Source: a virus. Taken from it: a DNA stretch of 64,000 bases. The position numbers were made by a program, and so were the translations under genes. This document shows positions 1-64,000 of this stretch, piece by piece. The stretch lies in UHGV virus genome UHGV-1370141. One strand, given 5' to 3'. Position 1 is the stretch's first letter. The number at the start of each line of letters is the position of its first letter. Below the pieces are notes generated by a model, which worked only from the letters and a program-made list of their open reading frames with translations, was not told the origin of the DNA and made no database searches.

Positions 1-501
1 TGCTGCCCGAGACTTGCTTTTAATCCTGGCGTGTGCACCGCTTTCACCCCAGTGATAAGCCAATGCAATTTCTGCAATAGTGGGCTTGCGTTTGAGTCGT
101 TTAGTCAACCCCTTTTCTAAATGTTTAACGTAGACGGAAGCCAATAGCACCGCATTACGAGGATTGTACAAATCCGCGTTACGACTAAGTCCGATTTCGT
201 TGCCGTAGAGTTTTAGTAAATTACGCTTTGTGCTCGGTAGCATCTGAACCAGACTGTGCGCTTTAGACGTTCGATTATACGCCTTCGGATTAAACCGCGA
301 TTCCCGATAGATTAGCGTGGTCATCAACTTAGGATCGACGCCCTGCTTTCGGGAGATTTCCACAATCAACGGTTTTACCCGTTCGAAACGGTCTTGAATC
401 ATTTCGAATTCACGATGGTGTTTGGCACTGGGTGCGGATTTGGATGCGTATGCGTTAAACGCGAAAAGTGTTACCAGTAAAAGAAAGAAAATACGAAACA
501 T
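1..501 (-). CDS. Secreted lytic transglycosylase (SLT domain); partial, C-terminus beyond window start
   Basis: Minus-strand ORF with ATG at 501-499, absent from ORF track because it runs off the window; signal peptide MFRIFFLLLVTLFAFNAYA; SLT motif ESRFNPKAY...SKAHSLVQMLPST. Confidence 0.75.
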   Translation of the reverse strand, partial: MFRIFFLLLVTLFAFNAYASKSAPSAKHHREFEMIQDRFERVKPLIVEISRKQGVDPKLMTTLIYRESRFNPKAYNRTSKAHSLVQMLPSTKRNLLKLYGNEIGLSRNADLYNPRNAVLLASVYVKHLEKGLTKRLKRKPTIAEIALAYHWGESGAHARIKSKSRAA

Positions 502-601
502 ACTAGTTCTCCAGTTGGATTTATACATTTCCGTGTTCCGTAGAACGAAATCACGGCGCGGACAGCTGGAACTCCTTTGTTGTGTGCCCTAATGATAATA
601 T

Positions 602-1126
602 CTATTTAAAAAGGTTTGGAATTAAAGGTTTTGCTTCTTGGTAAAGCGTATCGGGTAAATAGAAACGGTAATGTTGTCTCCTCGGTACGAGTTTCTTTTC
701 GATAAACAAAAAGATTTGTTGACGTTCAGCTTTTGTCAACCAACCGTTAGCCATCCCTAACGGCGGTAAAGCCACCCCACCCTCTAAGTTTTCTGCGGCA
801 TCTGCCAACGCGGTGATACCCGCGATAACATAAGAAACCTGGGATTTCAGTTTCCAATGTGTTTTAGTTGGTAAGAGAATGCAGTTTTCCTCGGGATAAA
901 CATACACATTCCCTATTCGTATTTCGTTAGCGAAGCAACGTTCTCGGTAGTCCTGATAAAGCCCAGGATAGCGTTCTCTGCACGCTAAAGCGATACCCCG
1001 ACCCATTGCCCCTACACAATTTATCGTAACGACCTTGAAGCGCTCAGGGGCGTTAAACAGGTCGTTGTCAATATCCGATTCTGGAAGTATCGTTAGCATA
1101 ACGGTCTTACCGAGTGAGGTAAGCAT
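602..1126 (-). CDS. Macro-domain (ADP-ribose binding/processing) protein, putative
   Basis: VVTINCVGAMGRGIALA resembles macro VNAAN..GGGGVDGAI; later CILLPT and ALPPLGMANGW resemble HTVGP and FPAISTGVYG segments. Confidence 0.5.
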   Translation of the reverse strand: MLTSLGKTVMLTILPESDIDNDLFNAPERFKVVTINCVGAMGRGIALACRERYPGLYQDYRERCFANEIRIGNVYVYPEENCILLPTKTHWKLKSQVSYVIAGITALADAAENLEGGVALPPLGMANGWLTKAERQQIFLFIEKKLVPRRQHYRFYLPDTLYQEAKPLIPNLFK

Positions 1127-1199
1127 AATTGATGCACAGGGATAAACCGCGTTCCACCAATCGCCAACTCAACCAAAATCGCTATATACGTTTTAGACA

Positions 1200-1574
1200 T
1201 TAACGATTCCTTTTCACCCATTGACTGATAACGGACTCCAGTCCTTCGTGTTCGAGACCGAGGCGTTTCATGGCAAGGTGTAATTCCAGCGTGTGAGTAA
1301 TCTGTTCTCGGGTTTGGGCGTCGTTCATCTTCTCCCAGACCTTCTCCAGATTAATGTTAAATTTTGACAGCATATACGCTTCGCGACACGCACCACGACG
1401 CCACAAACTCGGTTTAACGAACGGTAATTCGATTTCTGGAATCAGCCACAGCAGTTTATTAACCCGCGTAAGTTCACTACCACCGATTTCGTGACACTGA
1501 TAACAGATTTGTAAGATGTCGCTGTTATCCAGTGGTTCACTAAATAGATACGGGGTTTGGGTTCCTGGTAACAT
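1200..1574 (-). CDS. Hypothetical protein
   Basis: 124-aa ORF; AAGGAG 7 nt upstream of ATG. Confidence 0.55.
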   Translation of the reverse strand: MLPGTQTPYLFSEPLDNSDILQICYQCHEIGGSELTRVNKLLWLIPEIELPFVKPSLWRRGACREAYMLSKFNINLEKVWEKMNDAQTREQITHTLELHLAMKRLGLEHEGLESVISQWVKRNR

Positions 1575-1776
1575 CTGGATTCTCCTTAGGCTCGAAAGGT
1601 GATTCAGGTGGCAGCGTTCCTAACGCACCTTGAATACAGGCTGTCAGTGCAGGTTTACCAAAACACACCTGACCGATCTTACCCATGTTGGGATGCTGGA
1701 GAAATGCTTTTGCGCGTTCGTATTCTTTCCAGCAAATGCTTGTATCCATTCCACCTACACCGAAACTGTTTAACAT
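1540..1776 (-). CDS. Hypothetical small protein
   Basis: 78-aa ORF; AGGAGA RBS; 35-nt overlap with downstream gene. Confidence 0.45.
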   Translation of the reverse strand: MLNSFGVGGMDTSICWKEYERAKAFLQHPNMGKIGQVCFGKPALTACIQGALGTLPPESPFEPKENPDVTRNPNPVSI

Positions 1777-1842
1777 AAGTAGCTCTCCTGACGTAAAATT
1801 CTCACACTCATAGTGAGGAACGTCAAGAGAGCCTTTATTGTT

Positions 1843-2286
1843 TTAGAAAGTTTTGCTGAAATCCACCCATTCTTTATCGTGAGAATAGGTTGCTTTGTAG
1901 CCACGACGAATGAAATACTCTTTCGCTTCTTTGCACTTCGTGTACATCCCAATGGCAATTTCACCGAATGCTTCATCAGCGGCTATCGCTTTGAAGATTT
2001 CTTTCATTACCCCACGCTGACGGTAATCAGGCAGCACGTATAACGAACGAATTTTGAGTACCCCGTTGCGATTACGGTAACTGCAATAACCCACCGCAAC
2101 ATCGTCGATATAAATCAGAACAACACAGTTGCCTTCGATCAGTTGACGCACGTTTAATTTCGGTACAGCGGTTTTGATTTTCAGCATCGTTGCTTGGTGA
2201 TCTAAGTAACGGTAATGAAGTGCGAGTAAATCTTTCGCTTGTTCTTCACCGATTTTAGAAAGTGCGTTCAACAAATAAATTTCCAT
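1843..2286 (-). CDS. GNAT-family N-acetyltransferase
   Basis: 147 aa; acetyl-CoA motif A-like LYVLPDYRQRGV(MKEIFKA). Confidence 0.6.
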   Translation of the reverse strand: MEIYLLNALSKIGEEQAKDLLALHYRYLDHQATMLKIKTAVPKLNVRQLIEGNCVVLIYIDDVAVGYCSYRNRNGVLKIRSLYVLPDYRQRGVMKEIFKAIAADEAFGEIAIGMYTKCKEAKEYFIRRGYKATYSHDKEWVDFSKTF

Positions 2287-2318
2287 TTATCAGACCTTAC
2301 AGACGCAAAAAGATGAAA

Positions 2319-2447
2319 TTAAAACCAACGTCCAATGATAAAAGCGGCAGCGGCGAGAAGCAGTACGGTAATAAAACCCGCACCCCATGTTAGTTCCGCG
2401 TTATATAAAGCGCCGATTGCAGCATTGGTAGTATTGACAACAGTCAT
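2319..2447 (-). CDS. Small hydrophobic peptide (42 aa, one TM helix), putative
   Basis: Own translation MTVVNTTNAAIGALYNAELTWGAGFITVLLLAAAAFIIGRWF; GAGGGAAG RBS before ATG; below ORF-track size cutoff. Confidence 0.3.
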   Translation of the reverse strand: MTVVNTTNAAIGALYNAELTWGAGFITVLLLAAAAFIIGRWF

Positions 2448-2461
2448 AGTTCTTCCCTCGT

Positions 2462-2492
2462 AAAACACCCTCCCAGTTACCCAGGAGGGGGT
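2462..2492 (-). terminator. Possible intrinsic terminator hairpin
   Basis: Inverted repeat CCCTCC...GGAGGG followed by T-run on minus strand. Confidence 0.3.
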
Positions 2493-2498
2493 TCTAAC

Positions 2499-2609
2499 TT
2501 AACTGTGCGTAGAGCCTTTGAAAGCCCATCCGTACTTATTAATCAGCCAGTTGAGAGATTTCCCAATAATCCACAACGACCCAAGTGTTAACAGAATACC
2601 CTCAATCAT
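2499..2609 (-). CDS. Small hydrophobic peptide (36 aa), putative
   Basis: Own translation MIEGILLTLGSLWIIGKSLNWLINKYGWAFKGSTHS; ATGA start/stop overlap with upstream ORF; GGAGGGAAG RBS. Confidence 0.3.
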   Translation of the reverse strand: MIEGILLTLGSLWIIGKSLNWLINKYGWAFKGSTHS

Positions 2610-2806
2610 GACTTCCCTCCAACACACCGCCACTCACATTCGCGTTGGTGCCAAATTGAACCCCAGGTGAGCCTAATCGCGTACGCTAAGACCACCCATA
2701 AAATCGCCGTTATACAAAATAGCACGTACAGAATGGCAACCAGCACCATGACGCTAAACCCTAAAACGCTTAGTAACTGACGCCACCAATCAGTTTGCGT
2801 AGACAA
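2606..2806 (-). CDS. Small membrane protein (66 aa, hydrophobic core)
   Basis: TTG start preceded by AAGGAG; start overlaps ATPase stop by 17 nt; hydrophobic stretch LLSVLGFSVMVLVAILYVLFCITAILWVVLAYAI. Confidence 0.4.
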   Translation of the reverse strand: MSTQTDWWRQLLSVLGFSVMVLVAILYVLFCITAILWVVLAYAIRLTWGSIWHQRECEWRCVGGKS

Positions 2807-5312
2807 TTTTTACTCCTTCGTTGTAAACCGCAGGCAGTGTTACGCCTTCAGGTTCAATAACACAGTATGCGGCTTCGTTAAGTTTTGAATGAATTTCTGC
2901 TTCGTGAGATACCACCAGTAACTGAGAGAACTCACCGGAATTCGCCAGGGTTTTAATAAACCCAACGAGGTTATTTCGGTGTTCTTCATCCATCCCTTCT
3001 GACGGCTCATCCAACAGTAGCGGATACTGATGAAGTTTCAGGGCTTTGTAAGCGGTTAAACGAAACATCAAATTAAAGATGGCTCGCTGCGCTTTCGACC
3101 CTTTCCGCACGTCAGGTACCGGTTCAGGATGGGTTTTTAACTGCACTGGGAACGTGTAGTCTAAGTCACCGTCGGTTAAGTCACACGGCATGACCCGCAT
3201 AGGGTAGGTCCAGACTTGTTCGATATATCGCGTCATCAATTCCGTGATTCTCACGATAGCGTTGTAGAAGTATTTGCGTAGTACCCCTTTCTCGGGCGAG
3301 AACGCTTGAATCATCAGTTTGTTATTGAATTGCTGTGCCTGTAAATCCGATAACTCCTTTTCTAACGCAGTAAGTTGGTTGAGCTCGTTTTCCATCTGAC
3401 GGTACCGTTCCCGTGCTGTGGTGAACGCATCCAACTTGTTTTCTCGGGCGTTTAATAACGTTTCGACCACCGTGTTGGTTAATGTTACCTTAACATCGTT
3501 CTCTAAACGCTCAAAAACCGCATTAAAATTGTCTACAGTGGCTTTAAGTTCGTTTAGATAACAAAAGGTATCATTAGCAACTGCGTGCTCTCTACGGCGC
3601 TCTGAGAGCGTTTCTGTCGCCTTACCCAAACGCTCCTGCTGGAAGGCAATTTTCTGCTGTAGAGCACCATCAACGTTACCTACCGCTGCAACTGCGTTTG
3701 CCCACTCTTTTTCCGCTTTAGCAAAACGGTGTTTCGTTTCGTGGTATTCAATTGCGGAATAAAGTTCACGATCGAACTCTGCACACAAACTGCCAAACTG
3801 ACTGCGGTTATCCGTAAAGACATTCCGCTCCTGGAGACGTTTAAAGAACAAACTCAATACCGGGTCTTTCGAGTATGTTAAAACGATTTCCCGCACTTGG
3901 CGCATGTAATTAACGTCCGACTCTAATTCCGTACGGTCTCGCAACACGGAATCAAGCTGAGTCTGTAACGTATTACGTTGCTCCATTTGTCCACGAATGG
4001 CTTCTTCCAATTCAGGCAAAGAACGACGCACGCCCGGACGGAATTTAAATTGACACTGCGGACAATCAACCTCTGCGGTTTCCAAATAGTGATTCCGTTC
4101 GTGGTTGAGGTTCTGCAATACGTTTTCAACGCGTTGTAGTCGGTCACGCAACCCAGATGAGTTCTGGTCTAAGGTCAACAGTTTCTCTTCCAGTACGTTC
4201 AACCGTTCCGTTGATTTAATAGCATCCAGCGTTGTTCCTAAACGTTGTCCCCAGACACGCGCATCCGTCGCTGCTTTAAGCTGGTCAATGTTAACGGTCT
4301 CCGCAAACAGTTCAGGGAAAAGATGTTCGGTGTCCCACTGCTTTAATAACTCACGCAGTTTTGCAACCGTGTTCTTTAACCCTTCGTGATTCCGCATCAG
4401 GTAATCTTGGCGGGTAGACTCGTCCATCAACAGAGACAAATCTTTGTTTAGCATAGACAGCTCTGTTTCAGCAGAGACCACCGCTTCACGGGCAGTGGCT
4501 TCAACGCGTCGTGCTTCCTCTACCTGTTCTTCCGTAGGTAATCCACCACGGTGTTCCAAGATAGCATTAATCGGTGCTTCGATTTTAAGCAATAGCGATT
4601 GAATCGTTGCCACCGTAACGTCACGATTCAGGCCCGGCAGTTGTTCAATCTGTTTGTTGAGTTCACGTAAATCTGCTTCTAATGCTTTTAACCGTGTTGC
4701 TAACTGCTGACGTTCTTCCTCGTTATCAATCACGCGGGTACGCAACTCTGCAATCTTGCGGCTGGTGATTTCAATACCGCCGTTTAACATCGTCAGGTTT
4801 TTTCGTAAACGTTGATAAAAACCTAACGCGTAAGTTAAGTCTGACGTACTTAAACGGTAGAACCACTTACGACGCAGTTCCGTTCCTGCATCCGTTAAAA
4901 GCACTTCTCCGTTCAGTAACTCTTTAATCTCTTTTGTAATGCCCGTGATTTCTTCTACACGAGAGTTATACACTTTCGCATTACCTTGTTCGACGATTTT
5001 GGTACCCGTCGTCAGGTTCTCGATATCGCAAACCAGTGAGTTGCCTTTACGTGCAACCTTAAATTTGTAACGATGGTCGTTAACCAAACAGATGTTGGTG
5101 TAAGAACCCCCGTCACGGAATTCGGATTTCGAAGGTGCGATAGGTAGAAACACGGACAGTAAGCTGGTCTTACCGCAGCCGTTACCACCGAGGATAATAG
5201 TGGTTGGGGAATGGATAGTAAAATCGAAGGTTTCGATTTCGTGTAGTCCCATCCCGGTAAACCCTTTAAGTACAATACGTTCAACTTTTAACATGTCCAC
5301 CTCCATATTCAC
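2790..5312 (-). CDS. SbcC/Rad50-like ATPase (Walker A, coiled coil with CxxC zinc-hook-like motif, Walker B)
   Basis: N-terminal GGNGCGKTS; long coiled-coil region with central CPQC; C-terminal LLLDEPSEGMD and VVSHEAE. Confidence 0.65.
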   Translation of the reverse strand: MNMEVDMLKVERIVLKGFTGMGLHEIETFDFTIHSPTTIILGGNGCGKTSLLSVFLPIAPSKSEFRDGGSYTNICLVNDHRYKFKVARKGNSLVCDIENLTTGTKIVEQGNAKVYNSRVEEITGITKEIKELLNGEVLLTDAGTELRRKWFYRLSTSDLTYALGFYQRLRKNLTMLNGGIEITSRKIAELRTRVIDNEEERQQLATRLKALEADLRELNKQIEQLPGLNRDVTVATIQSLLLKIEAPINAILEHRGGLPTEEQVEEARRVEATAREAVVSAETELSMLNKDLSLLMDESTRQDYLMRNHEGLKNTVAKLRELLKQWDTEHLFPELFAETVNIDQLKAATDARVWGQRLGTTLDAIKSTERLNVLEEKLLTLDQNSSGLRDRLQRVENVLQNLNHERNHYLETAEVDCPQCQFKFRPGVRRSLPELEEAIRGQMEQRNTLQTQLDSVLRDRTELESDVNYMRQVREIVLTYSKDPVLSLFFKRLQERNVFTDNRSQFGSLCAEFDRELYSAIEYHETKHRFAKAEKEWANAVAAVGNVDGALQQKIAFQQERLGKATETLSERRREHAVANDTFCYLNELKATVDNFNAVFERLENDVKVTLTNTVVETLLNARENKLDAFTTARERYRQMENELNQLTALEKELSDLQAQQFNNKLMIQAFSPEKGVLRKYFYNAIVRITELMTRYIEQVWTYPMRVMPCDLTDGDLDYTFPVQLKTHPEPVPDVRKGSKAQRAIFNLMFRLTAYKALKLHQYPLLLDEPSEGMDEEHRNNLVGFIKTLANSGEFSQLLVVSHEAEIHSKLNEAAYCVIEPEGVTLPAVYNEGVKIVYAN

Positions 5313-5378
5313 GGAGCGTGGTGTAAAAAGAAAAAAAATAAAAGAGAAGGGAGAGAACCCGAAGGTTCTCTCGTGGTA

Positions 5379-5987
5379 TTACGGCTGGTAGAGTTTGTAA
5401 CCCATCTCCTGCCAGTTTTGGATATTTTTCGATTGCTCAACCCAAGCCTGGCCTGCGTCGGACGCAACAACTTCCATCGTCAGTAAACAAATCAGATTGG
5501 TAACGGGAACACATTTGCCTGGTGTAACGTCATCCAAATACACCGGATACAGATAAGGTGATTTGATGCTTTGATACGGATAGGAATAATGCGTTCCTAC
5601 AACCCAACCTTCTTCCACCGGGCAGAGGTTAAAGGTACGCGTTTCTGGGATTTCCCCTTCAGAGATCCAATTTACAACGTCGGCCTTAATACGGCCGTTG
5701 TCGATGTAGTAGAACACAACACGTTGCGGGATACCTGCACCCCCGGTAGGGTCTATTGCTTCCAGCGCTTTAAACGGTGTATTATTTAGCGTAGTACGGT
5801 TATCTAACGCGTACATCAGCTTTTCGTAAGCGGTTGGCGTTTTACGTTCGAAATACGCTTTCAAACGCGGGTACGCTAAGAACCCTTCGACTTCTTCCTC
5901 CATTAAATCGATGAATAACGGAGAATGTGGATTAGCTTCGTTTAGTCGCATCGCTTCGATAAAACGAACCAAAGTAATTTCGTTCAT
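5379..5987 (-). CDS. Hypothetical protein
   Basis: 202-aa ORF, ATG start. Confidence 0.55.
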   Translation of the reverse strand: MNEITLVRFIEAMRLNEANPHSPLFIDLMEEEVEGFLAYPRLKAYFERKTPTAYEKLMYALDNRTTLNNTPFKALEAIDPTGGAGIPQRVVFYYIDNGRIKADVVNWISEGEIPETRTFNLCPVEEGWVVGTHYSYPYQSIKSPYLYPVYLDDVTPGKCVPVTNLICLLTMEVVASDAGQAWVEQSKNIQNWQEMGYKLYQP

Positions 5988-6003
5988 GTTTCAGTTTCCT
6001 TTG

Positions 6004-6034
6004 GCAAAAAAGAAGCCCCGTACACAGCGGGGCC
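6004..6034 (-). terminator. Intrinsic terminator
   Basis: Hairpin GCCCCG-tacacag-CGGGGC then T-run on minus strand, just downstream of 6042..6518. Confidence 0.6.
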
Positions 6035-6041
6035 GGGCTAA

Positions 6042-6518
6042 TCACAGCCCTAAGTGCGTGAGTGATAAGATAGGCTGTGAGACACCCTGGATAGTAGCGT
6101 GGGAACGATACATTTCGGCGTTGGTTGAGAATACCTCGTTAGCGATAATGCATTCACCCGTCTCTAAAGATAGGAGATAAATGTAATCGCTCCATACGCT
6201 TTGTACCAAGACCCACTCTAAGGATGGACCACAGTCTGATGTTGCTTGCAAATAGTGGAAATAAGGACGTATCGCATCCACCGCCGCATTAAAGCGACGA
6301 TGATAAATTCGAGTTAAGTCAAACGACCAAATTGTTTCCAGGTCAATAGGGCGTAAAGTACGCACGGTTTTGATAATAGTTTCCTGGTCGTTGTGTCGTG
6401 CAGCATCAGCAATCAATAGCAGTTTCCAAGCTACCGTTAAGTTGTGGCGAATATACTCAGGCTTAGCCGTCAGTTCGTGATGGAATTGGGCTGCTTGATA
6501 AACATTAGATAAACGCAT
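6042..6518 (-). CDS. Hypothetical protein
   Basis: 158-aa ORF. Confidence 0.55.
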   Translation of the reverse strand: MRLSNVYQAAQFHHELTAKPEYIRHNLTVAWKLLLIADAARHNDQETIIKTVRTLRPIDLETIWSFDLTRIYHRRFNAAVDAIRPYFHYLQATSDCGPSLEWVLVQSVWSDYIYLLSLETGECIIANEVFSTNAEMYRSHATIQGVSQPILSLTHLGL

Positions 6519-6545
6519 TTTAATTCTCCTTTAGGTAAAACAAGT

Positions 6546-6586
6546 CGTAAAAAGGACCCCGGACGAATCGGAACGTACCGGGGCCA
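6546..6586 (-). terminator. Intrinsic terminator
   Basis: GC-rich hairpin CCCCGGACG...CGTACCGGGG then TTTTT on minus strand, downstream of 6597..6986. Confidence 0.55.
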
Positions 6587-6596
6587 AGACTACACA

Positions 6597-6986
6597 TCAG
6601 TAATCTAATTCGATAGCACCTAACATCTCACCGCGTTCTTCGATGACGATAAGATGGCGGTCACGTGATTTGCTTTTCGCAAGCGTTAGTACAACTGTGG
6701 GGTCACACGTTTTGGTCGTTACAGGAAGCACCTCTTTTGCTACAGAGTCGAGTACGAAATAATAACCCGCAGGGCAGGTTGTCCCACCATCTGCTTTTAC
6801 GAGTATATAGCGTCCATCTGCGCCAACTTCTTGGCACTCGCCTGCATCGCCTTCGCAGACTTCAAAACCCGGTGGGTTGTAGTGATAGTCTGTGTTCGTT
6901 GCCGGGGTAAGTAATAAATCGTCGATGTGTGTAGAAGCCATAACTCCGATTGAGAAAAACGCCAACAAAGCGCAGATAAGACGCAT
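6597..6986 (-). CDS. Small secreted protein (signal peptide)
   Basis: MRLICALLAFFSIGVMAST N-terminus; 6 Cys in mature part. Confidence 0.55.
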   Translation of the reverse strand: MRLICALLAFFSIGVMASTHIDDLLLTPATNTDYHYNPPGFEVCEGDAGECQEVGADGRYILVKADGGTTCPAGYYFVLDSVAKEVLPVTTKTCDPTVVLTLAKSKSRDRHLIVIEERGEMLGAIELDY

Positions 6987-6996
6987 GGTTTACTCC

Positions 6997-7407
6997 TTAG
7001 ATTTTAAGTTTGTCCTGTGCTACAACGATTGGTGCTCCAGAGGTGTCGATAACACCTACAGTCGGCACACCATTTTTGATTTTGAAGAACGGTTTGTTTT
7101 CGCCTGAACACAATTGGTTGTCTTTGTATTCGATTTTCTGTGCTTTCCAAGTTTCCAGGTTGAGTACCGACATAGGGCTGTCGTAGCACCAGGCACCACC
7201 TTGCTCAACAACGAAAACATATCTGTTACCTTTGTATTCAAACAAATTCTTTGTCTGGCAATACAGACCGTCAATTTCTGTGCAGTAGAATTCATCGGTA
7301 CTGTTGACGTATTTGATACCCGCCGGTAGCTTTATTGTTTTTGCTGCTACGTTAAGAGAGAACAGAACAGTTACAGCAACGAGTAAAGTTTTGATAAACG
7401 TTTTCAT
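6997..7407 (-). CDS. Small secreted protein (signal peptide)
   Basis: MKTFIKTLLVAVTVLFSLNVAA then KT; Cys-containing mature region. Confidence 0.55.
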   Translation of the reverse strand: MKTFIKTLLVAVTVLFSLNVAAKTIKLPAGIKYVNSTDEFYCTEIDGLYCQTKNLFEYKGNRYVFVVEQGGAWCYDSPMSVLNLETWKAQKIEYKDNQLCSGENKPFFKIKNGVPTVGVIDTSGAPIVVAQDKLKI

Positions 7408-7422
7408 GACAGACTCCTTAAA

Positions 7423-7905
7423 TTAATTAACCGTAGCTACGTATTTCTTAACCAGATAGGCGAATTCATTAACGCCGATATCGCCAAACCAAACCAGGTA
7501 ACCTGGGTCGACGTTGTAATAGTAACCTACCACGACATGGGTCTGCGGGTTATAAAGCGTCGTGATGTATTCCCAACCACAAGCATTGCTTTTGCAAGCG
7601 GTAGATTCAAGCCAGATTTTGCCGTTGATTTGCACGGGAATAACATCGCCGCCAGGACCATCCATCACGCCATCTTTACCGAATAACCCGTCTAGTCCGA
7701 CAGGTTTCAACGCTTTATCGATTGCGGCTTTATAAGTCGCATCGTCGGTATAGAGTGTGTTGATATCAGGACATGCACTGGGTTGTTCAGCCCAGGCTTC
7801 CGGGTTACAACTAAGTGCTTGTTTTACACTAGCCGCTTCTGCGTTAAAGGTAAAGCCCGTGAACAGAACCGCCACGAAGAACATCAGGGTATGTAAACGT
7901 TTCAT
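7423..7905 (-). CDS. Small secreted protein (signal peptide)
   Basis: MKRLHTLMFFVAVLFTGFTFNAEA signal; contains ACKSNACG loop. Confidence 0.55.
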   Translation of the reverse strand: MKRLHTLMFFVAVLFTGFTFNAEAASVKQALSCNPEAWAEQPSACPDINTLYTDDATYKAAIDKALKPVGLDGLFGKDGVMDGPGGDVIPVQINGKIWLESTACKSNACGWEYITTLYNPQTHVVVGYYYNVDPGYLVWFGDIGVNEFAYLVKKYVATVN

Positions 7906-7923
7906 TGTAAATTCTCCATTAAA

Positions 7924-8310
7924 TTATTCAGCGCTACGATTTAAAGTAATACGACCGATCAGTTCTGCATTATGGAAGAAGTCCACAGCAGTATAGTTAC
8001 CGACCTCTAACGGATGAATACTGACTGACATGACTTTTGGTTGTTCGCAGGCGATATCCGTCAGACGTTGGTAGACTTGTGCACGAGTGTCAGCAATGAG
8101 TAATCCGGTACACGATTCACCACGCACTAAACGATAAACTTGCAGTTTACCGAAACTGCGCATTAACGTAGGCGACTCATCCGGGTTGATAATGGGTGAA
8201 TCAGGAGCCGGTTCGTAATGGCGGACGTCCGAATCGCCGAAAGCATAAGTGGCCGTAATACCGACTGCACAGAAAATAATGATGGTATAAAGTATAGTTC
8301 TGATATTCAT
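7924..8310 (-). CDS. Small secreted protein (signal peptide)
   Basis: ATG at 8310 (ORF track uses GTG at 8316); MNIRTILYTIIIFCAVGITATYAFG signal. Confidence 0.5.
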   Translation of the reverse strand: MNIRTILYTIIIFCAVGITATYAFGDSDVRHYEPAPDSPIINPDESPTLMRSFGKLQVYRLVRGESCTGLLIADTRAQVYQRLTDIACEQPKVMSVSIHPLEVGNYTAVDFFHNAELIGRITLNRSAE

Positions 8311-8338
8311 TTTCACGCACTCTAAAAAAGATTAATAC

Positions 8339-8800
8339 TTATTTGTTAGGACGGGTGTGTCCACAGTTCTGGAAGAAAGTTTCAGACAGACGTTCGCCTT
8401 CTACGGTAAAGTTAGCGGCTTCGTTTCCGTTGATATTCACACTGAAAGTTTTGGCATTGCCGATAGCATTAACGAAAGCCACCCAAGCGAGTTCTGCTTT
8501 GTCACTACCATCCACCGTAGGGATGTTGTAAGTTTTGCCATTTACGACAATATCCAGCGTGTTGTCTTCAGCGTTAGTTGCACCTACAGGTTCCCCGTAA
8601 TACCAAACCATGCGACCGTAAAATTTGCGATTCGCGGTTTCAGTGTCACAGTTGATAGACAGTCCGTTTCCGGTGGTGTCTTCGATTTCGTAAACAGCTT
8701 GACCTGGGTTCTGTAGTTGTTCCCAACTATTGATTGCAGCGTGTGCAGTATTGAATCCGATTGCGAAAAGGCCGATTAAAAAGGAAGTGAAGATTTTCAT
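8339..8800 (-). CDS. Small secreted protein (signal peptide)
   Basis: MKIFTSFLIGLFAIGFNTAHA signal; GAGGAG RBS. Confidence 0.55.
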   Translation of the reverse strand: MKIFTSFLIGLFAIGFNTAHAAINSWEQLQNPGQAVYEIEDTTGNGLSINCDTETANRKFYGRMVWYYGEPVGATNAEDNTLDIVVNGKTYNIPTVDGSDKAELAWVAFVNAIGNAKTFSVNINGNEAANFTVEGERLSETFFQNCGHTRPNK

Positions 8801-8845
8801 TGTTTTGCTCCTCGTGGGGTTAACAAGTAAAAGAGTTAATCTTAA

Positions 8846-8871
8846 CTCTCACCTAAGTAATATATATCTGA
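8846..8871 (-). promoter_or_regulatory. Conserved 26-bp promoter-like motif, copy 1 of 4
   Basis: Minus-strand TCAGATATATATTACTTAGGTGAGAG about 45 nt upstream of 8339..8800 start. Confidence 0.4.
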
Positions 8872-8892
8872 GATTATTTTTAATGTTAGATA

Positions 8893-8927
8893 ACAAAAAA
8901 TAAAAGGTGGGGTTTACACCCCACCGT
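8893..8927 (-). terminator. Intrinsic terminator
   Basis: Hairpin GGTGGGG-tttaca-CCCCACC then T-run on minus strand after 8930..9508. Confidence 0.6.
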
Positions 8928-8929
8928 TG

Positions 8930-9508
8930 TTAAACGTCGAATCGATACTGACGAGAATTGATTAAGAATTCTGTATTCAGTTCAATCCATTCGAGCAGGT
9001 CACCCAGTTGTAAACGACTTGGGTTTTCTAACTCGATAGTGGCAACCGGATAAGAGTTTACTAATTCCGTAATTGCCTCAATACCTTCTTGCGTTCCATC
9101 GTCTTCTAAGGTAATTATAAACGGCATATCGGTACGCTCTGCGTTCGGGTTATACAGACTGACTTTCGTTGCCTGTACAAACGCCGAGTAATCGTCACGC
9201 ATGATTCTAATGTCAGGCGCTAACGTTACCCAGAGGTGTTGTCCCGGTTGGAGTTTACGTTTTGCGTAGTTTAAGAACGGATTAGCCGGTAAGTTTTCCA
9301 AACCACTGCAAATGTTCCGTAAATGAATTCCTCGCGGGTCTTTATAGTCCACAGTGAAAATTCCTACCGGTTCACGGTCTGCCTGTTTTACCAGAAAGGC
9401 CAATACCGTGTCCGCTCTCTCTGGTAAGGAAAGCTCTATTCCCTCAAGCTCCCCGTCGACGAGGTTTTCCAACCAAACGTCTTTTCTCATTTCTATTAAT
9501 CGGTACAC
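8930..9508 (-). CDS. Hypothetical protein
   Basis: 192 aa; GTG start with AGAGGTGG RBS. Confidence 0.5.
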   Translation of the reverse strand: MYRLIEMRKDVWLENLVDGELEGIELSLPERADTVLAFLVKQADREPVGIFTVDYKDPRGIHLRNICSGLENLPANPFLNYAKRKLQPGQHLWVTLAPDIRIMRDDYSAFVQATKVSLYNPNAERTDMPFIITLEDDGTQEGIEAITELVNSYPVATIELENPSRLQLGDLLEWIELNTEFLINSRQYRFDV

Positions 9509-9520
9509 GGTACCACCTCT

Positions 9521-10294
9521 TTAGTTATTGAGATTTACATCTGCGATAAACAACAATTGTTTGCCGTGTTGCTGTACTTCTTTCCAACCTAATTTCATAG
9601 CAGTATCAACAACATCAACCATGCTGTAACGGGACATCAAAGATTCTGATTTTGTTCCTGACATTAAGTAAAGTGGCTCATTAGGGCTACGGTCACGTGC
9701 GTCAGGAAGTTCACGTACGACTGCCGAGCCTTCGGGTACGGTAACAAGATGAATCACGGTAAATGGCCTCTTGTGCGTTAAATAGATACGAAATCCAACG
9801 TGTTCAGATTCATGAAAGATTTTCCTCACAACCACATCTTTCAGTGTTGTTTGAACATCAGCCCCAGGCAATATCATGGATTCGCGTGAAACGAAACAAC
9901 GACTATTTTCAATTGTGGAGAAATAATTACGTAGCGGTAAACTGGCGTTATTATCGCGCAGTCTTTTGCTTAAACGGTCGTAATCCATTTCTTTAACTTC
10001 TTCTAACCATGCGTAGGCACGTTCAACGTAGTACAGACCAACAGCGCGATAAGTTAATACTTTGCCTGTGGCCACTTGCCAGAGCTTAACGGTTAGCGTA
10101 TCAGGTTTATATCGCCGATATTCTCCGCGTGTATAAGTGATACGTTGATAAAGACCCACGTCTTCTGTTGGCGCGGATTCGACCGATTGTAATTGCAGCG
10201 TTCGATGAAATCTATCGTCTAGCAACAATGAAGCCAGCGAACCTTTAACCATATACGGTTCAGATTTAAAGAGGTCGTCTAAATGAATTTTCAT
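9521..10294 (-). CDS. Hypothetical protein, paralog family with conserved C-terminal GW..V...G.QLLF.A motif
   Basis: 257 aa; C-terminus LGWKEVQQHGKQLLFIADV. Confidence 0.55.
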   Translation of the reverse strand: MKIHLDDLFKSEPYMVKGSLASLLLDDRFHRTLQLQSVESAPTEDVGLYQRITYTRGEYRRYKPDTLTVKLWQVATGKVLTYRAVGLYYVERAYAWLEEVKEMDYDRLSKRLRDNNASLPLRNYFSTIENSRCFVSRESMILPGADVQTTLKDVVVRKIFHESEHVGFRIYLTHKRPFTVIHLVTVPEGSAVVRELPDARDRSPNEPLYLMSGTKSESLMSRYSMVDVVDTAMKLGWKEVQQHGKQLLFIADVNLNN

Positions 10295-10361
10295 TTCTAT
10301 TTCCTTCTTAACAAAAGCCGCGACTAAAGCGCGGCAGTTAGAGAAAGTGTATTTTCACTTA

Positions 10362-11513
10362 TTAAAGGTCAGCAACAAACAGCAGCTGATTGCCGTACGG
10401 TTCGACAGATTTCCAACCGTAATCTTTACCGATCGTCGTTAGATGACCGGTATTTAACTTTTTGTCAACCATTCGCAGACGCATCATTAGCGTATTGGAT
10501 TCTGCCGCATCGAGTAATAACGCAGGTTCTTTTTCAGTGCGGTCATCTGCTTTCGGGAAGAAACTGTAATATTGACTTTTGGGCAGATCGATTGACAACG
10601 TATAATTTTTCTTTGTAACGAATAACGCCATCCCTTCGAAATTGCAATCGAAGCGATATTCCCAACCCGCTTCTGCTAAAACGTCCTTTAGCATCTCCAT
10701 GACTTTAAGCTGGTTAACGCTAGGCAGTCGGTAGATTGCAAGACCACTTGGGAAAATGCGTATACCGTCGACGACACTATCGGTGGTTTCGTCAATAAGT
10801 TCAGGATAGCGTTGTGAGAAAATGTGATCGCTCTTGCTTTTCTCTTCGACGTCACGAATGAATTGGGCTAATTCGTCTTTTAAGGCAGACATTTGATTTT
10901 CTCCTTTGTCTTCAATAATCAGGTGGGGTTCGCCGCTAACTAAAATGTGGTAAACAATGTCGTCGGTAGAACGGTAAGTGAGCTTGATAGCTTTATCACT
11001 TAACATTTCGTAGCGGAAGAAGCTTTCGTACCAGCTTGAGCCGAAATCGTTTTGTGTGAGTTCCTGCTCAACTTTGATGGTTTTTGCTTCAAAGCCAATT
11101 AACCCGCTTAATAACGCGAGTTCTGGTTTAGTTAAAATAGCTGCGCCGTGAAAGGACACTTGTTCAAGCTGAAAACATAAATTACTGACTTTACCACTTG
11201 GGAAGACTTTAAACATAATCTTCCGGTTGCTACTCTTTTCTCTAACAACGAGTTTACGGTAATTTAGTCCAGAATTTGTGTAAGCCGTGAACTGGTAACC
11301 TTCAATTTCTTCGTCGTAAGTACAGACATCGACAGGCGCGATAATCTCATCGTATTCACTCAGTACACAGCAGCCCAAGTTATAACCAAACAACTCGCGT
11401 TGTAATGAAGACTCGATGGTTAAGCTTGGCAGTGGCCATGTCCGATTATAGCATCTGTCCATCAGTTCTTTTAGGATCTTGACATGCCCTGGTTTAGAAA
11501 TAATATTTCGCAT
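10362..11513 (-). CDS. Hypothetical protein, same paralog family
   Basis: 383 aa; C-terminus YGWKSVEPYGNQLLFVADL. Confidence 0.55.
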   Translation of the reverse strand: MRNIISKPGHVKILKELMDRCYNRTWPLPSLTIESSLQRELFGYNLGCCVLSEYDEIIAPVDVCTYDEEIEGYQFTAYTNSGLNYRKLVVREKSSNRKIMFKVFPSGKVSNLCFQLEQVSFHGAAILTKPELALLSGLIGFEAKTIKVEQELTQNDFGSSWYESFFRYEMLSDKAIKLTYRSTDDIVYHILVSGEPHLIIEDKGENQMSALKDELAQFIRDVEEKSKSDHIFSQRYPELIDETTDSVVDGIRIFPSGLAIYRLPSVNQLKVMEMLKDVLAEAGWEYRFDCNFEGMALFVTKKNYTLSIDLPKSQYYSFFPKADDRTEKEPALLLDAAESNTLMMRLRMVDKKLNTGHLTTIGKDYGWKSVEPYGNQLLFVADL

Positions 11514-11541
11514 TTTTACTCTCCTTTAGGGTTTTCGTTAC

Positions 11542-12081
11542 TTAAACATCAAAAGCTAAGAACAACAGTTGCTGACCGAGTTTGCGCACAGTATGCCAGC
11601 CGTGCGCTTTTGCTGTTTCTACTAACGTTTCCCAATCGTCAACGTTACAACCGTCTTTTTTCAGTTTTGTAAGTAGTGTCTCTGCTTCTTTATCTGTCAA
11701 CAATAATCCTGGGTTACTTAACGTAGACGTAAGTGGGTTAGGGAAATATGCGTAGCGTCTTGCGAAAGTAAAGTTCACGAGATAACGTGCTTTCCCCGTG
11801 TCTAGAAGCGTAACAACATCCACGCCGCCGTCGTAGGACGCGCTCGTCACTTTCCATCCTGTACCGGAAAACAGTTGACTGAATAATTTGGTAAAGATAT
11901 CCCCGGAACCGCGATGATAAAGCACAGCATCTTCGTTGATTTTTTCTATTTCAATACCAGTGATCGTTGTACCCGGTTGAATAACGTTAGACAATATACT
12001 GTACGGGCTTTCAAAACGATGTTTACCCACACCCAGGTTAACAAACTTAATAGCTTGTTGTTTCATTTCGATACTAACCAT
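11542..12081 (-). CDS. Hypothetical protein, same paralog family
   Basis: 179 aa; C-terminus HGWHTVRKLGQQLLFLAFDV. Confidence 0.55.
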   Translation of the reverse strand: MVSIEMKQQAIKFVNLGVGKHRFESPYSILSNVIQPGTTITGIEIEKINEDAVLYHRGSGDIFTKLFSQLFSGTGWKVTSASYDGGVDVVTLLDTGKARYLVNFTFARRYAYFPNPLTSTLSNPGLLLTDKEAETLLTKLKKDGCNVDDWETLVETAKAHGWHTVRKLGQQLLFLAFDV

Positions 12082-12108
12082 GATATTTTCTCCTTTAGGT
12101 TTTTTTAC

Positions 12109-12948
12109 TTACGCGGTTTTAATTAACAGCAGATAGTCCTTCGTAATCTCAGCACAACCCCACCCTCTCATCGCGGCGATTTTACGAAGATCAATTTTCT
12201 CGTGATATTTCAATAAGGGATCGTCCGGGTTAATTTCAACCAGGTGTGTGGCTTTAGAAATCGTTTCCACATCTGGTATTTGTTTTGCTAAGTCCGATGC
12301 AATTAGTTCAATAACGCGGTATCCGTTTAACACAGAAACATAAATGCGTAAACCATATAGCGTGCCCTCGTCTTCTAATGGACAAAGATCGATGCCGGGT
12401 CCAAGCAGTGATAACTCGACGTTATCGGGAAGGTTTTCTGCATTTCGGAGTAACCCTATCCCATTTCTAAACAGAGGGAAGTAAGAGAATAGTGGTGGTA
12501 AAGCCCAACCATTCCCAATAAGCACATCAGCGATACTCGTAGGTGTGTTCGCAAGAAGACGAATGTGGTCAGCCACAACTTCAAGTTCGGCATCACTGAT
12601 CAACTTATAGATTAACATGACACTGGTTTCGGTATTAATAACAAAGAAGACGCGGTTGGCGTAACTGCCTATCACGTATTCGTCAATCATACAGTCGATA
12701 ACGTCACTGTCTGGATAATCTTCAGGTTTAATTGTTCCAGCATCGATTAACTTAGCAGGTTGCGATTGTTTTAATAGTTCTTTAACCACCGTAGAAGAAA
12801 GTTCTAAACTGGTGTTGGTAAAGATATCGTCTAACAATTCTCTCATGGGGTTTATTCTCCTAAAAAGGGATAAGGAAGTCACTACGTTCCTCTGGGAAGA
12901 GTATGTCGGTATACTACGTATACCTCCGCTATTTATATCCGTATACAT
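12109..12948 (-). CDS. Hypothetical protein, possible distant member of same family
   Basis: 279 aa; C-terminus MRGWGCAEITKDYLLLIKTA. Confidence 0.5.
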   Translation of the reverse strand: MYTDINSGGIRSIPTYSSQRNVVTSLSLFRRINPMRELLDDIFTNTSLELSSTVVKELLKQSQPAKLIDAGTIKPEDYPDSDVIDCMIDEYVIGSYANRVFFVINTETSVMLIYKLISDAELEVVADHIRLLANTPTSIADVLIGNGWALPPLFSYFPLFRNGIGLLRNAENLPDNVELSLLGPGIDLCPLEDEGTLYGLRIYVSVLNGYRVIELIASDLAKQIPDVETISKATHLVEINPDDPLLKYHEKIDLRKIAAMRGWGCAEITKDYLLLIKTA

Positions 12949-13024
12949 AATGCCCCCTACCCCCTACCGGTATCCCGAGTAGCAGAATAAAGGGACAATC
13001 TGTAAATTTTAAGTAATACTATGA

Positions 13025-13102
13025 TTACCGTGGTAGATAAGGTGAATAGTGACGGAAGAGTCTCACTACCTCTTCGATACCGTCTTTCTGTTCAGCGAAC
13101 AT
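13025..13102 (-). CDS. Possible 25-aa micro-ORF
   Basis: Own translation MFAEQKDGIEEVVRLFRHYSPYLPR; GGAGG 5 nt before ATG; lies between promoter-like motif and 12109..12948. Confidence 0.2.
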   Translation of the reverse strand: MFAEQKDGIEEVVRLFRHYSPYLPR

Positions 13103-13180
13103 GGTAGCCTCCACTATTGTTAGTATCCGTTTCGAAAAGAAACGTGCCCATAGGGGTTGAAGTGCGAGTTCAACCCCTAT

Positions 13181-13203
13181 TCACTTAAGTAAAATATATC
13201 TGA
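13181..13203 (-). promoter_or_regulatory. Conserved promoter-like motif, copy 2 of 4 (diverged)
   Basis: Minus strand TCAGATATATTTTACTTAAGTGA in the divergent intergenic region; a 10-bp hairpin (13151-13180) lies adjacent. Confidence 0.35.
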
Positions 13204-13231
13204 ATCTATTTCCGATCTAAGGAACGACCTA

Positions 13232-14197
13232 ATGGAGAAATCCAGCGTTGATTTTTTCTCAATTGGTATCGTCGCGGAAGACAAACCCCGTGGTACAGAT
13301 CGGGTAAAAGTGATACCAATTGAAACCAACTTTGCGAACCCTACCGTTGTACAATCGGTTTCCTCAACCGCTGAAAAGGTACACGATACTGGGGGTGCTA
13401 CTGACAACCTAACGATTAAAACAGGTAACACGATTACCGCAAAGTGGTGGAAGTTTAATTCCAACCGAATTAATTCCCCAGACGTTAAGCGAGAAGATTA
13501 CGTTATCTTGCTACGTCTAGGGCAAACCGATATTTATTTTTGGATTGATCTGAATTTTGCTAACGTTAAGCGATTAGAAGATGCGGTTTACGCGTGGTCT
13601 GCTGACCCTGAAAACCAGATGGCGGATGACTTGTCGAATGCGTATGTGTTAAACGTCTCAACGATTGACAAACACGTTACCCTAAGAACAAGTATGGTGA
13701 ACGGGGAGAAAGCGGCGTGGTTATTCCAATTCGATAACGCTAACGGGTCGTGGCAGTGCGTTGACCATAAAGGGAATAAGTATTACATTAACTCGGTGGA
13801 AGACGATTTAGGTTTTGAGAACGCGATGCTTTCGAAAGTGAACATCAACAAAGAAGATGCATTCATTTACGCAAAACGTTCGATTAACCTGGAAACGAAA
13901 ACGATTAATGAGAAATGCGAAGTTCGGAATACCGAAGCGTCGAAATCGGTTACCTTTAAAACAGAAACCTGGCTAACTGAAGCTTCTGGTTCAACAACGT
14001 ATAAAACGCCGAACTTCAAGCAAGAAGGTAATGAAGCGATGTTCACCGGTAATTTGGAAGTTGCTAAGAACTTCAAATACGGTGGTACGGGCGAAGGCGT
14101 GGGTATCTTTACGGTTAAGGATGCGGTTATTTCCGGTATTACCTTCAGCGTACACATCCATGACGGCGTCCATGGCCCAACTTCAGGCCCACGCTGA
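13232..14197 (+). CDS. Hypothetical protein (first gene of the rightward block)
   Basis: 321 aa; AAGGA RBS 8 nt before ATG. Confidence 0.6.
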   Translation: MEKSSVDFFSIGIVAEDKPRGTDRVKVIPIETNFANPTVVQSVSSTAEKVHDTGGATDNLTIKTGNTITAKWWKFNSNRINSPDVKREDYVILLRLGQTDIYFWIDLNFANVKRLEDAVYAWSADPENQMADDLSNAYVLNVSTIDKHVTLRTSMVNGEKAAWLFQFDNANGSWQCVDHKGNKYYINSVEDDLGFENAMLSKVNINKEDAFIYAKRSINLETKTINEKCEVRNTEASKSVTFKTETWLTEASGSTTYKTPNFKQEGNEAMFTGNLEVAKNFKYGGTGEGVGIFTVKDAVISGITFSVHIHDGVHGPTSGPR

Positions 14198-14315
14198 TTT
14201 CCCCTTTTTCTTACGTTGGTATTATATATTGTGACCTGACGTTGGTAAGCTTCTTATCAACACTTTTCTTAAACCTCATCGTTTAGTTAAGCAGGCCACT
14301 TTTTTCGCGCACTCA

Positions 14316-14335
14316 CTCCTCCCTTCGGGGAGGAG
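14316..14335 (+). promoter_or_regulatory. Stable UUCG-tetraloop RNA hairpin in 5' leader
   Basis: CTCCTCCC-ttcg-GGGAGGAG perfect 8-bp stem, no trailing T-run, 60 nt before 14397 start. Confidence 0.3.
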
Positions 14336-14396
14336 CTATCTTATGCTTTGGTTGTAACACGATACAGTCCTTCCTTTCTTTAACTGGAGAGTAGCT

Positions 14397-14606
14397 ATGG
14401 CTATTAAAGAATTCTCTTCTGCTGAACACATTCCTGAAGAGTTCAAGAAAATTGGTAACGTAAGCGCTTTCGGTGATACCGTAGACGACGTTACTGCTAA
14501 GCTGGCTGTCGAAGCTGAAAAGATCGGCGGTGAAGCGTTTAAAGTTATCGGTATTTCCGGTAACAACAAACTGCACGGTAACGCGATTGTCTACAAAAAA
14601 GACTAA
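14397..14606 (+). CDS. DUF1471 (YdgH/BhsA/McbA-like) domain protein lacking a signal peptide
   Basis: KKIGNVSAFGDTVDDVTAKLAVEAEKIGGEAFKVIGISGNNKLHGNAIVYKK matches the BhsA-type pattern ending ...HGTAVIYK; GGAGA RBS. Confidence 0.55.
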   Translation: MAIKEFSSAEHIPEEFKKIGNVSAFGDTVDDVTAKLAVEAEKIGGEAFKVIGISGNNKLHGNAIVYKKD

Positions 14607-14607
14607 G

Positions 14608-14664
14608 TGAAAAAAAAACGTGCTACTCCTACCCTCTAAGAGGGTAGGAGGTTACTTATTTTTT
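14608..14664. terminator. Bidirectional intrinsic terminator between convergent genes
   Basis: A9 run, 10-bp perfect hairpin CTCCTACCCT-ctaag-AGGGTAGGAG, then T7 run. Confidence 0.7.
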
Positions 14665-15918
14665 TCTTGCACGGAAACGATGCATTTCCAAATAGACTTT
14701 TTCCCAGGGACCGAAAGGCCCTACGATTGCCTGTGCATCGTTAATTTTCTTCTGGTTATACCAACGGGCCTCACGGAACACGTAGTTTTGACTGTCGAAT
14801 TCCGTGGTGTTAAATACCCATTCCCCTTCTTCCCACGTCGGCCAGTAACCAACGGTTTTACCGAAGCGGTTTAACAGATAACCCAGTTGTTTTTCCCCAT
14901 CAGGGTCATTAGGATCTTTAAGGTATAAACGTCCCCAGATAGCGTTGTGAGAAACCCCCACAACTTCTTCTTCCAGATACGGATTATCCACCGTAAAGAT
15001 AAACGACGACTCGTGGGTTAAAAGCGCCTTTAACGTTTCTGGGTTGCGGATACGCTGTACGCTGGTCGGGGATGACAGATCGCCAACGCCGATGCTATCC
15101 CAGTCGTAATAACGTCGGGTTTCTAGCACAGTACGCGCAACGTCAAAGTTCGGTAACGAGACCATAATGGCTTTGTCGGAGAAGTACCCAGTAACCGGTA
15201 ACCAGTGTATCAGACCCCCGATAACAAACCCCACGGTTTTACCCGTAATAGATTCCGGTAAAGAAATCATTAACGTGGAATAATAGTCACGGGTGGTGTC
15301 GAGTTTGTTTAAGGTCAAGTTAGCAATGGGGTACGTTTTAACATTCCCCAACTTACTAAAGACCATGCACCCGATATCCGGTGTCCCTGCACGACGTACT
15401 ATCTTACCCGCACCCGGTAAACGTACACCAACAGTATCCGACTGATGTGGTACCCATTGACCGTTGATGTTGTACAACACCCCGTTACGGTATTTGTCTT
15501 TCCATTTATCTTCGCAAACAATCACAACGTCGTCAGCATCGTCTATACTGAAATTTTGACTGTAGTGATAACCGGGAGGACACAGATAAGTTTCTACTGG
15601 AACATCAGCATTAATCGATTGGTAGTGTGCCCAATCAAACTCTAACGTCGGTAAACCGTCTTTCAACGCAGAGATAACCACACCGGCTTTTTCATTCAGC
15701 CAGTCTTGTAACGTATCGGTACGGTTTTGTAAGTCAGCGAGGTGATATTGGCTAATTAACGTATAGTCTTTACCAAGCGCACTCAGACCGACTTCGAAAA
15801 TATGGTAATCAGAACACAAGGTTTCTAAGGGTTGCGTGACGTCGATGGCTCCCCAGGTACGGGTCTCTCGAGAGAAGCCAAAAGCGCTGTCAGGCCGTAC
15901 TTGATAAGCAGTAGTCAC
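14656..15918 (-). CDS. Hypothetical protein
   Basis: ORF track gives 14656..16134, but that N-terminus overlaps the RBS-supported start of the divergent gene at 15986; proposed GTG start at 15918 preceded by GAGGAAAAGA. Confidence 0.5.
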   Translation of the reverse strand: MTTAYQVRPDSAFGFSRETRTWGAIDVTQPLETLCSDYHIFEVGLSALGKDYTLISQYHLADLQNRTDTLQDWLNEKAGVVISALKDGLPTLEFDWAHYQSINADVPVETYLCPPGYHYSQNFSIDDADDVVIVCEDKWKDKYRNGVLYNINGQWVPHQSDTVGVRLPGAGKIVRRAGTPDIGCMVFSKLGNVKTYPIANLTLNKLDTTRDYYSTLMISLPESITGKTVGFVIGGLIHWLPVTGYFSDKAIMVSLPNFDVARTVLETRRYYDWDSIGVGDLSSPTSVQRIRNPETLKALLTHESSFIFTVDNPYLEEEVVGVSHNAIWGRLYLKDPNDPDGEKQLGYLLNRFGKTVGYWPTWEEGEWVFNTTEFDSQNYVFREARWYNQKKINDAQAIVGPFGPWEKVYLEMHRFRARKK

Positions 15919-15985
15919 AGCTCTTTTCCTCAATAGATTCAAGTCATAGTATGAACTCGACGCCCACGGACTATAGGAGTAGATA

Positions 15986-18900
15986 ATGGCTGTCGTCCTA
16001 GACCCACACTTCAAAGAACCGGGGAATAAAATAACCGGTGAAGCGGTCGCCGTCATTGGTACGAAGTACCGAATGTTGGTACCTGCCCACGCCCCTTTTT
16101 TCACCACATCCCTGGTGGTCAAGAGCGGCGGCAAAATACTGACCTTAGGCGACGATTACGTTATTACACACCCGTACGAGACCGGTATGTTGCGCACAGC
16201 CTATCTCGTGCACGGGATGATTTGGATTGTTAACGACAAATACAAATCGAATTTCACGGTAGATTACCACGCCGTAGGTTGCGGTGAGGCAACCCAAGAA
16301 CAGATTACCGCAGAACGCGAACTCAATAAAGATAAATACCCGTCTGCGTGTCAATGGGATACCGTTATCGGCGACGTTTACTTTCCACCGGTCGACATTC
16401 AGTTCGACTGGGAAAACTGGAAAGGTGAACTGGAATTAATGCAGACCATTGCAGGCTTAGGTGATTCGTTAGGTAACGTGGTGAATCGGGTAGACCCGAT
16501 TGCACGTAACACGTTAGATATCGAGCATCGCGCTAATGGTACGGTTAGCACGTCTGAACAGTACGCAACGTACGACAACAAAGGTGGGTATACTTACAAT
16601 ACCGCTAAACGTCGTTTCTCCGTTACGTACAAAACCACCACGTTAAATGAATATTCCCTGTCGATGAAATACCGTATTCCGGCTATTTTTCCGAATATGG
16701 GGAGTATTAATCCGAACGAACAAATCGATTGGATGTTGTGCTATGCGAATGGTGGCGCAAGTATCCTTCGTCTCCAATTAAAACAACGTAAAATCAGCCT
16801 ACGACTGACGGTCGCGTTAGGCAGTGGTTCGACCGATTATGATTATACGTTAATCAACGGTTTGACCGATGACGAATTAAAAGGCGAATTAACGTTTAGC
16901 GTTGTCCGTCAACCGGGTAACGGTGTATACGTTATCGAGGTGACGACTAACAAACAGTCCATGGACTATACGTTTAACGTCGACACACCGCCAGACGAAT
17001 TCTCAGCAGGTTACAGCAAAACGGATGTTGCGAAGTGGCTGAAATACAAAACCAACGTTAACTTAAACTGGTGGGCGGCTGAAAACGATTACGCTCAATT
17101 CCTTGCGTTACCTGGTGCGCCAGAAGCAGACGTAAGTAACGACGTTTATCAGTTAATCGTTAAGTACCATCAGTTAGTAGAGCAACTCTATCGCAACGCA
17201 CCTGCACACGAACACGTTACACGTAAGGACAACCCGCACAGCGACACGTGGGGACCGATTCGTGCGTTAGAATTAAACGGCATTGCGTCCGACGCAGCGT
17301 TAACCTACGGGAAAACCAAGCGACAGTTAACGGACTACGTTAACGCTAAATACCCAACACAGGCAACGCTAACCACCCAGAGAAAACTGCTTCGAGAATC
17401 GGCGAGCAAGAACGTTAACGGCACGATTACAGCGCTCCCTGGCTTTACGTCATTTACTACTGAAGTCGACCCAGTGTCGATGTCGAAATACGTTAGTCGG
17501 CAATTTAGCGAATATTACGTTTCGAACGGAATTGGATACCACGGAGCACTTCGCTACGCTGGAACTAAAAACGGGTTCTCATGTTATTTTAACGGTGTTC
17601 CCGCTGATTTACAAGACATCGACTTTATTGTAACGGGTACAAGAGTTGCAGGCGATAATTCAGCGATCGGCGTGGCTCAGATGCGATTCTACGAGAATCC
17701 GGGTACCGAGTCCGGTAAGTATGTTGAGCTGGAAGGTTCGCTCTCCGGAGATCGCCTTTCCATCCAAGTATCGCTTGGCGGATATGGTGTCGGTACAGAC
17801 CCACAAGTCCGTTATATCTCCAAAGCACCTGATCCGGTGGTGCCTGCTGGCGATTTCACATTACGTTTCCAGATGAAACGAACCGGTAATCTTTTTGACG
17901 TTATCGTTACGGTGAACGGGAAAACCTACAGTGCGCGTGTCAATTTCGTCAATATGGATGCCGAGTTAGAAGCGCTGGAAAACCGTTATCACTTCAAGAG
18001 CTTTATTAATAACGTTGCAGATAGGGTCAGTATCCAATCTGCTCACAACAGAAACTACGTTACCATCAAAAAGGCTCCTGACGTTGTTGACGAAAGACGT
18101 TTAGGCGCTCAATTCGTTGTTGATCCGAAGTCCATTAAGTTTATCGGTCAAGGTTCTACCGATGTTCATGCGGGTAACAACCCTGTTACGTTACAGGCAG
18201 GCGATAACCAGCTTGTGCTATACCCCGATGACCGTGGACTGTTGTGGCGTGGTAAGAAACTCTTAGACCCCACTACGGTAGCGCCGTATTTGCCGGGTAA
18301 TACCGCAGGCGGTACAGGTCTGTTCTACGGTGCATCTACAGCTACAGTGGAACTTACTGGTAGCGGGATTAAAGCATCGCCGTTTGTCGCAACGTTTATC
18401 CTTCCGGTTGCCGAAGACGTCACGACGTTAGCCTGCTGGCAGTTAACGGATGAATTCGGTACGGCTGAAAACCTTGCAGCTACACCCGCGTTAATTGAAA
18501 AACTGGACGCAGAGTTTACCGGTAAGTTAGTTGCTGCCAAGTCGTACATCAACGACATGCAGCTTACCAGTTCGATTACTATCGACAAAATTACCTTTGG
18601 TTTAGGTAACGTTGCGAATACCCCGGACCTCGATTTGCCGATTTCTGTTGCACAACAGACTGAGTTAGACAAATACTCACCGAAGGTTCACCAACACCCG
18701 TCTTCTGTGTTCGGTGTTGAAAACGCAGACACCACGAAACGGGGTCTGATTAAATTCGGTCTGGAAGTGGATGATACCACTTTAGCACTCGATGGTAGTG
18801 TGGTGATGGCGCAGACTTCCCAGATTGAAAATTTGGAGAATACCGTCGGCGGGGTTGACTCGGGTGCGCGCGTTGACATTATTCGCTTTGGTAAGTCCGG

Positions 18901-20311
18901 TAACGACTTAATTGACGTTACGGTTAAAGACAATATCCTGGTGTCACTTCCTGCTTCCACGTATTTCGTTGGCGGCGAAACGTACGACGTGCCGTTGATG
19001 ACGGTTAACGTTACCGAACGTTTCCCGAACCCGAAAACAGTAATTTACGCAGGGATTTTTGTTGATATCGTTGACAACAAAGCGAAGTACATTATCCACG
19101 ACAGCTATAACCAAGCTGAGACGGATACCATGACGCGTGTGGGAAGACTCGTTGTTAATGATCTTTCCGAAGTGGATGTAGTGGAGTTGCGTAACGTGAC
19201 ACGGTTAGGCGATTTCCGTGAGCTGAAAGACCACGTCGCCAATGACAACGCACACATTCACCGCTCCGCGTCACGTGCAGTGCTGGGGTTAAGCAATTTA
19301 ACAGTAGGTGCGCCCTGCTGGGCTTCTGGACTTCAAGCGGTTGTGCGTGGCGAGGCAGATTGGCGCTATGTGGTTGGTGGTGGATATAAAGCACTCGATG
19401 GTGTGAAATACGACCAGCTTGCGTCGAAGTGGGTGTTTGATGCGAAAGGGGTAAGTGATAATGTTCACGGGTTTATCCACAACCTGTTCCCAGTATTTAA
19501 CAATGCGGGGATGCGAGTCAGTTGGGAAACCGAAAGCAACGCAAAAACCGGTACGGTGCTAGAAACCATCCTGGGTTGCTGGAAAAACACCGATGGCGAG
19601 TTTATGCGGTTGTCGTTACTTATCACCCGTGGTTACCGGTTAACTGACAGTAACGGTGAATATTGTTACGCGGGGTTCGGTTTGAACTTCAGTAACGGGA
19701 AATCGGTAGTGTTAGGTTTCACGCCAACGAAACGTGTTACAGCTGCACCATGGAGCACATTACAACCTGACGTAACGTTTAGTCACACCCGTGGTGCAAA
19801 CAACGCAATAACGTTTAATGCAACACTGACCTTAGCTGGTACTGCGTATACCATTGTGGTGTATTTGTCTGCGACGGATAAATACGTAAGCTGTACAGCA
19901 GCAGGGGGAACTACGCAGAAAATCTCACTGAGTGACCGTTTAACCGGGTTCAACCTCGCACCTATCGTTAACGATCCGTATACCCCTATTTACTACGGAT
20001 TAGGGGGACTTTATGAGGACGAAGTGCGTGCTAATATCCGTTCTACGGCAGACAGCATAATCGGGAACAAACTCTACGGTACGCTGTTGGATTATATCAG
20101 CAACTACTCCTCGTTAAATCGTGTACGCGTCGTGGAATTGGCCGGGACAAGCTCAGACCCTGAAACGCTTAATGCGCTAGTGGCGACTGAGTTTAATAAC
20201 AACCTGGCGGATTACGCTGCGTTACCGATACCTCCTTATCTTAACAAGGAGCGCGTAATGTCGTTTATCGACACCAACAATTTAGTGCAGGCGGTAATCA
20301 TTCGCGATTAA
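15986..20311 (+). CDS. Giant tail fiber / baseplate-associated fiber protein (1441 aa)
   Basis: TAGGAG RBS; internal phage-fiber-type repeat ...FGLGNVANTPDLDLPISVAQQTELDK...; size and context. Confidence 0.6.
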   Translation: MAVVLDPHFKEPGNKITGEAVAVIGTKYRMLVPAHAPFFTTSLVVKSGGKILTLGDDYVITHPYETGMLRTAYLVHGMIWIVNDKYKSNFTVDYHAVGCGEATQEQITAERELNKDKYPSACQWDTVIGDVYFPPVDIQFDWENWKGELELMQTIAGLGDSLGNVVNRVDPIARNTLDIEHRANGTVSTSEQYATYDNKGGYTYNTAKRRFSVTYKTTTLNEYSLSMKYRIPAIFPNMGSINPNEQIDWMLCYANGGASILRLQLKQRKISLRLTVALGSGSTDYDYTLINGLTDDELKGELTFSVVRQPGNGVYVIEVTTNKQSMDYTFNVDTPPDEFSAGYSKTDVAKWLKYKTNVNLNWWAAENDYAQFLALPGAPEADVSNDVYQLIVKYHQLVEQLYRNAPAHEHVTRKDNPHSDTWGPIRALELNGIASDAALTYGKTKRQLTDYVNAKYPTQATLTTQRKLLRESASKNVNGTITALPGFTSFTTEVDPVSMSKYVSRQFSEYYVSNGIGYHGALRYAGTKNGFSCYFNGVPADLQDIDFIVTGTRVAGDNSAIGVAQMRFYENPGTESGKYVELEGSLSGDRLSIQVSLGGYGVGTDPQVRYISKAPDPVVPAGDFTLRFQMKRTGNLFDVIVTVNGKTYSARVNFVNMDAELEALENRYHFKSFINNVADRVSIQSAHNRNYVTIKKAPDVVDERRLGAQFVVDPKSIKFIGQGSTDVHAGNNPVTLQAGDNQLVLYPDDRGLLWRGKKLLDPTTVAPYLPGNTAGGTGLFYGASTATVELTGSGIKASPFVATFILPVAEDVTTLACWQLTDEFGTAENLAATPALIEKLDAEFTGKLVAAKSYINDMQLTSSITIDKITFGLGNVANTPDLDLPISVAQQTELDKYSPKVHQHPSSVFGVENADTTKRGLIKFGLEVDDTTLALDGSVVMAQTSQIENLENTVGGVDSGARVDIIRFGKSGNDLIDVTVKDNILVSLPASTYFVGGETYDVPLMTVNVTERFPNPKTVIYAGIFVDIVDNKAKYIIHDSYNQAETDTMTRVGRLVVNDLSEVDVVELRNVTRLGDFRELKDHVANDNAHIHRSASRAVLGLSNLTVGAPCWASGLQAVVRGEADWRYVVGGGYKALDGVKYDQLASKWVFDAKGVSDNVHGFIHNLFPVFNNAGMRVSWETESNAKTGTVLETILGCWKNTDGEFMRLSLLITRGYRLTDSNGEYCYAGFGLNFSNGKSVVLGFTPTKRVTAAPWSTLQPDVTFSHTRGANNAITFNATLTLAGTAYTIVVYLSATDKYVSCTAAGGTTQKISLSDRLTGFNLAPIVNDPYTPIYYGLGGLYEDEVRANIRSTADSIIGNKLYGTLLDYISNYSSLNRVRVVELAGTSSDPETLNALVATEFNNNLADYAALPIPPYLNKERVMSFIDTNNLVQAVIIRD

Positions 20312-20324
20312 GGAGAATTTTTTG

Positions 20325-23300
20325 ATGAAAGCGTATCCTTACGATCCTCGGGGGACGAAAACCGAGAATCACTTCTTAGAGGAGCGTATCATCGGGTCAG
20401 AAAACAACAACGACCGGGTGGTGATTTTAGACCATCGCCCGTTCTTTGAAGACTTAGTCGTCAGACAACCAGGTTCAACCACCCCACTGAGCCGTGGGGT
20501 GGACTACGAACTGCAATATCAGCTGACGGAACTGGATGACTCGGTAGCAGCCAACGTGTATTGTGGGGTACACCTTATCAACCCATCCATTAAAGGTATT
20601 GTAACCTTTGAAGGACAAATGCTCGGCGGTACGTTCTACGACCCGTTCGTTGACATGCTCGACGAGTTGGTGAAATATTTGAATAACCCAGTCAGTGCAG
20701 ACTGGCTGTTGTTAGACGGTAGACCGTCATTATACCCAGCTACGCCTGCGGCAACGTCCTGGGCGGATTTGCTGAACAAAAAATACTTAGCGTCAGCGAT
20801 TCACGATATTGAGTTGAAAACCGATGACGCTAACCAGCTAATTAAAGATAAATTAGCCGAAGTTAAAGCGCTAGTGACTGCGTTGGGGAAAGAAATTGAA
20901 GCGTTTAACTACCCAGCACATATCGCCGCGACGAACCCGCACGAAACCACGAGCGCACAAATTAACGCCCATCCCGTTAACCTGAAAACACCTGACACCT
21001 TTATGGCGTACGGGTTAAAGTTGAAAGCGTTAACGGATGAACTGAAAGCGTTTCGTTTACCACAGTCAGTTATTGACACGTATATCTCCCACTGGATTTC
21101 TTCGGAAGTACGGGGCGTGTTTAACTGTACGGTGTCTGGAAACCGCGCACAATTCCGTTCGAAAAACGGTGAGTCAGAAATCATTTTTGCGAATGATGGC
21201 TTTACGTTAAAATCCAACGGTTCTGTGGTATTAGCGGTAGGGCATCTGGAAGGCACAGGTGCGGGGCGTTACATTAACTGGCGTGCGGGTAAAAACACGT
21301 TACGCATCGAGTCAACCGGTGACGCTTTAGGGATGAACAAACTCACCCTGAACGGTAACCCGTTGTTGACCACCACAGCGCTGATGGAGTATCAGCAAGA
21401 CCCTGATGCTGGCGGGAGTGGCGGTAGCGATCCTGATGACTCCAAAGTGTATATCGAAGGCCGTAACGGGATTAGTTTTACCGGTAAAGGTTCTCGTGCC
21501 GATCCCATCGTGGGGACTATCGACCCGACGAAAGCGACCACCGCTGAAAAAGGTGTTGTTAAGCTTAAAACCGGTAAAGGCACAGAAACGGTTGGGGTTG
21601 CTGCAACACCTGCGTCATTAACGCCGTATTCAACCGACTTATCAGGGTACGTGACTAAAACGACCATGATTAACGGTAAGCCGATGAACGACGGTTCCAG
21701 GACAATCACGAAAGCTGACCTGGGATTAGGGCAAGCGGATAACACCGCAGACCTTGACAAACCGTTGTCTACTGCACTGAATGCTTCGGTTAGTGGTTTA
21801 GCAGATGTTGGCCACCATCACGACTGGTCAGAGTTAGGCATTTATAAAGCCTCGCAGACGGTTTACGGTATCGGTCGTTACGCAACTAACCAGAATGGCT
21901 TAGTTGAAAACCGTGCAGTGGTACCGAACATCCTAAAAGAGCTTTCAGCACGTTTAGATGTGGTTGCTGCCGCAATTGCGAATGCGAAAGAAGGTACGGT
22001 AACTGATTTTGCTGCTGTGAAAGGTGCAGACTGGCGTTTTAATAGCCAGGGTACGGCAATCTCCGTTCAGGATTTGAAATATTTCTATTTGCTAAATGGT
22101 GAAAAGGCCGACGGTGTCGTTACCGGCGCGATTGACCTGCAAACCACCCCGATGTTTAACTGGTTCTCACCGAACAACCAGCTTGAGCTGACTTGGCCTA
22201 CGGGGAAAGTTAGTAGGGGTACTGGGATTAGTTGGGATGGAATTGTTGATCCTCCAACAATGGGGTTTCAGTCAGTTCCGGTAGGTAAAACCGCTATACA
22301 GATGGGTGACCAGTCAGTTGTTACGGTGCTGGCAAAAACACGGGTCAAAGCTTATCAGAATAGGCTGTTTGTTTACGCCGCTGGCGGTGGAATGATAACC
22401 GTTTATGTAAATGGTGTTGTGGCTGCTACCGGTGAATCTCCGTTGTTAATGAACTACACAACGTCGTCAGATGTTGAAAATTACACAATCGCTGTTAAAG
22501 CAGAATGTAGCGATACGGCTAAGTCCGCAGCGGTACAGTTTGAAGTTTACGATGGCGATTACCCTGTTTACTTCAGTGGCCCTGAAACACACGTAGAGCT
22601 TCTCCAGGAGTTTGTTACCACGCACGTAGGGATTCGTCACTATTTGTACGTTAACATGCTCACAGGCTCTCTATATTCGCGTGCTGAACCGATTCAGAGC
22701 ATCGCAGTTGATCCTGAACGTGGTTATATCGGTTACGTTGATATTGTTGCTGGTGAGAATTACGCGAATAAAACGGTAGGGTTCGAAACCACGTTTGATT
22801 TCGGGAAAAGTGCCGAGGTTAGTGAACACATCGACACGCGTAAAGCGCACGGACTCAGTTCTGTGGACTGGGCGTTAACGGATAACCCACGTTTGCCGTT
22901 ATTAAACCGTGCTATTGCCGAACCGAGAGCGTGTATCTTTAGGAAAGCGTTAGCAACCGGTACAGGCGATGTTTTCCATCTTGTCAGTCGTGGTCTTTAT
23001 ACTTACGCACACAACCAAAACGTGAAGTCCAGTCTTCAGTACGTTGTGATTCCTGAAGGTGCTACACCGTATTGCTGGTTTACACCGTTTAACCCGAAAG
23101 AAAACAACGCACCGACTTTCGAAGGTTCGTTTGCGTTTGACGTTGACGACGTCGGTGGGACGCAAGCCCTTGCTGCTGCGCCGGATTTGGTTCTATGCTC
23201 GTCAACGCAAGGGAGTAGCGTTAAACGTCGCTATCTGCGCATTGACCTAACTGCCAAAGCGTGTAAGCTGGGGATTGGTTCCCGTTCAGATTCTGCCGTT

Positions 23301-24506
23301 ACTGACATTCCGTTGGTAATGGAGGAGTCTGGGGAAACAGCGGTGAATGCAACGTTTAAGGACGTTTTGTTCAACGGTGAAGAAACGAATGCTGCGATTC
23401 TCGATTTGATTGGCTGGGGTGCCGCCCGAGATAAAATCTCTGCAAACCATGCACCTCGTGGGATGATTCGTTACCGTTATAACGTAAGTACGCGTGTGTT
23501 ACGTTTAGCGTTGTCGTTCTCGCAGTTTGGGACGACGACAGTTAAACAACGTCAGTTGGAAATTCAATTCCCGTTCGACTTAGTGGATTATTTCACCGGT
23601 GACGGAATAGGATTATCGTTTAAAGAACTGAGCGCGAAATGCCGAGTAACGATTAGCCATGCGTTGATTGATCCGGTTACGAACAACATCGACATTGATA
23701 AGTATCATTACTTACGTTCGTTGTTTGAGTCGTATTTGGATTCATCCGTTGGGTATTTGGCTGATAACAAAGACGCTGATTATAGTCAGTCTGTGATTGA
23801 CCCTGCGACTTATGAGATTAGTCAAAAATACCGTGCCACGGAGAGCATTGCCTTGCCAACTGGTCAGGGAAGTGTTGCGGTTTCTCACGATGGGCAGTTA
23901 CCTGCGCAGTTCTTTGACCGTAAACTGTCTCGTGGTGCGTTGATGGCGAAGAACAACGAACTGCACACTTCCTGGAACAATGTGTGGAGTACGACTAAGG
24001 TTGCTGCAAGTCGTTATCGTCACAAACTCATTCTCCGTTTTGCACAAGGTGTTGATAAACAGCAATACCGAGTTGCAAAAGTGACGGGAACGATAAAAAG
24101 TAACTGGCCAGGTAAAGTGATTATCGGCGACGCTGGGAAAGACCCATTCTTAGCGTCTACCGATAGCGCAGAGTTTGCTCTGTCAACCAGTTCTGATGCT
24201 GGTAAAGCGATTAGTATCACTGCCACTGACTTACGCGTGGGTCAGGACATCTATATTGTCTTAGACCCGCCAGGTAATAATCCAGAAGGTTATGAACTTA
24301 ACTTTACCTGTTCGTTAGACGTGACTGATGAGCAAAGCACTCGTCAGGATCAGCTTAATGCGCAGAGCTTCGAACTGCGTAGCGGTGAAAAGCAGTTCTT
24401 AATGGAGAAACGCAATCCGTACCATATCACGAGTAAAGCGTGGAAATGGATACTTTCTGTACTGAAACGAGAACTTAACGGGAAGCAGTTAGGGGATCGT
24501 ACTTAG
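20325..24506 (+). CDS. Tail fiber protein (1393 aa)
   Basis: ATG at 20325 with AAGGAG (track uses TTG at 20322); fiber motifs TAEKGVVKLKTGKGTETVGVAATPASL and DLGLGQADNTADLDKPLSTA. Confidence 0.65.
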   Translation: MKAYPYDPRGTKTENHFLEERIIGSENNNDRVVILDHRPFFEDLVVRQPGSTTPLSRGVDYELQYQLTELDDSVAANVYCGVHLINPSIKGIVTFEGQMLGGTFYDPFVDMLDELVKYLNNPVSADWLLLDGRPSLYPATPAATSWADLLNKKYLASAIHDIELKTDDANQLIKDKLAEVKALVTALGKEIEAFNYPAHIAATNPHETTSAQINAHPVNLKTPDTFMAYGLKLKALTDELKAFRLPQSVIDTYISHWISSEVRGVFNCTVSGNRAQFRSKNGESEIIFANDGFTLKSNGSVVLAVGHLEGTGAGRYINWRAGKNTLRIESTGDALGMNKLTLNGNPLLTTTALMEYQQDPDAGGSGGSDPDDSKVYIEGRNGISFTGKGSRADPIVGTIDPTKATTAEKGVVKLKTGKGTETVGVAATPASLTPYSTDLSGYVTKTTMINGKPMNDGSRTITKADLGLGQADNTADLDKPLSTALNASVSGLADVGHHHDWSELGIYKASQTVYGIGRYATNQNGLVENRAVVPNILKELSARLDVVAAAIANAKEGTVTDFAAVKGADWRFNSQGTAISVQDLKYFYLLNGEKADGVVTGAIDLQTTPMFNWFSPNNQLELTWPTGKVSRGTGISWDGIVDPPTMGFQSVPVGKTAIQMGDQSVVTVLAKTRVKAYQNRLFVYAAGGGMITVYVNGVVAATGESPLLMNYTTSSDVENYTIAVKAECSDTAKSAAVQFEVYDGDYPVYFSGPETHVELLQEFVTTHVGIRHYLYVNMLTGSLYSRAEPIQSIAVDPERGYIGYVDIVAGENYANKTVGFETTFDFGKSAEVSEHIDTRKAHGLSSVDWALTDNPRLPLLNRAIAEPRACIFRKALATGTGDVFHLVSRGLYTYAHNQNVKSSLQYVVIPEGATPYCWFTPFNPKENNAPTFEGSFAFDVDDVGGTQALAAAPDLVLCSSTQGSSVKRRYLRIDLTAKACKLGIGSRSDSAVTDIPLVMEESGETAVNATFKDVLFNGEETNAAILDLIGWGAARDKISANHAPRGMIRYRYNVSTRVLRLALSFSQFGTTTVKQRQLEIQFPFDLVDYFTGDGIGLSFKELSAKCRVTISHALIDPVTNNIDIDKYHYLRSLFESYLDSSVGYLADNKDADYSQSVIDPATYEISQKYRATESIALPTGQGSVAVSHDGQLPAQFFDRKLSRGALMAKNNELHTSWNNVWSTTKVAASRYRHKLILRFAQGVDKQQYRVAKVTGTIKSNWPGKVIIGDAGKDPFLASTDSAEFALSTSSDAGKAISITATDLRVGQDIYIVLDPPGNNPEGYELNFTCSLDVTDEQSTRQDQLNAQSFELRSGEKQFLMEKRNPYHITSKAWKWILSVLKRELNGKQLGDRT

Positions 24507-24542
24507 GACAGGCTGCCTGCGGGCAGTTGTGTGTCCGTAGGT

Positions 24543-24581
24543 AACCCCTCCCTGTAATGGGGAGGGGTATCCATTTTATTT
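24543..24581 (+). terminator. Intrinsic terminator/attenuator between fiber genes
   Basis: Hairpin ACCCCTCCC-tgtaat-GGGGAGGGGT followed by TTTTATTT. Confidence 0.55.
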
Positions 24582-24601
24582 AAAAAGTAGGAGTCTTTAC
24601 G

Positions 24602-27600
24602 ATGCCGAGAGAAGACGCGGCGCAGTTTAACGGTACGCTAAGCACAGCAACGTACCCTAACCGATTTAATGTGGTCATTCCACCTGAAGGACCTTTTTAT
24701 CGTATCGGATTAAAACTCACAGTAGCCGACGATACCGCGCCTAACGGACGTCGTACTCTGATTGAGGGGTTGGACTACTATTTAGGCTATTACTTTAAAG
24801 AACTCGCAGAAGCTGAACAAGATCAGATTTATGGCGGGTTTATGTTGCTTACTGCAACAGAAATCGAATATGAGATTTTAGGGGTAGCACGTCAATACCG
24901 TGTGCCGCAATCTGAAATCGGGAAGTTCTTAGTTCGTACTGACCTGAAAGACCCACGTAACGTGGACTGGTCTGAACTAATGGCGTATGCGCCGGTTATT
25001 CAGCCTATCGACCCGCCTGCTAACTTAGAAGAAGCGATTCTGAGGGATGAGGTTGTTAAGGCGTTAGAAGACATTCGCAAGAAAATCATTAAGCGTTCTA
25101 CGGAATTAGATGCTGCGTTCAGTGAAGTCACTAACCTGATTTACGAGAACGGGAAAAAGGTTTTCGACGAAGAATTATACCAGCATCACCGTAACCCTAA
25201 CGCGCATCATTACACCACCGATGACATTGCCGCTCTCCCCGTATTAGGACGTGCTGTTGACGCTACAAAAGCGTTTGGGTTGACGATTGACGAGTTGGCT
25301 ACGCTGATGGGTTCAGCGGGTATTGAGCAATCGGACGTTGACCAGTTAATGGGTGAAGCCCTCGGCACCGTTTACGGTCGATGGGGCACCACGAACGGTA
25401 ATGAATTAACGTTTAAAACGTCAGGTGGCCACATCATCAGTATTCGTGGTGATAAGTGGTTAATTACCTCGCCACAACCGTTGGTGATTAAAGCAGACCA
25501 GGACAACAACGAATCGGGTTTAGCGGTTGAATTCAGTGCGGGTCTGAATACGCTTTGGGTTCACTCGGGGTCAGAACAGGATGTATTAGCGCCAGTTTAT
25601 AACTCCGTGTATCTGGTTACGCCAGAAATGGTGAACATGTACCTGACGTCAGTAACGTTGCTCGAAGCAAACGCATATTTCAAAGCGTCAGACACTGTAA
25701 AACCGCACGGTACCGCAAAACAGACTAACCCGGTTACGTTAAACGCGAATATTCCTACAGCGACCGAATCAGTTTATGGGTTGTTCTCGATTACGAATAT
25801 CTCCACGTCTGCGGCGTTAGGTACTGCTATCTCCCAGAAAGCCGTAACCGAACTAAAAGACCGTTTGGACCTGTACGTTGACGATGACTATACCGTTAAC
25901 GGTAAAGGGTTTGTTAAAACAGGTGACAATATGGTGTTAACCTTAACGAAAACCGATTTCGGTATCGATAGGATGGATAACACCACGCCAAGTGCTAAGC
26001 CGGTGACGAAAGCGTTAGCGAACGTGTTGAAAAACAAGAGTTTGAAGACGCACACCCACACTACTGCTGATTTGGATAACGTTCCAATTGGTAGTGCAAC
26101 GGTTGACGGTATCTTACAGCTGTGGGATGCGATTGACACCACTAACGATAAAGCTGTCACGTCACGTCAAGGCTGGTTGTTCGCAAAAGAGATTAAGAAA
26201 GTCTCTGATAAACTCAATACCATCTTACCGGCATGGACGGTAGGTGGTGCGAAGTTCGGTAACAAGAACTTCTTACCTATTCCAGCGTTAGGCAACTACG
26301 CAGGCTACACCAAAAACCAGTCCTACCAGAAAGGGATCGTTGGGTATCAGCAGGGTAAGGTTTATTCACTCCGTAACGGTTCTAACGGCGTTCCAGGTAC
26401 GGAAGCTATCTATTACGGCTATGCTGACATTAACACGTCAAACGCGTTTGTAAATCCGCAGCAAACCTCAGTGAAATATCACCCTGCCGGGATGAGTAAA
26501 TATCCTGGCGTGACCCTAAAAGCGATATTGATTGGTGGGCAGGAAGCGATTATTTGTCTGGGTTCTGACAATAACCGATATTTGGTGCTGTTCAATGGTT
26601 CGATGGACCACACTAAGCACACGGTGGTATGTCGTGTTACGATGCCTATGTACCGTAACGACAACCCCGGCGGTACTACGGAACAGACCTGGAATCCCCG
26701 GCCAGAAGCTGACGATGTTGTGTTAGTTGACGATCACGTTTATCTTCTCCGTTCTTCGGTAAGTAACATTGCTTATGGCGTGGCAGCATGGCGTTTACGT
26801 AAAGCCGATTTGACTACTAATACTGAGTTAGAGTTTGAACGCGTAACCCTAACCGGTGAAATGGGGCAATTCGGAGATAACCTCTGGTTACGATTTGGTC
26901 AGAAGACCGAAGAGTCGCAAACGGGTCAATTCTTTACATTTCTCACGCCGGAGGGTCGTGCTAAATGGACGATCGGACGTAGCTTTGTTCACGGTCCAGA
27001 ATGTAACCACGCCTGTGCTGTACGCGAAAGCGTGATTCGTGTGAACCATATGCCTACTGTGTGGTTTGCAGCGGCCGACGGTACGACGATTAATTTCCGT
27101 CAATGGGCAACAAGTTTTACAATCGATACGTTAACGGGAAAAGTTACGTTAGAAGGAGGCGAACGCTTCCCCATCAAGGCTGATGCTACTACACTCTCGT
27201 TCGCGGATGGTTCAACTGTAGAAACCAGTCGTAAGTGGGGTGGTGGTCTGGCAAACAACCGTTGTTTCGCGACATATGCTAAACCCAACGGTACAGGAAT
27301 GATGCTTTCCTGTTGGCAGATTAACGATGCGGACCAAATGCCTAATGTTTCTATTAAAGGAACACAAGGCAAAGAGCTTTTCGATTATCTGCGTTATGAT
27401 AACCCAAACAACACCTCGGGCGAAGGAACGTTTACCTGGGATAAAGGTCGCGGTTCTATTTATACCATCGGTCTTTCCCATCCGGTCGGCATTGGCGGTT
27501 CGAATAAGGTGTGGTTGTCTAATCCACGTAACCGTTACACCATCGAAGTAGAAGTTGATCCGAACAAACCTTACGATGTTCCAGGTTATGGCGGATACGG

Positions 27601-29785
27601 TCCGAACAACAACCGTCGTGAAGTCGATGCGACGCTTTACGAGCAGCTTAGCTGTATGGCTGCGTGCATGACTCCTGAGGAGCGTCACGGACAGTTAAAC
27701 GGTTGGTATTTGACCAAAGCAGAAACGTTCCCGTATCGCAACATCTACGGTAACTTCGCGTTGTCTTCCGAACGCTTAACGCTAGAAGAAGCCGATCGCC
27801 AGAAAATGATTCGGATGATCGTTGACGGTGCGCCATCTGGTCAAGCAAATGGTTACGCGAACGAACGTATTAGTGCTGCCCATCAAACCGGTAATGCATT
27901 GTTTGCTCTTTGGATGTTGGGTATCAACACCGTGTGCGAATTTGACTTGTTGCAAGTTTCGTGCATGAAAACCTCAAGTAACGGACGTCGAATTCTTGAC
28001 ATCTATTACTTCATGGTGAGTCCATCTAAAGAGAACGGCTACTTACGGTTCAACTCAGCCACCTTTAAGTTGGTGGACTGGTTCTTAGACCTCGATTATG
28101 GTTTAAGTTATCAGTCTCTGAGGGAAGAAGCGGGTAATAAAACGCGACGTGTAGGCCAGCCAATTTTTGCTTCTGCCGACGGTGTAAACTTCGGTCTATG
28201 GCTACCTTATACGCTGACAATACGGAATATCGGGGACCTAAATGCTTTGGGTTACGCTGCGAAGTACACCTTCGACCCTGGGTCGGGTTGGACTCGCGTT
28301 CCTGGTAAGTCACAGTTGCGTCAGATGGCCCCTGCTCATAATCCCGAATCAGGTTGCTACATGGGTGCGGGTAATTGGGACAAGATGGCGTTGATTTTCT
28401 CTAAAGCTGACCGTGTTTTCTGTTCAGGTAACGCGTATACAGCCGCAGAGTTCGTTAACGACACGACGTTCTCAACGGGAGGTCAGGCTGTTATTATTGC
28501 TGGTGTGGAAACAGCGGAAGGTTGGATTCTGTATTTGACAGAAGAAGTCAAATTAGATTTCGGTAGCAGCAGTTACACACTCCCAACGTGGTCTGTGGAT
28601 TTAAGCAGCGAGTTCCCGTCCAATCACGCTAACCAGACGTTCTACGTACACGCTGAGGTGTCGGGTTCTACCGCACAATACCGCATCGGTTTGGAGCAGT
28701 TAGCCGATACTTCAACAAGACTGTTCGTCGGGACAGTAACCACCGATTCCAGCCGTATTACTGATATCAGTATCGACAAAGTAAAACGCTTGGGTCGTGT
28801 AAAAGAGCTGGAAGACCACGCAGCAATTATCGACCAACACGATGTTGCAGCAGCGTTTGACAGAAAGACGGGTCCTCTATTAACGCTGGTTAACAAGCCC
28901 GTTAAAGCACCTACGGCGTCTGCGTCGAAAGGCGAAGGGTATGTTGACGGTCAGAAATGGGGTTCACTGTCTGGCATCACGACGCGTCCTAAGTTACCAA
29001 TTCAGGAAACGTATTCGGGTTATAAGAGTGTGGCCAGAGTAGCGTATGAGAACTGCGCCGACCAATTCTGGCAGAAAGCGGTAGCTGCTAACATTACGAC
29101 AGCCACTGCTTCTGAGAACTCGCAGGCAGCGTCTGCGAACATGAAATGGATAGGTGCGTATACGAAACCGACTACCGGAACGTATGCTTACTTAGCATTG
29201 AGTTTGCGCGTTCAAGTGCCAGGTAATCCAGGAACGGCGAATCGTGCTCTGAAGCTGAGACTTGCTGCACCAACCGGTATTGTTGAAGCTCGGTATGCAA
29301 TAAACCAGGCCGGTGGTACGATGAAAGAGCAGGACGTCACGTTAACCGCCAACCAGTACCTGGAAAAAGAGCACAGTGGGTTTAAACCTGCCGAGGAGGT
29401 TCGTGTTCATGTCACGTTCGTTATTCCGAAGAACGAATATGAAAGTTATCGTACGAAGTTTGGGGCGGTACAGTTGATTGACGTCGAGTCTGGTACTACA
29501 ATCAAACAGGCAGATATTGATACGCCGTTCTTTGTCTTTACGGACACTGAACTGTCTGCACAATCCGGTTTGGTGTATAAAGCGGTCAAGGGTCAGTTTG
29601 ACAATCTCCCGAGTGAACCTACACTCATTGTGCGAGATGGTCAGACCGGAACTAACCCACCGGTGAAATCGTCTTACGCTGACGGTACGCTAACGGTTTA
29701 CGTAGCGACCGCGTACGATGGTGTGAATCCGGCAGAAACTCGCGATATCGACAAACTCCAGTTCAATCTTATGTTTACATCTTAA
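24602..29785 (+). CDS. Giant tail fiber protein (1727 aa)
   Basis: AGGAG RBS; fiber-type motifs TESVYGLFSITNISTSAALGTAISQKAV and HTHTTADLDNVPIGSATVDG. Confidence 0.6.
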   Translation: MPREDAAQFNGTLSTATYPNRFNVVIPPEGPFYRIGLKLTVADDTAPNGRRTLIEGLDYYLGYYFKELAEAEQDQIYGGFMLLTATEIEYEILGVARQYRVPQSEIGKFLVRTDLKDPRNVDWSELMAYAPVIQPIDPPANLEEAILRDEVVKALEDIRKKIIKRSTELDAAFSEVTNLIYENGKKVFDEELYQHHRNPNAHHYTTDDIAALPVLGRAVDATKAFGLTIDELATLMGSAGIEQSDVDQLMGEALGTVYGRWGTTNGNELTFKTSGGHIISIRGDKWLITSPQPLVIKADQDNNESGLAVEFSAGLNTLWVHSGSEQDVLAPVYNSVYLVTPEMVNMYLTSVTLLEANAYFKASDTVKPHGTAKQTNPVTLNANIPTATESVYGLFSITNISTSAALGTAISQKAVTELKDRLDLYVDDDYTVNGKGFVKTGDNMVLTLTKTDFGIDRMDNTTPSAKPVTKALANVLKNKSLKTHTHTTADLDNVPIGSATVDGILQLWDAIDTTNDKAVTSRQGWLFAKEIKKVSDKLNTILPAWTVGGAKFGNKNFLPIPALGNYAGYTKNQSYQKGIVGYQQGKVYSLRNGSNGVPGTEAIYYGYADINTSNAFVNPQQTSVKYHPAGMSKYPGVTLKAILIGGQEAIICLGSDNNRYLVLFNGSMDHTKHTVVCRVTMPMYRNDNPGGTTEQTWNPRPEADDVVLVDDHVYLLRSSVSNIAYGVAAWRLRKADLTTNTELEFERVTLTGEMGQFGDNLWLRFGQKTEESQTGQFFTFLTPEGRAKWTIGRSFVHGPECNHACAVRESVIRVNHMPTVWFAAADGTTINFRQWATSFTIDTLTGKVTLEGGERFPIKADATTLSFADGSTVETSRKWGGGLANNRCFATYAKPNGTGMMLSCWQINDADQMPNVSIKGTQGKELFDYLRYDNPNNTSGEGTFTWDKGRGSIYTIGLSHPVGIGGSNKVWLSNPRNRYTIEVEVDPNKPYDVPGYGGYGPNNNRREVDATLYEQLSCMAACMTPEERHGQLNGWYLTKAETFPYRNIYGNFALSSERLTLEEADRQKMIRMIVDGAPSGQANGYANERISAAHQTGNALFALWMLGINTVCEFDLLQVSCMKTSSNGRRILDIYYFMVSPSKENGYLRFNSATFKLVDWFLDLDYGLSYQSLREEAGNKTRRVGQPIFASADGVNFGLWLPYTLTIRNIGDLNALGYAAKYTFDPGSGWTRVPGKSQLRQMAPAHNPESGCYMGAGNWDKMALIFSKADRVFCSGNAYTAAEFVNDTTFSTGGQAVIIAGVETAEGWILYLTEEVKLDFGSSSYTLPTWSVDLSSEFPSNHANQTFYVHAEVSGSTAQYRIGLEQLADTSTRLFVGTVTTDSSRITDISIDKVKRLGRVKELEDHAAIIDQHDVAAAFDRKTGPLLTLVNKPVKAPTASASKGEGYVDGQKWGSLSGITTRPKLPIQETYSGYKSVARVAYENCADQFWQKAVAANITTATASENSQAASANMKWIGAYTKPTTGTYAYLALSLRVQVPGNPGTANRALKLRLAAPTGIVEARYAINQAGGTMKEQDVTLTANQYLEKEHSGFKPAEEVRVHVTFVIPKNEYESYRTKFGAVQLIDVESGTTIKQADIDTPFFVFTDTELSAQSGLVYKAVKGQFDNLPSEPTLIVRDGQTGTNPPVKSSYADGTLTVYVATAYDGVNPAETRDIDKLQFNLMFTS

Positions 29786-29825
29786 TGACTCGGGACAAGG
29801 ATGTCTCGAATAAAGGAGAGTGGCC

Positions 29826-31025
29826 ATGGCCTCCATTGTTTATCAATATCCTTTAGATTTAACGGGCTCGCTAACGTCTAACGCTGTGGAGCGTCAGATT
29901 ACGTTAGGTACAGGTAAAGTAAACCGTGCTTTTGCTTTTCCTGACGGCCCGTTCTTTGCGGACACGTTCCGTTTACGTGTTGCTAACCGACCGGATGCAA
30001 CCTACGAACGTGGTACCGATTATGAGTTGATTTTTGCACACCCGACTTATGAAAAGCTGACTAAAAACCGCGAGATTGTTATGGCGGTGGTGGTCACTAA
30101 CACAGCGATTCCAACAGATATTACGGTATCTGCGCAGGTCGTTGGTGGACCACAGTCTGCGAACATCGTGGCTATCGAACAGGCGATTGCTGAATTAAAC
30201 CTCGATAACCGTACGGTTGCGTTTAAAGACCTGCGTAACGTACCAGATACATTCCCTTCTGCACCGACGTATAAAGACGTAGGTGACATCTACGGTTTTG
30301 AATATATCATTACCGTATTGGCGGGTATTAAAGATGCGATCAGTTCCGGTGACGCAGTACAGTTAGAGAACATTAAAGCGATTTTAGAAAGCCTGAAAAA
30401 TGACTTCTTAGACGCTTTAAATGCACACATTAACGCAACCGGTAACGTTCACCATCTTGATATTCATCAGGTTAACGGGTTAACAGAAACTGAAATCCGT
30501 GCGCTTATTCGTGACGTCCAGTCTGCCATCGACGCAACGATTACGGAAATCAATGCACTGAAGAAAGCGGACGAAGCTTTAGGTAAACGTATTGACGCTG
30601 TTGTCAACTCTCTGGAAGCGTGGAACGACCAACTTAACGTGGTTGCTCAAAACTACCAGAAAATGGCCTTAGCGTTGGCGAACCTGAACTCGTTAGTGTT
30701 ACAGCTGCAAAAGAGCATTAACGATCTGAACACGAAACTGAATCAGGTTATTCAGCGTGTTGATGCGTTAGAGCAACAGGGTCAAGAAACCGATCAGAAA
30801 ATCGATCAGCTACAACAAAACCTGGATGCGCTTAAACAGCAGGTTAACAATAACACGAACGCAATCAGTCAAGCGAACCAGAACCTACAAAACCACATTG
30901 CGGCAGATGACCCGCACACCGGTTATCTCCACAAGAGATACGGTGGTGTGGTTCAGGCCCCAGTACACGTTAACGCTAACCTGACGTCTCGTGATGACGT
31001 ACAGGCGGAAGCGGGTACGAAATAA
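29826..31025 (+). CDS. Coiled-coil fiber-like protein (399 aa)
   Basis: ATG at 29826 with AAGGAG at correct spacing (track GTG at 29820 is too close); Q/L/N-rich heptad coiled coil in C-terminal half. Confidence 0.55.
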   Translation: MASIVYQYPLDLTGSLTSNAVERQITLGTGKVNRAFAFPDGPFFADTFRLRVANRPDATYERGTDYELIFAHPTYEKLTKNREIVMAVVVTNTAIPTDITVSAQVVGGPQSANIVAIEQAIAELNLDNRTVAFKDLRNVPDTFPSAPTYKDVGDIYGFEYIITVLAGIKDAISSGDAVQLENIKAILESLKNDFLDALNAHINATGNVHHLDIHQVNGLTETEIRALIRDVQSAIDATITEINALKKADEALGKRIDAVVNSLEAWNDQLNVVAQNYQKMALALANLNSLVLQLQKSINDLNTKLNQVIQRVDALEQQGQETDQKIDQLQQNLDALKQQVNNNTNAISQANQNLQNHIAADDPHTGYLHKRYGGVVQAPVHVNANLTSRDDVQAEAGTK

Positions 31026-31034
31026 TTTAATTAC

Positions 31035-31080
31035 AGGAGGAACTATGCTTATGGGCGTAGTCCTCCTCTTTTTTATTTTA
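31035..31080 (+). terminator. Possible terminator before peptide cluster
   Basis: AGGAGGA...TCCTCCT inverted repeat with large loop followed by TTTTTTATTTT. Confidence 0.4.
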
Positions 31081-31090
31081 AGGATACGGA

Positions 31091-31483
31091 ATGGCGATTA
31101 GTGTTAAAAACGTACGCGACCGAATCACCAACGTAGAGAATCAGATGGCGACTGGGCCACGCATAGATCCTCAGGTTGCGTCAAAGGCGCACAATGCCGC
31201 AGACTCTTTTTCAGGTTGGACGCCAGGTCGTCTAGACTGTGGCGGTAGCTGTAGCTGGACGTGCTCGAACGGCTGCACACATGGTTGTACGAGTTGTTCA
31301 GGTACGTGTACATCTGTGTGTGTAGGAAGTTGTTCGTCTGCTTGCGGTAATCAGTGTACCGGATGTTCCGCTACATGCTCTGGTGGGTGCACTGGTTGTA
31401 GCGCTACATGCAGCGGTAGATGTTCCGGGCGTTGTAGCTCGGGTTGTAGTGGCGCGTGTGCGTCTTGTTCAGGGCCGACTTAA
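31091..31483 (+). CDS. Cys-rich precursor-like peptide 1 (130 aa; about 21 Cys in C-terminal 80 aa)
   Basis: Leader-like N-terminus then DCGGSCSWTCS... core of C/S/G/T with regular CxxxC or CxxC spacing; directly upstream of radical-SAM gene. Confidence 0.6.
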   Translation: MAISVKNVRDRITNVENQMATGPRIDPQVASKAHNAADSFSGWTPGRLDCGGSCSWTCSNGCTHGCTSCSGTCTSVCVGSCSSACGNQCTGCSATCSGGCTGCSATCSGRCSGRCSSGCSGACASCSGPT

Positions 31484-31507
31484 TTTAACAGATAGGTATT
31501 ATCTCTG

Positions 31508-32419
31508 ATGATAGAATTAACCACACCGACAGTATCCGATCAATTGTATTCTGAAGCAAGAACGTTAAATGTTATTACTACATCCAAATGTAATCTGGAC
31601 TGTAGTTTCTGCGGCGGAGCCTATTACATGCATAGAGAGGATACAACCGCAGAAGTACAAAAGAAAAGTATTATCGAGGCGCTGGAAAATAACCCAACCA
31701 TTACAAACATTCAATGGTCAGGGGGTGAACCATTACTCGCTTCGCGTAAAATTGATACCCTTATAGAAGAGATAAGGGAGAAGTATCCTCGTTGCGATCA
31801 TTACCTCTATACCAACGGTTTAAAGATGCGTAAAACGCATCTCCCGTTGTTAAAGGGTTTCGATAGTATCTTTTTTAGCATGGACGGATTCAAAGAATCA
31901 GAGCGCCCATTCATGCGGATTATCGAAGAAAAACAATACGAGGTTTTGGAGACAATTTACGAGTTGAAAAATATTCGTACTTGGGCAGTCTTGACGCGAG
32001 AACGTATTGGTGATAAACGCTGGTATGAGGATATAATTGCGTTACATAATCACATCTACCATTACGGTTTTCGCGAGATGTCGCTAGTTTTGGACAAAAA
32101 CATGCCAAAACCGTTATCTCCCGATCACGTTATGAACTTTATTTACGGGTATTTTAGAATTCAGGAAAATATAGAAAGACTGAACTCGTCCAATCGAAGC
32201 GAGTGCGCGTTTACGCTAAACGCGTTATTTGATGAACCCTGTAATACATGTAGTCGTTGTTTTCGTATCGAGTCTGACGGTGCCCAGAACCAAGTAAAAA
32301 ATGTTGAAATCGTAACGCAGCATGGCTGTAGTGACTTGGCCAGAAAGGTTGGCTTAGAAGCTTACGATTATATACGACGAGTGGTAGGGGCTAAGAATAG
32401 GATTCCAGCAAAATTGTGA
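31508..32419 (+). CDS. Radical SAM enzyme (paralog A)
   Basis: CNLDCSFCGG (CxxxCxxC with aromatic) and GGEPLL SAM motif; C-terminal extra Cys (CNTCSRC). Confidence 0.75.
   Translation: MIELTTPTVSDQLYSEARTLNVITTSKCNLDCSFCGGAYYMHREDTTAEVQKKSIIEALENNPTITNIQWSGGEPLLASRKIDTLIEEIREKYPRCDHYLYTNGLKMRKTHLPLLKGFDSIFFSMDGFKESERPFMRIIEEKQYEVLETIYELKNIRTWAVLTRERIGDKRWYEDIIALHNHIYHYGFREMSLVLDKNMPKPLSPDHVMNFIYGYFRIQENIERLNSSNRSECAFTLNALFDEPCNTCSRCFRIESDGAQNQVKNVEIVTQHGCSDLARKVGLEAYDYIRRVVGAKNRIPAKL
32102..32184 (+). repeat. 83-nt tract identical to 34620..34702 (gene-conversion tract between radical-SAM paralogs)
   Basis: Identical DNA read by eye; further identical tracts 31572-31630 = 34090-34148 and 31811-31854 = 34329-34372. 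Confidence 0.7.
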
Positions 32420-32480
32420 TATTTTTACAGAGAATGAATTATAATGTGCCTTAGCTGGCACTGAACCAGTAGGTGTTAAA

Positions 32481-32879
32481 ATGGCGATTGGTTTATCTTC
32501 TTTAAAAGCGCGTTTGGATAATATAGATTCTTCCGCGCTAAAAAACACTGGAGCAGTACAGAACTATATTCGTGGAAAGGCTACGAATAATGTCGATCTA
32601 TTTGGCGGCCAACCTAAAAACCATTACGACTGTGGCGGTAGCTGTAGCTGGACGTGCTCTAGTTGTTCTGGTGGTTGTACCGGTAATGCTTCAGGAGGTT
32701 GTGGTTCCTCATGTTCAGCAAACTGTGTTTCTGGTTGTAGTTCTGGATGTTCAGGTTGCTCTAGTTCATGTTCTGGAGGCTGCACGGGGACATGTATAGG
32801 CCAATGTACGACTACATGTACAGGTACATGTAGTCGTACCTGTCATGGTGGCTGTTCACAATCGTGTACGGGAAGATAA
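32481..32879 (+). CDS. Cys-rich precursor-like peptide 2 (132 aa; about 20 Cys)
   Basis: Shares DCGGSCSWTCS junction (32 nt DNA identical to 31234-31265) then Cys/Ser/Gly/Thr core. Confidence 0.6.
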   Translation: MAIGLSSLKARLDNIDSSALKNTGAVQNYIRGKATNNVDLFGGQPKNHYDCGGSCSWTCSSCSGGCTGNASGGCGSSCSANCVSGCSSGCSGCSSSCSGGCTGTCIGQCTTTCTGTCSRTCHGGCSQSCTGR

Positions 32880-32882
32880 GAA

Positions 32883-33092
32883 ATGATAAGTCTTAAAAAC
32901 ATACGCGACAGATTAGTAACGGCAGAAGGGTACATTACCACAGCAGGAGCAAACAACTATATTGCAAACCAAGGTACAGTGTCATCTACTAATAACCTTT
33001 CTGGTTTACCGTTGAGTCACTATAACTGTAACGGTGGGTGTAGCTGGTCCTGTAGCGGTAGTTGTAGCCGTGGTGCTGGCGGTAGTAAGTAG
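32883..33092 (+). CDS. Short Cys-rich precursor-like peptide 3 (69 aa; 4 Cys)
   Basis: Leader similar to peptides 1 and 2 (KNIRDRL; NNYIANQGT), core NCNGGCSWSCSGSCS. Confidence 0.5.
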   Translation: MISLKNIRDRLVTAEGYITTAGANNYIANQGTVSSTNNLSGLPLSHYNCNGGCSWSCSGSCSRGAGGSK

Positions 33093-33115
33093 TAGAAACG
33101 TGTCAGAGGTATTCA

Positions 33116-34003
33116 ATGAAAAACGATTTACATTTAGCATATAACACTACATTTAACCATCCTTTGCAAATCTCTTCTCCAGATTCTGTACGTTATCATT
33201 TAAGTGATGACGTTCGTTTAATTACCATGCTACCTGGCGAATGGCCGAAATTACGGGGCCGTGATATCGTCAACCGTGATAATATCTCCGTAGAAAATAC
33301 TTTTACAATTCGTGATCTGCCGGTCGAACGTGTGATTGTTTTTACAGGAGATGATGAACTTTATGGAATGATTGTTGATGGTAAATACTTCTTCAGTGAC
33401 GGGGTTTTAAATGCTGGTAGCGATTTAGAACTTTTTTTTACACCGTTTGCTGAGCTTGACGCTAAGCCTATGGTTCGCAGATGGTGGAGTCCAGATTACA
33501 TGGGGGCTTTTCCGTATTACTATACTCTTGTTGGTAAGGATGTTGAAGAGTATTCCGATAGTGAACCATACACCAACATTGAAGGTTATCAGGACCTCGG
33601 AATTGCACATTTAGCTGATTTAATGGCTTATAGCTATAAGTTCGAATGGATTCGTGAACGTTCTGTTTGGAAAGCCATTACTGACGACCATGTTATTACG
33701 AAACGTATTCGTAAACCATGGATGCAACATCTTGTTCAAATACGATTTGGCCAAAGTCCAGTAACCGAGGCTGATATTTCTAAACTTGTTAGTTTTTTAT
33801 TGTCTAAGGTTGAATTGACTGATGAAGAAGCCGAAGCTGTTAAGCCGATGCTTGATCGTATTGTGACCTTAGAAGACCTCAAAAGAATGAATAGTCGTTA
33901 TAACGATCTTAATCGGTTGCTAGAGGCGTATAATTCGACAAAGGTTTTAAAACCTGGAGTCAATTTCGACGAAGATCCGTTGTTCGCTATCGACTATAAT
34001 TAA
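33116..34003 (+). CDS. Hypothetical protein within the radical-SAM cluster
   Basis: 295 aa; GAGGT RBS; no recognised motif. Confidence 0.55.
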   Translation: MKNDLHLAYNTTFNHPLQISSPDSVRYHLSDDVRLITMLPGEWPKLRGRDIVNRDNISVENTFTIRDLPVERVIVFTGDDELYGMIVDGKYFFSDGVLNAGSDLELFFTPFAELDAKPMVRRWWSPDYMGAFPYYYTLVGKDVEEYSDSEPYTNIEGYQDLGIAHLADLMAYSYKFEWIRERSVWKAITDDHVITKRIRKPWMQHLVQIRFGQSPVTEADISKLVSFLLSKVELTDEEAEAVKPMLDRIVTLEDLKRMNSRYNDLNRLLEAYNSTKVLKPGVNFDEDPLFAIDYN

Positions 34004-34025
34004 ATAATTAATGGAGTCACCTGCA

Positions 34026-34949
34026 ATGGCGACCAATGCGGAACCAAAATTATCAGATCAGTTATTTGACAATCCAACAATATTAGCCGTTATTACTACA
34101 TCCAAATGTAATCTGGACTGTAGTTTCTGCGGCGGAGCCTATTACATGAATCGTGAAGATTCTTCTCGAGAGTTTCAACGTGACCGAATTATGGAGGCGT
34201 TAGAAGCTAACCCAACAATCACCGAGATTCAATGGACGGGTGGTGAGCCTTTGTTAGCCACTCGTAAAATTGAGGCGTTTGTTGACGAGTTAAAAGTAAT
34301 TCGTCCAGAGCTCAAACATCAGTTATATACCAACGGTTTAAAGATGCGTAAAACGCATCTCCCGTTGTTAAAACAATTTGATAATGTGTATGTTAGCATC
34401 GACGGGTTTGAGTTGTCTGAACGCCCTTTTAAGCGTTTTATTAACGATGGTTGCTACGAAGCTTTAGAAGTAATGCATGAGCTTGAAAATGTTCATACAT
34501 GGGCCGTTTTAACTCGAGAACAGTTGGGTAACAAACGGTGGCATGAAGACATTATTGAGCTTCATAATGCGATCTATCACTACGGTTATCGTACCATGAC
34601 GTTGCTGTTAGACGCGAATATGCCAAAACCGTTATCTCCCGATCACGTTATGAACTTTATTTACGGGTATTTTAGAATTCAGGAAAATATAGAAAGACTG
34701 AATGTTTCCAACTCGAAAAGGTGTGACTATGTCGTAAGCAAAGTTTTTGATGGTGGGTGTAACGTATGCAGCAATAGTTTATGGTTAAGAGCAGATGGAA
34801 CCGAATATCAGTTGCAAAATGCCCCGAGATTATTAGAATCGGGATGTAACCAATTAGCTTGTTCCATCGGGTTAGAAGCCTACGAGTATATTCGACGAGT
34901 GGTTATGGCCAACCGTAATAGTGGAGTATTAAATGAACCAAGAAAATAA
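34026..34949 (+). CDS. Radical SAM enzyme (paralog B)
   Basis: ATG at 34026 has GGAG RBS (track ATG 34011 has none); CNLDCSFCGG, GGEPLL; identical DNA tracts shared with paralog A. Confidence 0.75.
   Translation: MATNAEPKLSDQLFDNPTILAVITTSKCNLDCSFCGGAYYMNREDSSREFQRDRIMEALEANPTITEIQWTGGEPLLATRKIEAFVDELKVIRPELKHQLYTNGLKMRKTHLPLLKQFDNVYVSIDGFELSERPFKRFINDGCYEALEVMHELENVHTWAVLTREQLGNKRWHEDIIELHNAIYHYGYRTMTLLLDANMPKPLSPDHVMNFIYGYFRIQENIERLNVSNSKRCDYVVSKVFDGGCNVCSNSLWLRADGTEYQLQNAPRLLESGCNQLACSIGLEAYEYIRRVVMANRNSGVLNEPRK
34620..34702 (+). repeat. 83-nt tract identical to 32102..32184
   Basis: See paired repeat. Confidence 0.7.
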
Positions 34950-36255
34950 TTACCCGAAACAGTTGACTTACCAGATTGTTACAAACTTGTCGTGTAATTT
35001 GGACTGTGAGTATTGTTACGAGCGTAAATATCCCCGCAATAACAAAGCAGCAGATATTGTAGATTTTCTTCATGCCTGTTTCGAGCGTGATAAAGATTTA
35101 CCAAACGTAGAAGTCGTCATTGACATTATCGGCGGCGAGCCGTTTATGCAGCCTAAGCTTCTAATGGCCGCTTTCGAAACAGCCGAGCAGTTGTGTGAAG
35201 AACATAAACGCCCGTTTATGTTTAGTATCTCTACTAATGGGACATTATTAGATAGGCCGTTGAACAGGGAAATTATTGAACGTTGGAAGGACAGACTTTC
35301 TATCGGGGTGTCTATTGATGGGTTACCTGAGTCGCACGATAAGTACCGTATTTTTACAACGAGTCGCGAAGGTTCTTACGAGGCCGCTGTACGTGGTTAC
35401 AATTATCTAAAAGAAGTAGGTATCGCGGAGCTTGGGGTTAAAGCGACATTTACTTTGGAAACGCTCCCACATTATGCGGCGGGTATGAAATCCCTAATCG
35501 ATTTGGCTGGAGGTGGAACCATTTCTGGTAACGTAACCTTCGAAGACATTATGCCACGGAGTATGGCTACGTCGATAGCGCTACAAATGATGGATGTAGT
35601 CGATTATTGGGTTGAAAAGGGTTTACACACCAACCCACGTAATACCCTATCACATATCATCCCGGAAGGGTTAGATTTCGACACTATCTGGGAACCGAAC
35701 TGGCGGGATCAGCTACTTTACAACGATACTGTACGTTTAAACCCGGAACGCTTGCGTCCGTTCTGCGGGACATTAACTCACATGACTTGTTTAGGGTTTG
35801 ACAGGAAGATTTTCGGTTGTAACCGTTTCATGTCGACTGTAACGTCACGTTCTGCGGTATTTGAGTTAGTCGGTCGTGAGTTTGTTAGCTTAGACGGTGG
35901 GAAACTGCTGGAAGAGATTCAGACGCAATACACCAACTATCCTGAGACGTGCTTAGGTTGTCCGATGAAACACGCTTGTGGTAGCTGTGCAGCAGCTTCC
36001 TACGAGAATGGGGAAGGGACGTTAGAAGACCGTAAAGCGTATCACGCTGAACGTCGTCAATGTGGTTGGACAACTGCAAAATTAATGGTCGCGGAATACT
36101 GGAAACAGAAGATGGGTACAACATCTGTGAAGGATTTCCACGATAATAGCATGTGTTACTGCCCTCGCTGTGTACGTGAACGTGCCCAAAAAGAAAAACA
36201 ATTGAGAGAAGCCAAAGATGAAGCCAATTCTGATCCACAATATTACGAAGCGTAA
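34933..36255 (+). CDS. Radical SAM enzyme with C-terminal SPASM-like Cys cluster
   Basis: CNLDCEYC, GGEPFM; C-terminal FCGTLTHMTC...CLGCPMKHACGSC...CYCPRC; start overlaps upstream stop by 17 nt. Confidence 0.75.
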   Translation: MNQENNYPKQLTYQIVTNLSCNLDCEYCYERKYPRNNKAADIVDFLHACFERDKDLPNVEVVIDIIGGEPFMQPKLLMAAFETAEQLCEEHKRPFMFSISTNGTLLDRPLNREIIERWKDRLSIGVSIDGLPESHDKYRIFTTSREGSYEAAVRGYNYLKEVGIAELGVKATFTLETLPHYAAGMKSLIDLAGGGTISGNVTFEDIMPRSMATSIALQMMDVVDYWVEKGLHTNPRNTLSHIIPEGLDFDTIWEPNWRDQLLYNDTVRLNPERLRPFCGTLTHMTCLGFDRKIFGCNRFMSTVTSRSAVFELVGREFVSLDGGKLLEEIQTQYTNYPETCLGCPMKHACGSCAAASYENGEGTLEDRKAYHAERRQCGWTTAKLMVAEYWKQKMGTTSVKDFHDNSMCYCPRCVRERAQKEKQLREAKDEANSDPQYYEA

Positions 36256-36790
36256 ATTCCGTTTTCTGGAAAAGTTTTTAGAAACTACGAAACTGTTTGG
36301 CTGTTATGTGCAGATTAACGGCGAAGATTTCAATGACGATGTTAAGCGTTTATTAATTCGTCACGGAATCACCGTTGTTATCCCGATGTATTGTACAGAA
36401 CTTACCGAACTTTCTGTGGCCGAAATCGAGAAACAAAATCCAGGCTTTGAACAGCGCGTGCTGGAATTTCCTAAACATAAAATCGTTCTTTTACGCCGCG
36501 CTTTGCAAGAGCCGAGCGTTGAATCTGTTGCTGCTCTAGGTTTATCGTTTCCTGGTGTGACAATTTATGTCACACGAAACCCAGAGTCCACCATCGATGG
36601 TTTTTACGATGAAAGGGAAACTTTTCATAGTTTAGTTTATCCCGAGCTTACAGAAGACGAACGTCAAGGACTACATATTGACTGGGACTCAAATTTTGAT
36701 AGTAAGTTTCGTAAAATCGATTTTGATCTTCTGATCGAGCTGGGTTTAATTAAAGGAGAAGACGAATGCCTGCTCTTGACAAAAGCTTAA
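36218..36790 (+). CDS. Hypothetical protein (cluster-associated)
   Basis: 190 aa; overlaps upstream gene end, translationally coupled. Confidence 0.5.
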   Translation: MKPILIHNITKRKFRFLEKFLETTKLFGCYVQINGEDFNDDVKRLLIRHGITVVIPMYCTELTELSVAEIEKQNPGFEQRVLEFPKHKIVLLRRALQEPSVESVAALGLSFPGVTIYVTRNPESTIDGFYDERETFHSLVYPELTEDERQGLHIDWDSNFDSKFRKIDFDLLIELGLIKGEDECLLLTKA

Positions 36791-37440
36791 TAAACGAAGA
36801 TATTCGCGCCAGATTTTTTAGCCGACTTTCCCCAATTGATCGCCACGGAAACTTTTTGGGTCATATAGGTACTGAAGATCGCGGCAGAACGGGTTTTTGT
36901 ACAATGCTTCATTACAAACTACTCGATGGCATGTCCGATGAAGACGCGTTAGATCAAATGCGTAGTTACAATATGTCAGATATTGAAGCAAATTTCACCC
37001 TGAAAAAAGCAAAAGAGTTCATTTCAGATGTATTGGAGATAGATCTGGATGAAATTCGAAGTAACGTTCGTTCAACAGCACGATATATTTATTTAGATGT
37101 TCAAAAGATCATGAAGGCGTTGGAGTCGCGTTACGAAGCAGAACGTTACGAACCAATTCAGCTGAATGATCGTCATTTTCAGGCTGATGCAATCTCCCGA
37201 CAAATGTTAGGGCAATATATCCAATCTGAAACTGCGCCAGAATATTGGTTGGATACCGCCAATACGCGTTTAGAACCCTTTACATTAGAAGAATGTAAGG
37301 AACTATTGTCCGAGATCGTAAAACGTGATCAGAAACTGCATGGACAAATGACCGCGCAGAAAAAAGAGCTTCGCCTCTTAGCTGAACAGCGTGACTACGA
37401 CACTATCCGTGCACTTGCACTGGAAATGGGATTAGAATAA
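36766..37440 (+). CDS. Hypothetical protein (cluster-associated)
   Basis: 224 aa; AAGGAG RBS; followed by terminator. Confidence 0.55.
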   Translation: MPALDKSLINEDIRARFFSRLSPIDRHGNFLGHIGTEDRGRTGFCTMLHYKLLDGMSDEDALDQMRSYNMSDIEANFTLKKAKEFISDVLEIDLDEIRSNVRSTARYIYLDVQKIMKALESRYEAERYEPIQLNDRHFQADAISRQMLGQYIQSETAPEYWLDTANTRLEPFTLEECKELLSEIVKRDQKLHGQMTAQKKELRLLAEQRDYDTIRALALEMGLE

Positions 37441-37444
37441 AAAA

Positions 37445-37488
37445 TACCTACCTCCGTAAAGGAGGTAGGTAAACTTATTATTTTTTTG
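37445..37488. terminator. Intrinsic terminator between convergent blocks
   Basis: Hairpin CCTACCTCC-gtaaa-GGAGGTAGG then T-rich run ending TTTTTTT. Confidence 0.6.
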
Positions 37489-37509
37489 TTATAGTAGTTG
37501 ACTTAGCGG

Positions 37510-38040
37510 TTAAGCAGTAAAACCGTCCAATTCACCGTTGGTGGTGGCCAGGTCAATACGATTATCGACAACCTTCGGTGTAATTACGAAAGTTGCCATT
37601 ACACCCGGTTTATAACGGAGGTTCTGTTCAGTAACGGTGCACGTCACGGTACGCAGAGTGACGTTTTCATGTTCGTCTTTCTGGTCTTCGGTGCTGTACA
37701 CAACGTCACCTGGCGCGATAGCGTCGTCAGGTTTTACTTTGTTGATGTAATATTGTAACCAAGCGCGGAGTTCGTTTTCTTGAACCCAGCGAGACAGATC
37801 ATCAGTTAGTTCAATCCGTCCTACAACACCTGGCTCCAGACGATCGTAATGCAGTTCGATTGCACCTTTGAAATTCTCAGAACCTGGTAGTGCAGTCATG
37901 GTAACTTTGGTATTCTTACTTTCGCCTTCCAGCGCAGTAGGGAGACCAAAGGACACTTCTTTATCAGTAATCTGATGTGGTAGCTCAGTGTTAGCAGCAT
38001 TATAAAGCGCGACCAACATCATCTGGTTAGTAGCGGCCAT
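37510..38040 (-). CDS. Hypothetical protein, paralog of 38112..38648 (C-terminal GELDGFTA)
   Basis: 176 aa; shared NTK(V/I)T(M/L)TA...NFKG...HY.RL and C-terminal GELDGFTA. Confidence 0.55.
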   Translation of the reverse strand: MAATNQMMLVALYNAANTELPHQITDKEVSFGLPTALEGESKNTKVTMTALPGSENFKGAIELHYDRLEPGVVGRIELTDDLSRWVQENELRAWLQYYINKVKPDDAIAPGDVVYSTEDQKDEHENVTLRTVTCTVTEQNLRYKPGVMATFVITPKVVDNRIDLATTNGELDGFTA

Positions 38041-38089
38041 TATCTTAGGTCCTTAATAGAACAAGTTAGAGAAATATCGGGGGAGGTCA

Positions 38090-38099
38090 CCCCCCCCCC
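38090..38099. repeat. C10 homopolymer in conserved intergenic context TCA-C(n)-GATT
   Basis: Read directly; preceded by GGGGGAGG giving a G/C hairpin; about 50 nt upstream of 37510..38040 start. Confidence 0.8.
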
Positions 38100-38111
38100 G
38101 ATTTAACTTAC

Positions 38112-38648
38112 TTAGCCACCGACACCCGGCGCAGTGAAGCCATCAAGTTCACCTTCCAGACCGCCCAGTGCTACCTTCTCAGGAGCTGGGTTGGAATAAG
38201 TGAAAGTAGCAATAGTACCCGCCAGGAATTTAATGTGGCCATCGTTTACTTTGACAGTGTAAACTTTAGCACCGCTGTCGCCTTCGGATTTAACGATAGT
38301 GAGTTCGCTCTCTGCAAACGCGTCATCGACATAACCTTTAGTAACCATTTCTTTGTTCAGTTTGGTTACAATGGCAGAGTTTTCCAGATCGAGACTACCA
38401 GCTTGTTCGTAAGCTTTAGCACCGATCAGGTCTTGGGATGCCAGACGGATATAATGGAATTCTTTCTCGCCTTTGAAGTTCTGGCTTTCTGCCTTGGCGG
38501 TCAGTGTAATTTTGGTGTTACGACCAGCGTCTCCGCTGTGCGCTTCGACAGCACCAAAATCGACATCACCAACCGTCAGATTAGAAGCGGTTGCAGAGTT
38601 TTTAGCAATTACAGCTTCGATGAGCTGTTGTTTGAAGGCTTTAGCCAT
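38112..38648 (-). CDS. Hypothetical protein, paralog of 37510..38040
   Basis: ATG at 38648 has GAGG RBS (track start 38684 lacks one); C-terminal GELDGFTA. Confidence 0.55.
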   Translation of the reverse strand: MAKAFKQQLIEAVIAKNSATASNLTVGDVDFGAVEAHSGDAGRNTKITLTAKAESQNFKGEKEFHYIRLASQDLIGAKAYEQAGSLDLENSAIVTKLNKEMVTKGYVDDAFAESELTIVKSEGDSGAKVYTVKVNDGHIKFLAGTIATFTYSNPAPEKVALGGLEGELDGFTAPGVGG

Positions 38649-38786
38649 CTTTTTTACCTCGTAAGTGGTAGGGGTGGATTGCATAAGAAAGTTATTTTAG
38701 ACATTTCCTAAAATATAGATATGACGGTTGGCAGTAGGCGCTAACCTGAAAAAATAATTTTTCTTAATTTTAATAAGGGTGAGTTT

Positions 38787-39266
38787 ATGCTAAAACGCAT
38801 TCTCGTGGTCGTTGCTTTTGTAATGACGTTGGCAGGTTGTGCTATTCAGCCGAACGCAGAAGGTCAGTTCTCCACCGTACCTGTTGACCAACATGATATG
38901 GTCATTTACACCTGTACAGGTGCTTCTCAAGAATTCGTCGATTTTAAACCGGTACCGTCTAGCCTAAAACTGATGCCCCTTTCGGTGTTAGTCATGGATA
39001 CAGGGGCGAATTGGGTCGCTACATGGGACGAAGGTAAAATCGAATCTCCGCAACTTTATAAAGACCTGTTAGGTAAGGTGGACGGTAACTTAAACGTTGT
39101 TACCGGTGAGCGCTATTACCGTGTAAACGGGTTACTGTCAAAAACTCCAACGTTTGCGTATTCTACCATCAACTACAAAACAGGTGAAGGTAAAGGTGTA
39201 ACGTTCTTCAGATGTCACGAAGGTAGCATTCCGGATACCGGCACTATGCTGCACCCGGTAGAATAA
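38787..39266 (+). CDS. Lipoprotein (lipobox LAGC), isolated on opposite strand
   Basis: MLKRILVVVAFVMTLAGCA signal with lipobox; own terminator downstream. Confidence 0.6.
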   Translation: MLKRILVVVAFVMTLAGCAIQPNAEGQFSTVPVDQHDMVIYTCTGASQEFVDFKPVPSSLKLMPLSVLVMDTGANWVATWDEGKIESPQLYKDLLGKVDGNLNVVTGERYYRVNGLLSKTPTFAYSTINYKTGEGKGVTFFRCHEGSIPDTGTMLHPVE

Positions 39267-39269
39267 TAA

Positions 39270-39307
39270 ATACCCTCCTGCTTAGCAGGAGGGTAGGTTT
39301 ATTTTGT
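39270..39307. terminator. Bidirectional intrinsic terminator
   Basis: Hairpin ACCCTCCTGC-tta-GCAGGAGGGT then TTTATTTT; A/T-rich on both sides. Confidence 0.65.
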
Positions 39308-39386
39308 CCGTAGAACGCGCTAGAACGCGTTCTAAGACGGTTTATACAAAATAAGGTACAATCATCCTAAGTTTCGGTTTACGCGC

Positions 39387-39902
39387 TTAGATTTTAACTA
39401 AGGCGCTCCAATCGATAGGGCTTTGTTTCACGACTTTCGCAGTACCGCGATTCGGTGACCAGAACGTGATATTCGGTTGGTTACGAACGTCGATATGCAA
39501 CCAACTGATGTCGCATTCGATAAAGTGAATAAACGGAAACTCATCAGGATTAGCGGCAATATAATCGTGGACTTGTTTTACCGTTGAATCTAACAGTGTC
39601 GCGTCGAACGCATTACCGAACTTGTGCTGACTCCCTGAATCGGAATAGAGTTGTAACGCACGTTGTTTATAGTTACCGCCCTTAGGCTTTTCTTGATTGA
39701 TGAAAAAGTCTAAGGTTCTTAGGCCACGCTGTTGCGCAGCAGACGAGTTAATCACCATTCTGCCGAAACGGTTACGAATCTGTTGCAGCGAAATCATTAA
39801 CAACGGGTTCATAAACCGAATTGCAGAATCACCGTATTTGGCGATGTACGATTGCGGTACTAACTCTTTGAGTTTAAAGTTACTCGGATTTGGATGAAAC
39901 AT
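39387..39902 (-). CDS. Peptidase M15 (VanY / L-Ala-D-Glu peptidase-like) cell-wall hydrolase, putative endolysin
   Basis: SQHKFGNAFDATL matches M15 S.H..G.A.D zinc-binding motif; C-terminal WLHIDV. Confidence 0.55.
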   Translation of the reverse strand: MFHPNPSNFKLKELVPQSYIAKYGDSAIRFMNPLLMISLQQIRNRFGRMVINSSAAQQRGLRTLDFFINQEKPKGGNYKQRALQLYSDSGSQHKFGNAFDATLLDSTVKQVHDYIAANPDEFPFIHFIECDISWLHIDVRNQPNITFWSPNRGTAKVVKQSPIDWSALVKI

Positions 39903-40545
39903 CTTCCCTCCCAGACAGAAAAGCCCGTTTGATGTTCAGGTATTTGACATTAACGGGACAACCTGTGGTGATATCAACACGTTCGTGGTCAGGAATAGCA
40001 GGCTCCTTAAACTCACGAACGAACAAATAGTTTCGATTGTAATCTAACGTACGGTAATCGTTAGTGGTATAAGACGGCTTCGCGTTAGGGTCTACGTAAG
40101 CATCCCAACCGAACCCCGCCACGGCTTTATAAAACGTTTGGCAGATATACGGTGAGATTTCCAACGACTGCATAATACGCAGGAATGTTAAGTCAGAGAA
40201 CTCTTTATCGATAATACGCGAAACGTTACCACCCGGTGTCATGGGATAGCTACGCTCCGTGTTACATTTTTGATAGAGTAAGTCGTGAATGCAGGCCGCA
40301 GGTGCCCACGGTCCGTCAGGATGGAAAATTCCCTGGAGGTGTTCAGGAATTGACGCTAAATCGGTAACGAACCCTTTCGGTGCTGTTAACCACAGTTGCG
40401 TGTCAGGCAATACACCCGTTAAATAAACCGCACGGTCTAAGTGTACGTGGTCGTGATAAATCTCACGTAACGTAAACGGATAATGGTAATCCTCCGTTAA
40501 TACAAACCACTTATTGTCTAAACGTTTATATTGAAGCTTCTCCAT
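39880..40545 (-). CDS. Hypothetical protein
   Basis: ATG at 40545 with AAGGTG RBS (track GTG 40554). Confidence 0.5.
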   Translation of the reverse strand: MEKLQYKRLDNKWFVLTEDYHYPFTLREIYHDHVHLDRAVYLTGVLPDTQLWLTAPKGFVTDLASIPEHLQGIFHPDGPWAPAACIHDLLYQKCNTERSYPMTPGGNVSRIIDKEFSDLTFLRIMQSLEISPYICQTFYKAVAGFGWDAYVDPNAKPSYTTNDYRTLDYNRNYLFVREFKEPAIPDHERVDITTGCPVNVKYLNIKRAFLSGREDVSSKSE

Positions 40546-40661
40546 TACCCACACCTTTCCTTACAAAAACCAGAAGAACTCTTGCCCACGCTTTTCGTCT
40601 TTACGTTTTCGACCAGACGTTAACGCTTTCCACAATAACGCTAAGAGTTTAGCAAACCAGT

Positions 40662-41252
40662 TCATTTTACTAACCCCGCTTTTACCGCATAATCTGCCAT
40701 TTCTCTGAAGACGCGGCCGTACCAACCGTAGGTGTATTTCTCGTTTCTCTTACGTTTTTCGGAGATTTCCGTGTAGTAAGTTACTTGGTGCGAGATTAAC
40801 GCAAAGATTAAAATGCTCAACCCTTCATCTTTACGATATTTCAGGTAGGCGTTCAACGCACCCAGTGTCTTAGGACCCATACCGCCGTCGGTGTCAATAT
40901 CTGCGTAAAGTTTCCCTTCGTTATTTAAAACGTTGAGAATACGTTGTAACGATTTCACACAGTTAGCACGCCCTGCGTTAATACCAAAATCAAACATCCG
41001 GTCTGCGAGTAACGGTGAGATAGCGAAAATCTCATCAAGTTTGAGCTTCTTCCACCAACCGCGATCGTAAATATCAAACGCTTGTGCACGGGTGAGGTCT
41101 TTCATTTTCCCTGTGTAGCCGTATTCGCGTGCAGTAGTTAAAGTTACACCGTGACAGGTTTCTCCACCTTTGTCGTCAGGGTCGTTGACGTACCCGCCTT
41201 CTAAATCCGTTTTGGATTCAATAATACCTTCTTTAGTCCAACGTTCAGCCAT
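40662..41252 (-). CDS. Glycoside hydrolase family 108-like lysozyme with C-terminal peptidoglycan-binding domain
   Basis: N-terminal EGGYVNDPDDKGGETCHGVT typical of GH108; C-terminal DTDGGMGPKTLGALNAYL typical of PG_binding_3. Confidence 0.7.
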   Translation of the reverse strand: MAERWTKEGIIESKTDLEGGYVNDPDDKGGETCHGVTLTTAREYGYTGKMKDLTRAQAFDIYDRGWWKKLKLDEIFAISPLLADRMFDFGINAGRANCVKSLQRILNVLNNEGKLYADIDTDGGMGPKTLGALNAYLKYRKDEGLSILIFALISHQVTYYTEISEKRKRNEKYTYGWYGRVFREMADYAVKAGLVK

Positions 41253-41261
41253 TTTCGTTCA

Positions 41262-41312
41262 ACTCCTCTTTTACACAAAAAAGAAAAGAGGGTGGGGATT
41301 ACCCCCACCCTG
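41262..41312 (-). terminator. Intrinsic terminator
   Basis: Hairpin AGGGTGGGG-attac-CCCCACCCT then T-run on minus strand. Confidence 0.5.
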
Positions 41313-41315
41313 TAA

Positions 41316-41795
41316 TTATTTTTTCTTCTTAGCGCGTGATGGCTTAGCTGGCGGTGTTTCAACAGCCGGTTTACGTGCAACACGCACTGTAAAACCACCA
41401 ACCCAGGTCAGACACTCAGGACGGAAGAAAATACCGTGTTCGATTGCGCTACCGTCCAACGGTAACTCACCAACCTGTTCTACCCATACATCGTCTTCTG
41501 TAAGGGTTAGGCTATACTGTTCGTTAATTACGGGCAGTAGGTCAGCGGTAGTCGTTGCAGACTCCACTAACAGTTTCGGTAATACGTTCAGGAAATACAA
41601 ACCTGCGTCAATGCGGTTATACTGGAACGTTTGTTCGTTAGTGTAACCGAGATTCTTAATTGACGCAACTGTGATTTCGGTATTGTACGTACCGGTGGTT
41701 ACGACCGGGTCACCCAGCGTGACTTTGGTGGTGTCGAACTCAGCGTCTGGGTTAGCCTTTTTAATAAGGTCGAAGATAGTTTCTTGATTGGTCAT
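41316..41795 (-). CDS. Hypothetical protein (Lys-rich C-terminus)
   Basis: 159 aa; AGAGGA RBS; C-terminal PAKPSRAKKKK. Confidence 0.55.
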   Translation of the reverse strand: MTNQETIFDLIKKANPDAEFDTTKVTLGDPVVTTGTYNTEITVASIKNLGYTNEQTFQYNRIDAGLYFLNVLPKLLVESATTTADLLPVINEQYSLTLTEDDVWVEQVGELPLDGSAIEHGIFFRPECLTWVGGFTVRVARKPAVETPPAKPSRAKKKK

Positions 41796-41808
41796 TACTG
41801 TAATCCTC

Positions 41809-42657
41809 TTAATCTAAGAATCCCGGTAAGACCGGATTAGTCTGCGCTAATTCAATCTTCGACTTCGGACGATCGGTGCCGTTAAAGTGGATTAACAGAT
41901 TACCGGTCAGGTTAGAACACAGCGGGCTGAGCGTCAGCACCAACACACGCGTGAACTTCGTATTTGCGCCTTCGTAACCTGCGGTTGGACCATCGTAAAT
42001 AATCTTCGCACCATACAGGTTGTTAGCCGCGTTCTTAGGTACACTTACCCATTTCTCATCAACGACGTTAGCCAGTTTAGTGGCTAACTCAGCCAGGTCG
42101 ACGGTGTCGTTGATAGTAATCGGGTCAAGGTAATCTTTTTCTGCGGTGAAATCAATCGGGTGAGAATAAACCGCAGCGTTACCTTTCTTAGTAGACGGAT
42201 ACTCTACCAGATTCTCTAATTGAGTAACTGGTAACAGTTCAGTCAGGTCAATAGGATCACGCAGCGTAAGTGTTACTACACCGCACCACTCGTAAGATTT
42301 CTCGTTAGCGGTAAGCTGATGGGTTTCACCTTCAACTTTTGCGTCAACGATATCCGAGGGTAAAATATTTAGGTTGTATTTTGCGTTAATCGCATTAAGC
42401 AAATCCGATGCGGTTACCACACTGTCGTTACCGAACACCAACTCACCGGTTAGGTAGTCAGGTAAATTACGACGGTGGTAAGTCACGGTTAAAGTAGTAG
42501 ACTCATCGCCTTTGAGTTTAGAGGTCAGAACCACCTGGGTATCAACCCCAGTACCGGTAGGTTCTCCGATATCAACATCACTGAAAGTCAACGGTGGACT
42601 AATATTGTTTTCAGTGTTGATGAGTTTTAGCAGTTTCTGTTTTGACGTAAGAGACAT
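41809..42657 (-). CDS. Hypothetical protein
   Basis: 282-aa ORF. Confidence 0.55.
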   Translation of the reverse strand: MSLTSKQKLLKLINTENNISPPLTFSDVDIGEPTGTGVDTQVVLTSKLKGDESTTLTVTYHRRNLPDYLTGELVFGNDSVVTASDLLNAINAKYNLNILPSDIVDAKVEGETHQLTANEKSYEWCGVVTLTLRDPIDLTELLPVTQLENLVEYPSTKKGNAAVYSHPIDFTAEKDYLDPITINDTVDLAELATKLANVVDEKWVSVPKNAANNLYGAKIIYDGPTAGYEGANTKFTRVLVLTLSPLCSNLTGNLLIHFNGTDRPKSKIELAQTNPVLPGFLD

Positions 42658-42769
42658 CGCGTTAACTCACAGTAAGTAAAAAGGTTTAAGAGGTCGTTTT
42701 ACATCCCTCAGCCAGCATAGGAATAGTCGGGTAGGGTGTAAGTAAAGCGGTGTCAAAATAACAAAAAAG

Positions 42770-42816
42770 AAAAGGGAAAGAAAATTAATTCCGCTATAGA
42801 CCGAAGCCTATAGCGG
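42770..42816 (-). terminator. Intrinsic terminator
   Basis: Perfect 9-bp hairpin CCGCTATAG-accgaagc-CTATAGCGG next to stop of 42824..43255, T-rich downstream on minus strand. Confidence 0.5.
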
Positions 42817-42823
42817 AGAGTGG

Positions 42824-43255
42824 TTAGCGAACGTTGTGTGCTAAGTACATTAGCGTACGGGTGTCGATATCACGAGAAGTTTGTGACATTTGGTTCAGTA
42901 GAGTGCTGGCAGTAGGGTCGTTGTAAACACGACTTAACCACTCGTCAACCATTTCTGGTACAGTGTCGACTAAAAGCGGATAGTTAAGATTTTCCAGTGT
43001 GTATTCAACGAATTCGTGCATCAGATTCTGGTCACGATGCATAGTGTCACCTAACTCACCTACAGGGTACTCTTCACGAGGACGTTTACCCCAGCTACAG
43101 ATGTGCATGTAGTTAGTATTCACAATTTCTTGATATTCTTCTAACTTAACTAAATCGAAGTCAGTATTTGGACGACAGAAACCTGCTAAAACGCCTAAAG
43201 CAATCGGATTGTTACGAATGTAGTTACGGATATCATCTTTTAATAGGAAAAACAT
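42824..43255 (-). CDS. Hypothetical protein, paralog of 44521..44952
   Basis: LKDDIRNYIRNNPIALGVLAGF vs LKLELRDYIRKYPASIPVLASL. Confidence 0.55.
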   Translation of the reverse strand: MFFLLKDDIRNYIRNNPIALGVLAGFCRPNTDFDLVKLEEYQEIVNTNYMHICSWGKRPREEYPVGELGDTMHRDQNLMHEFVEYTLENLNYPLLVDTVPEMVDEWLSRVYNDPTASTLLNQMSQTSRDIDTRTLMYLAHNVR

Positions 43256-43271
43256 TTTAATGCTCCTTTAG

Positions 43272-43308
43272 GTAAATACAATAATAGAGGGGTGGATTAC
43301 CACCCCTT
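43272..43308 (-). terminator. Intrinsic terminator
   Basis: Hairpin AGGGGTGG-atta-CCACCCCT then T-rich on minus strand. Confidence 0.5.
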
Positions 43309-43331
43309 GGTTGAATTTAGAACGTCGTTAA

Positions 43332-44498
43332 TTAACGACGTTTTTGACAATTAGGGCAGTTGCAACCTACGCCAGAAGATATTTCTCTAAAGTACGCGTC
43401 GAGTAAGTGCTCGTTATTATTAAGAAAACGAACTGACCACAAGTCACGCAGATGAGTTTTTAACTTTCCAATAATACCGGGTTCATAGTTGAGTAGAATG
43501 GTAAGTGCGTTGTCTGTGTAAGTCCACTGACGGACTTTCTCAGGAAACCAACGAGTGATATCACGCATAAACGTATCGGCATCTTCTTTCCCAATAGCAG
43601 TGATTGTCAGAAGACGTAGACGGTTGTTAACAAACTCATCAATGAGACTATGAATTTCTTCTTCAAAAGCAATGTTCCACCATTTCCATTTAAAGGTGAG
43701 TTTTTCGCCCTCGAGTTTGGTCTCTACCTTGGTAGAATAGAATGCTGTCAAAGTGTCATTAATCGCTTCGGCATCTGGACCAGTGTATGTAAAGGCTTTC
43801 AACACATCGGACTCTTCACGCGGTTGCTCCCCTTCTTCGAGTTGGTTAAGAAAAATTTTCTTTGTTAACTTACGCATACAGATGTTCAATTGATTAATAA
43901 CAACAGGGTCATTATCAACAATCACTGTTAAAGTATCGCCAACATAATTAGACTGGCGAATTTTCTCCTTGTGTTCGTGAACAACTATACGCATGAATTC
44001 GTCCGCTTCACCTTTTCCGATACCTTGAAACGAAATAAGACGAACGGTGTCGTTATCGATCATCTCAGCGACAGAACGTACTTCTTCCATGAGGTTACGA
44101 TCGTCTTTCTTCAATCGAACGACGAGTTTGCTGTTATCCCAGTAAATGCCTAAATCGTCGGGATAGAAGGTCTCTAACGCCTCTTTAATATCCTTAATCT
44201 TTTCGCCTTCGTACCAGAGGACGTGCGGTTCGTCTTTCTGCTGCTCTTCGACTTTCGGTTGTTCAGTCTCGGCCGTTTCTACCGGGTTGAGCAACTCACC
44301 GATTTCCACCGCGATAGTGTCGCAAAGATAATCGTTGCAGTGAGTCCAGTAGAACACGATGCTTTCATCATTGACCTGCTCTACGCGGAAATGTACACCT
44401 TTATCCAGGAATATACGATAAAGTTGATCGAGTAACTGTGCTTCAGGAACCGGACGGATTTCGGTTTTAACGAGCGGTGTAATCTCGATATTATACAT
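43332..44498 (-). CDS. Hypothetical protein with internally repeated domain and C-terminal CxCPxC
   Basis: Two similar segments (...GKGEADEFMR... / ...GKEDADTFMR...) also related to 48200..49042; ends GVGCNCPNCQKRR. Confidence 0.55.
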   Translation of the reverse strand: MYNIEITPLVKTEIRPVPEAQLLDQLYRIFLDKGVHFRVEQVNDESIVFYWTHCNDYLCDTIAVEIGELLNPVETAETEQPKVEEQQKDEPHVLWYEGEKIKDIKEALETFYPDDLGIYWDNSKLVVRLKKDDRNLMEEVRSVAEMIDNDTVRLISFQGIGKGEADEFMRIVVHEHKEKIRQSNYVGDTLTVIVDNDPVVINQLNICMRKLTKKIFLNQLEEGEQPREESDVLKAFTYTGPDAEAINDTLTAFYSTKVETKLEGEKLTFKWKWWNIAFEEEIHSLIDEFVNNRLRLLTITAIGKEDADTFMRDITRWFPEKVRQWTYTDNALTILLNYEPGIIGKLKTHLRDLWSVRFLNNNEHLLDAYFREISSGVGCNCPNCQKRR

Positions 44499-44520
44499 GT
44501 CAATTTTCCTTTTTGGTAAA

Positions 44521-44952
44521 TTATTCGTAGTTGTGCTTAAGGAACTCTAAAGCACGTTGGTCATTGGTTAATGCTACTGCCGACATTTTCTTTAAGGCTT
44601 GACGACAGTAAGCGTCACTCACAATACGTTGTTGCCAAGCATTGACAATTTCCGTAACGGTTTCTCCTTCTACAGCCGTATTGAGTTTATCGATAAAGTG
44701 ACGTCCCATCAGATACGCAACTGCGTAGTCCGTGAACATCTCTGTACCGAAATCACCGTCTGGGTAGTCAGCACGTTTCCGCACTGACATATCGGTAACG
44801 ATTTGATACGACGACTTCACCACTTCGTGGAATTTTTCTACCGTTAAGGTGTTAAGGTCCATACCCGATAAAGAGAGTGAAGCCAGTACCGGAATACTGG
44901 CTGGGTATTTACGAATGTAATCACGCAACTCTAATTTCAGTTCTTTGCTCAT
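44521..44952 (-). CDS. Hypothetical protein, paralog of 42824..43255
   Basis: ATG at 44952 with GGTGAG RBS (track GTG 44964). Confidence 0.5.
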   Translation of the reverse strand: MSKELKLELRDYIRKYPASIPVLASLSLSGMDLNTLTVEKFHEVVKSSYQIVTDMSVRKRADYPDGDFGTEMFTDYAVAYLMGRHFIDKLNTAVEGETVTEIVNAWQQRIVSDAYCRQALKKMSAVALTNDQRALEFLKHNYE

Positions 44953-44957
44953 TGAAC

Positions 44958-45431
44958 TCACCACTTATATTCAAACAAATAGCTGGAGAAAACATCGGCG
45001 AAATTTTCTAAATCATCGGTGTCAATCAAATCCAATCCTTTATTCAGAGATCCTAGCCATGTACCGTCGTAGCAAACTGCCATTACAGAATGGCGAACTT
45101 TTAGTTTACCGTCATTAGTAAATGAACGTTCACCGTTCTCGCCCGCCTCGTAGCGTTCCCCATTGTCAGCCAAGATAACCAGTTTGTCTAACGGGATGAA
45201 AGCGTCCATTACAACAAAGTCATAACGTGCAGTGACATGATTGTCGGTTACAGTTAAACGTTCAATAATGTAAAGGTTTGAATCACGTTTCAGCTCTTTG
45301 CTTTTTCTCCATCCATTCTTAATCAGCGAAAAAGCATCGCTTCTGCCAGTAAACAGATCTTTAATTTTATAGGTTTTTTCTACTGAATGGAAAGCGGCAT
45401 GAACGTTGCTGTTGATTTCTAAGCTAAACAT
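44958..45431 (-). CDS. Hypothetical protein
   Basis: 157-aa ORF. Confidence 0.55.
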   Translation of the reverse strand: MFSLEINSNVHAAFHSVEKTYKIKDLFTGRSDAFSLIKNGWRKSKELKRDSNLYIIERLTVTDNHVTARYDFVVMDAFIPLDKLVILADNGERYEAGENGERSFTNDGKLKVRHSVMAVCYDGTWLGSLNKGLDLIDTDDLENFADVFSSYLFEYKW

Positions 45432-45479
45432 ATTCTATTCCTTATATACAAGTCGAAGAGTTAATGTGTTAATTTTCGT

Positions 45480-45974
45480 TTAGAGATGTTTTTCGATAAC
45501 TTCCGAAACTAATTCGTAAAGGTCATCGTCGCTGCACACTTCTACACTAATTCCGATATCGATACTACGACTACGGAACCCAACTTTGAGCGATTTACCG
45601 AACTCGGTTTGAAAGGCTTTATAGAGGATGTTCTTATCTTCTTCTGTGAGGCGAACAGGTAGTCTAACGGTGAACTTGTAATGTTCTTTCGAAACAAGTT
45701 CGTTGGAATAATTGAGTCGTTTGGCTCCACGCGTTCCGACAATCTGTGTTACCAGCTTAAACATTTCCTCGTCGGTATACGCTGTTGCGCTATAACCGAT
45801 ATCGATAGTGTTTCTGCGGAAACCTGCGCAGAACAAAGCACCGAACTGTTCACGGAATTCTTTGTACAGGACGTCTTTTTCTACGTCCAGTAATCCGTAA
45901 CCCAAGTCAACAGTAAATTTGTATTTTTCTTTGTCAACCAATTCATTAGTGTAATCAAGTCTAGTGAAGTTCAT
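45480..45974 (-). CDS. Hypothetical protein made of two tandem ~80-aa repeats
   Basis: LDYTNELVDKEKYKFTVDL...FRRNTIDIGYS vs LNYSNELVSKEHYKFTVRL...FRSRSIDIGIS. Confidence 0.55.
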   Translation of the reverse strand: MNFTRLDYTNELVDKEKYKFTVDLGYGLLDVEKDVLYKEFREQFGALFCAGFRRNTIDIGYSATAYTDEEMFKLVTQIVGTRGAKRLNYSNELVSKEHYKFTVRLPVRLTEEDKNILYKAFQTEFGKSLKVGFRSRSIDIGISVEVCSDDDLYELVSEVIEKHL

Positions 45975-46019
45975 GGTATATGCTCCTAAAATGGTTTTAG
46001 TTAAGTGAGAGCTTTCGTA

Positions 46020-46045
46020 CTCTCACCTAAGTAATATATATCTGA
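46020..46045 (-). promoter_or_regulatory. Conserved 26-bp promoter-like motif, copy 3 of 4
   Basis: Minus strand TCAGATATATATTACTTAGGTGAGAG about 50 nt upstream of 45480..45974. Confidence 0.4.
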
Positions 46046-46056
46046 AAATATTTTAA

Positions 46057-46338
46057 TTAAAACCCAGCAATAAAACTGCCTAATGAAAGACGCTGTAAGT
46101 ATTTTGGCTTACGTGCCAGGTAACAGTTCTTAGGATTACCTATCGCCATCTGTGCAACCGCACGTTCTAAACGCGGTGCTTCTAAGATAGCACGATAGTT
46201 CCCTTCGTAATGCATTAACCATGCACACTCTTCAACAAAACGTTTTGCTTCTCGGTATTCTAACGTACGAATACGTTTCTTACCACGATACAAAACCACA
46301 TCACCATTACTACGAAATACAACCGTTTCACGATTCAT
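46057..46338 (-). CDS. Hypothetical protein
   Basis: Track gives GTG at 46395; internal ATG at 46338 reduces overlap; start uncertain. Confidence 0.4.
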   Translation of the reverse strand: MNRETVVFRSNGDVVLYRGKKRIRTLEYREAKRFVEECAWLMHYEGNYRAILEAPRLERAVAQMAIGNPKNCYLARKPKYLQRLSLGSFIAGF

Positions 46339-46624
46339 TGATTTTACCCCATAATTCTCGCCGTAAAACTTGTTTATACATATCGACCTGAGCACGACAA
46401 TCTTTTGTGGCCTTCTCTAGTATTAAAAAACCAGCTTCTTTTGGCAATTTCTCCTCGCAAATGTACTCGGTAATAGCACAAAGCTTGTAATAAAGCTCTA
46501 GCTGTTCCCTGAGCGATTTTTCCTGCACTTTAATTAATTCATCTTGCTTAGCAATAACCTTTTCATTAACTTCGCAGACAGGACATTTCTTACGTTTAAA
46601 TAGCCGAATTAGTTTAAAAACCAT
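46328..46624 (-). CDS. Hypothetical protein (CPVC motif)
   Basis: ATG at 46624 with GGTGG RBS (track TTG 46642). Confidence 0.45.
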   Translation of the reverse strand: MVFKLIRLFKRKKCPVCEVNEKVIAKQDELIKVQEKSLREQLELYYKLCAITEYICEEKLPKEAGFLILEKATKDCRAQVDMYKQVLRRELWGKINES

Positions 46625-46922
46625 TATCGCCACCGTTTGCAATCCAGGTTGCTACACGAACGTGTGCACTGTGAAAGTTAGAGACTAAGAGTATTACACC
46701 ACCTAACGTACGTGGAACGCGTAAGGCTTCGAAACGACGACAGTAAGAACGTACACAATACTCAGAACCTAAGATAACGATTTCGCAGTATTCTGAACGA
46801 ATCGGCAGTAGTTGAGAAACGAGTTTATCACACGTTTCTTTGTTGTCTTCTAATAACCCGCCACTGAGAATATAGTTGACGATGTTCTCAGGTGCCGATG
46901 TGTTTGCGATTTTATTTTCCAT
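46614..46922 (-). CDS. Hypothetical protein
   Basis: 102 aa; AGGAG RBS. Confidence 0.5.
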   Translation of the reverse strand: MENKIANTSAPENIVNYILSGGLLEDNKETCDKLVSQLLPIRSEYCEIVILGSEYCVRSYCRRFEALRVPRTLGGVILLVSNFHSAHVRVATWIANGGDNGF

Positions 46923-46924
46923 CG

Positions 46925-47314
46925 TTAAACTCCTATAGTGATCTCCGTGATGTGCATTCTTCGCATCTCACGAGTCATTCTGTCTATTGCCCGTTGACAT
47001 TCGAATAAATTGTCGTAGTATTTCTGGGCAGTAACGTTGAATATAATCCGACCTTCTTTCAATTGTTTAGCAACGACTTTTGTAGTTTCCGATTCAAACA
47101 GCAGACCACCTTCCCTGCCAATCTTAACTAAAACGTCACGAATAGCAACGTTTATAAGCTCGCCATTTGGGGAAACCACGATTTCCGTATACCAGTCGCC
47201 CTCACTAACGATACGTTGTACCCTTTCACCGCATAGCCAGTTTTTGACTTTCCCATTGACGAATAATTGGGCCTTTAGTAACAAACGTCTTTTTAAGTAA
47301 GATAAACGCATCAT
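46925..47314 (-). CDS. Hypothetical protein
   Basis: ATG at 47314 with AAGGTG RBS (track GTG 47323). Confidence 0.5.
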   Translation of the reverse strand: MMRLSYLKRRLLLKAQLFVNGKVKNWLCGERVQRIVSEGDWYTEIVVSPNGELINVAIRDVLVKIGREGGLLFESETTKVVAKQLKEGRIIFNVTAQKYYDNLFECQRAIDRMTREMRRMHITEITIGV

Positions 47315-47357
47315 GCAAATCACCTTATCTCCCTCGGGAAAACCGAGGGAGTGCTAA

Positions 47358-47639
47358 TCACAGTTTCTCTTCTATTGTATCGATTCGAACTAACGCATCG
47401 TGACTGACTTTACGTGCGTGTCCAATCGTACTACCTAAAGCTTTTGTTGTTGGGTCTAAGGTATTCAGACGGTGATACTGATAATCGATATCTCGTATAC
47501 AACGCGCCTGTTGTTTTACCATCCGAATTAATTGTCGTTTGGTCTGACGATTGTTACTAAGTTCCTGTCGTAATCGCGTGTTTTCTTTATAAAGCTCCTG
47601 TTGACGTGTGTTAATTAAACCCAACAACCAATCTAACAT
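47358..47639 (-). CDS. Hypothetical coiled-coil protein
   Basis: 93 aa; GGGGGT RBS. Confidence 0.5.
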   Translation of the reverse strand: MLDWLLGLINTRQQELYKENTRLRQELSNNRQTKRQLIRMVKQQARCIRDIDYQYHRLNTLDPTTKALGSTIGHARKVSHDALVRIDTIEEKL

Positions 47640-47641
47640 TT

Positions 47642-48157
47642 TTACCCCCTGTGCAAGAAAATGCGGTTAGTGTTTTCGAATTTCGGTTCTGTCCACTCTA
47701 GTTCCCAGTAAGCCTGGTTAATATCGCGAGACGTGAGTTTCAAATTCGAAACACCGGGGATATCGATCTGTTGCAGTAAATTAATAATCGTCACCAGCTC
47801 TTTACGAGGACGGTTCCAGATAACTTCAAGATACTCTTTCAGACGTTCTGGGTAAGCAACGGGGCGAATATAGACTAGCCCAGAAGGATACTCAATTGCT
47901 GAGGGTGTTCTTGGCACTAACCAAACCCAGTCTTTTAATAGCGGTCCTGGGTGATAATTCGAGAGTTGGGTAAGCGCGTTCGCGACGGAACAACAGCGAA
48001 AATACATGATGTCCCAGTCTTTTTCGAAACAATTACGTGCGACCAGGACCTTTAGCTTATCGATAGGTTTACCGTCAATCGTAGTAACACCTGGCTGATT
48101 AGCCAAGATTTGACGTTCACGTTTGGTATAAAGATTCATGTTGATTGTTACAGACAT
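47642..48157 (-). CDS. Hypothetical protein
   Basis: 171 aa; AAGGAG RBS. Confidence 0.55.
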   Translation of the reverse strand: MSVTINMNLYTKRERQILANQPGVTTIDGKPIDKLKVLVARNCFEKDWDIMYFRCCSVANALTQLSNYHPGPLLKDWVWLVPRTPSAIEYPSGLVYIRPVAYPERLKEYLEVIWNRPRKELVTIINLLQQIDIPGVSNLKLTSRDINQAYWELEWTEPKFENTNRIFLHRG

Positions 48158-48199
48158 TTAATGCTCCTTTAGGTAAATAGTGGGGTAATTAAGCCTTCG

Positions 48200-49042
48200 T
48201 TATTTAAGATTCCGAACTTCTCTCATCTCGTTACAAAATCTATCAAACAGCTGGGCGTATTCGCCAACGTGAGCTTCTAGCTGTCCAAAAAAGTGGCGTG
48301 AAAGTCGTTCGCTGATTTCTTTTTCGTATTTCTTGAGAACGTGTTTAAAATATTCACCGTCTCTCTTAATTTTCTGCGCAAGGGGTTCCAGAACTTTAAG
48401 AACCCATGGTTTGTTTGGGATCAAGAGATTCAGGTTACCTTCAAGATATTTGCTTTGATAAATTATAAATAGATGGTGTTCGTGTTCATCTTTCACTGCG
48501 CGAATAAACTCGGCAGCATCGGCCTCGCTAATATCCTCAACTGTAAATAGCAGAATATTTTCTTTCTCTATGTCATTCAATAGGTTATTTAAAAAAGCGC
48601 GATAAGTAGCACCTTCATAGTTCACTTTAAGCACGTTGTTTTCAACCAGATAAGTGAATTTGTCGTTGTAAAAAAGGTATAATATCGAACCGATTTTACC
48701 TGCCTGTTTGGGGGTAAGTGGAATCTCGTCTGTGAAGTAAGCGACGTCTTTCGCAGTTGGCTTGTCTTTTAGCCTACAAGTCATTTGATCCGGAATTTCT
48801 GGATCTTTAGGCGTCTCAACAGCCCGTACTAAAATATCCATAACCGCACTAATGAGCTTGTTAGGGAAATCGACCTCGCCTTCTACCCAGAAAATGTTAA
48901 ACGCTTCTGATTTAACTTTATAGTAAAACGTGTATGTGTTTTGTAGCTCAGTGATTTCTTTAATTTGATCCTCAGTAGGGATAGGGGAAATTTTAAACTT
49001 GTTGATAACCTTTTCTTCTTCGGTGAGTTCGAACTGAAACAT
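48200..49042 (-). CDS. Hypothetical protein (domain shared with 43332..44498)
   Basis: 280 aa; AAGGAGG RBS; EADAAEFIRAVKDEHEHHL segment. Confidence 0.55.
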   Translation of the reverse strand: MFQFELTEEEKVINKFKISPIPTEDQIKEITELQNTYTFYYKVKSEAFNIFWVEGEVDFPNKLISAVMDILVRAVETPKDPEIPDQMTCRLKDKPTAKDVAYFTDEIPLTPKQAGKIGSILYLFYNDKFTYLVENNVLKVNYEGATYRAFLNNLLNDIEKENILLFTVEDISEADAAEFIRAVKDEHEHHLFIIYQSKYLEGNLNLLIPNKPWVLKVLEPLAQKIKRDGEYFKHVLKKYEKEISERLSRHFFGQLEAHVGEYAQLFDRFCNEMREVRNLK

Positions 49043-49053
49043 GCTACTCCTCC

Positions 49054-49497
49054 TTAAATCATTGCTGGGAATTCGAAATCAATCTTATTTACGATCCCGT
49101 AATCTTCTTTTAGTTGAATGTTTAATGTTCCCTGAAATAACTCAAGAGAACCGATGAAGAACGCTGTGTAGCAGTTTCCACGAACAGAAAAGGCAAGATC
49201 CAATCCCCTTAAACAGCGTTTTAAGGTATCGTGTTCTTCTTTACTACCGAACAACTGGAAATTGATAACGGTAATCTGTTTGTTAATGATTGCCATTAAC
49301 CAATTTTTAATTCTTTTCGTGGTTATACTCTCTTTAAAATCGTTAGCTTCTGGTAGCCAACTAACGTGAACAAACGGAGCGGCATAATCCACGCGAACCT
49401 TTTGCTGCCAACGTACTTGCATCAAACCACGAATACGATTTGCTAACGTTTCAGAATCACAAAGTAGCATAATGCCATTAGTAGTATTTGGTTTCAT
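49054..49497 (-). CDS. Hypothetical protein
   Basis: 147 aa; AAGGAAGGA RBS. Confidence 0.55.
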   Translation of the reverse strand: MKPNTTNGIMLLCDSETLANRIRGLMQVRWQQKVRVDYAAPFVHVSWLPEANDFKESITTKRIKNWLMAIINKQITVINFQLFGSKEEHDTLKRCLRGLDLAFSVRGNCYTAFFIGSLELFQGTLNIQLKEDYGIVNKIDFEFPAMI

Positions 49498-49563
49498 AAT
49501 TGTCCTTCCTTCTTAATGTACTCTTCAACTCAGCTATAACTAGTGGAGTGAACGTAATTTTCA

Positions 49564-49589
49564 CTCTCCCCTAGGTAATATATATCTGA
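49564..49589 (-). promoter_or_regulatory. Conserved 26-bp promoter-like motif, copy 4 of 4
   Basis: Minus strand TCAGATATATATTACCTAGGGGAGAG about 65 nt upstream of 49054..49497. Confidence 0.4.
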
Positions 49590-49636
49590 GAAAAAATAAA
49601 AAAGGTAGTAGGGGCTAAGCCCCTACTACCTAAAAT

Positions 49637-50257
49637 TTATTTCATTCCGTTCTGAGAAAGTGTTGTCCCTGCAAGATGCTTAATAACGATCTTGACAGGC
49701 AAATTACTATTCTCGTACTGTACTTCGGTTTCAGACAAATCGGTGATATCGACAACTTTAGAAGGTACTTTCGCTAAGACAACCCGAATGGTGTGGGTTA
49801 TCGTACTGGCTGTGGTCTTTGTATTACTAATGTAGAAGTACGCATCAATAATACCGCCGTCTTCTGCCAGATAAACCAATTTATTTTCCAACAGACACTG
49901 GGTATAAATTGACACTCCAGATAATTGCGAAATCCCCAGTCTATTATTAACGTCAACTGTTGTTTTGCAGATTACCGCACCACCTGTCAACGTTTTTTCT
50001 ACCACCATATTTCCCGATAAGGTTTTTGCATCCATTTTTGGTACAATCGGATGAGTGCCGTCAACAAACAACCCATCGCTGTTAGACTTAAGGATGTTAT
50101 TCGCCGACGGACTCACTGTAACCTCGCCACCCCCTAATTTCTCAATCGGGAGTTGGTATTCAGTTTGTTCCTTAGACGCTAAGACTACTACACCCGTGAT
50201 GTCTTCTGAAAGTGTCTCCAGTTCATGAATGCGCACCTTTCCTACCAGTTCAGCCAT
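49637..50257 (-). CDS. Short receptor-binding / fiber protein with conserved N-terminal anchor domain
   Basis: N-terminus MAELVGKVRIHELETLSEDITGVVVLASKEQTEYQLPIEKL matches N-termini of 52032..56513 and 59597..60058. Confidence 0.55.
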   Translation of the reverse strand: MAELVGKVRIHELETLSEDITGVVVLASKEQTEYQLPIEKLGGGEVTVSPSANNILKSNSDGLFVDGTHPIVPKMDAKTLSGNMVVEKTLTGGAVICKTTVDVNNRLGISQLSGVSIYTQCLLENKLVYLAEDGGIIDAYFYISNTKTTASTITHTIRVVLAKVPSKVVDITDLSETEVQYENSNLPVKIVIKHLAGTTLSQNGMK

Positions 50258-50772
50258 TAGTGGCCTCCGAATGTTAAGACACGGTTATCTGCGGTAACGA
50301 TTAAATCGTTGTCTTTTACTACAGCGGCTTCTTCATCGTTACCGAAAACCAGAACGGAGAATTGGCCTTTATAACCTAACGAGTTGGGTGAAACCTGTAA
50401 CGTTACAGCGTCTTTCCCTACGGTAAATGATTCGTCGGTAAGATCGTCGGGTTGTAAATTACAACCACAAGCCGCGTTAATTCCGTCGATTAGATCGTGT
50501 GCGGTAAAGCCATTACCGGAAACCTTTACCAGAATAGGTTGCTGGTTTAACCACCGCTCTGCGGTTAAACGGTTGTAATAAATCTGTAACGTTCTGTTGT
50601 CCGGACGTTTTATCTTTACAACAGCAGTGGTGTCACGATCCATTTCGTTACTGGTCTTTACGTCGCTGACTTCAACCTCGTTCTCTTGCAGGTCGAGCTG
50701 GAGGTCATGGTTAACCAGTGAAATAACCATGTTAAGTGAAGTTAACGACAAATCTGGCGTGAATTGTTCCAC
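50257..50772 (-). CDS. Hypothetical protein, paralog of 60024..60587
   Basis: GTG start with GGAGGT RBS; N-terminus FTPDLSLTSLNMVISLVNHD vs YVPDLSLTSAELVVALINHD; TAATG overlap with downstream gene. Confidence 0.55.
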   Translation of the reverse strand: MEQFTPDLSLTSLNMVISLVNHDLQLDLQENEVEVSDVKTSNEMDRDTTAVVKIKRPDNRTLQIYYNRLTAERWLNQQPILVKVSGNGFTAHDLIDGINAACGCNLQPDDLTDESFTVGKDAVTLQVSPNSLGYKGQFSVLVFGNDEEAAVVKDNDLIVTADNRVLTFGGH

Positions 50773-50827
50773 GTATGGTTACCTCCTATGATTGGGGAGA
50801 CGTAAAATGTTGGCTAAAAACATTTCA

Positions 50828-50836
50828 CCCCCCCCC
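50828..50836. repeat. C9 homopolymer in conserved intergenic context TCA-C(n)-GATT
   Basis: Read directly; about 55 nt upstream of 50257..50772 start. Confidence 0.8.
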
Positions 50837-50870
50837 GATTACGTTTTCAAGCACACTCGCTTGAAAATTA

Positions 50871-51377
50871 TTAACTGATTTTGAAATCTCTTAACGTACC
50901 AGTTGATCTCATCACGTTTTGAAAAGCAGTGCTGATGTTATTAGTCCAGTAGTAATGCTGTCCGTTAATAACCTGCTGATAGGTCAGTGCGCAAGTGTTA
51001 CCGCCTAGATTTACAGTGATGTTAGAGGCCCTGCCGCCTTGTAAGTAAACCGCTAAACTAGGCCTTGCGTTGCCAACTACCGTCGTTAACTGTAATTCGA
51101 TACCTACTAAAGTTCCCACCCCGCAGTTACCCGCGTTTTGAATGGTCCCCTGATTTTTCTGGTTTAACGGCCAATTTGGTCCTACTGCGCCCCATTTCTT
51201 ACCTAAAGAATCTCTATATGCGGCAGTTGCAATTTTACAGCCCATAGATCTTCCCACCATTTGACTCATCATAAAAGGTCTACTCAATCCTAATTTACTA
51301 CCCGCAGCGCTCATCCACTGTTCGCCCGTTTCATTCCTAGCTGAAGATCCGACCCATCCTGACGCTACCCCCCCCAT
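50871..51377 (-). CDS. Putative fiber-tip adhesin-like protein (paralog of 51394..52032 N-terminus)
   Basis: AAGGAGGG RBS; N-terminal GWVGSSARNETGEQWMSAA shared with neighbour; G8 run spans the start codon (ATGGGGGGGG). Confidence 0.5.
   Translation of the reverse strand: MGGVASGWVGSSARNETGEQWMSAAGSKLGLSRPFMMSQMVGRSMGCKIATAAYRDSLGKKWGAVGPNWPLNQKNQGTIQNAGNCGVGTLVGIELQLTTVVGNARPSLAVYLQGGRASNITVNLGGNTCALTYQQVINGQHYYWTNNISTAFQNVMRSTGTLRDFKIS
51368..51375. repeat. G8/C8 homopolymer overlapping the start codon of 50871..51377
   Basis: Plus strand C8 at 51368-51375 = minus-strand ATG-GGG-GGG-G. Confidence 0.8.
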
Positions 51378-51393
51378 CTACCCTCCTTTTTAA

Positions 51394-52032
51394 TTAAACA
51401 CGTGAACCGTATATTGCACCTACTGCGTCCCATCTTGGCGCATTACCAGTAACAGCTTTACCAGCTGCTCCGCCGTTATATTCTGTACCGTTACCATGAG
51501 TATTACATCTTCCTCCAGCAGCACCGACATTACCACCCGAACCGCCTGTATATGCACTAAGAGACCCCTCACCAACAGATCCTCTACCAGGAGCGGAAAT
51601 AGTACCAGCAGCTGCACCGGAACTCATATGAGAGGAAGACCCACCAGCACCGCCTGGCGAGTTAGAACCACCGTTGCCTCCTCTGCCGTATACTGTAACC
51701 CCAGGATTGATGATGAGTGTAATATACGAATTTGGAAGATTGCTAGGGAATTCTAAACAAGGAACCCCGCTACTATAAGACACTAAATCCCCTGTAATGG
51801 TCACAACGACAGCAGTAGAGCCTAAAGAACGTAAATAGTTAATAAGAGTATCCTTATTATAGCTATGGTTAGCACCAATAGAATAATGGACCTCTTTTGA
51901 TTTTCCCGCCAATTGCGACATCCAGCCTGGAACCGGCACACCAAGTGTGCGCATCGCGCCAGACATCCATTCGTTACCAGCTTCAGCTTTTGCTGAAGAA
52001 CCAATCCAACCACCTACGCCGACAACTGCCAC
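51394..52032 (-). CDS. Glycine-rich adhesin-like protein (gp38-type architecture), putative
   Basis: GTG start coupled to fiber stop; conserved N-terminal domain then Gly-rich tracts (GRGGNGGSNSPGGAGG..., TGGSGGNVGAAGG). Confidence 0.5.
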   Translation of the reverse strand: MAVVGVGGWIGSSAKAEAGNEWMSGAMRTLGVPVPGWMSQLAGKSKEVHYSIGANHSYNKDTLINYLRSLGSTAVVVTITGDLVSYSSGVPCLEFPSNLPNSYITLIINPGVTVYGRGGNGGSNSPGGAGGSSSHMSSGAAAGTISAPGRGSVGEGSLSAYTGGSGGNVGAAGGRCNTHGNGTEYNGGAAGKAVTGNAPRWDAVGAIYGSRV

Positions 52033-55000
52033 TAGGATCTCCCTTTGATTTCGTTAACCTCTTGACGCAACGCTTTCATACCCTCTACTAACAGCGCAAT
52101 AACGCCATTGTAGTTTAGACGTAAACGTTTTTCGCCTGAAATGGCATCATCATCCTCAGACACAAGTTCAGGTAACGCTTCTAATGCGTCTTGAGCAATT
52201 AGACCTACAGAAGTTTGCCAACCGTCATCCGGATGCTGAATTTCGTACAAATAACCAGTTAGTAACTCTAACCGATCCAAAGCCTTATCCAGCTTCACCA
52301 GATTACGTTTGTTACGACGGTCAGAACGAATCTGTACGTCGTTAAACGAACCGTTACCGCTGCCAGTAACGTTATGACCAAAGGTTACTTGGCCATTAGC
52401 GTTATTAAAATACAACGGACGTAGTCCGTTCCAGGAACCCGTTGCAGCTTGTCCGGCGTCGGTTACTAAGAAATAGGTATTGGCACCATCGTTACGTAAC
52501 ATAAAGCCGTAGTTGCCGTAAGCGATTCGAAAATCAGGGTACTTAGTGACCAATTTACCGTTAACGGTTAAATCGCCACCTATAGTACCGCCCCCTGACG
52601 GTAACGCACCGATGTCACCAGCGTTAGGTTTGTTGTGTGTGCTGTAAATCAGATAGACGGTACCGTCTGTTAGTCCTGCGGGTTTATTAGCCGTATAGCT
52701 TGGCGATGTGTGAATCGTTACGTTGGCATTACTAGTGTAGTCCCACTGAATATTAACACCGGTGGCGTAATTACCTATTTCAACATAAATATCGTAAGTG
52801 TCACCAGATGTATTCACCCATGCAAAATTAGTGAAGCCGACTGAGGTCAGTCGCCATAACGCACCAGTAATACCTTTTGGATTCCCATTTCCTGCACGCA
52901 GAACCAGCTCAGAGATACCTGCTTGATGCGGGGAACCAACGTTAAACCCTGCACCACCAATCAGGCTTATGTAAACCACGGAACTGGCTTGTGGCATCGT
53001 TACAGTTGCTAGTTTGAACCATCCGGCACCACCATTAAAAGACACAGTTGTTGTGTTCGCGGCACCAACATTTCGTAAGAATTTTCTCTTATCTGGAATA
53101 TCGGCACCGTTCTGTTTCTTCTGCAATGACCCACCGGCCAATTCTACAGTTTGGCCAAGATTTAAACTTTCAGCCGTTATTTCGATGTTTTTAGTGCCGT
53201 CAAACGCAATACCGTTGATGGTTCTTGCAGTTTGCAACTTTGTTGCAGTGGCCGCGTTTCCGGTGGTCGACTGATTACCCGTTTGGTTTACTCCAGGAAG
53301 ATTAACGTCTTTCGTCCCATCGAAAACCACACCACCGATCCTACGTCCTGTTTGTAACTTGGTAGCGGTTGCTGCATTACCTGTCGTATTCTGGTTGCCT
53401 TGCTGGTTAACCCCCGGTAAATTGATATCCCCAGTACCGTCAAAGGTAACGCCGCCGATTCTGCGAGCGGTTTTCAGTTTCGTCGCGGTAGCGGCGTTGC
53501 CGGTAGTATCTTGATTACCTGTGGTATTTACGCCAGGAATACTGTCACGGGCAGTATAAACTTGTGCCCAATCTGACCACGGCGCATCTGCCGTATCACG
53601 TCGACTACGAATATAAACTGGCGCGTGCGCACCACTCGTGCCCGACCAACCAATTAACAACTCGCCTTCGCCTAGCGCAGCAGAACCACCCAAATGCAGT
53701 AAGTTACCATAAGCGGTCGGATAACCGTTATTGTAAACTTCGTACATCTGAATACCAGGCGTACCTTTGTTTGAACCAGTCAGTGCAGTAACACGTCCAC
53801 GTCCTACCAACGTGTTGATATTGATGTCTCTAGACCCATCAAATTTCACACCGTTGATGTTTCGAGCCGTTTGTAATTTGGTTGCGGTTCCCGCGTTCCC
53901 AGAGGTGTTTTGATTACCTTGTTGGTTAACACCTGGGAGGTTAACGTCGCCGCTACCGTCGAAGGCGACCCCACCAATTCTACGTGCCGTCTTTAATTTA
54001 GTGGCGGTTGAAGCATTGCCTGTTAACTCACCTGCTAACCCTTTTGCAAAGGTCTGTTTTTCTGCCCAGGTGTGCGCTGCGTTCAATACAGGCATCTGGC
54101 GTGGCGTAATTGTTCGACTACCTTTCTCACCAGCGATACGAACAGCAAAGAAGCGATAGTTGGCAGTAGACACCGTACTACGCCAAACCAACATGCTCCG
54201 ACCGGTGCCGGTGTCATCAGACGGCCCTACAAGGATGTTAACTAAGTTACCGTCAATCACACCCCAATCCATTCCCGCAGGAATATTTTTCATGGTGTTC
54301 AACGGTGACGTTAACATCTGACCGGGAACGAAGTCGTAGGTTTGCCAGTCTAACGGGTCAACCTTAGCAGCTACACCACCAATGCCTAAAACTAACGGAA
54401 GTGAATACGAGGTGAAAACCTCTCGCCACCCACTCCAAATGTTACCCGTACGGATACGTTGGAATTTACGACCTTTAGTTTCTCTACCCGTGCCGTATGT
54501 GGTATAATTCTGTTCGACCCCTGTACCGTCTAAGCGTAAGGTAACTTCACAAACGCCTACCACGGTTTCGCTAGAAGAACCGATAAGTGGACCGTTAGTT
54601 GCCTCACCAGTGACACTGAAACGACCCGGTTTAACGAGATCGTTAAAATTGGCTTTAAAGAAAGCACCGTCAGTCTGATAACCAACCTGAATCCAATCTT
54701 CCCATTGTGGGTTTGATGAATCCCACGTTGCAGTCAAACCACGGACATACATTGTGCCACGACGCGTAGTGTATCGCTGCAACCGTCCGAAAAGACCACC
54801 TTCCATTACTTCTAGTACGCCTTGCGCGTTACCGCCTTCTTCAGGGTAATGCCGGTCGAACACCGCTAACGAACTGGACGAGTTCCGCCAGTTACCCATA
54901 TGCTCAGCGCCACCCAGAGAGTTCAAGTCTATAGAGGTAGACAGTGGGCGAACACCAGTGGTTACCATTCTCCACGGTGACCAGGGTCCATTAGTTCCGT

Positions 55001-56513
55001 TCCACACACCTGACAACATACGGTTGTACACGTTACCATTACGACAGGTAAAACGTTGCGCGCCACTGTAGTTGCCCGCTTTATACACTTCCAGATAACC
55101 GACTGCACCGTCTTCTGGGAAGTGTTTTGCCATCGACGCATTGGTTGATGTCGACTTAGACCACGTTCCTGTGTAATTAGCATCTGGAGCAAATGTGTTA
55201 ATATCAGCATCTACAGGCATTTCGCCACGGAAACGCAGGTAGGTATCAGGAGATAGGCCGATGTTGCGAGCAAAAGTTTCTTTATCTGGGATATCAGCGC
55301 CGTTAGAGTTTTTCTGTAACGCACCATTCGCTTTATCGACGGTAGTTTTCAAACCCAGGAAGTTAATGATATCCGCCGTCGACCCTTTCGCTAACAAATC
55401 GCGCGCAGTCGAGGTGAAATCCGCTAATCCCACCCGATTACTACCGGTAAAGTAAGGGAGTTTGTTTGCAGCGGTGGTGACTGCGGCAATCGCTGTCAGT
55501 AACGGACTTAACGGCTGTTTACCCGCGAGTTGGTTCGTTATCGTTGTCGCAAAGTTAGGATCGTTTCCTAACGCGGCTGCAATTTCTGATAACGTATCTA
55601 ACGTCTCGGGTGAAGAGTCCACTAATTCAGCAATCGCTTGCCGTACCCATGCCGTCGTTGAGACTGTCGTGTCGTTAGAATCCGCAGCAGGAGTCGGAGC
55701 TTTTACTACGCCAGTAAACGTCGGCGAGTGACGGTTTGCTTTTAACTGCAAATCATCATTTAACTGCTTAACCGTTGACGGTGTAGCCGCTTCCGTAACC
55801 GAGTCACTGGTTAAGGTATTATTAAGTTTAACGATACCTTTACTGGACGTTGTTGCATCAACGTTACCTTTTGCAGCGATTTCCTCTGCACGCTTAGCGG
55901 CTGCCTCAGAACGCGTTGCCGCATTCTCTGCGGTTTCTTTGTCTGAGGTAACTTGCGTTGCTGTAGCCTCTACAGAGGCTTTTGACGACTCTACTGACGC
56001 GACAGCTTCGTTAACTGCCGTAAGCGACTGTTCTACTTGACCGGCTTGTGTGGCAACAGTTTCTGCTTTCTTCGTAACGGTAGTCACCGCTTGTGTGACG
56101 TTGGCCTCGCTTGCCGCTACCGCTTGTGCTTTCTCATTAACGGACACAACCTGGGTATCTACCGCCGTTTTCGCGGCTAACACTTCAGTGTGTTTTGTAC
56201 CGACCTCAGTTGCTTTTTCGGTTACAGTTTGCGCTTGTTGAGCAACCGTAGCCGCAACGGTGTCAGTTTGTTGTTTTGCTGTTTCTGCTAAATTCTTTGC
56301 TTGTGTAGCCTGAGTTGCAGCTTCTTGTGATTGTGTTGCTGCTGCTTGTGCATCAGACACCGCATTACGCACGGTGTCAATATCTGCAACGATCTCACGG
56401 ACTGGTAACTTATAATCTTTCTCATCTTTGGAGAAAAGTAAAACACCTTCACCGATATCCCCGGTGTATGGACGTAAGTCGTGTAAACGAATTTTCTTTA
56501 CCGCTTTAGCCAT
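52032..56513 (-). CDS. Long tail fiber (1493 aa) with N-terminal anchor, coiled-coil stalk, 40-aa repeats and C-terminal intramolecular chaperone (S74-like) domain
   Basis: Anchor MAKAVKKIRLHDLRPYTGDIGEGVLLFSKDEKDYKLPV; fiber motifs ATPSTVKQLNDDL and PTFTGVVKAP; repeats TGNAATATKL.TARRIGGV.FDGT.D.NLPGVNQ; C-terminal SDRRNKRNLVKLD...GLIAQDALEALPELV chaperone-like. Confidence 0.75.
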   Translation of the reverse strand: MAKAVKKIRLHDLRPYTGDIGEGVLLFSKDEKDYKLPVREIVADIDTVRNAVSDAQAAATQSQEAATQATQAKNLAETAKQQTDTVAATVAQQAQTVTEKATEVGTKHTEVLAAKTAVDTQVVSVNEKAQAVAASEANVTQAVTTVTKKAETVATQAGQVEQSLTAVNEAVASVESSKASVEATATQVTSDKETAENAATRSEAAAKRAEEIAAKGNVDATTSSKGIVKLNNTLTSDSVTEAATPSTVKQLNDDLQLKANRHSPTFTGVVKAPTPAADSNDTTVSTTAWVRQAIAELVDSSPETLDTLSEIAAALGNDPNFATTITNQLAGKQPLSPLLTAIAAVTTAANKLPYFTGSNRVGLADFTSTARDLLAKGSTADIINFLGLKTTVDKANGALQKNSNGADIPDKETFARNIGLSPDTYLRFRGEMPVDADINTFAPDANYTGTWSKSTSTNASMAKHFPEDGAVGYLEVYKAGNYSGAQRFTCRNGNVYNRMLSGVWNGTNGPWSPWRMVTTGVRPLSTSIDLNSLGGAEHMGNWRNSSSSLAVFDRHYPEEGGNAQGVLEVMEGGLFGRLQRYTTRRGTMYVRGLTATWDSSNPQWEDWIQVGYQTDGAFFKANFNDLVKPGRFSVTGEATNGPLIGSSSETVVGVCEVTLRLDGTGVEQNYTTYGTGRETKGRKFQRIRTGNIWSGWREVFTSYSLPLVLGIGGVAAKVDPLDWQTYDFVPGQMLTSPLNTMKNIPAGMDWGVIDGNLVNILVGPSDDTGTGRSMLVWRSTVSTANYRFFAVRIAGEKGSRTITPRQMPVLNAAHTWAEKQTFAKGLAGELTGNASTATKLKTARRIGGVAFDGSGDVNLPGVNQQGNQNTSGNAGTATKLQTARNINGVKFDGSRDININTLVGRGRVTALTGSNKGTPGIQMYEVYNNGYPTAYGNLLHLGGSAALGEGELLIGWSGTSGAHAPVYIRSRRDTADAPWSDWAQVYTARDSIPGVNTTGNQDTTGNAATATKLKTARRIGGVTFDGTGDINLPGVNQQGNQNTTGNAATATKLQTGRRIGGVVFDGTKDVNLPGVNQTGNQSTTGNAATATKLQTARTINGIAFDGTKNIEITAESLNLGQTVELAGGSLQKKQNGADIPDKRKFLRNVGAANTTTVSFNGGAGWFKLATVTMPQASSVVYISLIGGAGFNVGSPHQAGISELVLRAGNGNPKGITGALWRLTSVGFTNFAWVNTSGDTYDIYVEIGNYATGVNIQWDYTSNANVTIHTSPSYTANKPAGLTDGTVYLIYSTHNKPNAGDIGALPSGGGTIGGDLTVNGKLVTKYPDFRIAYGNYGFMLRNDGANTYFLVTDAGQAATGSWNGLRPLYFNNANGQVTFGHNVTGSGNGSFNDVQIRSDRRNKRNLVKLDKALDRLELLTGYLYEIQHPDDGWQTSVGLIAQDALEALPELVSEDDDAISGEKRLRLNYNGVIALLVEGMKALRQEVNEIKGRS
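53165..53560 (-). repeat. Three or more tandem 120-nt (40-aa) repeats inside the tail fiber gene
   Basis: Period 120 nt seen at 53211, 53331, 53451; diverged at DNA level. Confidence 0.6.
53810..54045 (-). repeat. Two further copies of the 40-aa fiber repeat
   Basis: Protein repeats ...GNASTATKLKTARRIGGVAFDGSGDVNLPGVNQQGNQ / ...GNAGTATKLQTARNINGVKFDGSRDININ. Confidence 0.5.
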
Positions 56514-56542
56514 GATATTTAATTCTCTATCGGGAGCTAAAA

Positions 56543-56576
56543 GATCTGGGGGAGGTAAGCACCTCCCCCAACATTT
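56543..56576 (-). terminator. Intrinsic terminator / attenuator upstream of the long fiber gene
   Basis: Perfect hairpin TGGGGGAGGT-aagc-ACCTCCCCCA flanked by short T-runs. Confidence 0.5.
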
Positions 56577-56590
56577 TTATAAGCGGGTTA

Positions 56591-59500
56591 TTATTGCTCC
56601 GGTTTTAATGGAACATCTTCTACCGTTAACGTAACGTCTAAGGCCGCTTGACTGTGGTCAGTAATCGCTAAGTCACGATAAATATTAGCATTGGCTCCGT
56701 AGGTTTTATAAGTAACGTAGAGACCTAACGCACGTAGCACTTCCCCAGTGTAGAACCCATAAGCCATTCCGTTATCAGAAGACTCTCGAGCGGCTGGAGA
56801 CCACGCTCCATTAATCGGCTTATTCGGAATTGAGGTAATCGTAAACCCTTCACCTAACTCCTTAATTGCCGCATTAACCACTTTATCGTAGTTCGGATTC
56901 GTTGCACCGGCGAGTAATGCCCAGCAACACCCTGCTAACCACAACCCACACATATGTGCGGTGAAGTCGTTTTCCACCCAAACAGCTTTATCCGGTGCTG
57001 TAGGGAACTCGTTAGGAGTGTGGCCATTAAACCGATCCACAAACCCACCTAGCCAATTCACCCAGTTGTCAATATAGCTTGTTAACGCCTCGGGAACGTC
57101 TTTACCTCGCAGTTTCAGTTCGTACCAACAGCGACATGCGGCATGAAACGCACGAGGCTGATACCCTGCCCAAGGATGGTCATCACCCCAATGGAACGTC
57201 GTCCAGGTATCCGCTTCTCCGTAGCTGTAGTTGTCCCAACGGTTCCAGATATAAGCTGCACAACCAGGTCCTAATTCCCCAATTTGCTGTTGGTAAGCCA
57301 ACTGCGAATCGTACAGGAATTGAATCTGGTTATCTAACCACAGCTTATACCGGTCGTCTTTGTGGATACTGTACATAAACGGATACTGATAACCCGGATA
57401 AGGCATCCCGTGCCAAGCACCTAACTGTTCCGAACCTTCTAAGTAGCTGTTCGTGAACGGTATCGTACCCGGACAGTACGCTAACGAATCCAATCGGTAA
57501 TCTACAATCGTACAATCACCCACTTTTGCATCAAACTCTGCACCACCGCGTAAGGCAATACGGAAGGTTAAAATATAACCATCGTCTTTATTAAAGACCG
57601 GTGGAACATCGTTAACACAATAGTAAGCAAAGTGCGCATGGTCAACCGTAGAGTCAGGAAGAATCGTGACCTGATCCACCTTATCGAAATTCGGTGCTGA
57701 AGGTTTAGGGTCAGCGTCTGTGTGGTCTGGCTGATAACCGGAAAGTGTGGCTTCATCTGGATTCAACGTTACCTGACGCCATTCGTTGTTTGTGTTGGGT
57801 AACATCCACCACCAACGCCAGTTATCACTGTCGACTAAACGCAAGTTAAAATCTGCGTCTGCACGGTAAACAATAGAAACGGGTTTTACCTTCTCTTCAG
57901 CGGTTAACCAAAACCCGATAATAAACCCGGCACTGTCATCAGGAAATTCAGCTTCTACCACGGTACCCGCGCGACCATCGTAAATGCTATCCTCAAAACG
58001 TTCTTCCCATGTACAACCACCATAGTCCGAACACGCACGGGCTTCAGCTATCAGGTAGTCTCCCCCTTCTGGGGTGGTAATACGGGAAAGTTGGCCTAAG
58101 TCAATATCGTACTGTTTAACGGTATTTACCGTAGACCGAGGTAAGGTTAAACCGTACCAGTTTACTTCCTCGGTATCAGCTTTCGCAGGGTTAATGTTCA
58201 CCATCGCTTTACAGTAGACAGGATCGCCATTCTTACAAACTCCACCGTACGTGACACGAAGTTTGGAGTCTTTGTTAATCCTGAATCGAACCGCTTGCTG
58301 CTCCATAAAGTGTTGTACCGCTTCAGGCGCATGGATGGTAATGTCTCCATTCTCATCACGGCCGTAGGTAACACTTACGGTGTCCGGGTAATTGAAGTCG
58401 TACGAAATGCCATCCGTAAACGGTGTTTCCGCAGCGGTAGAACGACGGAAGAATTTATCTACCGCATCAATATACGTGTACTCGTGTGCTGTGTAGAAAG
58501 CACAGTCTAACGCTTGTTTGTATTTCTCTTCACCTGTTATACGCCACAGCAAATAACAGGCGTCGATAAACCACAGTTCAGCATCAGCGGCGTTACCGTA
58601 TTGGTTTTTCGACCCTAAGAACGGTGTGTGGACCGGACGGTTGTGCCACGGCTCATTACGTTTAAATTCGTAACCGCCGTGTTCGACGGGAAGTTTTACC
58701 GCGTAGTTAATTAAATAGACACCGTTTAACTGTGTGTCTTTTAACTGTACGGTACCTTTATCAGCGTCTGCTAATCCCGTCTCAATAATTTCACTATCCT
58801 GGATTTTGTTACCCGTCCAGGCAATTATCCAGTCAACGTCGTATTTAGGAGCTTTTGTTGCAGACCCGCCCCAAAGCGGGGTGTAACCTGTAGCATTATT
58901 TAGCAGTGTTGGCCAATCGACCCAAGCGATGCTTTCGTAAGGCTTATCAGGATTAGTAATAACGTGAGTTAAAACGTCTTCCCAATTAATCGACCCTTCT
59001 TTGTCTTCCTTGATAATCTGTACATCTGCGTTAATCGCGGCCCAGGCAGGGTGGCCACGATGTGCAAACGTACAGATATCCAAATACTCTCCCCAGAAAG
59101 GTGCACCGTGCGGTATCTTACATTGGCCATTTGTAAACCTTACAGGAACACATTTATACCCGCCGTTGGTAGGTTCCGTAGGGTGAATAGGATAGTGTGC
59201 TAATACCGGTTCTTTCCCGTTTACTAACCAGTTACAAATCCGACGCTGGGGTGTTGTCGGAATAGGCTGTCCGGCGTAGAAGTACGTGTTGTACGCATCC
59301 CAGGCGTGTTTCGCAGCATCTAACCATCTTTCGTCTTTTGTTGCGATATACATGTGGCAATAACCGATAATGTGTAACGACTGACCCTCGGTCGTTGCGT
59401 CACCATTCGGTTGGTATTCCGCCATGGTATCAGCGATGAAATGACGGTTATTCGACAGAACACCTTCTTCGTTTTGAATATAGTGTTCGTTGTGCGCGTC

Positions 59501-59596
59501 GTGAGTCGTTCCCGTATTCCGGGTAACGAAGGATTGGTGTCCGTAAGCTAACGATAACGCGTAGCTAATCGCGTGACGCTGAAAATGTTTTCTCAT
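56591..59596 (-). CDS. Large Trp/Tyr-rich protein (1001 aa), candidate enzymatic (glycan-degrading?) receptor-binding module; in frame with upstream anchor ORF
   Basis: ATG immediately follows the TAA of 59597..60058 in the same frame; no RBS upstream; no recognised catalytic motif by eye. Confidence 0.5.
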   Translation of the reverse strand: MRKHFQRHAISYALSLAYGHQSFVTRNTGTTHDAHNEHYIQNEEGVLSNNRHFIADTMAEYQPNGDATTEGQSLHIIGYCHMYIATKDERWLDAAKHAWDAYNTYFYAGQPIPTTPQRRICNWLVNGKEPVLAHYPIHPTEPTNGGYKCVPVRFTNGQCKIPHGAPFWGEYLDICTFAHRGHPAWAAINADVQIIKEDKEGSINWEDVLTHVITNPDKPYESIAWVDWPTLLNNATGYTPLWGGSATKAPKYDVDWIIAWTGNKIQDSEIIETGLADADKGTVQLKDTQLNGVYLINYAVKLPVEHGGYEFKRNEPWHNRPVHTPFLGSKNQYGNAADAELWFIDACYLLWRITGEEKYKQALDCAFYTAHEYTYIDAVDKFFRRSTAAETPFTDGISYDFNYPDTVSVTYGRDENGDITIHAPEAVQHFMEQQAVRFRINKDSKLRVTYGGVCKNGDPVYCKAMVNINPAKADTEEVNWYGLTLPRSTVNTVKQYDIDLGQLSRITTPEGGDYLIAEARACSDYGGCTWEERFEDSIYDGRAGTVVEAEFPDDSAGFIIGFWLTAEEKVKPVSIVYRADADFNLRLVDSDNWRWWWMLPNTNNEWRQVTLNPDEATLSGYQPDHTDADPKPSAPNFDKVDQVTILPDSTVDHAHFAYYCVNDVPPVFNKDDGYILTFRIALRGGAEFDAKVGDCTIVDYRLDSLAYCPGTIPFTNSYLEGSEQLGAWHGMPYPGYQYPFMYSIHKDDRYKLWLDNQIQFLYDSQLAYQQQIGELGPGCAAYIWNRWDNYSYGEADTWTTFHWGDDHPWAGYQPRAFHAACRCWYELKLRGKDVPEALTSYIDNWVNWLGGFVDRFNGHTPNEFPTAPDKAVWVENDFTAHMCGLWLAGCCWALLAGATNPNYDKVVNAAIKELGEGFTITSIPNKPINGAWSPAARESSDNGMAYGFYTGEVLRALGLYVTYKTYGANANIYRDLAITDHSQAALDVTLTVEDVPLKPEQ

Positions 59597-60058
59597 TTAG
59601 TAACCCGCTGCAAGAAGAGAACCTTTCCAGGTGGCACCCCCATCAAGGGTATAAAGCGACAGAGTGTCTTCCGCATTTGCCGCGTAGGATAAAACCGGTT
59701 GTGCACCGTGAGGCCATTTAACGTTTTCAGGCCAGGTTACTTTATTCGCCCCTGTTCCTTGCTTAATCGTTAGCATTACTTCGAAACGGGTATTTTCTGC
59801 AACGTTGGTAAGGGCTGCGAACGTCACTGTAGTGTTAGGATCGTTTAACACCAGAATAATGTCAGTGCTGGTATTGAAATCCAACGTGGCGGCATTATTC
59901 GAACCGTTAACCGTGGTGACTGTCGCAACCGGGGCTAACTTATCAACATCAATTTTATATTCTTTATTGTCTTTGCTATACAGCAGTACCCCGCCTTGGG
60001 GTGTGCCTGCGTAGCTTTCGAGCTCATGGAGTCTCGTCTTCTTCAGTGCTGTCGCCAT
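59597..60058 (-). CDS. Anchor-domain protein (154 aa) with conserved receptor-binding-protein N-terminus
   Basis: ATG at 60058 with GAGG RBS (track start 60109); N-terminus MATALKKTRLHELESYAGTPQGGVLLYSKDNKEYKIDV. Confidence 0.55.
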   Translation of the reverse strand: MATALKKTRLHELESYAGTPQGGVLLYSKDNKEYKIDVDKLAPVATVTTVNGSNNAATLDFNTSTDIILVLNDPNTTVTFAALTNVAENTRFEVMLTIKQGTGANKVTWPENVKWPHGAQPVLSYAANAEDTLSLYTLDGGATWKGSLLAAGY

Positions 60059-60587
60059 CTGGAACCTCAAATGTAAGAACGGCATCGTCACCAATACAGA
60101 AGATTGCATCTTCTTCGTTTGCTAATGCCCGTTCGGTTGTATCAAACAACGTCACCATAAACGCGTTCATCCACGCAGGAGAATCGTCGGCAACGTTAAC
60201 GGAAATGGGATCGTTACCTAAAGTGATATCTGAAGCACGTAAATCCTCGGGTTGTAAGTTCGTTCCGCAGAATTCATTTACAACACTAAGAATGTCACGA
60301 ACGTTGTCTTCAGTACCGTCTAACGAAATCAGAATGGGTTCATACGTTAATACTTCATCTGCGTCGAGTCTGTCGTAGTAAACCACAACAGACGCGCCAT
60401 CCGGTTTTCTGATTTTACTGATTTCGGTAATGGTGTTACGACGCGAAGTTGTTGGGGATGGGTTTGTTACAGTTCCGCTAATACGGATTTCGTTTAGTGT
60501 AAGCTGTAACCCGTTATCATGATTGATTAAAGCGACCACTAGCTCTGCTGAGGTCAGACTCAAATCAGGTACGTATGGTGTGGCCAC
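60024..60587 (-). CDS. Hypothetical protein, paralog of 50257..50772
   Basis: GTG start with GGAGGG RBS; shared PDLSLTS N-terminus; acidic C-terminus. Confidence 0.55.
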   Translation of the reverse strand: MATPYVPDLSLTSAELVVALINHDNGLQLTLNEIRISGTVTNPSPTTSRRNTITEISKIRKPDGASVVVYYDRLDADEVLTYEPILISLDGTEDNVRDILSVVNEFCGTNLQPEDLRASDITLGNDPISVNVADDSPAWMNAFMVTLFDTTERALANEEDAIFCIGDDAVLTFEVPDGDSTEEDETP

Positions 60588-60713
60588 TTAACCCTCCGAG
60601 ATCAAAAAAAATAAAACACCTACCGCCCATAGAATCGGGCGGTAGGAGACTATTCTGTAGTTAAAAATCAAGAACGATTAGTGATTTTTTTCGGAAGATT
60701 TCGATAGAATTTT

Positions 60714-61088
60714 TTATTCGGTTAATTCTCCACACAACACAACGTCGATACCAAACATCATTCCCACTTCTTGAAGTTTGTTCGCCAGTAAGTGACGATG
60801 ACAAAACTTACCTGCGGGACAATAACACATCAAAACCAAATCATCGTGTCTGAGTAATGACACTAAAACTTCGGCGTTGGTATCTAACAGTCGTTCGAGC
60901 TTATATAAATACTTTATCGTGTACTCACGTTCAGCGACAGTGTCCTTGGCAGAGTTTTTATACGCCATTAAGAAATCCCAGTCTGGGGCGAGTTCCTTTC
61001 TCCCCGATTTGACTGTAATATCCACTGCGTGAAATCCTTTCTGCTTAGCTAACCGCCACTTAGCGAGTTGTAACGTCCAGATACGCAT
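60714..61088 (-). CDS. Hypothetical protein with C-terminal CYCPxGxxCHRH motif
   Basis: 124-aa ORF; possible metal-binding Cys/His cluster. Confidence 0.5.
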   Translation of the reverse strand: MRIWTLQLAKWRLAKQKGFHAVDITVKSGRKELAPDWDFLMAYKNSAKDTVAEREYTIKYLYKLERLLDTNAEVLVSLLRHDDLVLMCYCPAGKFCHRHLLANKLQEVGMMFGIDVVLCGELTE

Positions 61089-61285
61089 TAGGAACGGGTC
61101 TGCGATTCAGCCATCAGCGCACAACTTTTCACAGCCTGTGCATGAAGTTCTGTACCCGGTGTGTAATCCTTTATACAATCCTGATACAATTCGCTTTTCT
61201 TTTCTAAAACACGATTGTCACACTCGGCACTTGCTAGTGCCCCTGCGATAAGGATAAAAACTAGAATCGGCAACCAAATTTTCAT
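61088..61285 (-). CDS. Small secreted protein (signal peptide, 4 Cys)
   Basis: MKIWLPILVFILIAGALASA signal. Confidence 0.45.
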   Translation of the reverse strand: MKIWLPILVFILIAGALASAECDNRVLEKKSELYQDCIKDYTPGTELHAQAVKSCALMAESQTRS

Positions 61286-61494
61286 TGCCCACCTCCCATT
61301 CGTTTAGCGTATTCCGTACATGCCATTACTAATTCAGCATAACGTGGGTTATCGACAGTGGTACCTGACATACATTCACGATAAAGGGACTCTTTACGCG
61401 ATTCGTCAGACGTCTTAACGTAGAACATCAGCATCGTTACAATCAGCGCAGTTGAAACAATTGCTGAGATGATATATCCGTCATTTATTTTCAT
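61282..61494 (-). CDS. Small membrane-anchored protein
   Basis: N-terminal TM ISAIVSTALIVTMLMFYV; ATGA overlap with downstream gene. Confidence 0.45.
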   Translation of the reverse strand: MKINDGYIISAIVSTALIVTMLMFYVKTSDESRKESLYRECMSGTTVDNPRYAELVMACTEYAKRMGGGQ

Positions 61495-62011
61495 CTATAA
61501 AGCACCAAGGTTCTGGATAAAACTCTGTAAGTAAATCAACGTAAAAGCAGTTTAGGTGGGTTAATTTTATAACACAACCCAACAGATCGTGTTCCCTCCA
61601 ATGGTAGATTACCACGGACGTTTCTGATAATCGCTTAACGTTCGTATATCCCGCATCTTTAATCGTACGATAAAATTGACCGAAATCGATTTGACCAGTA
61701 ACGTCCTTGTCGTCTGCGGTGAGATAACGTATTCGTGGAGCCTCGTTATTTACTAACGAAAGAAATTTCTCCACACTTTCAGCATGGATTCGTTCCATAA
61801 GGGATAAATGTGGGAACACTTCTTTACGTAATGCACCACTTGAAATCTTAGCAAAAACCTGACGTTCCGTTAAGCGCATTAACTCGCCTAATCTTTTCAA
61901 GTCTTTGTTATATCCCAAAAAAAGAGCCACTTTCTCGTCATGCGTAATAGGCGGCCATTCGACCGCCTTTGCCCGACGTTGCTTAAACCAACTCGCAAGT
62001 CGCGCTATCAC
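61481..62011 (-). CDS. Hypothetical protein
   Basis: 176 aa; GTG start with AGGAAGAGGA RBS. Confidence 0.5.
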   Translation of the reverse strand: MIARLASWFKQRRAKAVEWPPITHDEKVALFLGYNKDLKRLGELMRLTERQVFAKISSGALRKEVFPHLSLMERIHAESVEKFLSLVNNEAPRIRYLTADDKDVTGQIDFGQFYRTIKDAGYTNVKRLSETSVVIYHWREHDLLGCVIKLTHLNCFYVDLLTEFYPEPWCFIDENK

Positions 62012-62013
62012 GT

Positions 62014-62706
62014 TTAGTAATCCTCTTCCTGATTGACTACCGATTGGATACGGGTTGCGACTTCGCTGGTGTCCAGGTCAGTTTCGTCTACCTTATCCAC
62101 GAGTTTCTGTACTTTACGTACATGAGATTCGGTAATATCAAAACGACCACGATCGGCTAACAACAACGTTACCATATCCTTACGCGTAACCATCAGTTCT
62201 TCTTCAGGTAAGTGTAAGGATTTGTCTAACAGACCCGAATGCATGAAGTTTTCCAGTAAGCGTTCTTCTCCCTGGTCGAAATCATAACGTTCGTTAGGTG
62301 CAGCAACGAAAGCGTAACCGAAGTAGTTTTCTTCCGTCTCACGTAGCGACTTGATGATTTTATCACCATGCTGACAGAAATCACTTAACGTGTAGTCGTC
62401 AAGCGTTGCAACGATGGTTTCTGCTTGTACACCATTATCTGTTTCGTACAGATGTGCAACCCAAAGTTTCCAGTTACGCGGTTCGTCAAACAAACCACCG
62501 ATTAACATGTCGGTGGCTGCCATGCGCATACGCGGTGACGTTGTAAACTGGAAACCACGACCTGCATACGGACCGATAGGACGAATAGAGCTACCGACGA
62601 AAGTAATGCGGTTTAGCGCATTTTCAGCAATGGTGTGTGCAGTACGGTTAGCAGCCGCTTTCGGGTTATACTTTTTGTTACGAGGTTTCTTTTGTTTGGT
62701 AGCCAT
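62014..62706 (-). CDS. Hypothetical protein (basic N-terminus)
   Basis: 230 aa; N-terminal KQKKPRNKKYNPK. Confidence 0.55.
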   Translation of the reverse strand: MATKQKKPRNKKYNPKAAANRTAHTIAENALNRITFVGSSIRPIGPYAGRGFQFTTSPRMRMAATDMLIGGLFDEPRNWKLWVAHLYETDNGVQAETIVATLDDYTLSDFCQHGDKIIKSLRETEENYFGYAFVAAPNERYDFDQGEERLLENFMHSGLLDKSLHLPEEELMVTRKDMVTLLLADRGRFDITESHVRKVQKLVDKVDETDLDTSEVATRIQSVVNQEEDY

Positions 62707-63188
62707 TATTTATTCTCAACTAATACTGTGTGAAATGCTTTATAAAGAGCTTGACGTGTCTCAATTAACACAGGGCGATTAATCAAGCACATATATCCGA
62801 TTTTCCAAGACCAGTAAGACGTGTCGTCGGTATTTAACCCGTAATCGGGTTCAAGATATACCAAATCCGTGTATGAATCTGGTATATAAAGACGACACAA
62901 ACTAAGATTCCAAAAATTAGGTAAATCCGATTTTGCAAGTTCGGACATAACCTGCATTGGAAGCCAGCTTCCAATGGCATCTGTTGCAAAAACAATGTGC
63001 AGATTTCCAGGCGACTTAGAATACATACCGTGACCTTCACAGCTCCACATTGTCGCCAAGTGCGGATGGTCGTTGATTAGTTTACAAGTATCACGAACAC
63101 CTTTCTCAATGTAACCGTTTTTGATTGCAGACTGAGCACGCTCTTTAAACGACGCCAATCTTTCTGCGTCAACAGAAAATTGAATCAT
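62706..63188 (-). CDS. Hypothetical protein
   Basis: 160 aa; TAATG overlap with downstream gene. Confidence 0.55.
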   Translation of the reverse strand: MIQFSVDAERLASFKERAQSAIKNGYIEKGVRDTCKLINDHPHLATMWSCEGHGMYSKSPGNLHIVFATDAIGSWLPMQVMSELAKSDLPNFWNLSLCRLYIPDSYTDLVYLEPDYGLNTDDTSYWSWKIGYMCLINRPVLIETRQALYKAFHTVLVENK

Positions 63189-63649
63189 GACGGATTCTTC
63201 CCTAAAATTATCTCGCGCATTTCCAGGTAGGTGTCAAACGGCACCACGGTGTCTTTGTAACGCAACGTTACGTAGGTTACGAAATGCTGGGGTGCCAGGA
63301 AAGCACGTTTTGGCGACCCGTCGTGGTTGTAATACTGTTTCGGACGATAGTTGTTGAAAATGTCTTCACGCGGGAACAACGATTTCTGAATAACCACTTC
63401 CCAGCGATGCGGCGTTTCCAAAAGCGCGATACGGTTCAGTATGTCATCTACCCAACGTTCCTTATTTTCAGTTAACACGAAACTCACGTGATGGTGTTGG
63501 ACTTCTGCTAATGCGATTTCGGGTTCTTTATCCAGTTTCAACAATACCGCAAACAGAGGACGATAATCAGAATCGTACAGGTCACGGAAAGCGGTTTTCT
63601 CACGCTGTTTAAACAACTCAACAATTTCTTTAGATTCGAAGCAATTCAT
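63185..63649 (-). CDS. Hypothetical protein
   Basis: ATG at 63649 with GGGGA RBS and ATGA overlap (track GTG 63691). Confidence 0.5.
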   Translation of the reverse strand: MNCFESKEIVELFKQREKTAFRDLYDSDYRPLFAVLLKLDKEPEIALAEVQHHHVSFVLTENKERWVDDILNRIALLETPHRWEVVIQKSLFPREDIFNNYRPKQYYNHDGSPKRAFLAPQHFVTYVTLRYKDTVVPFDTYLEMREIILGKNPS

Positions 63650-64000
63650 TTTGAAATCCCCAATTCGTAAGTAACCAAATCGAACAAACACATTTCCAGC
63701 ATCGCTTGATACAACGTGTGTTCCCCATTACCCACAAAACCGTTGGTCAACATTTTATACGTATCTGCCCCAAACATCGTCTTTATGTCTATAGGACGTT
63801 TTTCGATAATACGTAATAGCGATATTTCCATTACAATCCAATAAGCAGGCTCAACCCTAATTCTAAATAACGGATTGATTTTACTTATTGTTTTATCCCA
63901 AATCCTAAACCAGCGAACCCATTCTGTGCTATTCTGGGGTTTACGCAATCTAAGACGCGTATACGGTGAGTTGTTATATTGGTCAATAAATGTCTCAATG
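63646..64000 (-). CDS. Hypothetical protein, partial (N-terminus beyond window end)
   Basis: Reading frame stays open to position 64000; track TTG start at 63948 is probably internal. Confidence 0.45.
   Translation of the reverse strand, partial: IETFIDQYNNSPYTRLRLRKPQNSTEWVRWFRIWDKTISKINPLFRIRVEPAYWIVMEISLLRIIEKRPIDIKTMFGADTYKMLTNGFVGNGEHTLYQAMLEMCLFDLVTYELGISK

What the first reader, a model, noticed from the sequence alone, without database searches (positions are those of the whole stretch)
602..2286. Adjacent macro-domain protein and GNAT acetyltransferase: candidate anti-defense pair
A macro-domain-like protein (602-1126) and a GNAT acetyltransferase (1843-2286) lie in the same leftward accessory block. 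Phage macro domains can reverse ADP-ribosylation-based host defenses (DarT-type DNA ADP-ribosylation, for example) and GNAT enzymes can modify host factors or toxins.
Basis: partly seen in the sequence, partly recalled or inferred. Interest (0 to 1): 0.5.

Follow-up and report, generated by a model that had tools for sequence, protein, structure and literature searches.

The report
Phage anti-DarT macrodomain plus unrelated acetyltransferase
The macro-domain gene is a clear relative of AdfM, a recently described jumbo-phage enzyme that strips toxic ADP-ribose marks off phage DNA, while the nearby acetyltransferase is an uncharacterised gene that comes and goes independently, so the two are neighbours rather than a working pair.

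Summary
They are not directly adjacent: two conserved small ORFs lie between them.

**Macro protein.** It is a stand-alone DarG-type macrodomain.
- It matches DarG profiles at E about 1e-31 and solved DarG macrodomains at E 2.8e-20.
- The AlphaFold model (pLDDT 95) has DarG structures as its four best PDB matches.
- Both catalytic residues (Thermus DarG N22 and K80) are invariant.
- It is 62% identical and syntenic to Erwinia phage Asesino gp217, and 35% identical to PhiKZ gp104.
- Those two proteins are the AdfM (anti-DarT factor macro) proteins published in 2026. PhiKZ AdfM removes DarT2 ADP-ribose from DNA, and the AdfM proteins tested, including Asesino gp217, localise to the phage nucleus.

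**GNAT.** It is a genuine GNAT fold (pLDDT 92). It belongs to a narrow family specific to SPN3US-like jumbo phages, and its substrate is unknown.

**Evidence against a functional pair.**
- The macro gene occurs in 272 phage records, the GNAT in 53.
- Derbicusvirus keeps the syntenic macro gene but has no GNAT.
- One close relative has a 34-bp frameshifting deletion in the GNAT while its macro gene is intact.
- The GNAT diverges much faster than the macro gene.

Verdict: a new member of a known kind, of modest interest.

The parts
602..1099 (-). AdfM-like stand-alone DarG-type macrodomain gene. It is 165 aa from the probable start at 1099; the longest ORF extends to an ATG at 1126, giving 174 aa. 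The catalytic residues are N27 and K79 (N36 and K88 in 174-aa numbering).
   Evidence: ORF. DarG profiles. Solved DarG macrodomains by sequence. Alignment with Asesino gp217, SPN3US gp70, PhiKZ gp104 and Taq/Mtb DarG, with N and K invariant. AF2 pLDDT 95; Foldseek top hits 5m3e, 5m31, 5m3i and 7omu.
1200..1574 (-). Conserved hypothetical gene (124 aa, phrog_11720) lying between the macro gene and the GNAT. Function unknown.
   Evidence: Homologues sit at the same position in SPN3US, Asesino, Stratton and metagenomic relatives; they are absent from Derbicusvirus.
1540..1776 (-). Conserved hypothetical gene (78 aa, phrog_28329) immediately downstream of the GNAT. Function unknown.
   Evidence: It is found with the GNAT in the Seoulvirus, Erskinevirus and Machinavirus loci examined.
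1843..2286 (-). GNAT-fold acyltransferase (147 aa) of a family restricted to SPN3US-like jumbo phages. Acceptor substrate unknown. Motif A is atypical: R89-Q-R-G92-V-M94.
   Evidence: Pfam hits above cut-off. phrog_3810. AF2 pLDDT 92.4. Foldseek gives generic GNAT hits. Family size and invariant residues.
1..501 (-). N-terminal 167 codons of an SLT-type transglycosylase (endolysin) with a hydrophobic N-terminal segment. The gene runs off the start of the window. It is the conserved downstream neighbour of the macro gene.
   Evidence: Translation. The orthologous full-length gene carries PF01464 SLT in L015 and L016. Same position in SPN3US, Asesino and CR5.
2790..5312 (-). SbcC/SMC-like ATPase (840 aa). 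It is the conserved upstream anchor of the variable region that holds the GNAT. Context only.
   Evidence: phrog_77 at E 2.4e-92, with a sub-threshold Pfam SMC_N match. Synteny.

Best explanation
The window comes from a previously undeposited jumbo phage of the SPN3US/Asesino lineage (Seoulvirus/Erskinevirus-like chimalliviruses). Close relatives turn up in Salmonella enterica assemblies.

Gene 602-1099 encodes an orphan DarG-type macrodomain, that is, an AdfM orthologue. Inferred mechanism: host DarT2 ADP-ribosylates thymidines in single-stranded phage DNA. The phage enzyme binds the ADP-ribose in the macro pocket and, using the conserved Asn/Lys pair, hydrolyses the base-ribose bond and restores normal DNA. 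It acts catalytically, without the C-terminal DarT-binding domain of the bacterial antitoxin. By analogy with PhiKZ gp104 and Asesino gp217, it probably works inside the phage nucleus.

Gene 1843-2286 encodes an independent, fast-evolving accessory GNAT. It is most probably an acetyl-CoA-dependent protein N-acetyltransferase acting on a host or phage protein (host takeover or counter-defence). It sits in a variable region downstream of the SbcC-like gene.

The two genes are neighbours by descent, not a functional module.

Shown here: the folds, the catalytic residues, the orthology, the synteny and the distribution. Inferred: enzymatic activity, the DarT2 target, nuclear localisation, and the GNAT substrate.
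For: **Macro gene**
- phmmer against PDB: M. tuberculosis DarG macrodomain at E 2.8e-20 and T. aquaticus DarG at E 7e-18.
- NCBIfam antitoxin_DarG at E 7.8e-31, covering only profile positions 7-154 of 338. PADLOC DarG at E 4.6e-31, covering 7-150 of 329.
- AF2 pLDDT 95, pTM 0.90.
- The four best Foldseek matches in PDB are all DarG: 5m3e at E 1.3e-13, rmsd 2.1 A, TM 0.78/0.84, 32% identity. TARG1 comes next.
- N27 and K79 align with Taq DarG N22/K80 and PhiKZ N23, and are invariant in 7 and in 36 sequences. The roles of these residues are taken from PMC13309987.
- 62% identity and the same genomic position as Asesino gp217 (YP_009290835.1). 35% identity, E 4e-26, to PhiKZ gp104.
- The function of AdfM was shown experimentally in PMC13309987. 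T4 Tk.4/AdfM was shown independently (bioRxiv 10.1101/2025.11.20.689424).

**GNAT**
- Pfam hits above cut-off. AF2 pLDDT 92.4. Hundreds of GNAT structural hits with TM 0.6-0.74.
- 15 invariant residues across 33 family members.

**Independence of the two genes**
- 272 phage records carry the macro gene against 53 for the GNAT.
- CR5 and Derbicus keep the order SMC ... macro - endolysin without a GNAT.
- One relative has a 34-bp frameshifting deletion in the GNAT.
- Against SPN3US, the macro protein is 64% identical, the GNAT 40% and SMC 58%.
Against: - No biochemical or genetic test has been done on this protein.
- The phage AdfM proteins tested enzymatically (PhiKZ gp104) are only 35% identical. 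For the closer Asesino orthologue only nuclear localisation was shown.
- The generic Pfam Macro model scores below its gathering cut-off.
- The host of this phage, and whether it carries DarTG2, are unknown. No chimallin or PicA gene was identified inside this 64-kb window, so the nucleus-forming lifestyle is inferred from relatives only.
- For the GNAT, the acceptor is unknown and motif A deviates from Q/R-x-x-G-x-G/A: M94 is invariant, and G92 is replaced by K, H or Y in relatives. Activity itself is therefore not certain.
- Wherever this GNAT family and enough flanking sequence were seen, a macro gene was also present. A one-sided dependence of the GNAT on the macro gene is therefore not excluded.
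Confidence: 0.72

Rival explanations
1. The macro protein and the GNAT form a cooperating anti-defence module. For example, the GNAT might acetylate and inactivate an ADP-ribosylating toxin or another defence protein while the macro enzyme repairs the damage.
For: - Both genes lie on the same strand within 1.7 kb. That arrangement is kept in Seoulvirus, Erskinevirus, Machinavirus and several metagenomic lineages.
- Every examined genome with this GNAT family and enough flanking sequence also has the macro gene.
- The GNAT region shows copy-number variation of the kind typical of arms-race genes.
Against: - The macro gene occurs in 272 phage records and the GNAT in 53.
- Derbicusvirus has the syntenic macro gene without a GNAT.
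- PhiKZ AdfM works alone against DarT2 in E. coli (PMC13309987).
- The GNAT is frameshifted in L004 while the macro gene there is intact.
- Two to five unrelated ORFs separate the two genes.
- Their divergence rates are very different.
- The whole region is one long co-directional array, so sharing a strand means little.
Confidence: 0.07
2. The macro protein is a general ADP-ribose-metabolite or protein/RNA de-ADP-ribosylase. Candidate activities are Appr-1''-p phosphatase in RNA repair, O-acetyl-ADP-ribose deacetylase, reversal of protein or RNA ADP-ribosylation, or degradation of ADPr-derived immune signals. On this reading it is not a DNA-specific anti-DarT enzyme.
For: - GenBank and PHROG annotations of homologues read 'Appr-1-p processing protein' or 'phosphatase'.
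- Iyer et al. 2021 proposed that jumbo-phage macro domains degrade soluble ADPr signals or take part in RNA repair (PMC7824862).
- TARG1, the next-closest fold, acts on proteins.
Against: - Sequence and fold are closest to DarG by a large margin. Poa1p-type phosphatase matches only at E 0.05-0.14, against DarG at 1e-20. The DarG structures outrank all other macro classes.
- The orthologous family has been shown to act on DarT2-modified DNA (PMC13309987).
- The DarG catalytic pair is conserved.
Confidence: 0.12
3. The GNAT is either a small-molecule acetyltransferase (polyamine, antibiotic or toxic amino-acid analogue) or a catalytically dead GNAT-fold protein with a binding role. Either way it is unrelated to defence.
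For: - The best sequence-level hits are weak and heterogeneous: ArsN2 at E 5.7e-6 (26 bits against a cut-off of 125), AAC(6') and PaiA at E about 0.03-0.09; YjcF at E 0.0075.
- Motif A lacks the final G/A, and the central G is not conserved in the family.
Against: - No subfamily cut-off is reached.
- Many of the top structural neighbours are protein N-acetyltransferases such as Naa50, NatC, Ard1, HP0935, PAT and RimI.
- Invariant polar and aromatic residues (H24, Y25, Q31, N53, Y67, R71, R80, R89) argue for a conserved active or acceptor site under purifying selection.
Confidence: 0.15

Closest known systems
AdfM (anti-DarT factor macro): PhiKZ gp104, PhiPA3 gp108, Goslar gp83, Asesino gp217 (Morgan et al., Cell Rep 2026, PMC13309987); T4 Tk.4/AdfM (HIDEN-SEQ preprint, 10.1101/2025.11.20.689424)
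   Same: - It is a stand-alone protein of about 165 aa with a DarG-like macrodomain encoded by a lytic phage.
- The catalytic Asn and Lys are conserved.
- It is 62% identical and syntenic to Asesino gp217, and 35% identical to PhiKZ gp104.
- PhiPA3 and Goslar homologues are also recovered by tblastn.
   Different: - It comes from a new phage.
- Its genomic position follows the SPN3US/Asesino type, next to the endolysin. By my recollection, not checked here, PhiKZ gp104 instead sits next to chimallin.
- No activity, localisation or phenotype data exist for this protein.
Bacterial DarG antitoxin of DarTG2 toxin-antitoxin systems (T. aquaticus and M. tuberculosis; PDB 5M31, 5M3E, 5M3I, 7OMU)
   Same: The macrodomain fold and active site match (E 1e-20 by sequence; TM about 0.8 and rmsd 2.1 A by structure).
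   Different: - The C-terminal DarT-binding half is missing: only positions 7-154 of the 338-position DarG profile are matched.
- There is no DarT gene next to it.
- It is encoded by a phage, so it is an antitoxin mimic rather than part of a TA pair.
Human TARG1 (C6orf130)
   Same: It belongs to the same macrodomain class and is the next-best structural match after DarG. It has a catalytic lysine at the equivalent position (own knowledge: TARG1 K84).
   Different: Identity is only 17%. By eye, the position of TARG1 D125 appears to hold the G-x-x-N-G loop typical of DarG (the D125 mapping is from my own knowledge, and TARG1 was not included in the alignment). TARG1 acts mainly on protein-linked ADP-ribose.
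Other phage anti-DarT factors: AdfN (T4 30.3, NADAR; PMC11825919), AdfB (ICP1 gp145; PMC11481870), AdfA (RB69; own knowledge of LeRoux et al. 2022)
   Same: They serve the same strategic purpose, which is neutralising DarT-mediated DNA ADP-ribosylation.
   Different: - The folds and mechanisms are unrelated.
- NADAR removes guanine-linked ADPr made by DarT1.
- AdfB probably binds DarT directly.
- The window protein is a macrodomain predicted to act on thymidine-linked ADPr made by DarT2.
SPN3US-group GNAT, e.g. SEGD1 gp196 (AMR59843.1), predicted by Iyer et al. 2021 (PMC7824862) to be a ribosomal-protein-type GNAT; functionally characterised phage GNATs Rac (phiKMV-like phages) and AcrVA5
   Same: - The window GNAT is 40% identical to SEGD1 gp196 and SPN3US gp75 at the same locus.
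- It has the same fold as Rac and AcrVA5. These are phage GNATs that acetylate RNA polymerase alpha and Cas12a respectively (Rac; AcrVA5: own knowledge).
   Different: - The RimI profile scores 15.4 bits against a cut-off of 86.4.
- No specific similarity to any characterised GNAT was found.
- Motif A is atypical, and the substrate is unknown.

Membership tests
AdfM / DarG-type macrodomain | Macrodomain fold of the DarG/TARG1 class | tested here: met
   AF2 model pLDDT 95.0, pTM 0.90. The top four Foldseek PDB hits are DarG macrodomains (5m3e E 1.3e-13, rmsd 2.1 A); TARG1 comes next.
AdfM / DarG-type macrodomain | Sequence similarity specific to DarG rather than other macro classes | tested here: met
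   NCBIfam antitoxin_DarG E 7.8e-31 and PADLOC DarG E 4.6e-31. PDB DarG E 2.8e-20 against Poa1p E 0.05. The generic Pfam Macro model is sub-threshold (19 bits against 22).
AdfM / DarG-type macrodomain | Catalytic Asn and Lys (T. aquaticus DarG N22 and K80; PhiKZ AdfM N23) | tested here: met
   N27 and K79 of the 165-aa protein are invariant in alignments A1 (7 sequences) and A5 (36 sequences). The roles of the residues are taken from PMC13309987.
AdfM / DarG-type macrodomain | Stand-alone phage protein without the DarT-binding C-terminal domain and without an adjacent DarT | tested here: met
   The protein is 165 aa and only the N-terminal half of the DarG profiles is matched. The neighbours are the 124-aa ORF upstream, with no PADLOC hit, and an SLT endolysin downstream (PF01464 SLT in the orthologues of L015/L016).
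AdfM / DarG-type macrodomain | Orthology to an experimentally studied AdfM | tested here: met
   62% identity over 99% of its length to Asesino gp217 (YP_009290835.1), in the same SMC ... macro - endolysin context. 35% identity, E 4e-26, to PhiKZ gp104.
AdfM / DarG-type macrodomain | Hydrolysis of DarT2-made ADP-ribosyl-thymidine on ssDNA; protection from DarTG2; import into the phage nucleus | not testable with these tools
   Requires biochemistry, phage genetics and microscopy. Shown only for PhiKZ gp104 (activity and protection) and for the PhiKZ, PhiPA3 and Asesino proteins (localisation) in PMC13309987.
Bacterial DarTG toxin-antitoxin system | A DarT ADP-ribosyltransferase gene paired with a full-length two-domain DarG | tested here: not met
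   No DarT hit among the neighbouring ORFs. The DarG C-terminal domain is absent. The locus is in a lytic jumbo-phage gene array.
GNAT superfamily | GNAT fold and profile match | tested here: met
   Pfam Acetyltransf_1 35 bits (cut-off 20.7), Acetyltransf_7 33.2 (27), Acetyltransf_10 29.3 (23.6). AF2 pLDDT 92.4. 518 PDB Foldseek matches at E <= 0.001, and all 50 listed are GNAT-family acyltransferases.
GNAT superfamily | Acetyl-CoA-binding motif A, Q/R-x-x-G-x-G/A | tested here: inconclusive
   The window has R89-Q-R-G92-V-M94. M94 is invariant in the family instead of G/A. G92 is replaced by K, H or Y in some members. Tandem paralogues in relatives have the canonical YRRQG[IV]G.
RimI (ribosomal protein S18-alanine N-acetyltransferase), as annotated for several homologues | Score above the equivalog cut-off of TIGR01575 | tested here: not met
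   15.4 bits against a cut-off of 86.4, E 0.016.
Functional two-gene anti-defence module (macro + GNAT) | Consistent co-occurrence and tight linkage of the two genes across lineages | tested here: not met
   - The macro gene occurs without the GNAT in Derbicusvirus at the same locus, and in PhiKZ-like, PhiPA3, Goslar and many other phages.
- The GNAT is a pseudogene in L004.
- Two to five intervening ORFs separate the genes.

The most novel reading that the evidence does not exclude
The stretch just downstream of the SbcC-like gene may be a diversifying counter-defence or host-takeover 'GNAT island' in SPN3US-like chimalliviruses. It holds 0, 1, 2 or 3 tandem GNATs depending on lineage. On this reading, the window's family, with its unusual R-x-x-G-x-M motif, acetylates a specific host immune or translation protein. 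It could also act in concert with AdfM against an ADP-ribosylation-based defence.
Probability: 0.12. Interest if true: 0.55.

Novelty: new member of a known kind. Interest (0 to 1): 0.25.

Why it matters
The finding shows that a reader working from raw sequence correctly recognised a phage counter-defence gene. That gene class (AdfM) was demonstrated experimentally only in 2025-2026.

It also adds an enterobacterial, Salmonella-associated jumbo-phage lineage to the set of chimalliviruses carrying AdfM. In this lineage the gene is one of the best-conserved in its neighbourhood: 48-64% identity where the flanking endolysin is 35-58%. That suggests persistent DarT2-type pressure on these phages.

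For phage therapy, presence or absence of AdfM may predict host range on strains carrying DarTG2.

The GNAT remains an open question. It belongs to a lineage-specific family that varies in copy number, is fast-evolving and is occasionally lost, and no substrate is known. It is a reasonable but unproven candidate for a host-modifying enzyme.

Tried and rejected
- **DNA-level search of phages.** Megablast of 1-6000 found only about 72% identity over 425 bp of the SMC gene. No close deposited genome exists, so I switched to protein-level searches.
- **Generic Pfam Macro.** It is sub-threshold. I rejected that conclusion because DarG-specific profiles, PDB sequences and the fold all agree.
- **GNAT subfamily assignment.** NCBIfam, PDB phmmer, Foldseek against PDB and Foldseek against BFVD gave nothing specific. 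A profile search of 1.84 billion representative proteins found 7 clusters at E <= 1e-30 and 12 at E <= 1e-10, then generic GNAT-core hits.
- **Promoter and terminator scan of 1-3000.** The counts do not exceed shuffled controls, so it gives no information on operon structure.
- **SPFM8 record.** I examined it as a possible natural GNAT loss. The SMC gene is split into three pieces there, so I judged the record low quality and did not use it.
- **Literature search on the GNAT.** I looked for any functional data on chimallivirus GNATs and found only generic predictions.
- **Weak HalA (Hailong) hit.** Macro residues 91-159 hit HalA at E 0.004. I did not pursue it and treat it as probably spurious.
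- **GNAT-type toxin-antitoxin reading.** I considered the GNAT plus the downstream 78-aa ORF as a possible TA pair and set it aside. The 78-aa ORF has no antitoxin-like profile hit, and, from my own knowledge, the gene order is the reverse of known GNAT-RHH pairs.
Full report
**1. Observation**

The six-frame ORF list shows a 174-aa ORF at 602-1126 and a 147-aa ORF at 1843-2286, both on the minus strand, exactly as reported. Two further minus-strand ORFs lie between them, at 1200-1574 (124 aa) and 1540-1776 (78 aa). The genes are therefore 716 bp apart and not strictly adjacent.

All four ORFs have PHROG families: phrog_335, phrog_11720, phrog_28329 and phrog_3810. They are called identically in a near-identical public contig (L015). 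They belong to a long co-directional array that continues upstream through an 840-aa SbcC/SMC-like gene at 2790-5312. Downstream the array continues into an SLT-type endolysin whose first 167 codons occupy 1-501 and run off the window.

The macro gene probably starts at the second ATG (1099, 165 aa). All relatives align from that residue, and the orthologues are annotated or called at 165-166 aa.

**2. Where the window comes from**

Megablast finds only about 72% identity over 425 bp to Erwinia jumbo phages, so no close genome is deposited. At protein level the nearest named relatives are genomes of about 240 kb: SPN3US-like Seoulvirus, Erskinevirus (Asesino, Stratton, phiEaH2) and Machinavirus.

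The order is the same in all of them: SMC-like gene, small ORFs, GNAT, 2-5 ORFs, macro, endolysin. Closer uncultured relatives, with 75-78% macro identity, occur on contigs of about 225 kb. One of these is in a Salmonella enterica assembly (L016, GCA_014613015.1).

Asesino is an established nucleus-forming chimallivirus (PMC11724907). I did not find chimallin or PicA inside this window, so the nucleus-forming lifestyle is inferred from relatives. One search shows virion, tail-fibre and radical-SAM genes in the rest of the window.

**3. The macro protein**

The generic Pfam Macro model is just below threshold (19.0 bits against 22). Three independent, more specific tests agree.

- *Profiles.* NCBIfam antitoxin_DarG gives E 7.8e-31 and PADLOC DarG gives E 4.6e-31. 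Each matches only the N-terminal macrodomain half of the profile: positions 7-154 of 338 and 7-150 of 329.
- *Solved structures by sequence.* M. tuberculosis DarG macrodomain 5M3I scores E 2.8e-20, T. aquaticus DarG 5M31/5M3E E 7e-18 and Thermosipho DarTG 7OMU E 3.4e-10. Poa1p-type Appr-1''-p phosphatases reach only E 0.05-0.14.
- *Fold.* An AlphaFold2 model built on 36 sequences has pLDDT 95.0 and pTM 0.90. Its four best PDB matches are the DarG structures (5M3E: E 1.3e-13, rmsd 2.1 A, TM 0.78/0.84, 32% identity). Human TARG1 follows, and viral nsP3-type macrodomains come only after that.

Morgan et al. mark two residues as catalytic: T. aquaticus DarG N22 and K80, with N23 in PhiKZ gp104. 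In this protein they correspond to N27 and K79. Both are invariant in a 7-sequence alignment with DarG and AdfM proteins and in a 36-sequence family alignment.

**4. Link to published work**

A full-text search found Morgan et al., Cell Rep 2026 (PMC13309987). They report the following.

- PhiKZ gp104, named AdfM (anti-DarT factor macro), removes ADP-ribose from a DarT2-modified oligonucleotide.
- It rescues DarT2 toxicity in E. coli.
- It is needed for PhiKZ to grow on hosts carrying DarTG2.
- It is concentrated in the phage nucleus.
- The Asesino homologue gp217 (YP_009290835.1) also localises to the nucleus.
- About half of chimalliviruses carry such a gene.

The window protein is 62% identical over its whole length to that same Asesino protein, at the same genomic position. 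It is 35% identical (E 4e-26) to PhiKZ gp104, whose sequence I translated from the paper's methods. PhiPA3 gp108 and the Goslar macro protein are also recovered by tblastn. Independently, the HIDEN-SEQ preprint named T4 Tk.4 AdfM and showed that its deletion sensitises T4 to DarTG2.

The window gene is therefore a new member of an already characterised family.

**5. Most likely mechanism**

This section is inference from the family. Host DarT2 ADP-ribosylates thymidine in TNTC motifs of single-stranded phage DNA, which blocks replication and packaging. The phage macrodomain binds the ADP-ribose and hydrolyses the base-ribose bond using the Asn/Lys pair.

It lacks the C-terminal domain through which bacterial DarG also binds DarT, so it should act purely as an enzyme. 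In a chimallivirus it would be imported into the nucleus by the PicA pathway. None of these steps was or could be tested here.

**6. The GNAT**

Pfam Acetyltransf_1, _7 and _10 are all above their cut-offs. An AlphaFold2 model on 33 sequences has pLDDT 92.4. It matches hundreds of GNAT structures at TM 0.6-0.74, but only 10-20% identity and without a clear subfamily. Protein N-acetyltransferases (Naa50, NatC, Ard1, HP0935, PAT, RimI) are frequent among the top hits. Viral structure matches are equally generic.

No NCBIfam subfamily cut-off is approached: RimI scores 15.4 bits against 86.4, and ArsN2 26 against 125.

The family is narrow.
- A profile search of 5.8 billion proteins found 39 clusters, all traceable to jumbo-phage genomes or contigs.
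- An exhaustive HMMER search of 1.84 billion representatives found 7 clusters at E <= 1e-30 and 12 at E <= 1e-10, followed by generic GNAT-core hits.

Fifteen residues are invariant: L21, L23, H24, Y25, L28, Q31, G52, N53, Y67, R71, R80, V84, R89, M94 and F125. This argues for a functional protein.

Motif A is unusual. It reads R89-Q-R-G92-V-M94, with M94 invariant and G92 variable, so acetyl-CoA use is probable but not certain.

The SEGD1 orthologue AMR59843.1 is the example Iyer et al. [quoted passage not shown] I found no experimental data.

**7. Are the two genes a pair?**

Five comparative tests argue against it.

- *Distribution.* tblastn finds the macro protein in 272 phage records from Pseudomonas, Erwinia, Escherichia, Salmonella, Serratia, Vibrio, Klebsiella, Streptomyces and other phages. 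The GNAT is found in 53 records, all SPN3US-like.
- *Same locus without the GNAT.* Cronobacter phage CR5 and Erwinia phage Derbicus keep the order SMC ... macro - endolysin, with 48-49% macro identity. They have no GNAT and no homologue of the two small ORFs, either in the locus or among the 57 records the GNAT matched at E <= 1 across the whole phage collection.
- *Decay.* The 225-kb contig L004 has an intact macro gene (75% identity). Its GNAT carries a 34-bp internal deletion that shifts the frame. The reading rests on that protein being on record from three sources; an assembly error is not excluded.
- *Rates.* Against SPN3US, the macro protein is 64% identical, SMC 58%, the endolysin 53% and the GNAT 40%. 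Against the more distant L013 the figures are 54, 51, 43 and 27%.
- *Spacing.* The number of intervening ORFs varies from 2 to 5.

PhiKZ AdfM is also sufficient on its own to neutralise DarT2 in E. coli. The two genes therefore share a neighbourhood by descent.

One caveat remains. Wherever this GNAT family was seen with enough flanking sequence, a macro gene was present, so a one-way dependence is not formally excluded.

**8.

The interval just downstream of the SbcC-like gene behaves as a variable GNAT site.
- Derbicusvirus has none.
- The window and the named phages have one.
- Several metagenomic lineages have two in tandem (L011, L012, L014, L018, L019).
- L020 has three.

The extra copies have the canonical YRRQG[IV]G motif A. 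Gain, loss, duplication and rapid divergence are typical of genes at the phage-host interface. This gives weak, indirect support to a host-modifying or counter-defence role for the GNATs, independent of AdfM.

**9. Verdict**

The macro gene is an AdfM-type anti-DarT2 enzyme, which is now known biology, so this is a new member of a known kind. The GNAT is an uncharacterised accessory enzyme and not a demonstrable partner.

Interest is modest at 0.25. The main open question is the GNAT's substrate.

Noticed in passing
Loci L009/L010 (none), window 1843-2286 (one), L011, L012, L014, L018, L019 (two), L020 (three): The interval just downstream of the SbcC/SMC-like gene holds 0 to 3 tandem GNAT genes depending on the phage lineage. 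The extra paralogues have the canonical YRRQG[IV]G acetyl-CoA motif. The window's family has R-x-x-G-x-M.
   Followed up: partly
L004:6001-6480 (ENA ERZ27287186, 225-kb contig), aligned to window 1843-2286: A close relative has a 34-bp internal deletion in the GNAT gene that shifts the reading frame, while its macro gene is intact (75% identity). This suggests the GNAT is dispensable. An assembly error is not excluded.
   Followed up: partly
window 1-501 (-): The first 167 codons of an SLT-type transglycosylase (endolysin) with a hydrophobic, signal-anchor-like N-terminus. The gene runs off the start of the window. It is the invariant downstream neighbour of the macro gene in all relatives.
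   Followed up: partly
window 1540-1776 and 1200-1574 (-): Two conserved ORFs of unknown function (78 and 124 aa; phrog_28329 and phrog_11720). They are found with the GNAT in most GNAT-carrying lineages and are missing, like the GNAT, from Derbicusvirus. They overlap by 35 nt in different frames.
   Followed up: partly
window 15986-31025 (+): Three consecutive giant paralogous virion proteins (1441, 1394 and 1727 aa), followed by a 401-aa relative. All share phrog_2163/7449/7557/8078 segments.
   Followed up: no
window 34933-36255 (+): A 440-aa radical-SAM domain protein (phrog_1802, E 3.5e-115) in the jumbo-phage genome.
   Followed up: no
window 52032-56513 (-): A 1493-aa tail-fibre protein. 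It matches 59 PHROG tail-fibre families through multiple repeated stretches, and its C-terminus resembles long-tail-fibre distal subunits.
   Followed up: no
window 602-1126 (-), protein residues 91-159: A weak phmmer hit (E 0.004) to HalA of the Hailong defence system (PDB 9NYI). It is probably spurious.
   Followed up: no
L021 (Salmonella phage SPFM8, LR535906.1): The SMC gene is annotated in three pieces and the GNAT and macro matches are fragmentary. This looks like a low-quality record rather than biology, and other SPFM records may share the problem.
   Followed up: partly

Follow-up and report, generated by a model that had tools for sequence, protein, structure and literature searches.

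Nearly all jumbo phages encode SbcCD (PMC7824862). In SPN3US the SbcC subunit, gp186, is essential (PMC5105663; Thomas et al. 2016), gp27 is SbcD, and the two genes are "drastically separated" (PMC5105663). Such a split has been published for SPN3US, phiKZ and their relatives (PMC5105663, PMC7823757). SPN3US gp187 has already been reported as a transmembrane (TM) protein, and the idea of a membrane tether was raised in the same work (PMC5105663). The phiKZ counterpart of gp186, orf165, is a core gene; it shows knock-down sensitivity and carries no Tn insertions (PMC12571901, PMC12676376).

The locus described here lies in a 64-kb stretch of DNA (64,000 nucleotides, referred to as the window) from an uncultured SPN3US/Asesino-like jumbo phage. 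The nearest cultured relative is Erwinia phage Asesino (69%); no near-identical phage was found in GenBank. The ATPase gene sits in a lytic jumbo-phage core region and is single-copy, spread across the phiKZ-like phage records. The long ORF occupies 2790..5312 on the minus strand and would encode 840 aa, the size given in an earlier sequence-only reading, if the GTG at 5312 were used as the start. That codon has no Shine-Dalgarno (SD) site, whereas the ATG at 5294 is preceded by GGAGGTG. Because alignments of homologs also begin at the Met encoded at 5294 and metagenome gene callers choose the same start, the true product is taken to be 834 aa; the ORF stands, but its length required correction. 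The features of the ATPase gene are as follows.

2790..5294, minus strand: SbcC/Rad50-family ABC ATPase of 834 aa, ortholog of SPN3US gp186 and phiKZ orf165
5163..5189, minus strand: Walker A (P-loop) motif GGNGCGKTS, residues 36–44, from an alignment of 16 homologs
4053..4064, minus strand: predicted zinc-hook motif CPQC, residues 411–414, at the coiled-coil apex (relative position 0.49 in 834 aa)
2901..3104, minus strand: motifs of the C-terminal ATPase lobe (signature, Walker B, D-loop, H-loop), from the alignment of 16 homologs
3081–3104, minus strand: degenerate signature-like motif GSKAQ, from the homolog alignment
2988–3026, minus strand: Walker B and D-loop, YPLLLDEPSEGMD, from the homolog alignment
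2901–2918, minus strand: H-loop LVVSHE, from the homolog alignment
5351..5372, minus strand: terminator-like hairpin with a 9-bp stem followed by a T-rich tract, from a terminator scan

The hairpin at 5351..5372 (RNA fold −15.2 kcal/mol, z = −4.3) sits between the upstream gene (5379–5987) and the SbcC start, and probably delimits the SbcC transcription unit on its 5′ side.

As its SbcC/Rad50 subunit, the phage encodes this 834-aa protein, orthologous to SPN3US gp186 and phiKZ orf165. It matched PHROG 77 ("SbcC-like subunit") at 2.4e-92 and is 58% identical to SPN3US-type proteins. When the family profile was compared with the PDB, the top five matches were all Rad50 (2.8e-10 to 3e-9), with Rad50 of P. 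furiosus first; the best non-Rad50 match was at 1.5e-5 and the best ABC-transporter NBDs were at about 1e-5. The best Foldseek match to the AF2 model was Rad50 of the MRN complex (8e-18). A homolog is present in 290 phage records from phiKZ-like genera, and the gene belongs to a core gene family of the phiKZ-like (Chimalliviridae-type) jumbo phages. It encodes an ordinary, already described DNA-end-processing ATPase, known rather than new. The sequence-only reading had offered a recombination or repair ATPase as one option, and this option is supported in the form of SbcC; in profile comparisons with Rad50/SbcC and with defense ATPases, SbcC/Rad50 was far ahead.

The Rad50/SbcC-type architecture that had been read from the sequence, with Walker A, a central CPQC and Walker B/H-loop motifs, is present in full on the minus strand. 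The ABC head is bipartite, with Walker A in the N-terminal part and the signature, Walker B, D-loop and H-loop in the C-terminal part. Among the 16 aligned homologs, G36, N38, G39, G41 and K42 of Walker A are invariant, as are LLLDEP (759–764), D769 and VVSH (794–797); S733, D762, E763, D769, S796 and H797 are likewise invariant, and Q736 is nearly so (90% or more). The hook residues C411, P412 and C414 are invariant in the same 16 homologs, down to 22% identity, and eight more phiKZ-like orthologs and T4 gp46 carry C-P-x-C at relative position 0.49–0.51. The signature motif is degenerate (S733-K-A-Q736 instead of S-G-G-Q/E), and by alignment no conserved Q-loop Gln was found in the expected region (LLTDAGTELRRKW), where R141 and W144 are invariant. 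These two departures suggest that regulation of the ATPase may differ from that of canonical Rad50.

In the AF2 model (pLDDT 83), the order is head, long helices, apex hairpin, long helices and head. The helices ascend through residues 138–405 and descend through 426–664 (pLDDT mostly 75–90), and CPQC falls in the short loop that joins them, the apex being a CxxC loop of ~20 residues. The Pfam scan of the ATPase gave no match to SMC_hinge, and the CxxC is the predicted zinc hook at the coiled-coil apex, in place of an SMC hinge domain. The apex bears on the proposal that the protein is a true SMC/condensin-like chromosome organizer, which compacts or segregates phage DNA rather than processing its ends. 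SMC_N is indeed the best Pfam match (35.1 bits, under the gathering cutoff of 40), and structures of Smc5/6, condensin and MukB lie just under Rad50 in the Foldseek results. However, a ~20-residue loop with an invariant CxxC is a hallmark of Rad50/SbcC, the sequence profile favors Rad50, family scans of some flanking genes found no kleisin or kite genes nearby, and the gene co-occurs strictly with an Mre11/SbcD homolog. A chromosome organizer is, in our judgment, highly improbable. Many database records label SbcC homologs "SMC domain-containing protein" or "Chromosome partition protein Smc".

It had been noted from the sequence that no Mre11/SbcD-like gene adjoins the ATPase gene; none was found beside it or in the whole 64-kb window, where the best match to the Asesino SbcD query (tblastn and phmmer) had E = 0.15. 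The SbcD partner was located in close relatives; from this phage itself, the 64-kb window was read. SbcD homologs occur in 291 phage records, compared with 290 for SbcC, and the genus breakdown is identical. In Asesino, SbcD (gp44) lies at 21.7 kb and SbcC (gp207) at 170.9 kb. Two near-complete IMG/VR genomes (225.0 and 220.8 kb, with SbcC 87% identical) contain both genes, 90–130 kb apart, and the spacing across Asesino and its near-complete relatives is ~90–150 kb. In SL2, SbcC is found at ~115–117 kb and SbcD at ~228–230 kb. A 151.6-kb contig from a near-identical phage, whose proteins are 94–98% identical to those of the window, also encodes SbcD. Gene order around SbcD is shared by Asesino and the metagenome contigs, and an SbcD/Mre11 gene elsewhere, in conserved synteny, was seen in Asesino, the near-complete relatives and the near-identical contig. 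The SbcD profile matches only Mre11/SbcD structures, including T. maritima Mre11 and SbcD. Residues D22, H24, D58, H101, H180, H212 and H214 are invariant or nearly so and are of the kind typical of Mre11 phosphoesterase motifs; the Pfam Metallophos score was 18.5 against a threshold of 21.5, that is, under the gathering cutoff. From these sequence comparisons, we infer that the SbcD partner is encoded ~100 kb away in the same genome and is not missing.

The location of SbcD decides against another option offered by the sequence-only reading, in which the gene is an orphan Rad50-like anti-defense, abortive-infection or exclusion ATPase (Lamassu LmuB-, OLD/AbiL- or PtuA-like) with small membrane peptides as its effectors. 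Such a module would fit the absence of a nuclease gene next to the ATPase or within 64 kb, the small hydrophobic ORFs coupled to it, the PADLOC matches to LmuB (2.8e-17) and mad3 (9e-12), with weak ones to AbiLi, AriA and PtuA, and the presence of Lamassu LmuB structures among the Foldseek matches. However, the SbcC-family score is better by 75 orders of magnitude, and the LmuB, AbiL and PtuA matches reflect the shared SMC/ABC fold or the P-loop alone. Seven flanking genes were scanned and included no partner of defense ATPases, the sole PADLOC match being that of a macro-domain protein to DarG; the small ORFs likewise had no defense-partner match in the PADLOC scan. The SbcC gene is single-copy throughout the phiKZ-like records, where it co-occurs with SbcD, and SbcC is required for growth on permissive hosts in both SPN3US and phiKZ (PMC5105663, PMC12676376), which is the behavior of a core replication/recombination gene. 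Peptides are absent beside SbcC in phiKZ, PS119XW, FLC6, PDCC-1, MJ359 and Special G, being restricted to one sub-clade. Given the distant SbcD in relatives and the published split, the orphan anti-defense module is therefore not supported, and we think it scarcely credible. A defense-ATPase operon would carry a cognate effector (LmuA with LmuC, a nuclease domain of the Toprim/OLD type, or the HNH protein PtuB) in a host defense context; none was matched among the three small ORFs and seven flanking genes, and the orphan reading is largely refuted.

Downstream of SbcC lie the following features.

2606..2806, minus strand: gene for a 66-aa membrane protein with a TTG start and SD AAGGAG, ortholog of SPN3US gp187 and Asesino gp208
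2499..2609, minus strand: gene for a 36-aa peptide with an ATG start and SD GGAGG, matching phrog_13448 at 4.7e-13
2468..2489, minus strand: terminator-like hairpin with a 9-bp stem between the 36-aa and 42-aa ORFs, from the terminator scan
2319..2447, minus strand: gene for a 42-aa peptide with an ATG start and a C-terminal TM helix (residues ~19–39), ortholog of SPN3US gp189

These ORFs had been described as three tiny hydrophobic ORFs, each with its own RBS. All three have an SD-like sequence 5–9 nt upstream, as claimed. The 66-aa and 42-aa products contain a membrane-grade stretch, but the 36-aa peptide is only marginally hydrophobic for a TM helix (KD19 1.5). The 66-aa protein has a 34-residue apolar run (KD19 2.93), matches phrog_16515 at 5.3e-6 and has positional orthologs with LYxxFC...CEWR motifs; against the 87% relatives, pN is 0.26 and pS 0.58–0.60. 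Metagenome gene callers miss this ORF. The 36-aa family shares LxLGxLWLIGKxLNWxIK..WAF across ten lineages, and its tblastn matches are confined to SPN3US-like phages; the peptide is unannotated in SPN3US and Asesino. The 42-aa ORF (KD19 2.15; pN 0.23–0.24, pS 0.64–0.77) is picked by metagenome gene callers, and its orthologs are present in SPN3US and two 87%-identity relatives, L015 and L019, and absent from Asesino. The small ORFs are conserved in position, frame and motifs in relatives down to 51% SbcC identity and are therefore not chance ORFs. Their pN is below pS, a rough estimate with synonymous sites near saturation. By conservation, they look like real genes rather than untranslated ORFs, and are taken to be genuine genes for tiny peptides under purifying selection. 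They belong to a variable cassette, three to six such genes in size, that is confined to the SPN3US-like clade. Since they are restricted to one sub-clade of SbcC carriers, they are not general effectors of SbcC.

The 66-aa ORF begins before SbcC ends, with an overlap of 17 nt, and the ATG of the 36-aa ORF overlaps the 66-aa stop as ATGA (4-nt overlap). In all SPN3US-like lineages examined, which include Machina-like phages with 51–53% SbcC identity, the distance from the SbcC stop to the start of the 66-aa ORF is about 17 nt at most. Most of these lineages, SPN3US and the Machina-like phages among them, also have an ATG positioned to give the ATGA overlap; L015, L019 and Asesino do not. The hairpin at 2468..2489 folds with −21.1 kcal/mol (z = −2.3), and in L015 and L019 this position is also taken by a hairpin, whose stem differs in sequence. 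The 17-nt and ATGA overlaps, together with the hairpin bounds, argue that the small ORFs are co-expressed with SbcC. The SbcC, 66-aa and 36-aa genes are thus predicted to be a translationally coupled chain in the SPN3US-like clade and not in other phiKZ-like clades.

This coupling raises the possibility that the 66-aa and 36-aa peptides are dedicated SbcCD partners that tether the complex to the membrane or regulate it. The chained overlaps, the closeness of the 66-aa start to the SbcC stop in every SPN3US-like lineage examined and the hairpins flanking the triad would all be expected of such partners, and T4 has a hydrophobic protein, gp47.1 (46 aa), which is encoded by a gene running into the start of gene 47 and has been proposed to anchor gp46/gp47 to the membrane. 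No similarity to gp47.1 was noted by eye, however, and for T4, too, the anchor role is no more than a suggestion. Six other phiKZ-like clades have SbcC orthologs with no coupled peptide, so SbcC works without one; small membrane-protein genes are also common among replication genes to which they have no link, as with T4 imm between genes 42 and 43. A dedicated partnership of some kind is doubtful, and the specific proposal that the two peptides are cofactors tethering or gating the nuclease at the membrane is quite unlikely. Were it true, the cofactors would define a lineage-specific, membrane-linked form of Mre11-Rad50, and a tether could serve, for example, in host-DNA degradation or in processing incoming DNA outside the phage replication compartment.

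The small ORFs could instead be unrelated to SbcC and encode holin, antiholin or other lysis-timing peptides of a nearby lysis region. The 66-aa protein resembles a holin in being short, with a 27–34-residue apolar segment and a charged C-terminal tail. An SLT-type endolysin gene is encoded by the strand that carries the small ORFs, ~2.3 kb downstream of them, in contigs with identical SbcC and likewise in Asesino, SPN3US and Huxley, and the mini-TM genes vary in copy number, as lysis accessory genes often do. However, five genes intervene before the endolysin in the identical-SbcC contigs and seven to nine do so in Huxley, Asesino and SPN3US, among them genes for GNAT and macro-domain proteins. 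Coupling to a replication/recombination gene would be unexpected for a late lysis gene, and holin families in PHROGs, Pfam and NCBIfam gave no match. A lysis role is unlikely. The small peptides are most likely accessory membrane proteins that ride on the SbcC transcript and not effectors required by the ATPase; of their possible roles, host-membrane takeover or exclusion is favored, tentatively.

As a whole, the locus is very probably explained by SbcC with a distant SbcD partner plus accessory membrane-peptide genes. By analogy with the Rad50/SbcC family, two SbcC protomers would join through the tips of ~270-residue antiparallel coiled coils, where their C411-P-Q-C414 hooks would together hold one zinc ion. 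The bipartite ABC heads would engage upon ATP binding and clamp DNA ends, after which the phage SbcD/Mre11 phosphoesterase dimer, encoded ~100–150 kb away, would cut. Such cuts would process ends, hairpins and stalled forks and, as with T4 gp46/gp47, could support recombination-dependent replication and concatemer maintenance. The physical SbcC-SbcD complex and its substrate range are proposed here by analogy. Family membership, conservation of motifs and hook, the predicted architecture, the distant SbcD with its co-occurrence, and the synteny of both loci were established in this analysis; essentiality of the SbcC orthologs comes from the literature.

The proper label for the gene is SbcC/Rad50, partner of a distant SbcD, and not "SMC domain protein" or "chromosome partition protein"; nor should it be flagged as an orphan or defense-like ATPase. 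The absence of an adjacent nuclease is a trait of phiKZ-like genome organization, in which functional modules are scattered. Importance beyond annotation is small. The 66-aa TTG-start and 36-aa ORFs are conserved yet systematically missed or inconsistently annotated, and their conserved coupling to an essential gene makes these two ORFs cheap and well-defined targets for the amber-mutant, ASO and Tn-seq tools of SPN3US and phiKZ-type phages.

E. coli SbcCD and the archaeal and eukaryotic Mre11-Rad50 complexes share the bipartite ABC head, antiparallel coiled coil and CxxC hook with the protein described here. Unlike the cellular systems, the phage genes form no operon, the signature (SKAQ) is degenerate and, by alignment, there is no recognizable Q-loop Gln; sequence identity in structural alignments is 9–17%. 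Lamassu LmuB has the same superfamily fold (PADLOC 2.8e-17), but the locus lacks LmuA and LmuC partners, the gene is among the phage core genes and is paired with an Mre11, and its match to the SbcC profile is much the stronger. T4 gp46/gp47, likewise a Rad50/Mre11 pair from a phage, is required for recombination-dependent replication and has a CPTC hook at the midpoint. As here, one gene of the pair shares an overlap with a very small hydrophobic ORF (47.1, 46 aa), but the T4 ORF is attached to the nuclease gene and the one here to the ATPase gene. The T4 genes are, moreover, clustered (47.1-47-46.2-46.1-46), and gp46, at 560 aa, has a far shorter coiled coil.

Closer to this locus, phiKZ orf165 is homologous over its full length (~25% identity), has CPSC at its midpoint with SbcD encoded elsewhere, and is essential or fitness-relevant (PMC12571901, PMC12676376); the SbcC of phiKZ-like PA02 is 830 aa. 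Unlike here, no translationally coupled small membrane ORF follows orf165. SPN3US differs from the present phage, which belongs to a different, uncultured lineage whose cassette consists of three mini-TM genes and lacks both the 67–86-aa two-TM protein and the 35-aa "...QGWF" peptide of SPN3US and Asesino. Nevertheless, SPN3US gp186 is ~58% identical over its full length (836 versus 834 aa), with the CPQC hook and ATPase motifs alike. In both phages a small TM ORF (63-aa gp187 in SPN3US) overlaps the SbcC stop and is followed by further mini TM ORFs, beyond which come a macro-domain gene and then an endolysin, with sbcD at a distance.

The window belongs to a phiKZ-like jumbo phage. Giant paralogous virion proteins, tail fibres, a radical-SAM protein and a macro-domain protein are encoded on the flanks of its Rad50/SbcC-like ATPase gene, and the gene order nearby agrees with that of Erwinia phages Huxley and Asesino and Salmonella phage SPN3US. 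The closest ATPase is that of Asesino (69% identity). When window 1-8000 was compared with GenBank phages by megablast, no near-identical cultured phage was found, only a single 425-bp patch (72% identity) in Machina-like phages. Since an identical 834-aa ATPase is present on numerous metagenome contigs, the longest of 238.7 kb, the phage is a common, uncultured member of the SPN3US/Erskinevirus group. The ATPase gene has the following features.

2790-5312, minus strand: SbcC open reading frame, 840 aa counted from GTG in the ORF listing
residues 36-44 of the ATPase: Walker A, GGNGCGKTS
residues 411-414, exact midpoint of the ATPase: hook motif, CPQC
ATPase, Walker B and D-loop: YPLLLDEPSEGMD
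ATPase, H-loop: LVVSHE

No ribosome-binding site precedes the GTG at 5312. The ATG at 5294 is preceded by GGAGGTG, provides the first residue in all homolog alignments and is the start chosen by gene callers on metagenome contigs; the protein therefore has 834 aa. Every motif that the sequence-only reading had named in the ATPase is present. In a 16-sequence alignment of the SbcC family, Walker A, C411-P-x-C414, Walker B, the D-loop and the H-loop are invariant, even with a 22%-identical member included. The C-P-x-C also falls at 0.49-0.51 of the protein length in SPN3US, Asesino, a phiKZ-type phage, PS119XW, FLC6, PDCC-1, MJ359, Special G and T4 gp46. The ATPase departs from canonical Rad50 in its signature motif, which is S-K-A-Q; nor was a conserved Q-loop glutamine identified in the alignment.

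The ATPase falls in PHROGs family 77, "SbcC-like subunit of palindrome specific endonuclease" (2.4e-92). Pfam alone was not decisive (SMC_N was sub-threshold for the ATPase, as was Metallophos for the Asesino SbcD), and NCBIfam gave solely sub-threshold Mre11/SbcD and generic ABC matches; assignment of both proteins therefore required family profiles searched against the PDB. The SbcC alignment, used as a profile, first matched the P. furiosus Rad50 heads (2.8e-10), with the best non-Rad50 ABC proteins at ~1e-5. An AlphaFold2 model (mean pLDDT 83) runs from an N-terminal β/α lobe through an ascending helix of ~270 residues, a short CPQC hairpin and a descending helix to a C-terminal lobe. Its top PDB match in Foldseek was Rad50 of the C. 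thermophilum MRN complex (8e-18), followed by Smc5/6, condensin, MukB, Lamassu LmuB and JetC. Motifs, profile and fold thus bear out the SMC/Rad50/SbcC architecture first proposed. A reading as SMC or condensin fails because the protein lacks a hinge and has the hook. PADLOC would allow the protein to be read as a defense ATPase, as it matched LmuB (2.8e-17) and, more weakly, other models through the P-loop only; these matches are explained by the shared SMC/Rad50 fold, and no partner of those ATPases was detected by PADLOC among the small ORFs and flanking genes. The sole match there, of the macro-domain protein to DarG, is unrelated to the ATPase question.

No SbcD/Mre11 homolog is encoded in the 64-kb window, and to that extent it is true that no nuclease adjoins the ATPase. 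The partner was found in relatives. In Asesino, gp44, annotated as the SbcCD D subunit, lies at 21.7 kb and SbcC (gp207) at 170.9 kb. A family profile of gp44 matched Mre11 and SbcD structures only (T. maritima Mre11 at 8.7e-7, almost full-length), and the Asp/His residues typical of Mre11 phosphoesterase motifs are invariant or almost so in the family. By tblastn, an SbcD homolog occurs in 291 phage records and an SbcC homolog in 290, with an essentially identical genus breakdown. When SbcD was sought on the contigs with the identical SbcC, exact searches for the cluster representatives P0003 and P0004 returned one other contig apiece, and IMG/VR was then scanned with both proteins. Two near-complete genomes with an SbcC at 87% identity to that of the window carry both genes, ~90 and 130 kb apart, and SbcD is present on a 151.6-kb contig with proteins 94-98% identical to window proteins. 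The gene order flanking SbcD is common to Asesino and metagenome contigs. A nuclease elsewhere in the genome with conserved synteny, which the sequence-only reading had itself named as evidence against it, is thus present in relatives. Genomes of this type encode SbcD; the sequence-only reading recognized the ATPase correctly by its architecture and over-interpreted it as an orphan.

The ATPase finding has already been described for orthologs. Amber mutation showed the SbcC subunit of SPN3US, gp186 (homologous to phiKZ ORF165), to be essential, and gp27 was named SbcD, with the two genes lying far apart (Thomas et al. 2016, PMC5105663). Split sbcC and sbcD genes were restated for pSal-SNUABM-04 (PMC7823757), and both are listed as practically universal in jumbo phages (PMC7824862). 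In phiKZ, orf165 counts among the core genes, shows sensitivity to antisense knock-down and carries no transposon insertions (PMC12571901, PMC12676376). The ATPase gene is an ordinary member of the core gene set in a known group of phages.

Three small ORFs follow SbcC, each with a Shine-Dalgarno-like sequence upstream, as had been noted.

2606-2806, minus strand: 66-aa ORF, TTG start
2499-2633, minus strand: 36-aa ORF (44 aa from GTG; 36 aa from ATG at 2609)
2319-2468, minus strand: 42-aa ORF (49 aa from GTG; 42 aa from ATG at 2447)

All three had been called hydrophobic. By hydropathy, this holds for the 66-aa protein (an apolar run of 34 residues and a basic tail at the C terminus) and the 42-aa peptide (a predicted C-terminal TM helix), and is only marginal for the 36-aa peptide. 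Positional orthologs of the 66-aa (LYxxFC...CEWR) and 36-aa (LxLGxLWLIGKxLNWxIK..WAF) proteins occur in every SPN3US-like lineage examined, down to 51% SbcC identity, and PHROG families exist for both. The 42-aa ORF is found in the window lineage and SPN3US (gp189) and is absent from Asesino; further mini-TM genes in relatives make this a variable cassette of 3-6 genes. Tblastn gave matches with the 36-aa peptide alone and nothing with the other two, which are short, hydrophobic queries, and small-ORF orthology accordingly rests on position and alignment. The 66-aa family comprises two subgroups, the window/SPN3US type and the Machina type, which at 16-22% identity are linked by position and a conserved ATGA junction, homology not being established by sequence. 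Against the 87%-identity relatives, pN was 0.21-0.26 and pS 0.38-0.77 for the small ORFs, with a pN of 0.09 for SbcC (given in place of dN/dS because synonymous sites were saturated in several comparisons). These values indicate purifying selection on the small ORFs, apparently weaker than that on SbcC. The 36-aa ORF is unannotated in the GenBank records of SPN3US (L037, ~5581-5685) and Asesino (L002, ~8695-8805), and the 66-aa ORF, with its TTG start, is not called by metagenome gene callers; in both cases annotation systematically misses a conserved mini-gene.

Between the SbcC stop and the 66-aa ORF there is an overlap of 17 nt, and the stop of the 66-aa ORF is overlapped by the 36-aa ATG as ATGA. 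In all SPN3US-like lineages examined, the 66-aa start lies no more than about 17 nt from the SbcC stop; an ATG positioned for the ATGA overlap is shared with SPN3US and Machina-like phages, not with Asesino or the two 87%-identity relatives L015 and L019. Hairpins with 9-bp stems flank the triad of SbcC, 66-aa and 36-aa genes (5372-5351 and 2489-2468). The latter, between the 36-aa and 42-aa ORFs, is kept in L015 and L019, ~300 nt past the SbcC stop, with a different stem sequence (CCCTCCTGG/CTGGGAGGG against ATACCCTC/GAGGGTAT). This suggests that selection maintains an RNA structure here, as a terminator or as a processing/stability element.

Other genes of the window were also noted.

602-1126, minus strand: macro-domain protein ("Appr-1-p processing" in relatives; PADLOC DarG model, 4.6e-31)
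1843-2286, minus strand: GNAT acetyltransferase (Pfam Acetyltransf_1, 2e-8; phrog_3810), directly downstream of the small-ORF cassette
6597-8800, minus strand: a row of five small ORFs (129, 136, 160, 130 and 153 aa), a short way upstream of the SbcC unit
15986-31025, plus strand: three giant virion structural paralogs (1441, 1394 and 1727 aa) and a 401-aa protein, with a common phrog_2163 N-terminal module
34933-36255, plus strand: radical-SAM domain protein (phrog_1802, 3.5e-115), inside the virion/tail gene region
52032-56513, minus strand: 1493-aa tail-fibre protein with repeated modules and matches to 59 PHROG families

The macro-domain protein is similar to the antitoxin domain of DarTG, which removes ADP-ribose, and could serve the phage as a counter-defense against DNA ADP-ribosylation. 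The GNAT gene is kept in Huxley, the window and metagenome relatives. All five ORFs at 6597-8800 open with a signal-peptide-like hydrophobic N terminus and appear to form a cluster whose products are predicted to be secreted or periplasmic; the 153-aa member has, in related contigs, a precomputed PF27224 (YfjT) match, and the number of members differs between strains. The proteins with the phrog_2163 module may represent the family of paralogs to which SPN3US gp168 belongs (PMC5105663). The C terminus of the tail-fibre protein is similar to the T4-type long-tail-fibre distal subunit.

The proposal that the membrane peptides act as effectors of the ATPase cannot hold in general, as these conserved mini-proteins, translationally coupled to SbcC here, have no such coupled counterpart beside the SbcC orthologs of six other phiKZ-like clades. 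SPN3US gp187, encoded next to gp186, is a 63-aa TMHMM-positive protein that has been compared with T4 gp47.1 (PMC5105663). In T4, the gene for the 46-aa hydrophobic gp47.1 overlaps the start of gene 47, and imm is embedded among replication genes; small membrane genes adjoining replication genes thus need not be functionally linked to them.

What the first reader, a model, noticed from the sequence alone, without database searches (positions are those of the whole stretch)
6597..8800. Run of five consecutive small signal-peptide proteins
Five adjacent minus-strand genes (129-160 aa) all start with classical Sec signal peptides, are mutually unrelated and mostly Cys-containing. A virulent phage exporting five small proteins to the periplasm is unusual. 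They could be superinfection-exclusion or receptor-masking factors, inhibitors of periplasmic host enzymes, or lysis-timing regulators. One (7423-7905) carries an ACKSNACG loop that superficially resembles the CKPHDC loop of Ivy-type lysozyme inhibitors, but the key His is missing.
Basis: partly seen in the sequence, partly recalled or inferred. Interest (0 to 1): 0.5.

Follow-up and report, generated by a model that had tools for sequence, protein, structure and literature searches.

The report
Jumbo-phage operon of exported proteins
A giant E. coli phage carries a tightly packed operon of five small proteins predicted to be exported to the periplasm; one is a real but divergent relative of the bacterial lysozyme inhibitor Ivy, and it and its neighbour are shared with chromosomal islands found in about 43% of E. 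coli genomes.

Summary
Five adjacent minus-strand ORFs (6597-8800) all have Sec-type signal peptides by my heuristic, and each mature part has an even Cys count (4,4,4,2,2). A run of five is unlikely by chance (P about 1e-4 to 5e-4).

The run is not peculiar to this phage. SPN3US, phiEaH2, Asesino, SPAsTU and Machina carry three or four signal-peptide genes at the same place, downstream of the same conserved promoter-like motif. This phage differs by an Ivy-like gene (p3) replacing one paralogue and an added YfjT-like gene (p5).

A 949-bp p3-p2 block is 88.5% identical to a CP4-type E. coli island. p3-like and p2-like genes occur in 2,333 and 2,366 of 5,426 complete E. coli genomes. A preprint reports that knocking down an E. 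coli Ivy-like protein with the family's CKANTC loop raises T7 plating.

Best reading: an early periplasmic envelope-guarding operon built around an inhibitor of peptidoglycan-cleaving enzymes. The function is inferred, not shown.

The parts
8906..8925 (-). Terminator-like hairpin (GGTGGGG-TGTAAA-CCCCACC followed by TTTTATTTTT) that ends the upstream gene (8930-9508) and insulates the operon
   Evidence: 8 pairs, 6 G-C, T-run
8826..8884 (-). Conserved promoter-like element. Its core CAGATATATATTACTTAGGTGAGAG is at 8846-8870, 46 nt upstream of the p5 ATG. It is a candidate early (virion RNA polymerase) promoter.
   Evidence: It is the only stretch of window 6000-9600 with megablast hits to SPN3US-like phages. 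There are 3 copies in the window against 0 in 100 shuffles. The core lies just upstream of the syntenic cluster in SPN3US, Machina, phiEaH2 and Asesino. The temporal class is inferred from review PMC7598289.
8339..8800 (-). p5: exported YfjT-family protein (signal peptide ...AHA|AIN, 2 mature Cys). It is an addition compared with SPN3US.
   Evidence: BLASTP against E. coli K-12 YfjT: 26% identity over 135 aa, E=2e-14. Precomputed PF27224 on its 66-99% identical homologues. No equivalent gene between SPN3US_0179 and _0180.
7924..8316 (-). p4: orthologue of SPN3US_0180. The hydrophobic N-terminus is either a signal peptide (TYA|F) or a signal anchor; 2 conserved mature Cys. The start is GTG 8316 or ATG 8310.
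   Evidence: 51% identical to SPN3US_0180. phrog_9424 at 2.7e-42. Unannotated p4-like DNA of about 70% identity in 238 E. coli genomes, lying upstream of the Ivy-like gene in the L004-type island.
7423..7905 (-). p3: exported, divergent Ivy-superfamily protein. Signal peptide AEA|AS; Cys33, Cys45, Cys104 and Cys109 nearly invariant; loop C104-K-S-N-A-C109 in register with Ivy's CKPHDC. It occupies the slot held by SPN3US_0181 in relatives.
6997..7407 (-). p2: exported 4-Cys protein, orthologue of SPN3US_0182 and paralogue of p1. It is the constant neighbour of the Ivy-like gene in the VE-T9 and O157 islands.
   Evidence: 35% identical to SPN3US_0182. 103 of 136 residues identical to the island ORF L019:7499-7909. 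p2-like DNA in 2,366 of 5,426 E. coli genomes. hhalign: p2-gp85 97%, p1-p2 84%.
6597..6986 (-). p1: exported 4-Cys protein, orthologue of SPN3US_0183 and paralogue of p2
   Evidence: 48-53% identical to homologues in 55 phage records. phrog_5248 at 4.6e-31. No chromosomal E. coli DNA relative.
6964..7912 (-). 949-bp block (p3, p2 and the first 23 nt of p1) shared with CP4-type E. coli genomic islands
   Evidence: 88.5% identity to E. coli VE-T9 L019:6994-7941. The p3 gene alone is 96.1-96.5% identical in 15 chromosomes.
6014..6034 (-). Strong terminator-like hairpin after the next gene (6042-6518, no signal peptide); probable end of the transcription unit
   Evidence: 7 pairs, 6 G-C, T-run. 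Gaps within the run are only 22, 18, 15 and 10 nt, then 78 nt.

Best explanation
The five genes form one tightly spaced transcription unit. It starts at a clade-conserved, AT-rich promoter-like motif that is probably an early promoter read by the virion RNA polymerase. Its products are probably exported by the Sec pathway and disulfide-bonded in the periplasm.

The core of the unit is ancestral to SPN3US-like jumbo phages: p4 plus a family of 4-Cys paralogues represented here by p2 and p1. In this E. coli phage lineage the middle paralogue (the SPN3US_0181 type) has been replaced by p3, a divergent member of the Ivy superfamily of periplasmic inhibitors of peptidoglycan-cleaving enzymes. A YfjT-family gene (p5) has been added at the front.

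p3 and p2 are also a two-gene module of CP4-type genomic islands in about 43% of complete E. coli genomes, and the module is exchanged with the phage (96% nucleotide identity for p3).

Proposed mechanism (inferred, not shown): soon after infection the cell's periplasm fills with these proteins. p3 uses its disulfide-closed beta-hairpin loop (CKSNAC) to block the active-site cleft of a lysozyme-like or lytic-transglycosylase enzyme. The most likely target is the wall-piercing enzyme carried by virions of competing phages, so that secondary infections fail at the cell wall. That is a functional analogue of T4 Spackle built on a different fold. The same module in a chromosomal island would act as a host barrier to phage entry. 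p1, p2, p4 and p5 are proposed to be further periplasmic binders or inhibitors with other targets; their folds remain unknown.
For: Shown here:
- ORFs, signal-peptide features, even and conserved Cys counts, and the improbability of the run.
- Operon anatomy: an upstream terminator, then the motif, gaps of 10-22 nt, and a downstream terminator.
- The motif occurs 3 times in the window against 0 expected, and sits at the syntenic position in SPN3US, Machina, phiEaH2 and Asesino.
- Synteny and orthology with SPN3US_0180-0183 and the phiEaH2, Asesino, Machina and SPAsTU genes, all with signal peptides.
- p1/p2/gp85 paralogy on mature sequences.
- p5 is YfjT family.
- Sharing with islands: 949 bp at 88.5% identity; p3-like in 2,333 and p2-like in 2,366 of 5,426 genomes; island contexts in VE-T9 and O157.

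From the literature:
- Ivy-type inhibitors insert a loop between antiparallel strands into the lysozyme active site. T4 Spackle is an early, periplasmic, disulfide-bonded inhibitor of the tail lysozyme gp5 that gives superinfection exclusion (PMC7677548).
- Conserved AT-rich motifs upstream of operons in RNAP-encoding jumbo phages proved to be early promoters wherever tested (PMC7598289).
- CRISPRi knockdown of an E. coli O121 Ivy-like protein with loop CKANTC raised T7 plating efficiency (bioRxiv 10.1101/2024.04.20.590424). CKANTC is the commonest loop among p3's E. coli homologues, for example P0007 at 73% identity.
Against: - No dedicated signal-peptide predictor was run, and export, disulfide formation and expression time are untested.
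- p3 itself is below the curated cut-offs of Pfam Ivy (14.7 against 21 bits) and NCBIfam Ivy (19.4 against 180 bits).
- p3 lacks the loop His of CKPHDC that, from my own knowledge of the Ivy-lysozyme complex, engages the lysozyme catalytic residues. Inhibition of C-type lysozyme is therefore doubtful and the true target is unknown.
- The p3 model has only moderate confidence (pLDDT 68.9, pTM 0.65, 8-sequence alignment).
- I could not confirm by sequence that the preprint's hypo_04657 is a p3 homologue; only the loop, the fold and the species match. CRISPRi there could also be polar on the p2-like gene downstream. The preprint's authors proposed T7 lysozyme as the target, and that enzyme is cytoplasmic.
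- PADLOC has no model matching any of the five.
- The folds of p1, p2, p4 and p5 are unresolved.
- The temporal class of the promoter motif is inferred by analogy, not measured for this clade.
Confidence: 0.45

Rival explanations
1. Wall stabilisation or lysis timing. p3, perhaps with its neighbours, restrains the host's own lytic transglycosylases or the phage's own endolysin, so that the cell wall stays intact through the long jumbo-phage cycle or lysis is delayed. It would not act on incoming phages.
For: p3 belongs to the Ivy superfamily. From my own knowledge (not checked here), Ivy has been reported to inhibit bacterial lytic transglycosylases such as MltB. The only other phage-borne Ivy homologue in 50,697 phage records (PHB10, loop CKPHSC) lies two genes downstream of that phage's endolysin.
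Against: The operon is not next to a recognisable lysis cassette. It carries a motif of the early-promoter type, whereas lysis regulators are usually late. The same module is kept in chromosomal islands of about 43% of E. coli, where control of phage lysis timing has no obvious use. The reported knockdown phenotype is an increase in plating by an unrelated phage.
Confidence: 0.2
2. Receptor or envelope remodelling. The exported proteins bind or mask outer-membrane or periplasmic components (receptors, Tol/Ton, porins), or block DNA translocation as T4 Imm does. On this view p3's Ivy fold serves only as a binding scaffold or periplasmic chaperone and does not inhibit an enzyme.
For: Five different small exported disulfide-bonded proteins suggest several targets. 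RefSeq annotates E. coli K-12 Ivy as 'periplasmic chaperone, inhibitor of vertebrate C-type lysozyme'. The catalytic-site His is missing. p4's cleavage site is poorly conserved among orthologues, so it may be membrane-anchored.
Against: The disulfide loop, its register and the flanking G-W/strand residues are kept across the p3 family while the inner loop residues vary (CKSNAC, CKSDAC, CKANAC, CKANTC, CKAHAC). That pattern is what I would expect if the loop were the working surface of an inhibitor.
Confidence: 0.15
3. Host-benefit cargo with no role in the phage cycle. p3-p2 are island genes that protect E. coli from animal lysozymes or serve another host purpose, and the phage picked them up by chance.
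For: p3-like and p2-like genes are far more common and more diverse in E. coli chromosomes than in phages. Protection against host lysozyme is the usual annotation for Ivy.
Against: p2 and p4 have orthologues at the same position in phages of Salmonella, Erwinia and other hosts, so at least those two are ancestral phage genes. The gene is intact, keeps its signal peptide and four Cys, and is 95% identical at protein level in independent phage contigs. It sits inside a compact operon. Loops without the His are unlikely to inhibit C-type lysozyme.
Confidence: 0.1
4. The hydrophobic N-termini are not cleaved Sec signals, being membrane anchors or chance, or the ORFs are not expressed.
For: Only a home-made heuristic was applied, and two of its nine positives in the window look false. 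p4 has a weak ribosome-binding site and an ambiguous start.
Against: The n/h/c architecture and AXA sites are conserved in orthologues at 35-53% identity from five phages in three genera, while the mature parts diverge. Even Cys counts are conserved. The homologues Ivy and YfjT are N-terminally signal-bearing E. coli proteins. p1, p2, p3 and p5 have good Shine-Dalgarno sequences. The run is improbable by chance.
Confidence: 0.05

Closest known systems
Ivy, inhibitor of vertebrate lysozyme (E. coli ykfE/ivy; Pfam PF08816; PDB 1gpq, 1xs0, 1uuz)
   Different: The loop is CKSNAC, not CKPHDC, so the His and Asp are lost. p3 has a second conserved disulfide pair (C33/C45) and a longer N-terminal helical segment. 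It is only about 16-20% identical and falls below the curated family thresholds. It is encoded by a jumbo phage and by CP4-type islands rather than at the ivy locus. Its target is unknown.
E. coli O121 'hypo_04657' (PHAGEPACK preprint, bioRxiv 10.1101/2024.04.20.590424)
   Same: An E. coli protein with an Ivy-like domain and loop CKANTC. The same loop is in P0007, P0009, P0015 and P0051, which are 67-73% identical to p3. A reported anti-phage phenotype exists: knockdown raised T7 plating.
   Different: Sequence identity with p3's family could not be verified because the preprint text gives no sequence. It is chromosomal rather than phage-borne. The annotated protein has an extra domain, which fits the 223-227-aa fused ORFs of the islands. 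The authors proposed T7 lysozyme as the target.
T4 Spackle (gp61.3), with T4 Imm
   Same: Spackle is an early phage gene for a small protein with a cleaved periplasmic signal and a disulfide bond. It inhibits a peptidoglycan-cleaving enzyme of incoming virions and so gives superinfection exclusion (PMC7677548). This is the proposed working analogue.
   Different: Spackle is an alpha-helical bundle that acts allosterically. It is unrelated in sequence and fold and was described as evolutionarily independent of Ivy-type inhibitors. Here the function is inferred, and the locus has five genes rather than one.
YfjT / YkfB-type proteins of CP4-57-like cryptic prophages (Pfam PF27224)
   Same: p5 aligns with K-12 YfjT over 135 residues (E=2e-14), including the signal peptide, the I-N-C motif and a C-terminal Cys.
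   Different: Only 26% identity. It is phage-borne and has no DNA-level relative in E. coli chromosomes. The family has no known function, and none of the 16 papers that mention YfjT has it in the title or abstract.
SPN3US_0180-0183 and their orthologues in Erskinevirus, Machinavirus and Seoulvirus phages (PHROGs 9424, 8968, 5248)
   Same: Same position between the SPN3US_0179-type gene and the SMC-like gene, the same promoter-like motif upstream, the same signal peptides and the same Cys pattern.
   Different: All are annotated 'hypothetical protein' or 'unknown function'. Those phages have a third 4-Cys paralogue where this phage has the Ivy-like p3, and they have no YfjT-like gene.
Escherichia phage PHB10 Ivy homologue (MK524177, QBJ00744.1)
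   Same: The only other Ivy relative found in 50,697 phage records. It has a signal peptide and a disulfide loop.
   Different: It is near-canonical: 38% identical to E. coli Ivy, loop CKPHSC with the His. It is in a 57-kb phage, next to the endolysin region, and not in a multi-gene exported-protein operon.

Membership tests
Ivy superfamily (PF08816 / NF007443) | Sequence match to the curated family model above its threshold | tested here: not met
   p3 itself: Pfam 14.7 bits, E=0.035, cut-off 21. NCBIfam 19.4 bits, E=7e-4, cut-off 180. PDB profile search: Ivy at E=0.7.
Ivy superfamily (PF08816 / NF007443) | Homology demonstrable through intermediate sequences or profile-profile comparison | tested here: met
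   A profile of p3 and close homologues found 54 relatives among 1.84 billion proteins. 25 of the 30 aligned members hit PF08816 at E<=0.01, best 7.6e-12. hhalign of the mature family against mature E. coli Ivy: 97.4%, E=1.1e-11.
Ivy superfamily (PF08816 / NF007443) | Ivy fold (antiparallel beta-sheet flanked by helices) | tested here: met
Ivy superfamily (PF08816 / NF007443) | Disulfide-closed protruding loop C-x4-C between two strands | tested here: met
   C104-KSNA-C109-G aligns in register with Ivy C-KPHD-C-G. Both Cys are at least 90% conserved in the 30-member alignment. The loop lies between strands E96-103 and E113-119 of the model. Formation of the disulfide is inferred.
Ivy superfamily (PF08816 / NF007443) | Canonical inhibitory motif CKPHDC with the active-site His | tested here: not met
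   p3 has CKSNAC. The family's alleles are CKANTC, CKAHAC, CKANAC and CKSDAC, and most distant relatives have C[EKQ][PA]H[ND]C.
Ivy superfamily (PF08816 / NF007443) | Periplasmic location through a cleaved signal peptide | tested here: inconclusive
   The heuristic finds an n/h/c region and AEA|A. No SignalP run and no experiment.
Ivy superfamily (PF08816 / NF007443) | Inhibition of a lysozyme or lytic transglycosylase | not testable with these tools
   Needs purified protein and enzyme assays.
YfjT family (PF27224), for p5 | Sequence match to the family or its founding member | tested here: met
   BLASTP of p5 against K-12 YfjT: E=2e-14, 135 aa. PF27224 is precomputed on 10 of the 12 p5 homologues found and on the p5 homologue in phage contigs L010-L012. 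The model is absent from the local Pfam copy or did not score there.
T4 Spackle-type superinfection-exclusion protein | Sequence or fold relationship to Spackle (alpha-helical bundle) | tested here: not met
   The p3 model is beta-sheet plus helices and matches Ivy, not Spackle. No PHROG or Pfam hit of that kind for any of the five. This is an analogy only.
T4 Spackle-type superinfection-exclusion protein | Early expression, periplasmic location and exclusion phenotype | not testable with these tools
   Only an early-promoter-like motif and predicted signal peptides are available.
Sec/signal peptidase I substrates (all five) | n-, h- and c-regions with small residues at -3 and -1, and no lipobox | tested here: met
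   Conserved in orthologues. The heuristic flags 9 of 73 ORFs in the window.
Jumbo-phage early (virion RNAP) promoter | Highly conserved AT-rich motif repeated upstream of operons | tested here: met
   The 25-nt motif occurs 3 times in the window, 0 in shuffles, always on the coding strand and 46-67 nt before a start codon. It is conserved in four relatives at the syntenic site.
Jumbo-phage early (virion RNAP) promoter | Mapped transcription start and early kinetics | not testable with these tools
   I found no transcriptome for this clade in the library.
Known anti-phage defence systems (PADLOC) | Match to any PADLOC model | tested here: not met
   0 hits at E<=0.1 for all five.

The most novel reading that the evidence does not exclude
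p4-p3-p2 is a mobile periplasmic entry-blocking module that moves between a virulent jumbo phage, where it would give superinfection exclusion, and CP4-type islands in nearly half of E. coli, where it would act as host defence. Its Ivy-like component carries a rapidly varying disulfide loop (CKSNAC, CKANTC, CKAHAC and others) that may be evolving against the wall-piercing enzymes of phage tails. The 4-Cys p1/p2/gp85 proteins would be a new family of disulfide-loop inhibitors or co-factors. If so, this is a widespread and unrecognised class of defence acting at the peptidoglycan step, shared by phages and hosts.
Probability: 0.3. Interest if true: 0.8.

Novelty: new variant of a known kind. Interest (0 to 1): 0.6.

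Why it matters
- Nearly half of complete E. coli genomes, including O157 and O104:H4, carry the p3-p2 pair annotated only as 'hypothetical protein'. This work places p3 in the Ivy superfamily, shows that the pair is exchanged with a jumbo phage, and links it to a published anti-phage knockdown phenotype. That yields a concrete hypothesis: a periplasmic inhibitor of phage wall-piercing enzymes.
- Few barriers to phage infection are known to act at the envelope or peptidoglycan step, with T4 Spackle/Imm and the recently described HXS system (seen) as examples. A fold-independent second example of the Spackle strategy, shared by phage and host, would add to that short list.
- For jumbo-phage biology, it defines a conserved and probably early exported-protein operon in the SPN3US clade that no one has studied. 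It also shows recent gene flow between such a phage and the host chromosome.
- For phage therapy, exclusion genes of this kind affect cocktail design.

Tried and rejected
- Megablast of window 6000-9600 against phages found only the 55-bp motif, so no close sequenced phage exists in INPHARED.
- tblastn of p3 against phages found nothing.
- Direct Pfam, NCBIfam and PDB searches with p3 gave only sub-threshold Ivy hits, insufficient on their own.
- Foldseek of the p3 model against BFVD viral structures found nothing at E<=1e-3.
- The idea that all five proteins share the Ivy fold is not supported. hhalign of the p1, p2, gp85, p4 and p5 profiles against the Ivy-like family and against Ivy gives probabilities below 5%.
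- PDB profile searches: p1/p2/gp85 hit only the designed ThreeFoil (E=9e-5 but no individually significant stretch; treated as unreliable). p4 hit nothing. p5 gave only weak Ig V-domain hits at E>=0.03.
- PADLOC gave no hit.
- Sigma-70 promoter scan of 5000-10500 found fewer sites than in shuffles, so it is uninformative.
- The 8-mer TATATTAC alone is not enriched; only the extended 25-mer is.
- A literature search for the motif string returned irrelevant papers.
- The SPN3US essential-gene/proteome paper does not mention gp83-86 or gp180-183.
- A lipoprotein reading is rejected because none of the five has a lipobox.


Full report
**1. What is in the sequence**

Between 6597 and 8800 the minus strand carries five back-to-back ORFs:
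- p1, 6597-6986, 129 aa
- p2, 6997-7407, 136 aa
- p3, 7423-7905, 160 aa
- p4, 7924-8316, 130 aa from GTG, or 128 aa from the ATG two codons in, which is the start called in the relative L010
- p5, 8339-8800, 153 aa

The gaps between them are 22, 18, 15 and 10 nt. p1, p2, p3 and p5 have clear Shine-Dalgarno sequences; p4's is weak.

Every protein begins with one or two basic residues, an uncharged hydrophobic stretch and an AXA-type site: VMA|S, VAA|K, AEA|A, TYA|F and AHA|A. None has a lipobox. After the predicted cleavage the Cys counts are 4, 4, 4, 2 and 2, all even, as expected for disulfide-bonded periplasmic proteins.

I had no SignalP. I therefore applied the same home-made rule to all 73 gene-like ORFs of the window. 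Nine pass, and five of those are this uninterrupted run. Of the other four, two look real (a lipobox ORF at 38787-39266 and a 65-aa ORF at 61088-61285) and two look false. A permutation test gives P(run of at least 5) = 4.9e-4 with nine positives and 1.3e-4 with seven.

**2. The genome and the conserved cluster**

The window is a divergent relative of the SPN3US/phiEaH2 group of jumbo phages. At the DNA level only a 55-bp intergenic stretch matches them. At the protein level the synteny is complete: an SMC-like gene (window 2790-5312), two further genes, then the run, correspond to SPN3US_0186 back to SPN3US_0179.
- p1 corresponds to SPN3US_0183 (50% identity).
- p2 corresponds to SPN3US_0182 (35%).
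- p4 corresponds to SPN3US_0180 (51%).

I extracted the syntenic genes of SPN3US, SPAsTU, phiEaH2, Asesino and Machina, which represent three genera. In each phage the three or four genes at this place have signal-peptide-like N-termini and mature Cys counts of 2/4/4/4. A run of exported small proteins is therefore a conserved trait of this clade and is not peculiar to this phage. All are annotated 'hypothetical', and the PHROG families they hit (5248, 8968, 9424) have no known function.

**3. The five are not mutually unrelated**

To stop signal peptides from inflating the scores, I compared profiles of mature sequences only.

| Comparison | hhalign probability | E-value |
|---|---|---|
| p2 family vs SPN3US_0181 ('gp85') family | 97.2% | 3e-11 |
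| p1 vs gp85 | 87.2% | 4e-6 |
| p1 vs p2 | 83.9% | 8e-6 |
| p1 vs p4 | 9% | 0.0036 |

A joint alignment shows the four Cys and a Phe, a Val and a G-G pair in common. p4 is at best a distant relative; its PHROG cross-hit to p1's family is 6e-4. p3 and p5 are unrelated to the rest and to each other.

Compared with its relatives, this phage has replaced the middle paralogue (gp85 type) with p3 and gained p5 at the head of the run.

**4. p3 is a real, divergent Ivy**

On their own the direct searches are weak: Pfam Ivy E=0.035, NCBIfam Ivy E=7e-4, and a PDB profile search that lists Ivy 1gpq and 1xs0 among only three hits at E=0.7, with the C-K-x-x-x-C-G loop in register. Three stronger lines of evidence agree.
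- **Transitive homology.** An exhaustive HMMER search with a profile of p3 and its close homologues found 54 relatives. In an alignment of 30 of them the four Cys are nearly invariant, and most distant members carry C-[EKQ]-[PA]-H-[ND]-C. Of these 30, 25 are recognised by Pfam's Ivy model, best E=7.6e-12.
- **Profile-profile comparison.** hhalign of that family against mature E. coli K-12 Ivy gives 97.4% and E=1.1e-11.

p3 therefore belongs to the Ivy superfamily as a separate, sub-threshold branch. It does not meet the canonical motif. Its loop is CKSNAC, and other alleles of the branch have CKANTC, CKAHAC, CKANAC or CKSDAC. The loop frame (C, K, C, G) is fixed while the inner residues vary.

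**5. p5 is a YfjT-family protein**

p5 aligns with E. coli K-12 YfjT, a CP4-57 cryptic-prophage gene, over 135 residues at 26% identity with E=2e-14. The match includes the signal peptide and the I-N-C motif, and both proteins have a C-terminal Cys. Its close phage homologues carry precomputed PF27224 (YfjT) hits. None of the 16 papers that mention YfjT has it in the title or abstract, and I found no functional study.

**6. Traffic with E. coli genomic islands**

p3 has no tblastn hit in 50,697 phage records, but p3-like DNA is present in 2,333 of 5,426 complete E. coli genomes. Fifteen chromosomes carry it at 96.1-96.5% nucleotide identity.

In strain VE-T9 a 949-bp block is 88.5% identical to the phage. 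The block is window 6964-7912, which covers p3, p2 and the first 23 nt of p1. The island's 136-aa ORF shares 103 of 136 residues with p2 and the same 15-nt spacing. p2-like DNA is in 2,366 genomes.

The context is a CP4-type island. Its gene order is GTPase, dynamin-like, RdcB/YjcZ, patatin, the Ivy-like gene, the p2-like gene, DUF932, antirestriction, RadC, DUF987, CbeA and CbtA. It lies next to tRNA-Ser in VE-T9 and at the CP4-44-type (yeeS-yeeW) locus in O157.

In another island type (L004) the DNA upstream of the Ivy-like gene is 72-76% identical to p4 but is not called as a gene. Such unannotated p4-like DNA occurs in 238 genomes. p1 and p5 have no chromosomal DNA relatives. The shared block is therefore p4 (relic), p3 and p2.

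On the direction of transfer, p4 and p2 have orthologues at the same position in phages of Salmonella, Erwinia and other hosts. Phage-to-island transfer is the more economical origin for those two (inference). p3 may have gone either way, and the 96% alleles show that exchange is recent.

**7. Transcription unit**

Upstream of p5, reading the minus strand, there is first a strong terminator-like hairpin (8925-8906) and then the conserved 55-bp element. Its core, CAGATATATATTACTTAGGTGAGAG, occurs three times in the window: at 8846-8870, at 46020-46044, and at 49564-49588 with two mismatches. None was found in 100 shuffles. All three copies are on the coding strand, 46-67 nt before a start codon.

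The motif core also lies directly upstream of the syntenic cluster in SPN3US, between SPN3US_0179 and _0180, and just upstream of it in Machina, phiEaH2 and Asesino.

A review of jumbo-phage RNA polymerases states that such bioinformatically found, highly conserved AT-rich motifs upstream of operons proved to be early promoters, read by the virion RNA polymerase, in every phage that was profiled (PMC7598289). I therefore infer, without showing it, that the run is an early operon. The next strong terminator follows the gene after p1, at 6034-6014.

**8. Mechanism**

From the literature, Ivy-type inhibitors insert the loop between two antiparallel strands into the active site of the lysozyme (PMC7677548). 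T4 Spackle is an early, signal-peptide-bearing, disulfide-bonded periplasmic protein. It inhibits the tail lysozyme gp5 of incoming phages and so causes superinfection exclusion, using an unrelated helical fold.

The PHAGEPACK preprint reports that CRISPRi knockdown of an E. coli O121 hypothetical protein raised T7 plating efficiency. That protein has an Ivy-like domain and the loop 'CKANTC'. CKANTC is the commonest loop among the E. coli homologues of p3 that I retrieved, including P0007 (73% identical to p3, 1,706 member sequences). The 223-227-aa annotated forms would explain the 'extra domain' the preprint describes. I could not verify identity by sequence, and the knockdown could be polar on the p2-like gene.

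Taken together, my preferred reading is an early-expressed set of periplasmic proteins that guards the infected cell's envelope, with p3 as an inhibitor of a peptidoglycan-cleaving enzyme of other phages. The same p3-p2 module would serve as a host barrier when resident in an island. From my own knowledge, T7 gp16 carries a transglycosylase domain that acts in the periplasm, which makes it a more plausible target than the cytoplasmic T7 lysozyme proposed in the preprint.

I put this reading at about 0.45. The rivals are:
- wall stabilisation or lysis timing (0.2; supported by PHB10's Ivy homologue lying beside its endolysin)
- receptor or envelope masking, or a chaperone role (0.15)
- passenger cargo with no role in the phage cycle (0.1)
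- the proteins are not exported or not expressed (0.05)

**9. Limits**

- No dedicated signal-peptide predictor was available.
- Model confidence for p3 is moderate.
- PADLOC has no matching model.
- Nothing here measures expression, export or activity.

**10. Novelty and verdict**

The components belong to known kinds: the Ivy superfamily, the YfjT family and Sec-exported phage proteins. I found no description of any of the following:
- the conserved exported-protein operon of SPN3US-like phages
- a phage-borne Ivy branch whose loop lacks the His in the phage copy
- the p1/p2/gp85 4-Cys paralogue family
- the recent exchange of a p3-p2 module with islands present in about 43% of E. coli

I rate it a new variant of a known kind, with interest 0.6. 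A specialist would not be astonished that a phage exports inhibitors. The link to a very common and uncharacterised E. coli island module, together with a published phenotype, makes a specific hypothesis directly testable.

Noticed in passing
window 5000-10500; NZ_CP173450.1 (L020): A 221,873-bp circular record deposited as 'plasmid p98232-contig_4' of a human urine E. coli isolate (Egypt) is 96% identical to the window across 5.5 kb and has the same gene order. It appears to be this jumbo-phage lineage, present as an extrachromosomal element or contaminant in a bacterial assembly. PGAP marks its p3 as a pseudogene 'missing N-terminus'.
   Followed up: partly
window 46020-46044 (-) and 49564-49588 (-): Two further copies of the 25-nt promoter-like motif CAGATATATATTACYTAGGKGAGAG. 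They lie 46 and 67 nt upstream of the ORFs 45480-45974 and 49054-49497, which are candidate early operon starts elsewhere in the window.
   Followed up: partly
L019:6806-7483, L021:4302-4985; proteins P0004, P0007, P0009: In many E. coli islands the Ivy-like gene is annotated as a 223-227-aa protein. The extra N-terminus is the first ~65 codons of a separate 180-aa signal-peptide protein gene (intact at L004:7098-7640), fused in frame. The real product may start at the internal Met that carries its own signal peptide.
   Followed up: partly
L004:7695-8000 (E. coli chromosome): Unannotated DNA 72-76% identical to the phage p4 gene lies between the 180-aa ORF and the Ivy-like gene. It is probably a decayed p4 copy. 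Similar DNA is found in 238 of 5,426 genomes.
   Followed up: partly
L023:1450-1863 (Escherichia phage PHB10, MK524177): The only Ivy homologue found by tblastn in 50,697 phage records. It has a signal peptide and a near-canonical loop CKPHSC, lies two genes downstream of the endolysin, and is annotated 'hypothetical protein'.
   Followed up: partly
window 38787-39266 (+): A 159-aa ORF with a lipoprotein signal (MLKRILVVVAFVMTLAGC, lipobox LAGC). It is another exported protein outside the cluster and could be a spanin-like or other lipoprotein.
   Followed up: no
window 61088-61285 (-): A 65-aa ORF with a signal-peptide-like N-terminus (MKIWLPILVFILIAGALA|SAECD) and 3 mature Cys.
   Followed up: no
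window 14397-14606 (+): A 69-aa ORF at the position where relatives carry a DUF1471 / YdgH-BhsA-like protein (PF07338 in L010; 'DUF1471 domain-containing protein' in SPN3US). From my own knowledge the bacterial family is exported, but this phage copy has no signal peptide.
   Followed up: no
window 9521-10294 (-) and 10362-11513 (-): The two genes just upstream of the operon's neighbour end in similar C-terminal sequences (...MVDxxxxxxxxGWKxVxxxGxQLLFxAD...). This suggests a pair of paralogues. Seen by eye only.
   Followed up: no
alignment A7 (p1/p2/gp85 family); alignment A6 (p5 family): Weak, unverified structural leads. The p1/p2/gp85 profile hits the designed beta-trefoil 'ThreeFoil' (3pg0) at E=9e-5 with no individually significant stretch. 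The p5 profile gives a series of weak hits (E 0.03-1.6) mostly to immunoglobulin V-type domains around its I-N-C...W motif.
   Followed up: no
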